Shown here: positions 1 through 47,435 of the stretch, piece after piece
How positions within the stretch are numbered: position 1 is the first letter of the stretch
How the letters are laid out: each line of letters starts with the position of its first letter
Source: Chiloscyllium plagiosum
Lineage: Eukaryota
Assembly: GCF_004010195.1 (NCBI RefSeq)
Contig: NC_057719.1
Span: 41,809,674-41,857,108, forward strand
Length of the DNA stretch: 47,435 bases
Direction: 5' to 3'
The notes under the pieces: generated by a model
Database searches by the model: none
Told to the model about the DNA's origin: nothing
The model's input: only the letters and a program-made list of their open reading frames with translations
Translations under genes and position numbers: made by a program

Positions 1-141
1 CACTCTCTGCTCATTCCTGCAGAAGGGCCTGTGCCCGAAACGTCGAATCTCCTGTTCCCTGGATGCTGCCTGACCTGCTGTGCTGTTCCAGCAATAAAGT
101 TTCAACTTTGATCTCCAGCATCTGCAGACCTCACTTTCTCC
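1..141 (+). mobile_element. Penelope-like element terminus (with hammerhead-like motif and terminal tail)
   Basis: Shares the sequence ...gaaacgtcga...ggatgctgcctgacctgctgtgc...ccagcatctgcag..ctcactttctcc with the PLE ends at 22378-22510, 24380-24475 and 38655-38760. Confidence 0.8.
13..48 (+). ncRNA. Degenerate minimal hammerhead ribozyme motif
   Basis: ATTC-CTGCAGA-A-GGGC(ctgt)GCCC-GAAA-C-GTC-GAAT. Helix I (ATTC/GAAT) and helix II are intact; the core A6 position is C. Confidence 0.6.
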
Positions 142-299
142 GAGAAAAGAAAAGAAAAGTAAATAAATAAATAAACAGGAGTGTCGTCTGTCACTAGCCA
201 TTCTGGTGTTTCATTTCTTCCTGATGGTGGAATATTAATCAAGATTTATGCACTTGTTTGGTCTTCACTGTGCCCTACACCAACAAAAAAACAAACAAG

Positions 300-427
300 T
301 GTGTCAGAGATTCTGTTCACTCCGACAGCTGGCGCTGACAGAGCTAGTTCAGTGTCAAGGACTTTCCATGTATAAATAAAGGGTGACTTGGTGACAGGAT
401 ACCAGCCTCTGTGTGGAGTTATTTGAA
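300..427 (+). mobile_element. Probable LTR-retrotransposon LTR remnant (Gypsy-like)
   Basis: gtataaataaagggtgacttggtgacaggataccagcctctgtg..gagttattt resembles, from memory, a recurrent shark LTR 3' part with AATAAA. No partner LTR or target-site duplication seen. Confidence 0.35.
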
Positions 428-499
428 TAATAGCGCAAGAGAAGGTATCAGTCCTTGAGGTGTGAGCACACCCACAGTGCAGCTAGAAAAGAAGTTTCA

Positions 500-1135
500 T
501 GAATTTGACCCAGTGACCATAATCAAATAGTGATATAGTTCCAAGTCAGGATGGTGAGTGGCTTGGAGGAAAACATTTAGATTGAGGTGTTCCCACGTAT
601 CTGCTCCTCTTGTCCTCCTAAGTAATAAAGGTCACGGGTTTGGAAGATATTGTTACAGGAGGCTTGGTAGATTACTGAGTGCAAGTTGCTGCCATTGTGC
701 ATCAGTGGTGAAGGAAGTGACTTTTGAATGTAGTGGATGGGGCGGGAATCACATAGAATGCTTTGTCCCAGATGATGTCAGGATTTTTGTAAGAACTGCA
801 CTAATCAAACAAATGGAGAGTTTTCCCATAGATTCCAGATTTGTGCTTTTTAAATGATGAACAAAGATTAGAAAGGAAGGAGGTCAGTTATGCACCACAT
901 AATTCCTGGCCTCTGCCTTGATCTTGTAGCCACAGTATTTGTATGACTGGTCATGTTCAGTTTCTGGTCAAAGGTAAGCCTCAGGATGTTGATAGTAAGG
1001 GATTCAGCAATGGTAATGTTATTTAATGTCAATGGGCAATGGTCAGGTTCTTTCTTATTGGACATGGTCATTACCTGGCATTTGTGTTGGCATAAAATTA
1101 CCTGACACTTATCAGTCCAACTTGGATGCTGTCCA
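500..1135 (-). mobile_element. Degraded non-LTR retrotransposon (CR1/L2 group) RT C-terminal fragment
   Basis: ORF 868-1071 reads ...INILRLTFDQKLNMTSHTNTVATRSRQRPGIM, which fits the LG(V)T.D.KL.W..HI..V motif after the RT domain. Confidence 0.6.
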
Positions 1136-3182
1136 GCTCTTGTTGTATTGTGGGGAGATGGTGGTAGAGTGGACTATTAGTATAGAGGTCCAACACATGC
1201 ATAGGAATCATGGGCTCAAATCTCACTATGACAGCTAGAGATTCAATTTGGTTAATACCTATGGAACTAAAAGCTAGTAATGGCGATTACTGGGCCAGCA
1301 TCCTGGAATTCCCTCCTTAATGACATTGTGGGTCTGCCAACAGCACATAGACCATAATAGTTCAATAAATCAATTCACCACCACAGTCTGAAAGGCAGCT
1401 TGGTACGGGCAATAAATGCTGTCCAGCCAGCAACATCGATGGCCCACAAGCAAATAGTAGTGTAATTCATGGCCACTGATTGTAACCTGAAGTTGCTACA
1501 TGAAGAAACTTCTGATATTATTCAATTTCTCTTAAGTCTGTTATATCCTATAGTTTCTCATTTAAAGTTCCATCTTTCAACACTAAAAGAATATTTATCT
1601 TAGATTATTATAACATTAAATTATATGTTCGCAATTTTATTTCAATTGCTAATAACTACTGATATGCAGCCAGTTTCTGCTCTGGCCAGTTGATTTCCTA
1701 CTTCACAATTGCATTTTTTTTCTGGATGTAAGGTCAGATTTGGTGTCCCTGAGGCACCAGTTGGGATTAAAGTGGATTCCTGGTAAACCGAAGGGAAATA
1801 TTGATTTGTTTGATTGTCATGAATCAGTGTCTCAGCCTTGGGAGTGCTCTGTTGGTAATTCTAATATATTCAACACACAATGTTAATTTGGAGGTAGTGC
1901 ATGAATAAAATGATAAAATATCAACAATCATGAGAAATTCCTGAATAGGGGATGTATCATGATATTAATGCCAAGGCAATAATTTGAAACAAAGCCTTTA
2001 CAGAATATTGCCGCAATGAGTTTCTTCAGAAATCTATATGAAAGTTTTCAATGTTTTCAATGACTTGTTTCTATATCATAAAGCTCATGTGTATACTTGA
2101 ATTTTTAAGACCATGCCAGATTTACTCAGGTATGAACCTGTATATCATTGCTCATTACACCATTGGACGTCACGTTTACAATTTATCTTGATTTCTGGTT
2201 TCCTGAAGGAACAACTCTTCTATCCAGAGATAAACTGACTGGTTGTTTACAGATTCCCTATTCCTCCTTGTCCTGCCACCATAATAAAATGCTGCCTGAT
2301 TAATCTATTGCGTGGAGCTTTTGGCAACCTAACAATGCTCATTTCTGCTTGCTAAAGGCATATTCTATTACCAAACTGAGGATTTTAGAAATTAAAAATG
2401 CATGTTGAATCTGAAAAGCTATTTTTTAATATATGCCAAAGTTAACTGTATTAAAGAATCAATATGGAAATTATTAATTTAAGTGTAAGACCCACAGACT
2501 GTTTAGAACATGAATGTCTGCTTTCAGTCTGGCCACTTGCAAATCACAAAAACTTTTCAATGATACATATATGCCAGGTTCCGTTAGTTCCTTTACAAAA
2601 CCTCATGATAAACCAGTTAAACTGACTTATCCTTAACATATACAAAGTGCCTGTCAGTCAGCTACAGATAATTGTTTCCAACAATAAACTCAGAAACCTT
2701 GTATTGTATTTCCCTTCATCTATGCTACTTAGGACCTTAGGAGGTAGCAGATAAAATTAATTTGAAAGGTAGTCAGGAGTCTTCCATTGGGCTGGAGACA
2801 AAGGTTCATTTCCCTATGAATGCTGAAGGTTTGCCGTTACTGTAAGTTCTCACACCATTCAGGGTAGGTCGTATTTCCATGAACCTGGTTTGCATTCACG
2901 GTCTGTCATGTATGTTCATTAACACTCCAACCTGTTGGAATTGTGTGCATGGGCTTATTCCTCTGGCAAAAATGGAAAGCATGCTCGTTAGCTCGACTCT
3001 ATACATGAGGCGTACCTGGCTGTGGAGATTTCTTCCTCCAAGTTCCATTGAGTACAAGCTTCTTCCATTACTTGACTCCTTCACAACCAAACTGTTTTTT
3101 GTATATATGCTTACAATGTTACGGCTGAAGTCCATCTGCATCAATCAGACTGGGAGAAAGTCAATCACATGCAGTCTTGTTT

Positions 3183-3493
3183 GATTAGATTAGATTAGAT
3201 TACTTATAGTGTGGAAACAGGCCCTTCAGCCCAACAAGTCCACACCGACCCGCCGAAGCAAAACCCACTCAGACATTTACCCTTCGCCTAACACTACAGG
3301 CAATTTAGCATTGCCAATTCACCTGACCTGCACATTTTTGGATTGTGGGAGGAAACCGGAGCACACAGAGGATACCCACGCAGACACGGGGAGAATGTGC
3401 AAACTCCACACAGAGAGTCGCCTGAGGCGGGAATTGAACCTGGGTCTCTGGCGCTGTGAGGCAGCAGTGCTAACCACTGTGCAACCATGCCGC
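3183..3493 (-). mobile_element. HE1/V-SINE-type tRNA-derived SINE, full length
   Basis: On the minus strand: GCGGCATGGTTGCACAGTGGTTAGC (A box), GGTTCAATTCCC (B box), central domain TGTGTGGAGTTTGCACATTCTCCCCGTGTCTGCGTGGG, and a (TCTAA)n tail. Similar to 26269-26592. Confidence 0.9.
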
Positions 3494-5114
3494 TATTGTT
3501 AAGTACTGACAATGTCAGGATTAAAGCATGACTGCATCAAGGGAGGCAGTCACAGTGACCTGACTGGGCAAGGTGCTGAACTCAAAAGGGGCTTCTCTTT
3601 GTGTTTGTACCCTTGTTCTATGCAGGCCTTTCGTGAAAACTATCAGATGTGTACATTATCTTAGTTGTGGCTTGATGGTGAGTGAGCTGCTAAGTGTTGT
3701 CGTTTATGTTGTAAGGATAAACCCTGGAAAATGTGTGAAAGGCAATACTGTACCACTGTGGTGCCAATAGTGCTAATTTGTAAGGAAGTGACAGATGTGG
3801 ATTGCATATGAAGTGTCTAATGAAGATGCTTGGCATCACCCTCCTGAGGGAGAATCCTCTATAGTGGAACATTAGAATGCTAACTTATAGGGGCATTGAA
3901 GCACAGAGGGAGACTACAGCATGAATCCTGACAAAGAGCAACAGATTATTCATCCAATCATGGCACTGGAGTCAAGTTCTCTTGAGATGCCAGAAATGCT
4001 AAACTCTGCAACATTTCTGGCCTTCATCAGGCTGGATGGTCTTTTGTTGCCCTCCATTTGGAAAATAATCTCTTCTGGGCAGTCCTCAGGAAAATCTTTG
4101 GGGAGACATCACAGAACTAGGAGGTTAGTTTTTACCTGATCTCTGCCATCTCCCCGGGTGAGGGAGTTATTGAGCAGAAGATGATTAGTGCTCCTACGTC
4201 GCAAAGAGTAAAATGTTGTTCGGTTGTCTTTTAAATATAGCACCAGGTGTTGGAGCCCAGAAGGTTCTGGAGATCTTCAGAACTGCCTGCCAATAAAATT
4301 TGGCCTTTTATCACAAATGCATATGTTATGGGGGCTGAGAAAAATGTTAATCCTGTGGGAAGATCCAGGCAACTATTAAGTCAGAGCCTTCCCACTTCTG
4401 GGCATGGTTCCACACTTGGTCTGAAAGAAGAAAATTCTCATTATCTAACCAACAATTGAAACTTTCTGTTTGTAATGCAAAATAATACTCACAATGCAAG
4501 TTGGACCTGGACAGAAAAGAAAATAAATTGTTGATAAATGAAATTTCCTAACCCACATGATCTGCTAAAATTTAGGCTGATACCTGTATGGTTGAATTTT
4601 AGCCAGCCACTGTTCCTTGTTTCATATTCTGTACTGCGATATTTATAAAAGGTTATAATTGTTTCTCTTATGACTTGAGTACATGATTCATTTATTGAAG
4701 ATGATGGTAGGAGACCAATTTGTCTGTTTCAACTGTCTAACTGTTACCTAGGTCATGACAGGTGAATTTGCCCTGTGCACCTTAAGCTACAGTAGTGAGT
4801 TTCTGACTATAGGTGCAGCTCCTCATGATTATCAGGTTAATGCATACAATACGTATGTCATCCAAAAATAGCCATTCAATATTACAAAATTTCAACTGAC
4901 AGTTTGTGGTTTAATTAACATTTTCCCATTGAAAATATTAATTATGAGATATTGATGCATATAGTCAGTGTAAAGACCACTCTATACATTTTCTTTCATT
5001 TAATAAATAATATAGTCCAATATCCTCAAAAATACTGTTTTATTAAATGTGCACTAAATATTTTCTCTGAAAGTCATGTAACGTTGCAACTCTCCACCTC
5101 AGAAGGTAATGCAA

Positions 5115-5331
5115 GTGGAACAGACCCTTCGGTCCAACCCGTCCATGNNNNNNNNNNNNNNNNNNNNNNNNNNNNNNNNNNNNNNAAAAGACTTTGTCTA
5201 TTTATCCTATCCATGCCCCTCATCATTTTGTAAACCTCTATAAGGTCACCCCTCAGCCTCCGATGCTCCAGGGAAAACAGCCCCAGCCTGTTCAGCCTCT
5301 CCCTATAGCTCAAATCCTCCAACCCTGGCAA
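5115..5331 (-). mobile_element. CR1 LINE 3' fragment (spans assembly gap 5148-5185)
   Basis: [38 protein letters not shown] is the typical CR1 ORF2 C-terminus. Confidence 0.9.
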
Positions 5332-6489
5332 CGAGTCATTAAAGTTTTTTTTTCAGTAGAGTTATATAGATTCACTGGAGTGCCAGTCCATGATCAGATG
5401 ATTGCATTCCATCCTTATACACTGCTTTACGCTTTAAAAATATCTAAGTCAAATTCTATGTTGCAAAATGGTGGAGTTTCACTTCTGCTTCCTTGCTTCA
5501 GTTTTTGTTGATTAGAAAAATAGTCAGCTTGTGCCTGCAGATAATGTTGATGCCTAAAAAAAAGATAGTAGTGATGTCATGTGCTTTTATTTTAATACTG
5601 TTTTTGAGAAGCAAGAGGGTGACATTCACTAATGTCTGAACAGCGGAAACGCCATTTTGACATCGAATTGTGATTGTAACTGTATTTTGCTTTAGGAATG
5701 TATTTGCATATTGGAGGTTTCTCTCGGCATCTTTAAAATTACCAATTGCTAAACCAGATCAGCTGTGGCCTTTTAAGAGATAGAATACTCACAAATGTTT
5801 GTAGCTTTAATAAACTTGTAGCATTCAGTCTTGACTGCTAGATATGAACTTTAGCTCTGAACTCAGGCATTTAATGAGTAATTATTAGGAAAAGAACTTC
5901 TCACAACTGCCTCTGCGTTATGTTCTTTGAGCCTTCAGTAAAGATTTACTGTCACTAGCTTTTAATGTCTGTTTGCTGCCATTGTCTTTTAGACTTGACT
6001 TACTATTTATATGACTACAGTTTTCTATTTGTTAGCCTATGTGATGTATATCACAAAGAGTCATGTTCATATTCAGTCAGATATCTGAATGTTTATTGTC
6101 AACAACTAACTACATACACTAATATAACATATCAGATGTACTTGTGCACTCTAGATGTCATGATTACTTACATTACTACTATAGGCTGAATCTCATGTTT
6201 TTTTTGACTAAATCTGAATTGCATTGAGTTTTTTGAGTGATTTCTCACCCAAAGACCTCTCACTCCGAGATTTCTCACTTTATCTCACCAAATTCATCTC
6301 ATTAATTACCACCATACCCATGGCCTCTGTCACGTCTGATTTTAGCCCCATATTACCATGTACCTTTCTCACAACAACTCACCACTTGGCCGATATTGCT
6401 GAAAGACCAGTGTTCCTTGGATGCACACCATCTTTAAAAGGTTGCTTTATACCCAGAGAAGCACGAGCATTCCAAGGCTGCAGACAGAA

Positions 6490-6992
6490 TATGGCAGAGA
6501 AGGAGAAGATGGTACCACAATTCTCAGGCAGTGGCCTGGAGGTCTTGGAAGAATCACAGAATTCCTAAAATGCACAAAGAGGCCATCGAGTCTGCACCAC
6601 CCCACTGAACAGTATCCTACCCAGAGATACCCCACCCCTGTAACCCTGCATGGGCTTTTTAAACCATGTATAACTCAGCTAACCTGCACACCCCTGGATA
6701 CTATGGGGCATTTTTTTTAATATGGCCAATCCACCTGACCTGCTGTGGGAGGAAACCAGAGCACCTGGAGGAAACCCAACAGACACAGGGTGAACGTGAA
6801 AACTCAACACAGTCAGTCACCAAGACTGGAATCAAATCCGGGTCTCTGCTAACCATACTGCCACCCCTGGATGAGATGGTACTGAGGAAAAGAGTCTTTA
6901 TCTCAGAGGACACCACACAACCAGACCTGGCAGAAGAATGGCCAGCAGTACCACCGGAAGATCAATGGTCTTCTCTGTTCTGCTAAAGTTAG
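6490..6992 (+). mobile_element. PIF/Harbinger Myb/SANT-like ORF remnant interrupted by a SINE
   Basis: MAEKEKMVPQFSGSGLEVL (6490-6550) resumes after the SINE as LDEMVLRKRVF..., then (frameshifted) QYHRKINGLLCSAK|gttagt. This fits the R.P.FS...LE.L...V......LF / QCRK..NDL pattern of Harbinger Myb-like proteins. Confidence 0.5.
6550..6866 (-). mobile_element. HE1/V-SINE-type SINE, degraded
   Basis: tgtgggaggaaaccagagcacctggaggaaaccca...gctaaccatactgccacc is homologous to 3183-3493. Confidence 0.8.
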
Positions 6993-9900
6993 TACCGCAC
7001 ACTTGGCTCTGCCAGCTCACATTCAATCTCTGCTATTGCACCTGTCTCCTATGTATGCATGCTGTACATTGCCTGGGCTTGTGACCAATGTTCTACCCTA
7101 TTAAAAACTCAATGGTCAGCATTTGCTGCAGGCCAGTCCTTCACTGGTTGAGTCACTTATCCCACCCAGTCAGAGTGTGCTCGCTGCCATTTTCTTCCAC
7201 ACTGTGCACTTTTGATTTCCAGCATGATGGAAGGTGTCAGTGAGTCCGTGTCTTCCAGCCTCAGCCTGAACATATTAGTTAGCCTCCAAATGTCCACATT
7301 CCCTTCTTAGTAGCCCCTTCCATTAACCCTACAGGCTTCACAGCTCATGTTCCCCCCCAACTTGTCTATATACCAGCCTACCTTTCCATCCATGCCCTGG
7401 TATATGAGGTGACTATGCCTGGTAAGGTCATTCTGATTCTTGCCCTTGAAGCCAGGCTGCTCCTGCCATGGATTGCCCCATCCCCCTGACATTATGCTTT
7501 TCCCAGTCATGTTTTACCATATCCCACTTATTGCAAATCCTGCTGCTCCCTCCATCCTTCACAATTGTACTCCACACTCCCCCAAACATGAAGGTCCCAG
7601 TGGCTGGACAGGAACTTAATGAGGCTCAGTCCCATGCACTTGCATCCCTCCTCACCCTACTTTCTGTGGATGAACCCAACAGACTGACCACGGTCCACAT
7701 CATCGACTAATATAAGTGGACAGCCCTGCGCAAAACACACACAAACCTCTGACTGTTGCCTGTACATCTTCTCGACAGCATTAACTCTTACACAAGACTG
7801 TCGCTTGGATTTAAAGGATGACCATACCCCGCTCCTTGGATCCTGACCTACAAAGACCTCACTGGATGCCTGACGATGGCCAATGCCCTTGACTTACTGT
7901 GCTAGGACCTCCTGACTGACAAGTACGTCCATAGACTTCATTGACAACATTCCTCTTAGAGTTGGATGTCTAGCTGCTTACATTCTGCACACGCAACACA
8001 TTTGCCACATCAGCTGGTAGCACTGCAGCAAGTGTGCGATTGATGTAGCACTGTGCTGTTCTACATAATTTACACCTCGTGGACTGAGGGCTCCTTAGCA
8101 GCAAGGCAAGCTAAGTGATTTTGTGACTGCACTAATTGATACGGCAAGGTAAAGGCAGGGACACTGTGAGCAAGCCGGTCAGTGCTAAATGTACAAGTCC
8201 TAAAATAGCAAGCAAGCAACTGCAAAATGCTGCCTGATCCAGTCTGCAAGCTGGATGCCTGTACGTAAAACGTCCCTGCAGCAGTCTTTCAATGTTAGTT
8301 GCCTTTGCAGCCTGCCTTTCCAGAGCACACTACCAGTACATCAAGAGGAGTCGGGTATCTTGAGAGATTGGCAGATGCCAAATGCCATTGTCCATGGAGA
8401 TTGATCTGTTGACCATGTCCAGAGCTGCAGTTTGATCATAGGCAACATAAACGTTACTTGGAGCAAGTGGCAAATGGAATTCCCCTGGAAAACACTGTGG
8501 TTTTGTTGCCAGGTTTTCCTGACACCGACATGTGAATAGCATTTGGTGAGATGGCAGACTGAATGTTAATGAGGTGAGTTGGGCTGTTGACAAAGCATTT
8601 TACAAGCAATAATCAGTGTCAATTGGCATCTCACTGCTGTGTCGCCACAAGAATCTTGTCATGCTGCTTGGACAGAGCTGAAAAAATGGTGTGGGTTGCT
8701 CTCTATGTCAAAATGGGCCTTGTCACATTCTGCCACACATTGCTCAGATCCATATCAGATCCTGTTCTATATTACTCACACAGCTGAGGAGCTGGCTGGA
8801 TGTTTGCTGAGTACTAACAGACTGGCTGACAGGTAAGTGTAAGATGGAGATCTCATACTACAGTATTGCACACAGTGATATCATCTAGCTATCTTTGAAG
8901 GTGTAGTGCATTTCTGAGATCTGTGCAATTAAACAAATGTAACCTTACGTGGATAGATGTCTAATTTTGTTTGATGCGGTTTTGCAATTTATTAAAACTA
9001 TATTAAATGCACAATGTAAATGCCAATTATTGAACTCTGCATTTAAATTTAAAAAAAAGAATTGCATTCATGTATCACCTTTAATTCAGAAAAATGCCCC
9101 ACTTTACACAATTGTAATCAAACATCATCACAGTAGATCTTAGAAACAGTGACTGACAATTTAGTTAAAGTGATGAGTTGAAGGAGGATCTAAAAGATAG
9201 ATAGGGAATTGAAGATTGTAGAAGTTGTGAAAGGAATACCTAGAACTTAGGGTACAGGCACTAAAGGCACAACTGCCAATCTGATTCACTTGGGAATATG
9301 CTGGGGTAGCAATGACAACTAGATAGTGCAGTGACCAGTAAGTGCGAGGGTCAAGACACAGATGGACAACTTTCAGACATTTATTTACAGATGAAAGTTG
9401 GAGTTAGAAAAATATAGAGAGCTTGCGGCTGTGCATGATTTCTGTATACAAAGAACAACTGTTCCAGTTAAGGTGAGCTGCAATAGCAGTATTTATGTAG
9501 GAACAAAGAAATAAGCATGAGCATGGCTACAGCTGTACAAATGGCAGGAGAATAACTTCGAAGTGTTGAGACCTCCACTGCAGAAATAGAACAAAGTCAG
9601 GCACCAGCAAACATAGACAGCAACAATTATGGTAGATGACTGGAAGAACAATCAGAACACTTAACCCCTTCACCTCTGCTTTGATCTCTAATTGTGGTAC
9701 TGTATTCCATAATCTCTCTTTCCACCAAGAAGATACTCCTTAAAAATCTATCTTTGACCAAATGTTTAGTCACATGCCTGCATGTCACATTCAGTGTCTC
9801 AGTCTCAAATTTTGTGAACTGCCGTGGGACATTTTACTATATTAAAGCCACTATATGAATGGAAGGTATTGTTGGAATTTACATTTTAGTCATGAAAAGT

Positions 9901-11110
9901 GCAACCAAGGCCTTTTAGATGTTTGTTTTTAAGGGTGAGCTGATAACAAACAGAAAAAGTACTAATAAAATTGTATGGTGGCATAGCACATCGAATAATC
10001 AAGCAATCATGTCAGAGTTTGCAAGTTTACCCTTGTGGTTCCCATATGGCAGATGTGTCTTTTTTCCTATATTTTGTAGGCACAGGGGAAGCATAAAGAC
10101 ACTGTAGCCAGCTATATTCTGACTGACAGTTAAAAACAGTTATTAAGTAGCAGCAGAAATCAAAGTGTGCATTTGTTCCCATAAGGGGAAGAAACTATAG
10201 CACAGATGTAAACAAGCATATGAATGAATTTAATTTTACACAGGTTTTCAGCATAGGACACTGTAATCAAGGTTAAAGAATTGACATTAATAACAAGGAT
10301 CCTTTTTTTTATGAGCAACATATGGTACAATAAAGTCTGTCGCTTTATACCACTAAGCTTCCAATTGCTGTTGTTCATTTTATTAGCAGAAGAGAGGCAA
10401 TTGATTTAAGGTAAAACATTCAGTGGTGCAAGATAGCAGCTGCTTCTAAGGAACCGTCATTATCATTTTCTAAACATTGCAGATGAGATTTTCAAGTACG
10501 AAAGCAATGCATTGTCATGAGAAAGAATATTCAAGTTTCACAGAGTTTAACTCCAAACAATATTGACATGTTGAATATGAAATTCATTACCAACTGCGAT
10601 CAAAGTGGGCATAATTTATCAATTCATTCATTTGCTTTCAGTACAATATTTCATAGAAGTGGGAATATGCTGAACCATGTGAGATATAACTGGCTGGAAA
10701 TTCTTTTCCTCCATTATTTTTATGCATTACCAAGTTTATCTTTATCACATGAAATTTCTTGTATGCTATTTAGCTTGCTACTGTAAAACAGGATAGTTTT
10801 GTTCTTAGCAACAACTTTACATTTTGAAGTTCAAGAATGAGCAGGAGAAGTTTTAATTTTAACTTAGCTCTACAGCAGTCATCACCTTTTGTGCAGTAAC
10901 ATCTTATAAAATCATTACATTTTATGGACTAAGGTTTATTAGGCACTGAAAGAACAATATCTACAGTAAGACGTAGTTGTTATTTATGTAAGTAATTATT
11001 ACGACGGAGAGTATCCTGTTTTACAGTATTTTTTCCCCTTGACATAGAACATGCAGCATTGATTTATACCAGGCAGAGTCATCTTTCTACAATATGCACT
11101 ATAATTGGAC

Positions 11111-11332
<222 letters not shown>

Positions 11333-11493
11333 CTAACTTATACATGCCGTCCTTTTCACTTTTGAACGTAACCTGCACAAAGTCTATTTAACAGTAACTT
11401 AAATTCTGCAATTCAGAAAGGATCTGGTTAATGTGACAGCAAGGGAGAATTTGACTGGTACTATCCTAACTTAATTCAAAAAGTCATTTTGAG

Positions 11494-11668
11494 AAAACTA
11501 AAGATCTTTGGATGCTGGAAATCTGAAATAAAAACAGAAAGCACTGGAGCAACTCAGCAGGTCTGGTAACATCGGTGGAGGGAAAGCAGAACTCAAAACA
11601 TTAACTCTGCTTTCTCTCCACAGGTCTGCCAGATCTGTTGAGGTCTGTCAGCAATTTCTGTTTTTGCA
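11494..11668. mobile_element. Fold-back mini-element made of inverted PLE-like termini
   Basis: Arms aaaacagaaa..ctggagcaactcagcaggtctgg..catcggtggagggaaagcaga and tctgctttctctccacag..ctgccagatctgttgag..cagcaatttctgttttt are reverse complements. Flanked by the direct repeat TCATTTTGAG (11484-11493, 11669-11678). Confidence 0.7.
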
Positions 11669-12690
11669 TCATTTTGAGTAAACAGATTGTATTCACACAA
11701 TAGAAACATTTTTGCAGATTATCAAAATCTTTTTTAATTCATGTATAAATGCATTTTTTTATAAATATACATTTCTGACATCATATAAATAATCTGACTG
11801 CTAACGCAATGGACAATGCCTCAATTGTTGATTTGTAAATCAGATGGGTCTGACTGCACCTCTTAGGAGTTGTTATTTTTGTCAAGAAACTTTGTTCAGA
11901 AATGTCTAATTCTGACTTTGGGCGTTGGCATAAAACAACGCAATAGCTGAAAACTGAATGCAGTATTTATTAGATGATCTGATCTGACCTATTTGATACA
12001 ATCACAAAGTCAAAATTAAACCCAGCCGACATAAATTTAACTTTAATGATTTAGTCTGATAAGAAATCCTTTGAAGCTGTTCCTGCAGTGTTATTTCACC
12101 TCAGGGGCAGCACAGAAAGCAGGAAATTTGCTGCACTTCTGAGGGAAAATCCCTGGCTAAGCTATTTGAGAAATTTCCAAACCATACAGTTTTTAAAAAT
12201 GTGGTTGTGGGCTCACACTAACAGATTTCAATATATTCCATAACTGGATTCAATAATATCAAGATACTCACAAAACTGTATGTTTTTTTTGTGAATGGTT
12301 GAGTTCTCAAGATATTTGACTTGAATGTTCCTGTCCCTGAGAGGTGGGAGTAGAGGCACGGAAGCTTATGGAACAGGGACACACGTTGGAATGGTTCCCC
12401 ATTGCAATCCAGCCAATCAGAAAGTTTCCCATGGAGGTGTGCAGCCAATTTGCATGAAGAGCCTCTTCCAGGCCACTTTACATGTCCACCTATCATTTAG
12501 CTAAGGTTGTGGGCATTGGACAGTGGGACTGGACGTACAATGCTCCAGTCCCAATGATCCCCACAGAGGTTTTTTTTTCTCCTAACCATAAAGTCTCCTG
12601 TCCTAGTCTCTTAAGTTTTTAATGTTGCATACCAATTTGAGGGGACCTCCATTTCAATTGGGCCAGCAGCATCAGAAGCTTGCCTATTTG

Positions 12691-12880
12691 GTCCAAAGAT
12701 GTGCAAATTAAGTGGATTGGTCATGGTAAAATTGCCCTGTAATGCCCAGCGATATGCAGTCTAGGTGGATTGGCCATGGTAAATGTGGGGTTACAGGGAA
12801 CGGATGGGGTTCTGGGATTCTCTTAGTGGTCGAGGCAGATTCGATGGGCCAAAAGGCCTTTTCCATGTAGGGATTCTATG
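12691..12880 (+). mobile_element. 5'-truncated HE1/V-SINE-type SINE
   Basis: gtccaaagatgtgca..gtggattggtcatggtaaattgccc...gggattctatg matches the 3' half of the SINE. Confidence 0.7.
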
Positions 12881-13764
12881 TTTCTACTGTCTTTTGCAAT
12901 GGGCTTTCAGGTAACTAAATGTAAGGTTCCTACAATAAAATCTTCACATAGGTTCCACTGTCAGCAAGTGTGGGTTCAGGACCTGCCTCTGATATTAAGG
13001 CTTCTACAAAAACAAATTGTCCGGACAGTTTGCAATTGACATATGTTATAATCGCTCCTCCTTCATTACTTATTTCCCCTCACTGGTAAGAATGGAAGAA
13101 TGTATATAAAGCAATGCTTGAACTCGATATAAGCGTTTGAGACTTATGAAGAGGTAGGCAACATATGACCTTGACTCAGATCATCTGTAATGTCTTTCCT
13201 TGTAAAAGGAAAGTTGAACCTAAGCATCTGTCTGGTTTTACTGCATTACCCACTTTGAACATAAAATCTAAATGATGGTAGTTTAGTAGCAATAGCTCAT
13301 ATTATTATCAGCCACCTGGCTATTGAGTTAAATAGTTGCTCACTATGAATTAGCCATTAGTTAAGAAACAGGCAATGGCTGGTACACTACTTTCTAGCCC
13401 AAGTCCTTCTGTCCATCCAGCTGTCTAATACGTCACTGATTTGATAATCTTTAGTCTGCTTTTAAATTCTAAATCAATTTAATTTTCATCAACAGAAAGA
13501 CCGTGACTTTAAAATGAGCAGGTTTTTCCTTAATTAAAAAGTGACTGACCATCTGTATAAACTGCAATTTATTATATTTAAATAGGAAATGGTTGTCATT
13601 GTCATGAGTTCTTCCATGGAAAAGCAAGCCAACTAATGACAAGAGGACTTTACCCTCAGTTGCCAACCTACTTTTTAGATGGCCTTCTTTACAAATAAAG
13701 TTTGGTGTTTTGTGGACCACATTGACGATCACAGTATGTTAATTTAATATTTTTGATAAAGAAC

Positions 13765-14020
13765 CCCACTGTGGCAGATGGTAAAATTTGAATTCAATAA
13801 AAATCTGGTTTAATGGCAACCATGTAACCACAGTCAATTGCTGTAAGGACCCATCTGGTTCACTAATGTACTTTAGAAAAGGAAAATCAGCCTTACCCGG
13901 TCTGACCTACATTTGACTCCAGACCCACAGCAACGTGGCTGACACTTAACTGCCCTCTGCACAATTAGGAATGGACAATAAACGCTGACTTAGCCAGCAA
14001 TGTCCACATTTCTAAAAAAA
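13765..14020 (+). mobile_element. Second shark SINE-like repeat family (3' part)
   Basis: gaattcaataaaaatctgg...ccatctggttcactaatg...gactccagacccacagcaa...aactgccct...caataaa is homologous to 25711-26049. Confidence 0.7.
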
Positions 14021-14021
14021 A

Positions 14022-14340
14022 AGTCACTTCACAGAATGCCTACAGTGTGGAAGCAGGCCATTTGGTCCATCAAGTCCACACTGCCCATCCAAAGAACATC
14101 CCACCTCCCCACCTATCCTGTCCCTGTATTTCCCATGGCTAATCCATCAACCCTGCAAACTATGGGTAATTTAGCAGGCAAATCTACCTGTCCTGCACAT
14201 CTTTGGACTGTCGGAGGAAACCAGAGCAACCCATGCAGACATGGGGAGAATGTGCAAACTCCACACAGACAGTCACACGAGGCTGAAATCAAACCTGCTG
14301 TGAGGCAGCAGTGCTAACCATTGAGCCTCCACGCTGCCCC
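14022..14340 (-). mobile_element. HE1/V-SINE-type SINE
   Basis: ggggagaatgtgcaaactccacacagac...gtgaggcagcagtgctaacca...gctgccc is homologous to 3183-3493. Confidence 0.85.
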
Positions 14341-14422
14341 TAATACTTTCCCGAACAAAGTACTGAAGTTTTTGACAAAATAAGAATCTTAACCTTTGGG
14401 CATTGCAAACCAAAAGCAAATG

Positions 14423-14632
14423 CAGTTTGTTCTGCTCTAACGTGTGTTTCGTTAAATGTGAATTTGCTATAATTGACAAATTGGGGACACTGTTTCTACA
14501 GTGCGAACTTTTAAAGTCTGTTTATAATACAATTCTGGCCCCATTAGTTTAAGTGGTGCTGCTATTACATTATTTTCTTATTACACGGGGTTGCACGAGA
14601 ATGGAACTAACGCATTATAGCAGAACCAACTG
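14423..14632. mobile_element. Tc1/mariner-Tigger-type MITE (~210 bp)
   Basis: Terminal inverted repeats CAGTTTGTTCTGCTCTAACG and CATTATAGCAGAACCAACTG, with CAGT...ACTG ends. Both flanks are TG rather than the expected TA. Confidence 0.7.
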
Positions 14633-16049
14633 TGTTGGTTTGTGAACCAAAGTGGTACACAATTGTGAATTTGTGTGGGTTAGGATAAATGCAGAAGTGA
14701 AGTGGAATACTAAGATGGATTCAAATAAAGGTTATGGAGTTGGAAGCTGACCTTTCGACTCAAATTAGATGTGAAGCTTGAGAATGGTATGACTTAAAGT
14801 GAAACAACGGCTGGGGAGAGGGATGCATGGTTAACTGGCACTAGTGCAGCAAAAGCTATGGGTGTTAACAATATTATGGCTATAATACAAAACACTTATG
14901 TATCACAACAGGCTGCAGCCTGGACAAGGCTATTCCAGTTCAGGAATACCATTCTTTCTATATCTAACCTGTCTAGTCCTGTTAGCATGTTATAGGTTTT
15001 TATGAAAGTCATCCTTGTTCCTGTACTCGAGTCCTCTCACTGTGAAGACCAACATAAGTTTGCCTTCTTTACTCTCTGTTGCACCTGCACACTTACTTTC
15101 AGTGACTGATGGATGAGGACACCCAGGTCTCATTGACCACTCCCCTCTCTCAATTTTCAGCTGTTCAAATAATAATCTGCCTCCCTATTTTTGAATAATT
15201 TATTTTACTATTTTTAATCCCTTAGGATAGTGTCCTTGGCCAAAACACCTCCAGCTGTATTATCAATGACCATCCCTCAATAATGTTATCAGCAGTGGGG
15301 ATGTTTGCTCAATATTCATTAATATTTCTCACTTCTAAATGCAGCACAACCTAGAGACATCCAGATTTGAGCTGAAAAGTAACATTTGTACAACACAAGA
15401 TCATGTCCAACAAGACAGACTCTAACCATCTTTCCTTGATCTTCAATGGCATTAATATAATCAAATTCCAACCGTTTTAGGAGTTATCATTGACTTGAAA
15501 TCTAATTTCTTTTGTTTATACATAGGATGTGGGCATTGCTGGCAAGGCAACATGGCATTATTAGGTGTTCAATCTTAATTATCCTCAATGACTTGCTGAG
15601 TTTTTCGTGATTAAGGTTCAATCACATTGTTGTGGATCTAGAGTCACACGTAGACCAGGCCAGGAAAGGATGACGATAGTTTCATTATCACCATTACTTA
15701 GACAAGCTTTAAATTCCAGATTTTACTCATGGAACTTAAATTCCGCCAGCTGCTATAGTGAGATTTGAACCTGGGTCTTATGGGAGTCTCAGTAACAGGA
15801 GCTGTGCCAAGGTTTGTGGCAGAAGAAGTCAATGTTATGAGAATCTCGTGACATCTTCTATGTTTTTCACAATGGGGCATAAAGGGGCAGGGTGGGCATT
15901 ATTTAGGTGCACTGCCAGGGTTTGGGGAACAGGCAGGATGGTGTAGGTGTGGTTAGTCTTCACATGGGAAGGAGAGGGGATAGATTGGTGAAGAAGTGAG
16001 ATGTAAAGAGGGGGTGAACCTGGTGGCCTTGCAAGGCTTAGAGCTGATG

Positions 16050-16630
16050 GTGTCCACTGCGAGCTGTGTTCCCTGCCCTCACTTTCCATTCTCTTGAAGC
16101 ATTAGAAAATGGCAAGGACAAGGACCAGCATAGACACAGTAAACTACAGTTCGATGGACAAAAGCATTGGATTCATTTGCTGGATGCTACAAATACAGGA
16201 AGTAGCCACTTGCGAAGCTCAACCACACTTAATTTGCAATCATTTCAATGCCCATTTGCTATGCATGCAGTTTGAAGAAATTGAGGGGTTAGATGCTGGT
16301 CAAAGGCAATTTACAACATGCCACTGCTGCTTGCAAATTGAACTTGGGTACCTCAATAATGTTGAAGTTAGCAGTAATGACATTACAAAAGGCCAATATT
16401 GACTGAAGGGGAACCATTATTCTTGTAACTTCCAAGTGTCCTGTGTGAGTCACACAATATAATTTGTCACGTGTGTGTACTATGGTCTGTATTAAGTGTA
16501 GTAAGTAGTTGAACATTTGATCTGAGTCTGGGGTAGGAAAGATGTTGAACCACTGCAGGCAATCCCTTCTCAATGACACTCAGCCAGCACAGCACCTTCA
16601 TCAAGTTGTTACACAAATTGAGCTTGGGGT
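16050..16630 (+). mobile_element. Highly degraded PIF/Harbinger transposase remnant
   Basis: Fragmentary similarity, in the expected order, to Harbinger transposase motifs (F..AG.P.V.G, FHS.N.QL.C, GYP, LHN); many disabling changes. Confidence 0.3.
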
Positions 16631-16639
16631 GGGGGAGTC

Positions 16640-16930
16640 CAGAACTTGAGGGCATAGGCTTAGGGTGAAAGGGGAAAGATATAAAAGAGACCTAAAGAGC
16701 AACCTTTTTCACGCAGAGGATGATGCATGCATGGAATGGGCTGCCAGAGGAAGTGGTGTAGGCTGGTATAATTGCAACATTTAAAAGGCATTTGGGTGGG
16801 TATATGAATAGGAAGGGTTTGGAGGGATGTGGGCCAGGTGCTGGCAGGTGGGACTAGATTGGGTTGGAATATCTGGTCGGCATGGACGGGTTGGACTGAA
16901 GGGTCTGTTTCCATGCTGTACATCTCTATG
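16640..16930 (+). mobile_element. CR1 LINE 3' end
   Basis: ggggagtccagaact.gagggcatagg...ccagaggaagtggtg..ggctggtataattgcaacatttaaaaggcattt...gggtctgtttccatgctgtacatctctatg is the CR1 3' ORF2/UTR. Confidence 0.9.
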
Positions 16931-17589
16931 AATGTGGATGGATGAAGAAGTCATGTCCCACATTACGGGGGTGTAGCATGTCTCACTGTCCAGTGTGGCG
17001 TGCTCAGTCCTCATTTGCTAGGTATACCAAGGATGACTGATCTGAGATTTTAAAAAACTGTCACTTCTTAGCTTCCCATTAAGTCATTTCCACTAAGTGT
17101 CCAGGCCCTGCCACTGATGGCATGTTGGTCCCTGAAGATATGGATCTGCTGCTTGGACCTGCCTGGGAGGGCTGGCCCTCCAGTATAGTCCTGACAGAAT
17201 ATGCCACATCATCCCTGTGTGCTGTGCTTTGAATATCTGGAGCAGGGAATGAGTCAATGTATTAGATGCTAAGAAATTGAGGGAATCGGAGTAATCTTTC
17301 AAGGAGAAGGACAAGGGGTGGGGGGGGAGGGGTAAGGGAGGGAAGGAAGGATTGTCATTGCTCATGACAGGTCAGCTATATCAGGCACTACAGACAGAAC
17401 CTCACTTGTCATAGATGAGTGCAACAATCTATTGTGGACTGTAAAATAGTAATTGGTCATGATGCTGAAATCTGGCTTGCATTGTGGGGAAAGGCAGTTT
17501 GTATTTGCTTTTGTTTTCTGTAAACAAAGGCTTATGTTTCATTTTGTCCATCTATGTGATGTCCCTGTACTGGACAATGATGAACTGTG

Positions 17590-17801
17590 AGAAAATGTGA
17601 ACTGCAGATACTGGAAATCAGAATCAACAGATGTGGTGCTGGAAAAGGACAGCTGTTAAGGCAGCATCCTAGAGTTGACGATTCGAGCATAAGCTCTTCA
17701 CCAGCAATGTAAAAGATGAAGAGCATTTGCCTCAAAACGTCGACTCTCCTGCTCCTCAGATGTTACCTGACCAGCTATGCTATTCCAGCACCATACCTTT
17801 T
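17590..17801. mobile_element. Fold-back mini-element of two inverted PLE termini, each with a degenerate hammerhead motif
   Basis: Left arm is the reverse-complement PLE end including the tail; right arm is the forward end lacking the tail. Flanked by a 17-bp direct repeat GACAATGATGA(A/G)CTGTG at 17573-17589 and 17802-17818. Confidence 0.8.
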
Positions 17802-20800
17802 GACAATGATGAGCTGTGGGCCGACAGTGAGAAATGGGGTCGGATTAGCACTGACTTAGAGGATGTTCAGATGGGATGTAGTGATAGACAGGTAAAGTAT
17901 GGCTGAATGGTTAAGCAGTGACTAGATTGTGCGAATGAAGTTGTATGTGTGAGAGTGTGCCAGCTTTTCCAGCTATGTGCCATGCGCAACTTGGCTTATG
18001 GCTGTAGTGCCATGAGACTGCCAATGAGGGATAAGTCTGGATTGATAATATGTGTTTGAGGGCATAGCAGCCTTTCAAAAGTGGCACGAGTGCAAGGGGT
18101 ACCTATGTTTGGGAAGATATCTGCTGAATGGTGAGCTGTTGTAGGAATAATACGTGGTCAAGTGGAGCTGGAATCAGACTGGTGGGGTAGGTAGCTAATA
18201 CATTGAGTTTGGTACGATGCAAAATAAAATCACCAGAAATGGCAGCAAAAAATTTCCAAATAATTTCAAAGCAACTTGGACTTAGCCAATAAAGCATAAG
18301 AGTCAGCTGATCATGACTAATGGTGGTAGGAGCATTGGAACACTGCCACCTACAGCTTCTCTTCCAGGTTACATACCATTCGAAGTAGGAAATGCAATCA
18401 CATTCATTTATTATCACCAAGTCAAAACCCTGGAATGCTCTCCCTAATGTGGCTGTAGCTGTAACTAGATCCCATAATCTGTCATAGTTCAAGAAGGAGG
18501 CTCACCAACACCAGTTCAAGGGCAAAGAGGGTTAGATGAAAAATGCTAACATGGTCAATGATAACCACTTCTTTAGATCAAGAATTAACATGAATCTATG
18601 GGAAGGGTGCGTATTATATGCAGGGGCTAAAGCCATCTGTTTTAGTTTACTAAATATTTAGTTGGACTAAGTAACAAATAACAGTATGGCAATACAGAAG
18701 TGCTAAAGAGGTAGAGAAACCTATACGTGGAACCTGATCCTATGTTTCCAGGAGATATTGCCCAAAAGCAGAATGTAGATACATAACAGGCAAGAGTTCA
18801 GGATAGATCCTTGGGAAAACTCTATATGTAAAAAGAACAGAGGTTGCAAAAAAAAAAATTGCTTGAAATACTCCAGCTAGAATTGCATGGTAAGAGCATG
18901 GTAGGAGGTGGATGATATGGTCGACTGCAATAAGGTTGTGAAGGACAAGGATTGATAGTACACCACAGGCAGTCACCAAAGAAGCCACAATTTATTCTCA
19001 GGACTTCTCCTCGCTGTCTGTAACTGAAGTCACCATTTCCCAAAACATGACAGACTTTACTAAGTGCAAATATATTCCAACTGATATTCTACAAACAAAG
19101 TATTGTAACAGCCACTCATTGGCCTTCTTGTACACGAGTTTATAAAGCATATGCTGAAGGCATCTCCAAACTTATCATGATACCAACATGAAGTGGACTT
19201 CAGGTCAACTTTTCATCTGTCTTTGCTATTCGTAGATTAATCCTATTAGGTCAAATAATTCAAAAGCTTGTAACTAGCATAATATGGCAGTTTGGATTTT
19301 AATTCTTGTGTGTGGTGAATAGAGATGGGACTATTCTCAGCCCCACAAAATGTATCCTTTTAAAATGGTTGCCCAAACTTATTATTTTTGATCTGGGGCT
19401 ACAGTCCGGATTAGAAGCCAGTGCCTTATCTCAGCCAGAGAACTGTTCTACCTATCTGAATGAGCATATTACCTCTCTAAAGGGTATCTTACTTTTCCCA
19501 AATGTATCCCGGGATTGGTGCCAAAAGGATACCATGCACCTCTGGGCTAACCAAACAGGTCCACAAGGTTCAGATCCCCTTTTACCTGGTCCAACCTACA
19601 GACATCAGGATTCAAACACATATCTCATCAAAATCACACAGGATTGGAGCCAGCTGGCCATTTAAATGGGAATATAGGAAGTGCCATGTGCAGAGATAGA
19701 ACTTGCCATTTCTGAGCATTCCTGCCATTTTTGGCTATGACAGTAGGACAGAGAGACTTGCCACCCAGGAAAACTTCCTGAGCCAAAAGGAATTAATGCC
19801 TTTAATGTCATAAAACCTTCAAAGGTGCTTCACTGAAGCACTATTAAACAAAAATCAATACTGAGCCAATTCACGGAAAATGTCAGAAGTTAGGGTCTAG
19901 GCAGCTGAAGGCATGGTCACTATGCTGAAAATCGAAAGTGCAACTGGCCAGAATTGGAGGAAGACAGATAACCCTAAGGGATGTGGGATGGAATGAGGTA
20001 AAATTTATAGAGATTGATGAGGGTTTGGCAGGTTTTGAAAACCAGCACGGACATGGGTAAACAGCTGTGAACCCTTTGTAAGGAATGACAAGGCAAATAA
20101 GTCTTAATATCGAATCACAAATTAGCAACTTGCCTCAGTTAAACCACGCAATCAAACTGAAGTACCCCTCAAGGAAATACTACCTACCGTCTGCCGATAA
20201 ATCTGTTTTTATATTTCTATCATATACCATCCACATAATTTGACTGACAACCCTCAACTCCTCTGTTCTCCTGATGACAGTGTGAATCACACTGCGACTG
20301 GAAAGCTGTCATCTCCATTGCAAGTTCAAAAAGCTTTATGCAACAGGTTTGCTTTCCAATTAGGAATGTTGATTAGGTACTGGATTCAATACTAACTTGA
20401 AAAACAATCCAGTAAAACAGAGGTTGGCAGGTAATATAGTAGACAGAAGCAGGAGTAGGCACATCAAGCCTCCTCCGCTATTAGATCTGACTATCACTTG
20501 AATCAATTCTGAGTGGCTTTACACGGAAACAAAAATAAAACTGTCAGTTCTGAAGAAGAGCCACTGGACTCAAAACATTAATTCTGCTTTTCTCCACAGA
20601 TACTGTCAGGCAGCAATTTCTGATTTTGCTAAAGAATTTTAAATGCAAGGTTTCAACATATGTCAGGTGGAATGTTAACTTGTATCCTCCACACCATTCA
20701 TAACCATTTTGTCATAAATCAAAGACTAACTGGTCATCCTGCCTGATCTTTCCACTGAAGTTCACAGAACCGTAGTTCAAACTTTGTCTGAAGATTTGTT

Positions 20801-21479
20801 TCCTCGTCTCACTGCCAATTTTAACTTTGTGTTAAATTAAAAATCTTGGCAACATTTTCCAAGTCAATTGAAAATAAAATCTGCCACAGTTAAAACTTGG
20901 TGACTATTTTATGAAGAGCCCATTCTGTGCTTCTGGTATAATCTGATTTTATCCCCAGATCACTGATTAATACTCCAAGTTGAAACTCTGAAACTGCCTC
21001 TCTAACATGAGCGTAGCATGTCGACTGTGGTGGTTCAAGAAGCCAGCATACCACAACCTTCTCAAAGGCAACTATTGGTGGGTAATAAATGCTGGCCAAT
21101 TACCATATCCCATGAATGAATTTAAAAACAAGATGCTATCTAGATCGGGTTACTAAACTAAACTGATTACATCTGCTCATCAGCCATGTGTACCAGGTTC
21201 AGTCTGTTAGCTCTCAGTTCATGACGGGTGCACAGAGATGAGCTTTAATGGAATATGTTCCTGTATCTCCATATTATCCTAGAAATGATGTGCACCATCT
21301 GTCTACAGAGCAAGTTGTCAATATTCATAGCCTCTTATAAAATGAAGTAAGGTAGATACAAGGGAATGCATTTCAACTGCAGGTGTTAAAGGGTGGTGAC
21401 TGCAGGGATATTAATTTGAGGATTTTAAAATTACTGTATCTGGAATTATAATCCTACGACTTAATCTTTTTTGAAACAT

Positions 21480-22300
21480 TTAGAGTCACAGAGATGTATA
21501 ACATGGAAACAGACACTTTGGTCCAACTTATCCATGCTGACCAGATATTCTAAATAAATCTTGTCCCATTTGCCAGCATTTGGTCCATATCCCTCTAAAC
21601 CCTTCCTATTCACATCCCCATCCAGCTGTCATTTAAATGTTGGAATTGTATCAGCCTCCATCACTTCCTCTGGCAGCTCATACCATACATGCACCACCGT
21701 CTGCATGAAAATGTTGCCTCTTTAGGTCCCTTTTACATTTTGCCCCTCTCACTTTAAATCTGTGCTCTCGTGTTTTGGTCTCTCCCACTCCGAGGAAAAG
21801 ACCTTGTCTATTCTATGCCCCTCTTTATAGACCTCTTTAAGGTCACCCCATAGCCTCTGTCACTCCAGGTAAAATAGCCCCAATCTATACAGTCTCTCTC
21901 TGTAGCTCAAACCCTCCAACTCCAATCTTTTCTGAACCCTTTCAAGTTTCACAACATCTTTCCTATAGCAGGGAGACATGAGTTGCACACAGTATTCCAA
22001 ACATGGCCTTACCAGTGTACTGCACAGCCACAACATGACCTCCCAACTCCTATACTCAATGTTCTGACCAATAAAGGCAAGCATACTAAACGCCTTCTTC
22101 ACTATCTTATATATCTGTGACTCAACTTTCAAGGAGCTATGAACCTGCACTCCAAGGTTTCTTTGTTCAGTAACACTCCCCAGGACCTTACCATTAAGTT
22201 TATAAGTCTGCCCTGATTTGCCTTTCCAAAATGCAACAGCTCACATTTATCTAAATTAAACTCCATCTGTCACTCATTGGCCCATTGACCCATCTGATTA
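21480..22300 (-). mobile_element. CR1 LINE 3' portion
   Basis: ORF 21860-22150 (QVHSSLKVESQ...LVRPCLEYCVQ...KDVVKLERVQKR) plus the CR1 3'UTR with an agagtca-type tail. Confidence 0.92.
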
Positions 22301-22470
22301 CTTAGTTTAAAGTTTAAACTAATGGTTCAAATTTTCCAATTTATCCATTAGTACTGTTTTAGATTGATGCTGCAGTCTAGAGAAAGTGATGACTGCAGAT
22401 GCTGGAGATCAGAGTCGAGAGTGTGGTGCTGGAAAAGCACAGCCGGTCAGGCAGCATCCGAGGTGAAGTA

Positions 22471-22507
22471 GAATCGACGTTTCGGGCATAAGGCCTTCAT
22501 CAGGAAT
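22471..22507 (-). ncRNA. Minimal hammerhead ribozyme motif
   Basis: Minus strand ATTC-CTGATGA-A-GGCC(ttat)GCCC-GAAA-C-GTC-GATT. Core is intact; one mismatch in helix II. Confidence 0.65.
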
Positions 22508-23822
22508 GAGGCTTGTGGGTCAGGACTGAGAGATAAATGGGAGGGGTGTGGGGCTGGGGGGAGGTAGGTGGGAAATCAATAGGTGGATGAAGGTGAGGGA
22601 GAAGGTGATAGGGCAGAGGGGGCAATGATGGATGGGCCCGGAGGGCAGTGCCGAGTTGGAGGCTTGGGACTGGGATAATGTTGGGGAATGGGAAATGAAG
22701 AAGCTGTTGAAATTCACATTTATCCCGTGTGGTGTCAGGGTCCCAAGGCGGGATATGAGGCGTTCCTCCTCTAGGCGTCGAGTGGTAATAGTTTGGCAGT
22801 GGAGGAGGCCCAGGACCTGCATGGCCTTGGTGGAGTGGGAGGGGGAGTTGAAGTGTTCAGCCACGGGGCGGTGGAGCTGGTGGGTGCAGGTGTCTCAGAG
22901 ATGTTCTCTGAAACTAAAAAAAGTGTACTGTCTCCCCGATGTAGAGGAGACCACACCGGGTGCAAATGATGCAGTAGATAACATTGGTAGAGGTGCAGGT
23001 GACTTTCTGACAGATGTGGAAAGATCCCTTGGGGCCCTGGACAGAGGTGAGGGGAGTGGTGTGGGCACAGGTTTTGCACTTCCTGCAATGGCAGGGAAAG
23101 GTGCCCGAATGGGTGTCGGCTGGTGGGGGGGTGTCGACCTGACAAGGGAATCACAGAGGGAATATCTTTTTGGAACGCTGATAGGGGTGGGGAGGGAAAT
23201 TCATCTGTGGTGGTAGGGTCCGTTTGGAGGTAGTGGAAGTGGCGGAGGATGATGTGTTGTATGCGGAGGTTGGTGGGGTGAAAGGTGATGTGTTGTAGGC
23301 GGGTTCTGTCCTCCGCCTTCATCACATCTGTTCCCAGGATGACCAATTCCACTTCAGAAAGTCCCAGATGGCCTCCTTCTTCCACGATTGCAACTTCCCT
23401 TCCCACGTGGTTGACGATGCCCTCCAGCGCATCTCCTCCACTTCACGCACCACCGGCCTTGAACCCCAACCCTCCTAATGCAACAAGGACAGTACTCCCC
23501 TTGTTCTCACCTTCCACCCCACCAACCTCCACATACATCATCCTTCACCACTTCTGCCACCTCCAAACCAATCCCAACACCAGAGACATATTTCTCTCCC
23601 CACCCCTATTAGCGTTCCGAAAAGACCATTCCCTCTGCAAATCTCTCAACAGGTCCACGCACCCCACCAGCCCACCCCCCCACTCCTGGCACTTTTCCCT
23701 GCCACCACAGGAAGTGCAAAACCTGTGCCCACACTACTCCCCTCACCTCCGTCCAATGCCCCAAGGGATCCTTCCACATCCGTCAGAAATTCACCTGCAC
23801 CTCTACCAATGTTATCTACTGC

Positions 23823-23856
23823 ATCCTGATGAAGGGCTTTTGCCTGAAACGTCGAT
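23823..23856 (+). ncRNA. Minimal hammerhead ribozyme motif
   Basis: ATC-CTGATGA-A-GGGC(tttt)GCCT-GAAA-C-GTC-GAT. Core intact, helix I ATC/GAT, GUC cleavage triplet. Confidence 0.7.
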
Positions 23857-24497
23857 TTTCACGCTCCTTGGATGCTGCCTGACCTGCTGTGCTTTTCCAG
23901 CACCACTCTAATCTAGACTCAGCACCCAGTGTGGTCTCCTCTACATCGGGGAGACAGGACGCTTTCTTTCGGATTGTTTCAGAGAATGTCTTTGGGACAC
24001 CCGCACCCACCAACCCCACCACCCTGTGGCTCAACACTTCAACTCCCCCCAACTCCGTCAAGGACATGCAGGTTCTGGGCCTCCTCCACCACCAAACCAT
24101 ACCACCCGCTGCCTGGAGGAGGAATGCCTCATATTCTGCCTTGAGACCTTGCAATCACATGAGATAAATGTGGATTTCAACAGCTTTCTCATTTCCCCTC
24201 CGCCAACATTATCCCAGTCCCAAGCTTCCAACCTTGGCACCACCCTCTGGACCTGTCCATCATTCCCCCTCTGACCTATCACCTTCTCCCTCACCTTCAT
24301 CCACCTATCGCTTTCCCAGCTATCTCCACCCAACCACACCCGTCTCCCATTTATCTCTCAGCCCCAACCCACAAGCCTCATTCCTGATAAAGGGCTTATG
24401 CCTGAAATGTCGATTCTCCTGCTCCTCAGATGCTGCCTGACCTGCTGTGCTTTTCCAGCACCACACTCTCGACTCTGATGCTGCAGTCCATAAATTA

Positions 24498-24638
<141 letters not shown>

Positions 24639-24761
24639 TTACATGTTAGAAAGCCTGTTTTGGAAATGCTTTTATTTGTTTTATTTTCATTTGGCAAGAA
24701 CATTAATGAATTAATTGTTAATAGTAAATAGTGATAATAAATTTCATAATGAACTCATCTA

Positions 24762-25028
<267 letters not shown>

Positions 25029-25329
25029 TCAGGAAGACAGCAAAGGCAGTGACATGTCTCATAAACATTCTGTTAAAATGGGAACCTTAGAATGCTGCAC
25101 TGATGATAGCTCTATTTAAAGTGACAGTAAGACAACTCATGTTGATTAGCTCCATTCTAAAATAAAACACAAATATTTATTCAGTGGGATAATGATTTTT
25201 AAATGCAGTTGCACTGGAAGTTAGATTATATTGCAATTTACTATCATATTTAGAAGATTACAAATATGTTGTTGTCTAGCATTAACCTGTAAATGATGGG
25301 AAGTCCAAGGACCAAGGCTAGCCATAGCA

Positions 25330-25510
25330 TGCTGGCCTCTCAATCAGAAGGTTGTGGGTTCCAATCCAGACTATGGTTCATCACAGAAATCAAGACTGGC
25401 ACTCCTAGTGTAGGACTGAATGAGTGCTATAGGGGTGTGGACTCTGGGATGTAGGAGTTAATGTCCTCTTTGATAGATGCAAAATATCCAAATGCGACTA
25501 TTTTTCGAAG
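25330..25510 (+). mobile_element. Old DeuSINE (SacSINE1-like) remnant
   Basis: cctctcaatcagaaggttgtgggttc...aaatcaagactggcactcctagtg.aggactga.tgagtgct...actatttttcgaag resembles my recollection of the shark Deu-domain SINE head. Truncated by the CR1 that follows. Confidence 0.5.
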
Positions 25511-25710
25511 GCCTTTGACAAAGCGCCACACAAGAGGCTGCTAAATATGATAAGACGTCATCGTGGCAAGATACTGGCATGGATAGAAGATTGGCAAAAG
25601 GCAGAGAGTTGGATAAAGGAATCTTTTTTCAGGATTGCAGCCAGTGACTAGTGGAATTCCGCAAACTACAACTATTCAGGTTATACGTTAATGATCTGGA
25701 CAAAGTAACA

Positions 25711-26049
25711 TGAAAGGTGATAGCATTATCATGAGACTATTAACCCAGAAACCCAAGTCATGTTCTGGAGACCATGCCATGGCAGATGATGAAATTTGAA
25801 TTCAACAAATGTCCAGAACTAGGAATCTAATGTTGATTATGAATCCATTGTCGACTGTCAGGAAGAACCCATCTGGTCCACTCACCTCCTTTAAAGAAGG
25901 AAGCTGCTGCCCTTACCTAGTCTGATCTACATGTAATTCCAGACCAACAATGTCACTGACTCTTAACTGCCCTATGGGCAATTCAGGATGGGCAATAAAT
26001 GATGGCCTGGCTAATGACAGCCACATCCCATGAAGGAATAAACAAAAAT
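25711..26049 (+). mobile_element. SINE-like repeat nested in CR1
   Basis: Homologous to 13765-14020. Interrupts the CR1 between ...gacaaagtaac and tgagggcattgttgctaag. Confidence 0.7.
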
Positions 26050-26127
26050 TGAGGGCATTGTTGCTAAGTTTGCAGACAATACAAAGTTAGGTGGAGGGAC
26101 AGGAAGTAGAGAGGCTGCAGAAGGATT

Positions 26128-26620
26128 TAGGCAAAAGTGAGGACCGCAGATGCTGGAGATTAGAGTCAAGATTAGAGTGGTGATGGAAAGGCACAGCAGG
26201 TCAGGCAGCATCTGAGAAGCAGGAAAATCGACGTTTTGGGCAGGAGCCCTTCATCAGGAATGAGAATTGGGGCAGCACGGTGGCACAGTGGTTAGCACTG
26301 CTGCCTCACAGCGCCGGATATCCGGGTTCAATTCCCGCCTCAGGACTGTGTGGAGTTTGCATGTTCTCCCTGTGTCTGCGTGGGTTTCCTCCGGGTGCTC
26401 CGGTTTCCTCCCACAGTCCAAAGATCAGGTGAATTGGCAATGCTAAATTGCCCGTAGTGTTAGGTAAGGGGTAAATGTAGGGATATGGGTGGTATGGGTG
26501 GGTTGCGCTTCGGCGGGTCGGTGTGGACTTGTTGGGCCGAAGGGCCTGTTTCCACACTGTAATGTAATCTAATCTAATCTAATAATCTAATCAGATGCTG
26601 CCTGACCTGCTGTGCATTTC
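26128..26620. mobile_element. Composite insertion: inverted PLE terminus + full SINE + forward PLE end
   Basis: 26128-26265 is a reverse PLE end, 26269-26592 a SINE, and 26592-26620 cagatgctgcctgacctgctgtgcatttc. Bounded by the 13-bp direct repeat CTGCAGAAGGATT (26115-26127, 26621-26633). Confidence 0.8.
26269..26592 (+). mobile_element. HE1/V-SINE-type SINE, full length and well preserved
   Basis: GGGCAGCACGGTGGCACAGTGGTTAGC (A box), GGTTCAATTCCC (B box), central domain, (TCTAA)n tail; many CpGs retained. Confidence 0.92.
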
Positions 26621-27539
26621 CTGCAGAAGGATTGAAACTGGCTAGGAGAGAGGGGAAAGAAGTGGCAGATGGAATATAAAGTGGGAAAGTGTGAGGTTAT
26701 GCTCTTTGGTAGTAAGAATAGAGACAGAAAACTTTCTAAACAGGGGAAGGCTTTGAAAATCTGAAATACAAAGGGAATTAGGAGTCAGATTAACATACAG
26801 GTTCAATTGGCAGTTAGGAAGAAAATGAAATGTTAGCATTTATTTCAAGAGAGTTGGAAAACAAGAGCAGAGATGTACTGCTGAGGCTGCCTAATGCTAT
26901 TGTCTGACCACATTTTGAAGATTGTGAGTATTTTTGGGTCCATACCAAAAGAAGGAAGTGCTGGCGTTGGAGGAGGTCCAGAGGAGGTTTCCAAAATTGA
27001 TCGTTGGGATGAATGGCTTGTGATATGAGGAGTCATTCAGGTCTCTGCGTCTGTACTCAATAAAATTTAGAAGGATGACGGGGTATCTGATTGAAACTTA
27101 GAGCATACTGAGAGGTTTGGATAGAGTGGATGTGGAAAAGATGTTTCCACTAGTATGACATACTAAAGCCCAACAGCACAGCCTCAGAGTGAAGGGGGTG
27201 ACTCTTTAGAACTGAGATGAGGAGGAATTTCTTCAATCAGAGGGTGATGAATCTGTGGAACTCATTCCCATAGAAAGCTGTTCAGGCCAAATCACTGAGT
27301 GTATGTAAGACAGAGATAGATAGGTTCTTGATAGTAAGGGGATCAAGGATTACAAGGAGAGGGAAGGAGAACGGGGCTGAGAAACATATGAGCCGCGGTT
27401 GAAAAGTGGAGCAGACTCAATAGGCCAAATTATCTAATTCTGCTCCTACGCTTCATGGTCTCATGGTTTCTTGAACATTTCAACATAGCAGTAGATACCT
27501 GAGATATTGAATAAGGAGTGCAGTGCAAAGAGTTTAGTG

Positions 27540-28790
27540 AGTAAGAGACGGTAGATAAAGATCCAGTGGGGAAAGGGTATTGTGGGAATGGGAGTCTATG
27601 AGAATTGGAGACAGTGGGAAAGGTTTCAGTGGCTAAGGAATTCAGATGGAATGTGCTACTGTGGGAATGATTTCAGTGGGTAAGCTGTTTGGGTAAGGAT
27701 TCAATGAATCAGGTACAGTGGCAAGGGGATCAGTGGGAAAGGTTCTTTATGTAATGGGTACAGTGGGTAAGAAATACCTGAAGTAATTCATCAAGATGTA
27801 AAAATGATTACAGTGGGTATTGTGTTCAGGGATTTTGGAACCCAGCAGCTATGGAATTTTGTGCACATGGAGCTCAGTGCATAAAAATATTTGGGAAAAG
27901 AAAATTCAGTACATAAGGGATTCAATGGGCAAGGGTCTGGGTGGCTACAGGGTTCAGAGGGAATGTGGTTCAGTGGCAAGAGTTAATTATGTTAGGGGCA
28001 CAATAGGGAACTAGTTTGATGGTAAAGGTTATAGGTGCTCTGGCTATCCAGTTAGGTAGATGAAGGGCTCAGTTATTAAGGGTTCATTGGATATGGGATT
28101 CAGTGTGTACTTTCACTGGGTAAGGCCAGAAGAAATCGGAGCAGAAGTAGGCCATTCAGCCATTTGAAACTACTCCACCATTAAACATGCAGAGGGTGGT
28201 ATGCGTATGGAATGAGCTACCAGAGGAAGTCATGGAGGCTAGTACAATTGCAATATTTTAAAGGCATCCGGATGGATATATGAATGGAAGGGTTTGGAGA
28301 GATATGGGCCGGGTGCTGGCAGATGGGACTAGATTGGGTCAGGATGGTTGGAAAGAAGGATCTGTTTCCGTGCTGTACATCTCTGACTATGACCGACTAT
28401 GACCTCATCATCCTCAATGCCATTTTGTAAGGGCTTAGGGTTCAGTCAGCAAGAGATGGAATGGGTACCAAGTTTGATGGATAAATTGGATTTAGGGCTC
28501 TATGAAGATTGGATGGGTATGTACTAAGTTTAAAGTTAAGTGGGTTTGTGATTCAGTGAATATGAGGTTCAATAGGAATAGGGTGGAATTGGCATACAGT
28601 GGGAATATGGTGGACTTGGGAATATGGTGGAGTTAGGATACAGAGGAAATGGGTTTAAATGGGAATAGGATGGAAATGTGTACAGTGGATATGAGTTTCA
28701 CTGGGAAGAGGGTGGAATTGGGGCACATAGGTTCTGGGTTTGATGGGAAAGAGGGTGGAATTGGGGTTCATAGGATTTGGGTTTCAGTAA
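27540..28790 (+). repeat. Degenerate G/purine-rich minisatellite-like tract (CAGTGGG.AAGGGNTT-like units)
   Basis: Many variants of cagtggg/ttcagtgg/aaggg(a)tt at short spacing. Interrupted by CR1 pieces at ~28130-28400. Confidence 0.6.
28185..28400 (+). mobile_element. CR1 LINE 3' end
   Basis: atgcagagggtggtatgcgtatggaatgagctaccagaggaag...tctgtttccgtgctgtacatctctgactatgac. Confidence 0.85.
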
Positions 28791-28832
28791 CTATGATGTT
28801 CCGTGGAAATCCCCCGCCCATAGCGCGACTTA

Positions 28833-29138
<306 letters not shown>

Positions 29139-29159
29139 TTACACTGAAGCAGGATCCAG

Positions 29160-29260
29160 AGCTCCTGGTTCACGCCTGCGCCGATCGATCCGCTGACGTC
29201 CAGTCGTTTTAAGGCTCAGGAGGTAGGGGGTGTGGGGAAGGAGGGTGGTGGGATCCTGAA
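29160..29260 (-). promoter_or_regulatory. Probable TMEM179 5'UTR/proximal promoter
   Basis: Local CpG cluster just upstream of the ATG, CRE-like TGACGTC at 29194-29200, weak TATA-like TTAAAA on the minus strand near 29207-29212, and a CACC/CC-rich tract at 29221-29252. The start site itself cannot be determined. Confidence 0.4.
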
Positions 29261-31119
29261 GATATCATCCTTTAACCCGAGTGGTCCAGACTTCGCTCTG
29301 TCCTCATTCAACTACCACTTCCCATTTCCCCCAATATTAACTTGTAACTTCCGACTTCCTTCAATGTGAACAATAATATGACTTAAATCAGTTCTGCATT
29401 TATTGGTGCTTCAGTCCCAAATCCTCATTCTGGAGTCATAATGGTTTGGTATTAGATTGTTTAATCCTGTGAGCTTGGAAATAGGTTGATGCAGGTGGAT
29501 TTTTTTGTTATAAATTAGCTTGCAGAATATACCCAATGTTGTTTACAAAAGCAAAGCACACTAAAGTATAAAAATACTCCAAAAAAACCTTAGTCACACG
29601 TGAACCATTTTACTTGGAGTTGCCAAAAATCAGACTCGAATAGGTGATCAGCCTGTTCCACCTAAAAGTCTAGTGGTTGATCAGATGACTTCGTGTTCCC
29701 TGAGCTAGCTAATTTTGCTGTTAAGTAAGAGTTTTATACATATACACACACGCATTTTCCTGAAAAAGACGCTATGCATTTATAATCTTGACAGTATCCA
29801 GTCTCCAGCAAATAATCAGTTTGACAACTGGCAAACATCACAAATGTGTCATTTTCCATATTGGTTTGATCAATGAATCCATTAAGACTTGCTTGTCTCT
29901 CCTTGAAAAGAGGATTTACTGCTTAATGAATTCTCTCCTCAGCTTAGCTTGTGTTCACCACTCTATGTTATCCATAAGATCATAAGATATAGGCACAGGA
30001 CTAGGCCATTCGGCCCATCGAACCACCTCTACCATTTGATCATGGCTGATTTGTTTCTCCTGCATTCTCCCTTAATACCTTTATTAATCAAGAACCTAAC
30101 TCTCTCTGATTTGGTGAATGCATAGCATTCTGAGGCAGTGAGTCCCACAGATTCACCACTGATTAACCATGTGATATTTACTCAGCACAATTCTATGACC
30201 ATCACAAACTCAACTGATACATAGTCAACATTATTACTTCCGATTTATCATGTTGTTTTGAACAAATTTCTGCTTTTCCAGATTTACTGTGACAGTCAGT
30301 GCATTGCTATTGTGTTACAGAGCTTGATGCATATTCCTTCATAAAAACACACAAGCACTGTAAAACCAATGATATTTCTAATCATTAGAGCATCACCAGT
30401 ATTCATATGTTTTCTCTTCATTTCATTCAATTTAGGTTCATTTCAACTAACTCAATAAATTTTGGTTTAACATCTACAGTACTAACTTATGGCAATTTCT
30501 ATTCATCCTGTGCTTGCTAACCAACATTGAATCTAGTTAAGCAATGCCTCAATTTTAAAACTTTCATCCTTGTTTTCAAATCTCCCTTGCCCCTATATAT
30601 ATCTGTAATCTCTTCTAGCCAAAAAAAAAATACCTGTAGTCCTCTAATTCTTTTTTCTTGGGCATCCCTGATATTAATCATTCAATCATTGGTGCCCATG
30701 CCTTCAGCAACCAAGATTCTAAGTACTTGAGTTCATGCCCTATACCTATCTGGTTCCCTGCTTCTCTTTTTCCTCATTTGAAACACTCCTTGAAACTCAT
30801 CTCTTTGACTAAGCTGTAGGCTATGTACTCAAATCGCATCACCTTATGAGGTTTAGTGTGAAATTTTGCTTTATAACTCATGCAAAGCACTTTGGGTTGT
30901 TGAAGACCGTTTATGAACATAGGATAACAAACAAGAACAAGATATGTAAATAGTTAATCAAGTCATTGGAGAAAATACAGGAATTTTGATTGGAGGTAGA
31001 TAAAGTGACTGTGGTGAGGTTTCCCTTTCATTCTCTGTGCTCCACAAGAAATTATCATTTTATTTTATAAAGTGTAGCAACTTGTTTGCAAACATATAAT
31101 GCTCATTGGACTGACAGAA

Positions 31120-31450
31120 TTACAGGGTAGATGCAGGAATATTCCCAATAACGCAATTGTCCAGAACCAGGGCTCACAGTCCAAAGATTCAGACTAAAAC
31201 ATTTAGGACTGAGATGAGGAGAAATTTCTTCATCCAGAGAGTGGTGAACTCATGGAAAGCACAAGAAAGAAGTTGAAGTCAAAACATTATATAATTTCAA
31301 GCAGAATTTGAATAAAGTACATGGGACTAAAGGAATATGGGAGAAAAGCAGAACTATTGAGCTGGGTGACCAGCCATGATCATAATAAATAGCAGAGCAT
31401 GCTTGAAGGACTGAATGGCCAACTCCTGCTCCTTTTTTTCTATATTTCTA
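31120..31450 (+). mobile_element. CR1 LINE 3' end (older subfamily)
   Basis: tttaggactgagatgaggagaaatttcttcatccagagagtggtgaa...gactgaatggccaactcctgctcct. Confidence 0.8.
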
Positions 31451-32174
31451 TGAATCATACATTTGACCATTGGACAACCGTGGGACACAAAAATGAAAGT
31501 TGGTCTGGATTTATTGTCAAGATTGTGCTACATTCTATTTTCCACAACCAAACCATTACATTAAAAATTTGTGAGATATGACCCTTAACAAACTTAATGG
31601 TCTACCTGCCATTTGAAAAATATGCATTTTAGAAAACCTTAACCCTATTCTCAGGCTTATAATTCAGTTTTGAAAATGCAAATAATAAGGGAAATAATTA
31701 ATGAATCAATCAGACTCTCAATTTCAAGAATAGGATACATATTAAAGGAAACGATAAGAGAGAGATAAAAATGAAATTACGGAAGAGTTCAATGACACTA
31801 CAATGTCCCTTTTAGACTGCTTGCAATTCCTTTCAGAGAGGATGTGGAAATCAAAGCCATTCCTAGCAATAAAAGTGCTAGAGCAATACAATGCCCAAAC
31901 ATACATTATGTTCTAGGTAAACGGTTACACAACTACTCCAAGACTGACAGCTCCTGTTGATTGTAGTTCTCATCTTATGGTTGGATTTTGTTGATCCCTG
32001 GGGTTCCTTTCTTGTTGACTGCAGCCCTCTTTTTGTGACCAGTCATATTGCCTTCTTGCTGACTGCAGTTCTTCCTTTTACTCCGATTGAGTTAGACTTT
32101 CCCAGTTAAAATTAAGGCATGGTAGCGAGTGAGCTTCATGGCAACATTTGCGCTGTGGTCAAGGGTGAGTTAGA

Positions 32175-34190
32175 AACATAGAAAATAGGAAAAGCAGTAA
32201 GTAAATTAGCCTTTCAAGCCTGCGCCACCATTCCATATGATCATGACTGATAATCCAAATCAGTAACTTGTTCCTGCGTTCTCCCTATAACCTTTGATCC
32301 CTTTAGAACTAAGAACTATGTCCAACCTCTTCTTGAGAGCATTCATATTTTTGGCCTCAAACACTTCCTGTAGCAGGGAATTCTACAGACTCACCTCTCT
32401 CTGGGTGAAGAAATTTTTCACCTTCTCAGTGTTAAATGGCCTACTCCATGTCCTTAAACTTTGACTCCTGGTTCTGGACTCCCTGGTCACCAGGAACAGT
32501 CTTCCTACATCTAGTACTATTAAACTACTGTTAAAATTTTATCAGATTGCATGAGATCCCCCTCAAAATCCAAAAGTCCTGTGAATATAGCCCTAACTAA
32601 TCTAGCCTCTCTTCATATGTATTCCCAGGAATGGTAAATCTTCGTTACACTCCCTCCAAAGCCAGAACATTCTTCCTCAGATAAGGAGACCAAAACTGCA
32701 CATTCTCACCAATGCCCTGTACAGTTTCAGCACTGCTCCTATATTTGAATCCTTTCACCATGAATCACGGAATCCTTACAGTGCAGAAAGAGGCCATTTG
32801 ACCCATTGCGACAGCACCATCTCACTGAAGAGCATCCCACCAGACCCAGGCACGTAACTCTGCATTTACCATGGTTAATCCACCTAATCTGCACATTGCT
32901 TGACACTACTAGGCAATTTAGCATTGCTAATACAGATAACTTGTACATCTTTGGACTTTGGATGGATACCCACACAGATACAGGGAGACCATGCAAACTC
33001 CACACAGACAGAAAATAACATTTGCCTTCTTCACTGCTACTGCACCTGCTTGCTTACTTGCAGAGACGGATATACAAGCACCATCCAGGTCTCGTTGCAC
33101 CTCCCCCTTTCTGAATCTATCACCATTTACACAAAAATCTACCAAAGTGAATAACTTGACAGTTATTCATATTATACTTAATCTGTCGGGCATTTGTCCA
33201 CTCACTGAAATTGTCCCACCATTCACTACCTGCCGCTCAGAAAAAAACAATTTATTCCTACCTTTTGTTTACTGTCTGTCAATCAATTTTATATCCATGC
33301 CAATACACAACAATACACAACTCTACAATCAACATTTCCTCTAAACTGTGTAGCTGTGATGTTGCCTGACCTGCTGTGCTTTTCTAGCACCACTCTGATC
33401 TAAATCCTAGCTATGTGTACAGTCTCTCCAAGGTTCCGCTCATGGGGATTACATCGACACACCAATCATGGGCACTGACTTCTGGAAGTCGCTGCTGTAG
33501 ATGGACCCCATTGGTCCACGTGGCCAGAGAATAAAGAGAACAAACGCTACCCCAGTCCCATGCGTTTTAATTGGACATGCTAATCGCTTTTGAGAGGCCT
33601 TATTAAAAACCTTTTGAAAGTCCAAGTAAACCAAATCCCATGGCTCCACCTTATTCATTCTACAGGTTTCACATTCGAAAAGTTCAGTAGATTTGTCAAA
33701 CATGATTTCCCTTTCATAAATCCATGCTGACTTTGTCTGAGTTTGTTTTCCAAGAGCTCTCTATTAAATCTTTTATAATGGACTCTAACACTTTTCCCAC
33801 TACCAATGTCAAGCAAGTACACAATTCCCTGTTTTCTCTCTTCCTAGTTTTTTTTAATACTGGGGTTACATTAGCAATCTTCCAGTCCATGAGAAGTGTT
33901 TGAACTTCTATAGAATCTTGATAGATGATCACTAGTGCATGCAGTATTGCTTGGATTGCTTCCTTAAGTACTCTTGGATGAAAATTATTGGGCCCTGGGA
34001 TTTATCGGTCTTTAATCCCATCAATTTCCCTCACACCATTTTCCTACTAACATTGATTTCCTTCAGTTCCTTCCTCTCACTACACCTTGTGTGCCCCAAT
34101 ATTTTTGGGAGGTTATTTGTGTCCTCCTTTTCGAAAACAAAACCAAAGTATGTATTTACTTGGTCTGCTGTCATTTGTTCTCCATTATAA
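32175..34190 (-). mobile_element. Fragmented CR1 LINE interrupted by a SINE (32765-33009) and a short PLE end (~33358-33405)
   Basis: DWKIANVTPVLKK, VVGKVLESIIKD and DLVYLDFQKVFNK motifs in the minus ORFs; CR1 3' tail agaaacatagaaaatagga at 32172-32190. Confidence 0.8.
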
Positions 34191-35757
34191 CTTCCATGAC
34201 TATATGACTATAAGCTGTAAGCCGTTATTTCGAGTGTGCATGTGCTTCTCAGCTTTTCACTTATGGAAGCAAGACGCTGGAGCAATACTCGGTGAAGCCT
34301 CATATTTAAACCTTAGCTGGACACCACTACAGATGCTGCAAGCCAGAATTACCATTCAAACTGCCTTTAAAGTCCAAACACACATAACGGAAGAAAACTA
34401 AGCTCTCTCACTGCTTCACAGTGAATGGTATGGAAGTGCTGGTGAATGGGATGTTAGAGAGAAGCTCAGTCCTCTTCCTGGATTGCCACAAAAAGTGGCC
34501 AACTCACCAGTCAGGTCACCTGAATAGAAATGACAGTATGGGTCAGTAAAAATCCCCACAGTGAAATAGAAGGCTGAGAAGAGTATAAAGGAGGTCAATG
34601 ATCTTCTGCACTCTGCAAGGATAAATAGCACCATCATCTTTCTGCTACCTCACACTCACAAGGCCAATGCTAAGTCTAATGCAGTCTTTGAATGCCTTTC
34701 ATGCAAGTTGATGGACTACAACTCTCAGCAGCATTCAAACCAGCCACTCAAAGCATCACACTGTCATGTTCTCTTCAAGAAATTGGGCAGCTCACCTGCT
34801 GCTTTCCCATGCTATTTTGCCAGATTTTATGTTTCCTGTTCAAACTCTCAAATGGCTGGTAAAATTCAGTTCAATGTTTCTGAAAATGAATCAGCCGATG
34901 CAGCTAAGAACAAGATCTAGGTAACATTCTGACAGGCAGCAAAGAAAACAAAAACCATACCATTGTAAATAACAGGCAATGATATCTTGAAGAAAAAAAG
35001 CCAACACTCCACCATCGTCTAGTCTTTTCTCACCTGCCTATATTCTCATACTTCTAAATAGCATCTTCATTGATGGGCCATAATCTGTAACGTTACTGGC
35101 CAGCTACTTAATTGGATCAAACATATCAACACCATGTTTGTAAAGGAAGGCAGAGTATTGTGATAGATGGCTCATTCACTGACACTCAAAGCTTGTCCTC
35201 TTTGTCAATTTGGGAACATGGTGCAATATTCAACGCTCAATCAGATTGAGAGTGCAGCAACAGGAAGTAAGAAGTATGACTAACCTAGTAAGTAACTGAA
35301 CACACTCCACTTTTTTGGCAGTCCTAACACTGGACTCTATCCCAATGTCCACCACTTGAGCACAACCAACAGAGTTTATTGTAGTCAATCACCATAATTA
35401 CTTCTTTAGTAATACTTAACTTCTTGAGGCCATCGAAAAGACACAAATAGGAAAGCAGGAATGTCATCAGCAGTAAGTGATAAATCATCCCAATGTGAGT
35501 ATTCTTTTTTCATACGTGATTCAAAATCCTGCAATACGTAACCTAGAAATATAATACAATGATTCACTCCTATTGTCTCAGTGCAATTATTGCTATCATG
35601 GCAACATCACCAACATTGCAAGAAGTCATAAAATAACATCAATATCATTAACAAAGCCAAGCAAAAATTAAAAAAAAACCTTCAGCTTTATTTTGATTGG
35701 GTAACAGTTAACACCACATGAATAATATGAGTCCAACTTCCATTCGAAGATTTTCTT

Positions 35758-35925
35758 TTAAGGTGGTGACACTGCATCAATCTGAAGTTCTTTCTTTCTT
35801 TTGATAATTTTTGCAATGTCGTTCTTCAGTTTTCCCACACAACTTTCCAATTCCTCTCCCAGCTCTTCGATCAGTTGATTTCTTTCATTTGCAAAATACC
35901 TGAGGCAAAGAATACGTCCTTCATC
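35758..35925 (-). CDS. Putative terminal coding exon of an unidentified gene (DEGRILCLRYFANERNQLIEELGEELESCVGKLKNDIAKIIKRKKELQIDAVSPP*)
   Basis: Acceptor tttcttttgtaatgcattttag|GAT (alternative in-frame cag| at 35899); 56 codons ending in TAA at 35758-35760; charged, coiled-coil-like peptide; AATAAA on the minus strand at 35687-35692 followed by a U-rich tract. Does not look like any local repeat. Confidence 0.45.
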   Translation of the reverse strand, partial: DEGRILCLRYFANERNQLIEELGEELESCVGKLKNDIAKIIKRKKELQIDAVSPP

Positions 35926-36055
35926 CTAAAATGCATTACAAAAGAAACATTAATTCGGAGGCACCAATGAAAAGTTCCTTACCTAAATATAAAGTGGGAT
36001 TTAAATACCATTATCCAAAGGAAGATGCAAAGTCCAAGTAAAATATGGAAAGGAA

Positions 36056-36990
36056 TTAGAGTCATAGATATGTACAGCATGGAAATAGACCCTTTGGTCC
36101 AAATCATCCATGCTGACAAGATATCCTAATCTATTCTAGTCCCATTTTCCAGCACATGGCCCACAGCCCTCTAAACATTTCATATTCATATACCCATCCA
36201 AATGCCTTTTAAATGTTGTAATTTTACCAACCTCCACCACTTCCTCTGGAAGCACATTCCATATGCACCATCTTCTGGGTGAAAAAGTTGCCCCTTAGGT
36301 CTCTTTTACATCTTTTCCCTCTCACCCTAAACCTACGCTCTCGAGTTCTGGACTTCCCCTATCCCAGGAAAAAGACCTTGTCTATTTACCCTCTCCAGGC
36401 CCCTCATGATTTTGTGAACCTCTATAAGTCACCCCTCAGCCTCCAATGCTCCAGGGAAAACAGCCCCAGCCTTTCAACCTCTCCCTTTAGCCCAAATCCT
36501 CCAACCCTGGCAACCTCCTTGTAAATCTTTTCTAAAATTTCACAATATCCTTCCAATAGGAAGGAGACCAGAATTGCATGCAATATTCCAAAAGTGGCCT
36601 AACCAATGTCCTGTACAGCCACAACATGACTTCCCAACTCCTGTACTCAATACTCTGACCAATAAAGAAAAGCATACCAAACACCACCTTCACTATCCTG
36701 TGTACCTGTGACTCCACTTTCAAGGAACTATGAACCTGCACTCCAAGGTCTCTTTGTTCAGCAACACTCCCAGGACCCTTACCATTAAGTGTATAAGTCC
36801 TGCTCTGATTAGCAATTCGAAAATGCAGCACCTCACATTTATCTAAATTAAACTCCATCTGCCACTCCTCAGCCCATTGGCCCATTCGATCAATATCCCG
36901 TTGTATTCTGAGGTAACCTTCTTTGCTGTCCACTACACCTCCAATCTACAAATTTACTAATTATACCTCCTATGTGCACATTCAAATAAT
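36056..36990 (-). mobile_element. CR1 LINE 3' portion
   Basis: ORF 36532-36933 (WAEEWQMEFNLDKCEVLHF...DLGVQVHSSLKV...LVRPLLEYCMQFWSP) plus the 3'UTR. Confidence 0.93.
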
Positions 36991-37817
36991 TTATATGAAT
37001 AGGTCTTTTTGAAACTGGATGCCATGAAGAAATGGTTGAGACTTAAATAGACTATTGTAGCCTTACAGAATTTCTTGTTATAGTTTGATTATACATTCAG
37101 AATAATACTTAGCAGAGGAATACAAAGTTTTAATCAAAAAGTCTTAATTTTTTTTAAAAAAATCTCTTTTTGACTGTTTATATTTGAGTGTTTTAATGTT
37201 GTTTTTACAATTTCTTTTCAACATCTCCTGTGACTAGTGTGTATAATGTTACTGTTGGGTGATAGTCACAGCGTTTAATCCAAGACTGTCAATAAGGTGC
37301 CATGCTGCCAGGAGGCACAAAGGACCTACTGAGTGTGACTGATCCCTTCAATTTACATTGGAGAAGTTAAAAGTTTCTGTGCAGCGTCCCTGGGCTCATC
37401 ATAGCTGTGATTGGCAGCAAAATGAATTGAATTAATGTCTGTCCTTCCTCTAGGGCATTAAATATCATCATTGTAAAATTTGAAACCATTATCCTGCCTG
37501 ATTATTGGGATTTGTATTAATTTCTGACAGTGAAAAGTAGAAATCCAATGCTATTTGTATGACCTTGCTATGCACATAAATGGTACTGCATTTGACAATG
37601 TACCAGCAGTAACTGAACTTCAGTAACAGGAATGAATTGAATGGAAATATTTTGAGACATTTTTCTAATGTGCGTACAATGGTCTGGTTAGTTTTGGTAA
37701 ACATCAAATAATTGTGGATTCTACCAGGAGTAGGACAGAAAGCAAATTAAAGTCTTTCCTTTTGTGCTGTTATAAACCTGGAGACATTTTAGCATCTTGA
37801 GTACTGTCAAAGCTGAG

Positions 37818-38470
37818 ATAGAGTTATAGAGATTTACAGCATGGAAACAGACCCTTTGGTCCAACTCATCCATGCCAACCAGATATGCTAAAATAATCTA
37901 GTCATATTTGCCAGAGTTTGGCCTATATCCCTCTAAACCCTTCCTATTCATGTACCCATCCAGCTGCCTTTTAAATGTCATAATTGTACCAGCCTCCACC
38001 ACTTCCTCTGGCAGTTCATTCCATACATGCACCACTCTCTGCATGAAAAAGTTGCCCCTTAGGTCCCTGTTAAATCTTTCCTCTCTCAACTTAAACGTAT
38101 GCCCTTTAGGTTTGGACACCCCTACCCTGGAGAAAAGACTTTGGCACTTGTCACTTTGTCATGCCCCTCATGATTTTATAAAGTTCTGTAAGGTCATCCC
38201 TCAGCCTTTGATGCTCCAGGGAAAATAGCCCCAGCATATTCAACTTCTCCCTATAGCTGAAACCCTCCAATCACGGCAACATCCTTATAAATCTTTTCTG
38301 AACCCTTTCAGGTTTAATGACATCCTTCCCATAGGAGGGAGACCAGAACTAAATGCAGTATTCCAAAAGTGGCCTAACCAATGTCATGACCTCCTATGCG
38401 CAGTGCACAGACCAATAAAGGCAAGCATACCTGACGCCTTCTTCACTACCCTGACTACCTGCGACTCAAG
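37818..38470 (-). mobile_element. CR1 LINE 3' portion
   Basis: RFNRDLRGNFFMQRVVHVWNELPEEVVEAG motif plus the 3'UTR. Confidence 0.92.
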
Positions 38471-38654
38471 CAGACAACAACCTAGAAAATTGTCCAATGG
38501 CTCTGTGCGGTAACACATGCTGCATTCGCTAAAGTTAAGGCCATTAATTCTTACATTAGAGAAAATAAATATAGAAAGTAAAACCAACACAAACATTACA
38601 ATTTTTTTATAAATTGACCTAAGCATCTTACAGTAGGTAGAAGACTTAAAAATG

Positions 38655-39560
38655 CTCTGGATCAATGGTGCTGGAAGAGCACAGCAGTTCAGGCAGCATC
38701 CGAGAAGCTTCAGCAAAATCGACGTTTCGGGCAAAAGCCCTTCATCAGGAATAAAGGCAGAGAGCCTGAAGCGTGGAGAGATAAGCTAGAGGAGGATGGG
38801 AGTGGGGAGAGAGTAGAATAGAGTACAATAGGTGAGTGGGGGAGGAGATGAAGGTGATAGGTCAGGGAGGAGAGGGTGGAGTGGATAGGTGGAAAAGGAG
38901 ATAGGCAGGTAGGACANNNNNNNNNNNNNNNNNNNNNNNNNNNNNNNNNNNNNNNNNNNNNNNNNNNNNNNNNNNNNNNNNNNNNNNNNNNNNNNNNNNN
39001 NNNNNNNNNNNNNNNNNNNNNNNNNNNNNNNNNNNNNNNNNNNNNNNNNNNNNNNNNNNNNNNNNNNNNNNNNNNNNNNNNNNNNNNNNNNNNNNNNNNN
39101 NNNNNNNNNNNNNNNNNNNNNNNNNNNNNNNNNNNNNNNNNNNNNNNNNNNNNNNNNNNNNNNNNNNNNNNNNNNNNNNNNNNNNNNNNNNNNNNNNNNN
39201 NNNNNNNNNNNNNNNNNNNNNNNNNNNNNNNNNNNNNNNNNNNNNNNNNNNNNNNNNNNNNNNNNNNNNNNNNNNNNNNNNNNNNNNNNNNNNNNNNNNN
39301 NNNNNNNNNNNNNNNNNNNNNNNNNNNNNNNNNNNNNNNNNNNNNNNNNNNNNNNNNNNNNNNNNNNNNNNNNNNNNNNNNNNNNNNNNNNNNNNNNNNN
39401 NNNNNNNNNNNNNNNNNNNNNNNNGGATGGCATTTTTGCAAGAGGTAGGGTGGGAAGAGGTGTAATCCAGGTAGCTGTGGGAGTCGGTGGGTTTGTAAAA
39501 AATGTCAGTGTCAAGTCGGTCGTCACTAATGGAGATGGAGAGGTCCAGGAAGGGGACTGG
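38655..39560 (-). mobile_element. Penelope-like element fragment spanning assembly gap 38917-39424
   Basis: RT thumb motif PFLDLSISISDDRLDTDIFYKPTDSHSYLDYTSSHP at 39430-39560; 3' end with a hammerhead motif at 38655-38916. Confidence 0.88.
38717..38752 (-). ncRNA. Minimal hammerhead ribozyme motif (best-preserved core and helix II in the window)
   Basis: Minus strand ATTC-CTGATGA-A-GGGC(tttt)GCCC-GAAA-C-GTC-GATT. Confidence 0.72.
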
Positions 39561-42500
39561 TTCATAATTATTACAGAGACACACATCTCAAATTCATTTT
39601 ATTTAACTGAACCCACTGCAATATATTTCAGCCAAACAGGGAGCACGTGAGGGGCAGGATTGAGGCACAGGAGATAGAGCCAGAAGCTACATAAATGAAG
39701 ACAGAAACAGACTTGGCAGTGCCATTCTTCCCCAATGTACCTCTGGACTAGAGGGTGTCAGGACAGATAGGGAGATTCTCTTCTGCACAAACAAAGGAAA
39801 AAAAAGCCTGTTTCCAAAAATAAACATGTGTAGCTGAAAATGATGGAAGAGTTTGGGAGAAAGACTGTAGTTAGAAAGTGCTTTGGCAGATAGTGTGGAA
39901 GAGGTTTAAGGCATAGCACTTCAACAGTCTTAATGTTTGCGCTAGCCCAACCATCACACTCTACCTCTCATTCTTCCTTCTTAAATCTTCAGCTGCACAT
40001 CACTCCTCATGCTAACAGACTTTCAGGAGTAATTGCCCTTTCTATGTGTAGGTACTTCCTCACATCCCCTTTAACAAACTATCAGTGACACTCAGCCTCA
40101 TCTCAATACAATGTCACATCAACCCTTCACAGTGATCCTCCACAAATGCTGCCCTTCTATCCTCCCAAATCATCAATTTCTCACGCTCAGACATCTCTTC
40201 CTTCTCTTTTTGCATGTGACAAGCGCAGAGACCACCAGGAGGAACAGAAAACCAAAGGTAGCCCTTCAGCCACCTCCACTTTCATGACCACAGAAGAGAA
40301 AGTGCAGGAGATGGCCAATCTCATTATGCCTAGCTATGGGAGTAAGAAACAATCAACTGGTAGCATACCATATCACATGGTTTATAACACTTATTCATGT
40401 AGATTTGATATCAGACGCTAAAGCTGATAAGTGTGTCATGATAGCTGAGTAACCGATTACCTTGTTAGTTCTAATTCATGTGTTTCATCTAGGTGTCTAA
40501 TGTGCAATATATGATATGACCATTGACATAAATATCAAGCTTACAGAAATGTAAAATCTGGCTGCCCAAGGAAGACTTCAGCCTTTTCTTCTGTTGCTCT
40601 CCCTCAGTAATTTTTTGTATGGATAACTGGGTGATATCTTGCTTTTCAAAAATTGTGTCACAAATTTGCACATTTTATGACAGATAAAGATTTGCTTTTA
40701 ATTACTGGGTACAGTCTGTGCCTGTGAGGTTTCTTTATTTCACCACACTGATGAGGACCTCTAATGCCTGGTAGCTATCCTACCCATTGTATTGGTTTAT
40801 CATGTATGTTGTTTATAGTTTTGTACTTTAGTAAATAAAGGGATTCTGATAATCTCCTGTGCCATGGTTGATTTTCCCTTAGGATTGATCTATGCTGCTT
40901 CTAGACTTCTAGAATGAATCCATTTCAATATTCCTAATACTCATTTTCCAAAGGTTGCCAACTTTCTTGTTGCAGCACGTCTCCTATTAGCTCTGAAATG
41001 CTTTACCATTGTTGGAACATTCTTCACAAGGCTACAAGGGTTTCTTTTGAAGGATTCCAAAACCTTCTGGTCTTCCCTGCCATCAGCTGCTCTGTATAAG
41101 CAGGTGACTTAAAGCTGAGTGCGAAGGTTTCATATCACCATTCACCATGTAGTGTGAGCAAATGAAATCCACACTGTTGCTCACCACCTTGAACAAGCAG
41201 TCAAATTATATTCATGCAAATACTTACCATGTTGAATGGACATGCCAACACACCATGTTGTATTGACCTCCGCACATTGTAAAGATTGCAGCCCCTCTAA
41301 GTGTTGAAAATTACAGAGCCTACTTTGTCTAATATGATAGAGGCAAACTACTTCCTGGTCTATCTAGGAGAATCCCTTATAGTTAACAAAATATAATTTA
41401 TTGCCTGTAAGCAACTAGTTGCACATTACATTGATATGATACACGTTGTAATGGGAACTTTGAGGATGATCATATGTTAACTCTTACTCCTTGCAAATCT
41501 GAAGCTGTTCTACCCATGAGCCCATAAACATAATCAAGGTTATATTTCAGGCACTCCTCAGTATTTCAATCTACTTATGATCTTTCAGACTCATATGCAA
41601 CACATGCCTTAATCAGGTCATCTCAGGCAGCAATATGCATTGTTACTTGTAATTGCCTCAGATTACCTCACCAGACATAGTTACTTCAACATATCACTCC
41701 ATCTCCTCATCCTCATGCTCTTCCTAATCTTCTGAAGAGGCAAAGCACTTAGCACTTTCTTCAGCCCAGATCTACAACCTTCACATTTGCACTGTGTTGT
41801 GCATGGTGCAGGAACCATTACCATTCTGTATATCCTGGGTGAAGCAAGATTTATCCATTCAGTGCATCTTCAGTCTGCCAATTAGGGATGGTCAGCAATG
41901 GCTGACTCTGCCATCGATGCCCAAATTCCAGAAAGGAATAAATCAGAACTGCTTCCTCTGTCACAGCTGTCATTAGCTTTTGTTGCTTGTTTAGTGGGAC
42001 ATCACTGTCTGGGCTCTTCAAAATATCCTCAATCTTGTATGAAAAGATAAACTCATCTTTGAGGCACAATGTACTATCTCTGCTTCAAGTTGTGAATTTC
42101 TCAGACCGGCTTAACTGGGTGGGGATGAAAACATAGAAGTGGGAATATCACGCTCCCTGTGAAATTTGCACAAAAGGCATGTTTTTTTTTGTTGATTGCA
42201 GGCAAACTGAATGCCATATATTCTTATGAAAGATTCAAATCTATGTGACCAAACCTTTAGACAAACAGTAAGGAGTTGAGCCGGACACTAGTAATATTAC
42301 TGAAGGGGTGAATTACATGGCAGTTCTTGGGAATTACTCCATAGAATCTTACAGATGCCTGAATAACACGGGCAATGCTGAGATTTGTAGCAGAATCGCA
42401 TGAGAAATCCAATGAGGCTTATCTTGATATTCGAAGCAACTAGATACATTTTTTATACATCTGCAAGGAATTGAGGTGAGTATCCCAGAAGGCAGCAGTG

Positions 42501-42799
42501 AGCTGCTACTCAAAGAGGATTATTGCTTGTTAAATACCTTTGATTTGCACAACTTCTTATCTTACCGAATGCAATTTTGATAAATCGTCGCACGGAAAAC
42601 AGAATGGGGACCTAGCGAATTCAGCTTAACACTGGCTGCGGTCAGCCTCCATCTTGCTCAGCACCAAATATGATCCATAAACACCAGCCCTCACCCAGGG
42701 ACATTGGCATCCACATTTGCCAACTCTTCAAGATCCTCATGGCACCTCTCCAATCCACTTGCAGAGTGCTAAAGAAGCATAGAGTGTAAAACAAGTATT

Positions 42800-43250
42800 T
42801 GACAAATTGTGTTCTGTTCCGGGCACCTTACTTAAGGAAGGGTGCTAGAGCTCTGAAGAAAGTGCAGAGGAGATTTACTAGGATTATACCAGGAATGAGA
42901 GATTTAAATACAAGGAAAAAATAGAGAAAATTTGCTTTTCTCCTTGGAGCAGAGAAGATTAAGATGTGACCTTAATAAGGTACTCAAAATAATGACCAAT
43001 TTTGACAGGCTGAAGAATGATATTCTGCTTCTGCTCGTTGGTATGTCAGTAACTAGGGTTCACAATTTCAAGATTGTCAGCAAGAAAGCTAGGAGTGATA
43101 TGAGGTGAATCTTCAGGTTGTACACTGTACTGCTTGGGAGAATGGTGGAGGCAGATTCCAATCAAGTTTCAAATGGGAGCTAGATGTATATTTGAAAGTG
43201 ATGAATTTAGAAGGTTACAGAGATAGGGCCGGAGAATGGGACTGTATTTC
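42800..43250 (+). mobile_element. Old CR1 LINE 3' fragment
   Basis: ctgaagaaagtgcagaggagatttactagg.ttataccaggaatg...ttctccttggagcagagaagattaagatgtgacctt (VQRRFTR.IPGM; FSLEQRRLR.DL). Confidence 0.75.
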
Positions 43251-43860
43251 AGAGCTGCTCACTTGCTTTCTTAATGTGCGGTCACTCAGTGTGACTGTTG
43301 GTGTGTTGGTGCTTCAGCCAGAACGTAAAGGCTATCAGTGAAATGGCACAGCCATATTGACTGCTCTCTTATCCAGACACATAGACAGGCTGCTCATCAA
43401 TAGGGATCTCTCTGGGGTGGACATCAGAGACATGTGCCACACACTGCATGTTTATTCATCTAAATGGCCATGTCAGAAAATAGTTGGGGACAAGTCCTCA
43501 GTCAAATCAAGGGTGGGAGGGATAGTGGGGCTCCAGTCAGTCAAGGAGTGCTGGTATCTTCAAGTCCCACACCCACATCATTCAGGGGTTTGGTCACTGT
43601 CTATCATCCACTCAGGCCAGTCACAGTCAGGGGGTTATGTCTGATTACAGTCCAGAGAGTGGGTAACAGACAGTCTAGAGAGTGGGTAACAGACAGTCTT
43701 GTCGGGCCCTCAGAGCAGTCAGGAGAATCATCTGTCATTTAGTCAGGGAGCTTGAAAGATAATGGATAGGGACAATGGATCAAGTCTCTATTCATTTTGT
43801 TTGTGTTCGCTTTTGCTGGCTGTTAGGATTTATCCGATTGCTTGCCTGCTCCCCTATTGG

Positions 43861-44057
43861 TTTGAGAGAAGAAAAGCTCCAGATGCTGGAATCCAAGGTG
43901 GACAAGCAGAAGGCTGGAAGAACACAGCAAGCCAGGCAGCGTCAGGAGGTGGAAAAATCAACATTTTGTATGAAGAAGGGTTACACCAGAAACGTTGACT
44001 ACTTCAACTGATGTTGCCCAGCTTGCTGTGCTCTTCCAGCCTCCTGCTTGTCTACCT
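43861..44057. mobile_element. Fold-back mini-element of inverted PLE-like termini (third subfamily)
   Basis: caaggtggacaagcagaaggctggaagaacacagcaagc pairs with gcttgctgtgctcttccagcctcctgcttgtctaccttg. Central degenerate tgaaga-a-ggg..cca-gaaa-cgtt. Flanked by a 14-bp direct repeat TGCT(C/T)CCCTATTGG at 43847-43860 and 44058-44071. Confidence 0.75.
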
Positions 44058-44338
44058 TGCTTCCCTATTGGATAATAACAAGCTGTACCCCTTCAGTGGA
44101 CATTTGAGATAGAGTAGTGGTGTTTAGACACGGATGTGGTTAAGGACAGGTAAACGGGGTGGCCTGGTGTTAAACAGTGACTAGGCTGAAAGAATAGGGT
44201 TGCATATGTGAGTGAGTAGCAGTCAGGCCAGCTTTGTTCTGTGAGCAGCAAGGCTTTGTGGCTTCTGTGTTACTACATTGCTGGTGATGGACAATTACTT
44301 GGGTTGTCAGTTATAAGAGTTAAATCGGGATTTATATG

Positions 44339-44771
44339 TGTTAGAAACGAAAATCGCTTCTCAATAATCGCTCTAGACAAATTCAGGAAAACAAAGTTTT
44401 ATTAACAAGTCTGCAGAGTTGGGCACCCTTAAAAAAAAAGGCGCGCCAGGCTAACAATGTGTCTGATTAAATACAGTACAAGTCCCTCCCCTCTATAGCT
44501 CTAAAGAGTCATGAGGTTCACATTCTCACAAAGTCTGCAACAGTTTCCCGAGTTGTTTTTCTACCCTGTAGTCTTATCAGTCAAGGACTTATTCTTCTCT
44601 GTCAGAGTTAGTGGTCTTATCAATCAAGGACTTGTTTTTCTACTCTGTAGCAGCAGATGTCTCGTCCTTTATTATAGAGAAGCATGTTTTACCCTACCCC
44701 CACGGCTCTATTCCCCTTAGACTCTGAGGTCATGCACATCTTAACTATTTGTACCGAAATCGTCTCTCACA
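44339..44771 (-). mobile_element. Solo LTR (433 bp)
   Basis: TG...CA ends with an imperfect 12-bp inverted repeat (TGTTAGAAACGA / TCGTCTCTCACA), perfect 5-bp flanking duplication ATATG (44334-44338, 44772-44776), minus-strand AATAAA at 44398-44403, and internal ~19-20 bp direct repeats. Confidence 0.8.
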
Positions 44772-45809
44772 ATATGTTCACAGTTAAAGCAAAGGAGCAG
44801 AATTCTCCAGCCATACCTTGTACACCATAAAGAAGGAGATCAACAGAATTCTCCAGAAAGACATTGGGAATGACAAAAGATGAACTGGTTAGGAAACCTA
44901 AGGTGGGGATGATGATAAACAGGTAAGGGTGAAGCAAACAGTTGCAGTGATGGAGCCAGGCTGGGATAGGATAAAAAAGTCCTGAGCGTGTTAGTAAAGA
45001 TTGTACCTGGAACTGGAGAATCTGCTTTTCATATGAATATGCAAAGACAAGATTAGAATTTGAGTAGTAAAGCAGATAGGGGAAATTTTAAAAAAATTGT
45101 GTTTTTGTATTCAGTAGAGTTTTGGCCTGGCTAATCTAGGACGGACTCTCCTTAAATTTGGCTCTGTAAATGATTGTTAACTTGCACGAGAGTATGCTGC
45201 AGATAATTGTTGGAAGTAACCACAACATCAACTCTTGTCCGGGTGCATGGTAGCTCTTTAAAGATGGCGTGGTTGCAAGGGATGCTGGTCTTTTCACTAA
45301 TATCTGCTCAGTGGCAAGTTGTTCTAGGAACAGGTTTTGGTGAGATTTGGTTAGAATCAGATGAAAGGAATTCTGTAAGGGAGGGACAAATAGTGAATAG
45401 GGTGAGTGTGGTAAGATACAGTGAGAAATCTCGTCTGGCCTTGAAGTGAAAACCCTCCAAAAAACTAGATGTCACTGGCATTTAGCCAAGAAAAAGTAAG
45501 ATTCAGAAAAATCTCAGTGGTTCAGAAGCCAGCAGGGAATTGCTATTCCAGGCTGTCTATTTCAGGTGGCTTAAATAAGAAAAGAGCAATTATGAATGAA
45601 AAGATGGTCTCAAGATGGCGGCAGAATAGGATGCTCCAGTCAGTGCTCCTGTGCTTTGCTAGTTCCTTTTCCTTTCTCTTTCTTCTTCTCTTCACCTTTC
45701 TGCAGTTTTGCTTCTCCATCCCATTCATAATTTTAACTTTATAAACTTACTCAGAGCAAATGGAGACGGGTCTAAATCCAACCCGGAGACCATGCTGTGC
45801 TGGAGGCAA

Positions 45810-46090
45810 GTCCTGGAGGTGAGTCATAGGCCAGAGCCTGGAGCGGGAGGCAGCCTGAATCCAGGTCTGCCTGAGAGACGAGTCCCGGAGGCGGGTCCCA
45901 GAGGTGAGCCGTGGGCCAGAGCACGCAGCGGGAGGAAGCCTGAGTCCAGGCTGGCCTAGGAGAGGGGTCCTGGAGGTGAGGCCCGGAGGTGTGTCCTGGA
46001 GGTGAGTTGTGGGCCGGAGCACGCAGCGGGAGGGAGAAAGCCTGAGTCCAGGCTGGCCTGGGAGATGAGTCCCGGAGGCGGGTCCTGGAT
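45810..46090 (+). repeat. GC-rich tandem repeat, about 3 units of 85-100 bp, inside a probable non-coding repeat element (~45611-46310)
   Basis: The unit gaggtgag....ggcc.gagc.cg.agcgggagg.agcctga.tccagg.t.gcct.....gagtcc.ggaggcgggtcc recurs near 45816, 45901 and 45998. The element begins with the YY1-like CAAGATGGCGG at 45611. Confidence 0.75.
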
Positions 46091-46311
46091 CATGGTCGCG
46101 GAGGCATGTCCCGGGCCAGAGGCCAGCACATAGAGGCAGCAAGGCCTGGAATTCTGCAGCCCAGCGGGCATGGACTCAGCAAAAAGTCTACAATTTGAGT
46201 ACTTTTTAAAGATACTTCCTTTACTTATAATACTTTTATTCCTTTTCTGAACTTTAAGTAATTTGAGTAATTTTAAAAACTTTATATTGCTATGCTAATG
46301 TTTTTTGTTTA

Positions 46312-47130
46312 TAGAGTCATAGAGACATAGAGATGTACAGCATGGAAACAGACCCTTCAGTCCAACTCGTCCATGCCAACCAGATATCCCAACCCAATCT
46401 AGTCCCACCTACCAGTACCTGGCCCATATCCCTCCAAACCCTTCCTATTCACATACTCATCCAGATGCCTTTTAAATGTTGCAATTGTAATAGCCTCCAC
46501 CACTTCCATAGACATACCACCCTCTGCATGAAGAAGTTGCCCCTTAGGTCTCTTTTATACCTTTCCACTCTCACCCTAAACCTATGACCTTGAGTTCTGG
46601 ACTCCCCCACCCCAGGGAAAAGACTTTGTCTATTTATCCTTACAATTGTACTAGCCTCTATCACTTCCTCTGGCAGCTCATTCCATACACGTACCACTCT
46701 CTGCGTGAAAAAGTTGCCTCTTCGGTCTCTTGTATATCTTACCACTCTCACCCTAAACCGATGCCCTCTAGTTCTGGACTCCCCCACCCCATGGAAAAAA
46801 ACTTGTCTATTTATCCTATCTATGCCCCTCATGATTTTATAAACCTCTATAGGGTCACCCCTCAGCCTCCGATGCTCCAGGGAAAACAGCCCTAGCCTAT
46901 TCAACCTCTTCCTATAGCTCATATCCTCCAACCACAGCAACATCATTGTAAATCTTGTCTGAACCCTTTCAAGTTCCACAACATCTTTCCAATAGGAAAG
47001 AGACCAGTTTTGCATGCAATACTTCAACAGTGGCCTAACCAATATCCCGTACAGACGCAACATGACCTCCCAACTCCTGTGCTCAAGTCTCAGACCAATA
47101 AAGGAAAACATACCAAACACTTTCTTCACT
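46312..47130 (-). mobile_element. CR1 LINE 3' portion with an internal duplicated segment
   Basis: LVRPLLKYCMQNWS...RRLRGDPIEVYKIMRG...; the segment RINRQ..F.GVGESRT.GHRFRVRV..Y.RD.RGNFF.QRVV occurs twice. Confidence 0.92.
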
Positions 47131-47435
47131 AAGCCCTCCGTTTTTTCCTCTCCAGACGTTCCCAACAGTACCCCTCCACCGACACTCTCATTCGTTTGGC
47201 CGAACTGGTCCTCACCCTTAACAATTTCTCCTTTGAATCCTCCCACTTCCTCCAGACCAAAGGGGTAGCCATGGGCACACGTATGGGCCCCAGCTATGCC
47301 TGTCTCTTTGTTGGCTACGTAGAGCAGTTGATCTTCCGTAAATACACCAGCACCACTCCCCACCTCTTCCTCCGCTACATTGATGACTGCATTGGCGCCA
47401 CCTCGTGCTCCCGCAAGGAGGTTGAGCAATTCATC
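47131..47435 (+). mobile_element. Penelope-like element reverse transcriptase core (5'-truncated, runs off the window)
   Basis: Open frame from 47133: ALRFFLSRRSQQYPSTDTLIRLAELVLTLNNFSFESSHFLQTKGVAMGTRMGPSYACLFVGYVEQLIFRKYTSTTPHLFLRYIDDCIG, with the PLE-type Q..G.AMG....P..A and RYIDD motifs. Confidence 0.93.

Follow-up and report, generated by a model that had tools for sequence, protein, structure and literature searches.

Minimal hammerhead ribozymes of Penelope-like elements (PLEs) have been documented in fish, coelacanth, frog and reptiles. They reside in the pLTRs of metazoan PLEs (Cervera and De la Pena 2014, PMC4209133), where, in the sections of that paper available, their dimers are described as having low activity. 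For the anole PLE, the accessible portion of PMC11167929 describes a hammerhead that cleaves only with the element's own protein and is dispensable for insertion in vitro; reverse transcription starts at two sites that define the tail, uncleaved RNA is the template, and the start points of the enzyme fall at +111-118 of the ORF, 85-92 nt beyond the cut at +26. The available part of 10.64898/2026.07.22.740005 reports that vertebrate PLEs are of the Neptune and Poseidon clades only, that published tests saw no cleavage for 8 of 9 dimer elements from Xenopus, and that retrozymes occur in one chondrichthyan genome; its supplements may cover the shark family described here. A term search of the PMC4209133 text and supplement, as far as these were accessible, found no shark entry, and a literature search that covered few subscription journals found no paper on shark PLE hammerheads.

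The window analyzed here (the whole stretch of DNA, 47,435 nucleotides) carries on its minus strand, at positions 38717-38752, a minimal type I hammerhead with an intact core, recognized both from its sequence and by descriptor search. In the 5' to 3' direction it reads ATTC CTGATGA A GGGC tttt GCCC GAAA CG TC GATT, so divided that, in the conventional hammerhead position numbering, the helix I 5' strand occupies 38752-38749, C3 is 38748, the extra A is 38741, helix II is formed by 38740-38737 and 38732-38729, and the palindrome ACGU spans 38725-38722. C17 is at 38721, giving a predicted cut at 38721|38720, and the four positions of helix I are C-G, U-A, U.U and A-U. The features of the class are present (core CUGANGA ... 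GAAA ... UH in type I order), and among the eight full-length motifs in the window this one alone retains the core, helix II and the palindrome intact. We consider it very probable that this minimal type I hammerhead sequence belongs to the terminal repeat of a GIY-YIG PLE, likely a Neptune element, whose copies in the window are truncated, decaying and likely inert, whose parent RNA would be cut, likely only with help, and whose insertion would proceed by internal priming.

Downstream of the motif, the pLTR segment at 38666-38716 (minus strand) runs to a short 3' end at about +52 to +55 from the cut and is without the long tail. Upstream, 38753-38916 (minus strand) is a pyrimidine-rich PLE 3' UTR of a second subfamily, followed by a 508-N gap (38917-39424) and, at 39426-39566 (minus strand), by a C-terminal remnant of a PLE reverse transcriptase (RT) that matches long PLE ORFs at E 2e-9; these ORFs carry both RVT_1 and GIY-YIG hits in Pfam. 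With PLE-type UTR up to the gap and the RT remnant just beyond it, the motif therefore likely ends a 5'-truncated PLE copy of approximately 0.9-1.3 kb, with the RT remnant likely forming the 5' end of this same copy. We infer this linkage rather than read it directly, because the gap looks some 350 nt too short for the coding sequence that should lie between its PLE flanks; its size may be underestimated, or the PLE copy may be deleted there.

The sequence-only reading had listed ten such motifs running from helix I to helix I', and each of these coordinates is indeed a member of one repeat family, with the correction that 17716 and 43970 start at G5 and U4, respectively, and have neither the helix I 5' strand nor C3. 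A profile search of the window recovered 15 family copies at E<=2e-8, using a profile built from 13 of those same copies. The five beyond the original ten are partial arms at 11503-11639 (minus), 11565-11686 (plus) and 43877-44000 (minus), and copies at 26591 and 33357 that consist of the downstream part only. Two arms retain coding remnants. A 5'-truncated arm on the minus strand (22380-23289) contains an RT C-terminal piece, a CX4CX2C linker, a frameshifted GIY-YIG endonuclease, the 3' UTR, the hammerhead at 22471-22507 and a tail to +96, and its inverted partner on the plus strand (23300-24486) contains an RT/endonuclease remnant, the 3' UTR, a hammerhead at 24380-24414 with G8 and 15.2 changed, and a shorter 3' end. 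Within the endonuclease coding region of the plus arm lies a further unit of approximately 100 nt (23823-23920, plus), a hammerhead with intact core and a G10.1.U11.1 pair followed by a short tail; its insertion site is an ATT that shows microhomology over a few bases, and ATT is the preferred cut of the anole PLE in the available part of PMC11167929.

The remaining copies are shorter. At 10-140 (plus), a hammerhead with A6 changed and a long tail has its upstream part beyond the window edge, and at 20544-20662 (plus) a solo copy of a divergent subfamily carries U-A at 2.1-1.1, a GAG/CTC helix II and a changed G12. Head-to-head pairs, with arms on both strands, occur at 17589-17811 (minus arm 17589-17709 with GAGC/GCTC, two core changes and a long tail; plus arm 17715-17811 starting at G5), at 26134-26628 (minus arm with the hammerhead at 26226-26262, G12 changed and a long tail; plus arm with the downstream part only; insert at 26272-26583), at 43864-44062 (a third subfamily; minus arm starting near C11.1 with a long tail, plus arm starting at U4 with a GGGT/ACCA helix II) and, as an old pair in which both arms are without the hammerhead 5' half, at 11491-11686. 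A downstream-only fragment at 33357-33423 (plus) starts at about +18 from the cut.

Other repeats share the window. A family with a TAATC-repeat tail, which we take to be SINE-like, is found at 3184-3493, 6716-6848, 14041-14340, 32903-33011 and 26272-26583, the last copy lying precisely where the two arms of an inverted PLE pair meet. A second abundant family, probably LINE 3' ends, is found at 5186-5332, 16623-16931, 21480-22293, 28186-28385, 36056-36885, 37818-38469 and 46319-47131. Tandem repeats are present at 45802-46104 (GC-rich, period 85/102) and 28617-28784 (purine-rich, period 43), and a search of the window found no tRNA.

A strict descriptor of the minimal hammerhead gave two matches (38748 minus and 23826 plus), whereas 40 shuffles averaged 0.0, and is thus satisfied by two of the eight full-length motifs; allowing one core mismatch gave six matches against a shuffled mean of 0.65 (maximum 3). 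The loose pattern CTGANGA..GAAA barely exceeds chance (nine matches vs 4.5 expected; 2/100 shuffles), and an Rfam search returned no match at E<=1. The core is intact in three of the eight full-length motifs, which are the three named in advance (38717, 23823 and 22471), but helix II of 22471 contains a C.C mismatch and the 10.1-11.1 pair of 23823 is G.U. Elsewhere one core change is found in each of 13, 24380, 26226 and 20550, and two are found in 17676. The extra A after CUGANGA is present in all eight and the loops ctgt, ttat, tttt and tcct vary as had been described, and the proposed reduction of helix III to the palindrome ACGT holds in five of the eight, single changes breaking it in the other three. 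The G10.1-C11.1 pair is G-C in six and G.U in two. Among six close copies, the changes are decay rather than compensation, because four of the eight non-loop changes in the core and helix II are CpG transitions. The window copies are best described as truncated, decaying insertions that are likely inert, and the window contains no full-length PLE (a complete ORF between two pLTRs); an intact core alone does not make a copy active.

The same caution applies to covariation, which the sequence-only reading had put forward as apparent in the helices. Eleven rows were aligned and eight counted, leaving out 11592 (misaligned, its 5' half belonging to the other arm) and 17716 and 43970 (without the helix I 5' strand). 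Over the eight rows, 85.9% of cells are paired, with 93.8% in helix II and 78.1% in helix I, where pair 2.3-1.3 is unpaired in five. The pairing half of the claim that helix II alternates between GGGC/GCCC and GAGC/GCTC is thus upheld; a clean GAGC/GCTC is found only in 17676, whose core is broken, and the A-U pair at 10.2-11.2 seen there recurs in 20550 and 17716. Within the window, three pairs show two-sided change, a number reached by 55 of 500 shuffles and hence not significant, and the count of further pair types was reached by 348 of 500. None of 500 shuffles reached the covariation score of 0.237 and slid controls all scored lower, but this control ignores relatedness, which alone can suffice, and the two-sided changes trace to a few subfamily events. 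The covariation claimed was overstated, and what the window holds of it is thin.

Signs of constraint are better sought outside the pair count. Two subfamilies are 89% identical over the hammerhead and tail vs 67% over the neighboring UTR, the drop in identity occurring at helix I; for the 38717 copy against the 22507 copy, these values correspond to 75/84 positions over hammerhead and short tail and 109/162 over the UTR at 38753-38916. In runs from related species, U>A at N7 reaches 26%, 48% and 37% of depth and one loop base varies at 25-32% of depth (both among 40 of 126 substitution rows). N7 and the loop are positions that are free in a catalytic hammerhead.

Clear covariation was obtained only in a non-shark outgroup, G001, in which 74 pattern matches were found vs 13 for the reversed control. 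In a set comprising loci L028 and L029 and 30 of the 74 matches, helix I of at least 3 bp is formed in 13 of 20 distinct motifs (permutation mean 3.0, maximum 11 in 2000), helix II follows after one extra base in 16 of 20 contexts, and one motif lies 88 nt downstream of a GIY-YIG ORF; the search pattern required the core, which therefore carries no weight as evidence there, and did not require helix I, and related families inflate the outgroup count. This helix I and helix II pairing in the outgroup thus indicates that the hammerhead architecture is general to PLEs and not shark-specific. The outgroup is itself unusual, being a 12-Mb assembly filed as a bacterium that holds dozens of PLE hammerheads and several long ORFs with RT and GIY-YIG (L028, L029, L031-L073), and because of these it likely contains much animal DNA. 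The module in the window had no DNA match in this assembly.

The placement of the motifs in PLE termini was borne out by GIY-YIG remnants upstream of the 22471 and 24380 copies, approximately 200 nt from the hammerheads, together with the RT remnant upstream of 38717. Searching by tblastn with the L029 ORF (Pfam GIY-YIG 23.0 bits, cut-off 22.6) matched the arms at 22380-23289 and 23300-24486 with E 4e-31 and E 6e-23, respectively. As in endonuclease-bearing (EN+) PLEs, the remnants of RT and of a C-terminal GIY-YIG match ORFs that have RVT_1 and GIY-YIG hits. The window's own 78-aa endonuclease piece scores weakly for GIY-YIG (E 0.28), and its Atlas look-alikes (0.92-0.95) include some in which 10% of members carry GIY-YIG. 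Both arms carry a CX2-5CxxC linker between RT and endonuclease, which in the available part of PMC8557442 is absent from Penelope and Poseidon and also present in Nematis. The clade is likely Neptune, because this linker is absent from Penelope/Poseidon and only Neptune and Poseidon are reported in vertebrates. That the motifs are the shark version of the PLE hammerhead, as had been suggested, stands for the architecture, and a shark origin is plausible from the sole match found, a weak one (E 8.8e-4) to a Chiloscyllium punctatum product that is the same repeat read in another frame. Searches for shark-type copies in two viral contig scans gave one chance match and none, and the RT piece had no match in viral contigs; in metagenome contigs there were 26 pattern matches, one with E 1.6e-5 on the profile (itself selected by pattern) and the others at chance level. 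At the right end of the window, 47133-47435 (plus) is an open PLE RT core that contains YIDD, matches a long PLE ORF with 59% identity (E 2e-33) and runs off the edge and is possibly a young, longer PLE.

In an active parent, the motif is predicted to cleave the RNA of the element itself after GUC. By nearest-neighbor energy, the double-hammerhead fold of 38717 is predicted at -10.3 kcal/mol vs -24.6 for the best dimer fold, with a monomer misfold at -11.4. In the predicted monomer minimum, UGAUG pairs with CGUCG and hides the core; the active dimer fold is thus not the predicted minimum, and the modeled helix I is weak. This predicted misfold agrees with the low dimer activity and protein-dependent anole cleavage described in the available parts of PMC4209133 and PMC11167929. 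The cut would likely need help, from two motifs pairing through ACGU, from the element's protein, or from both, and such help would overcome the weak helix I and the predicted misfold of the core. In RNA run X21, 3,756 reads aligned on both strands, 97% of them continuing into unlike sequence, a pattern that family copies lying within host transcripts would give; no hotspot of molecule starts or ends was listed in this run, a poly(A) single-cell library and hence a weak test, and run X22, to which no reads aligned, carries no weight.

The boundaries of the copies are informative about insertion. Copies span the cut site and have 3' ends near +50-74 or +93-96, and in three runs loose ends pile at 22418-22423 (+53-58) and 22380 (+96). 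The two 3' ends are thus approximately 40 nt apart, a difference that resembles the 30-40-nt PLE tail in the available parts of PMC8557442 and PMC11167929. The long tail is found on one arm only in 5/5 inverted pairs, an arrangement also drawn in PMC8557442. Because copies retain 50-96 nt past the cut site, uncleaved RNA is the likely template, and insertion would likely proceed without need for the cut. Given 3' ends past the cut, the anole start sites and the one-arm tails, the copies are therefore read, as we infer from other PLEs for cleavage, protein or dimer help and internal priming alike, as products of internal priming, truncation and strand switching. Reverse transcription would begin within uncleaved RNA, roughly 55 or 95 nt downstream of the cut site, and in most cases end prematurely, frequently with a strand switch, leaving 90-130-nt remnants, head-to-head pairs and a tail on a single arm. 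Run-off of reverse transcription at the cut site was rejected, as no pile is listed at 22475/22476 and copies span the site. As separate observations, the long tail is on the left (minus-strand) arm in 5/5 inverted pairs, which has a chance of 1 in 16 if orientation is free, and three long-tail copies (22380-22459 minus, 10-140 plus and 26134-26215 minus) share a conserved ATG, some 18 nt downstream of the cut, whose frame stays free of stops to the end of the tail, making it a candidate ORF start. The ATG in the core was rejected for this role, since it meets a conserved TGA, a stop at codon 18-19.

The starts of the copies are harder to read. No PLE UTR precedes 11 of the 15 copies, whose starts lie in the interval from -34 to +18 relative to the cut and in six cases at -25 to -34; in X15, X16 and X21, depth drops by 13-, 47- and 25-fold, respectively, from bin 22491-22501 to bin 22513-22523 (contig depth not being equal to copy number), loose ends also pile at 22507, and 12 of the 15 joints among those listed switch strand at 22501-22509. 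A subfamily with UTR less than 80% alike accounts for part of the depth step, and it is this UTR that the X21 loose-end consensus represents. Splicing at helix I, which would parallel D. virilis, was rejected, as there is no AG there and the loose ends are flank-like or another UTR. The clustering is in part divergent UTR and in part dominance of short copies in a truncation series, with a true hotspot possible; it may mark an RNA 5' end or a block to reverse transcription. Such a hotspot would have the ribozyme set the copying end, reverse transcription starting at a tail site and stopping sharply where helix I has its 5' edge, either because this is the start of the RNA (through a promoter just upstream or upstream-repeat priming) or because a protein-bound ribozyme blocks the enzyme. 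We regard this as possible though improbable; if true, the genome would be seeded with very many precisely bounded 90-130-nt ribozyme cassettes, and the ribozyme would have a cleavage-independent structural role.

The same starts, depth falls and loose ends at 22507 would also suit a 90-130-nt unit of hammerhead and tail that is a non-autonomous family of its own, SINE- or retrozyme-like and copied from short masters by the PLE protein. We find this somewhat less likely still: the 5' ends of the inverted pairs are scattered (-32, -25, -8, +3, +17) as truncation predicts, the same short forms occur in several subfamilies, part of the depth step has the subfamily origin given above, and no tandem arrays were found in the window, whereas retrozymes are tandem. 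It is doubtful that this lineage has lost cleavage and that the PLE retains the motif as a structure for protein binding, priming or the start codon. The modeled weak helix I and core-sequestering misfold, copies that span the cut site and anole hammerhead mutants that insert normally in vitro would all allow it, but N7 and the loop are where variation is seen (among 40 of 126 substitution rows), and the anole motif cleaves once protein is added (both anole results from the available part of PMC11167929). Co-option of the 38717 copy as an active host ribozyme, for which its sole standing as intact in core, helix II and palindrome might speak, is most improbable, as one intact copy in eight fits partial decay, no same-strand tandem partner lies near it, no host gene was found (0 Pfam families among 30 ORFs) and the family is very abundant, with 101,413 and 61,999 contigs aligned.

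The preferred reading remains that of a PLE hammerhead carried by truncated copies. As a kind, a shark PLE hammerhead adds little, and the individual window copies are unlikely to matter to the host. The high-copy shark family is good material for questions of in vivo cleavage and element function, because its several subfamilies permit a proper covariation test.

By their sequence, the window motifs belong to the known class of metazoan PLE minimal hammerheads, with active cleavage a prediction. They share with the examples in the accessible part of PMC4209133 the type I topology without loop III, palindromic 15.2-16.2, one extra nucleotide between 9 and 10.1, and G10.1-C11.1, as well as the occurrence mostly as solo motifs of truncated PLEs, opposite-strand pairs and several families per genome. 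They differ in the helices, with a helix II of 4 bp here vs 7-8 bp in Schistosoma families and a helix I of 2 bp, a pyrimidine mismatch and 1 bp here vs 4-5 bp. Non-LTR retrozymes (PMC7229834; 10.64898/2026.07.22.740005, in the parts available) are likewise short, non-coding, hammerhead-bearing, PLE-related repeats, but form head-to-tail tandem arrays; the window has no such array, its copies being solo or head-to-head, and retrozyme identity was rejected on this ground. With Neptune-clade PLEs, as described in the available part of PMC8557442, the element shares a C-terminal GIY-YIG, the CX2-5CxxC linker, CCHH-type residues, 5' truncation, an inverted 5'-truncated partner and a tail at one end only, the evidence here being the remnants in the window and the clade a likely one. 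Finally, as in Poseidon PAc of Anolis carolinensis (Frangieh et al. 2024, PMC11167929, in the part available), the hammerhead lies upstream of internal reverse-transcription starts, two 3' ends define the tail, uncleaved RNA is the likely template and the target is AT-rich ATT (the 23823 copy is at ATT); PAc differs in being without the CX2-5CxxC linker and in having an ORF that starts at helix II, where the core ATG of the present element meets a stop.
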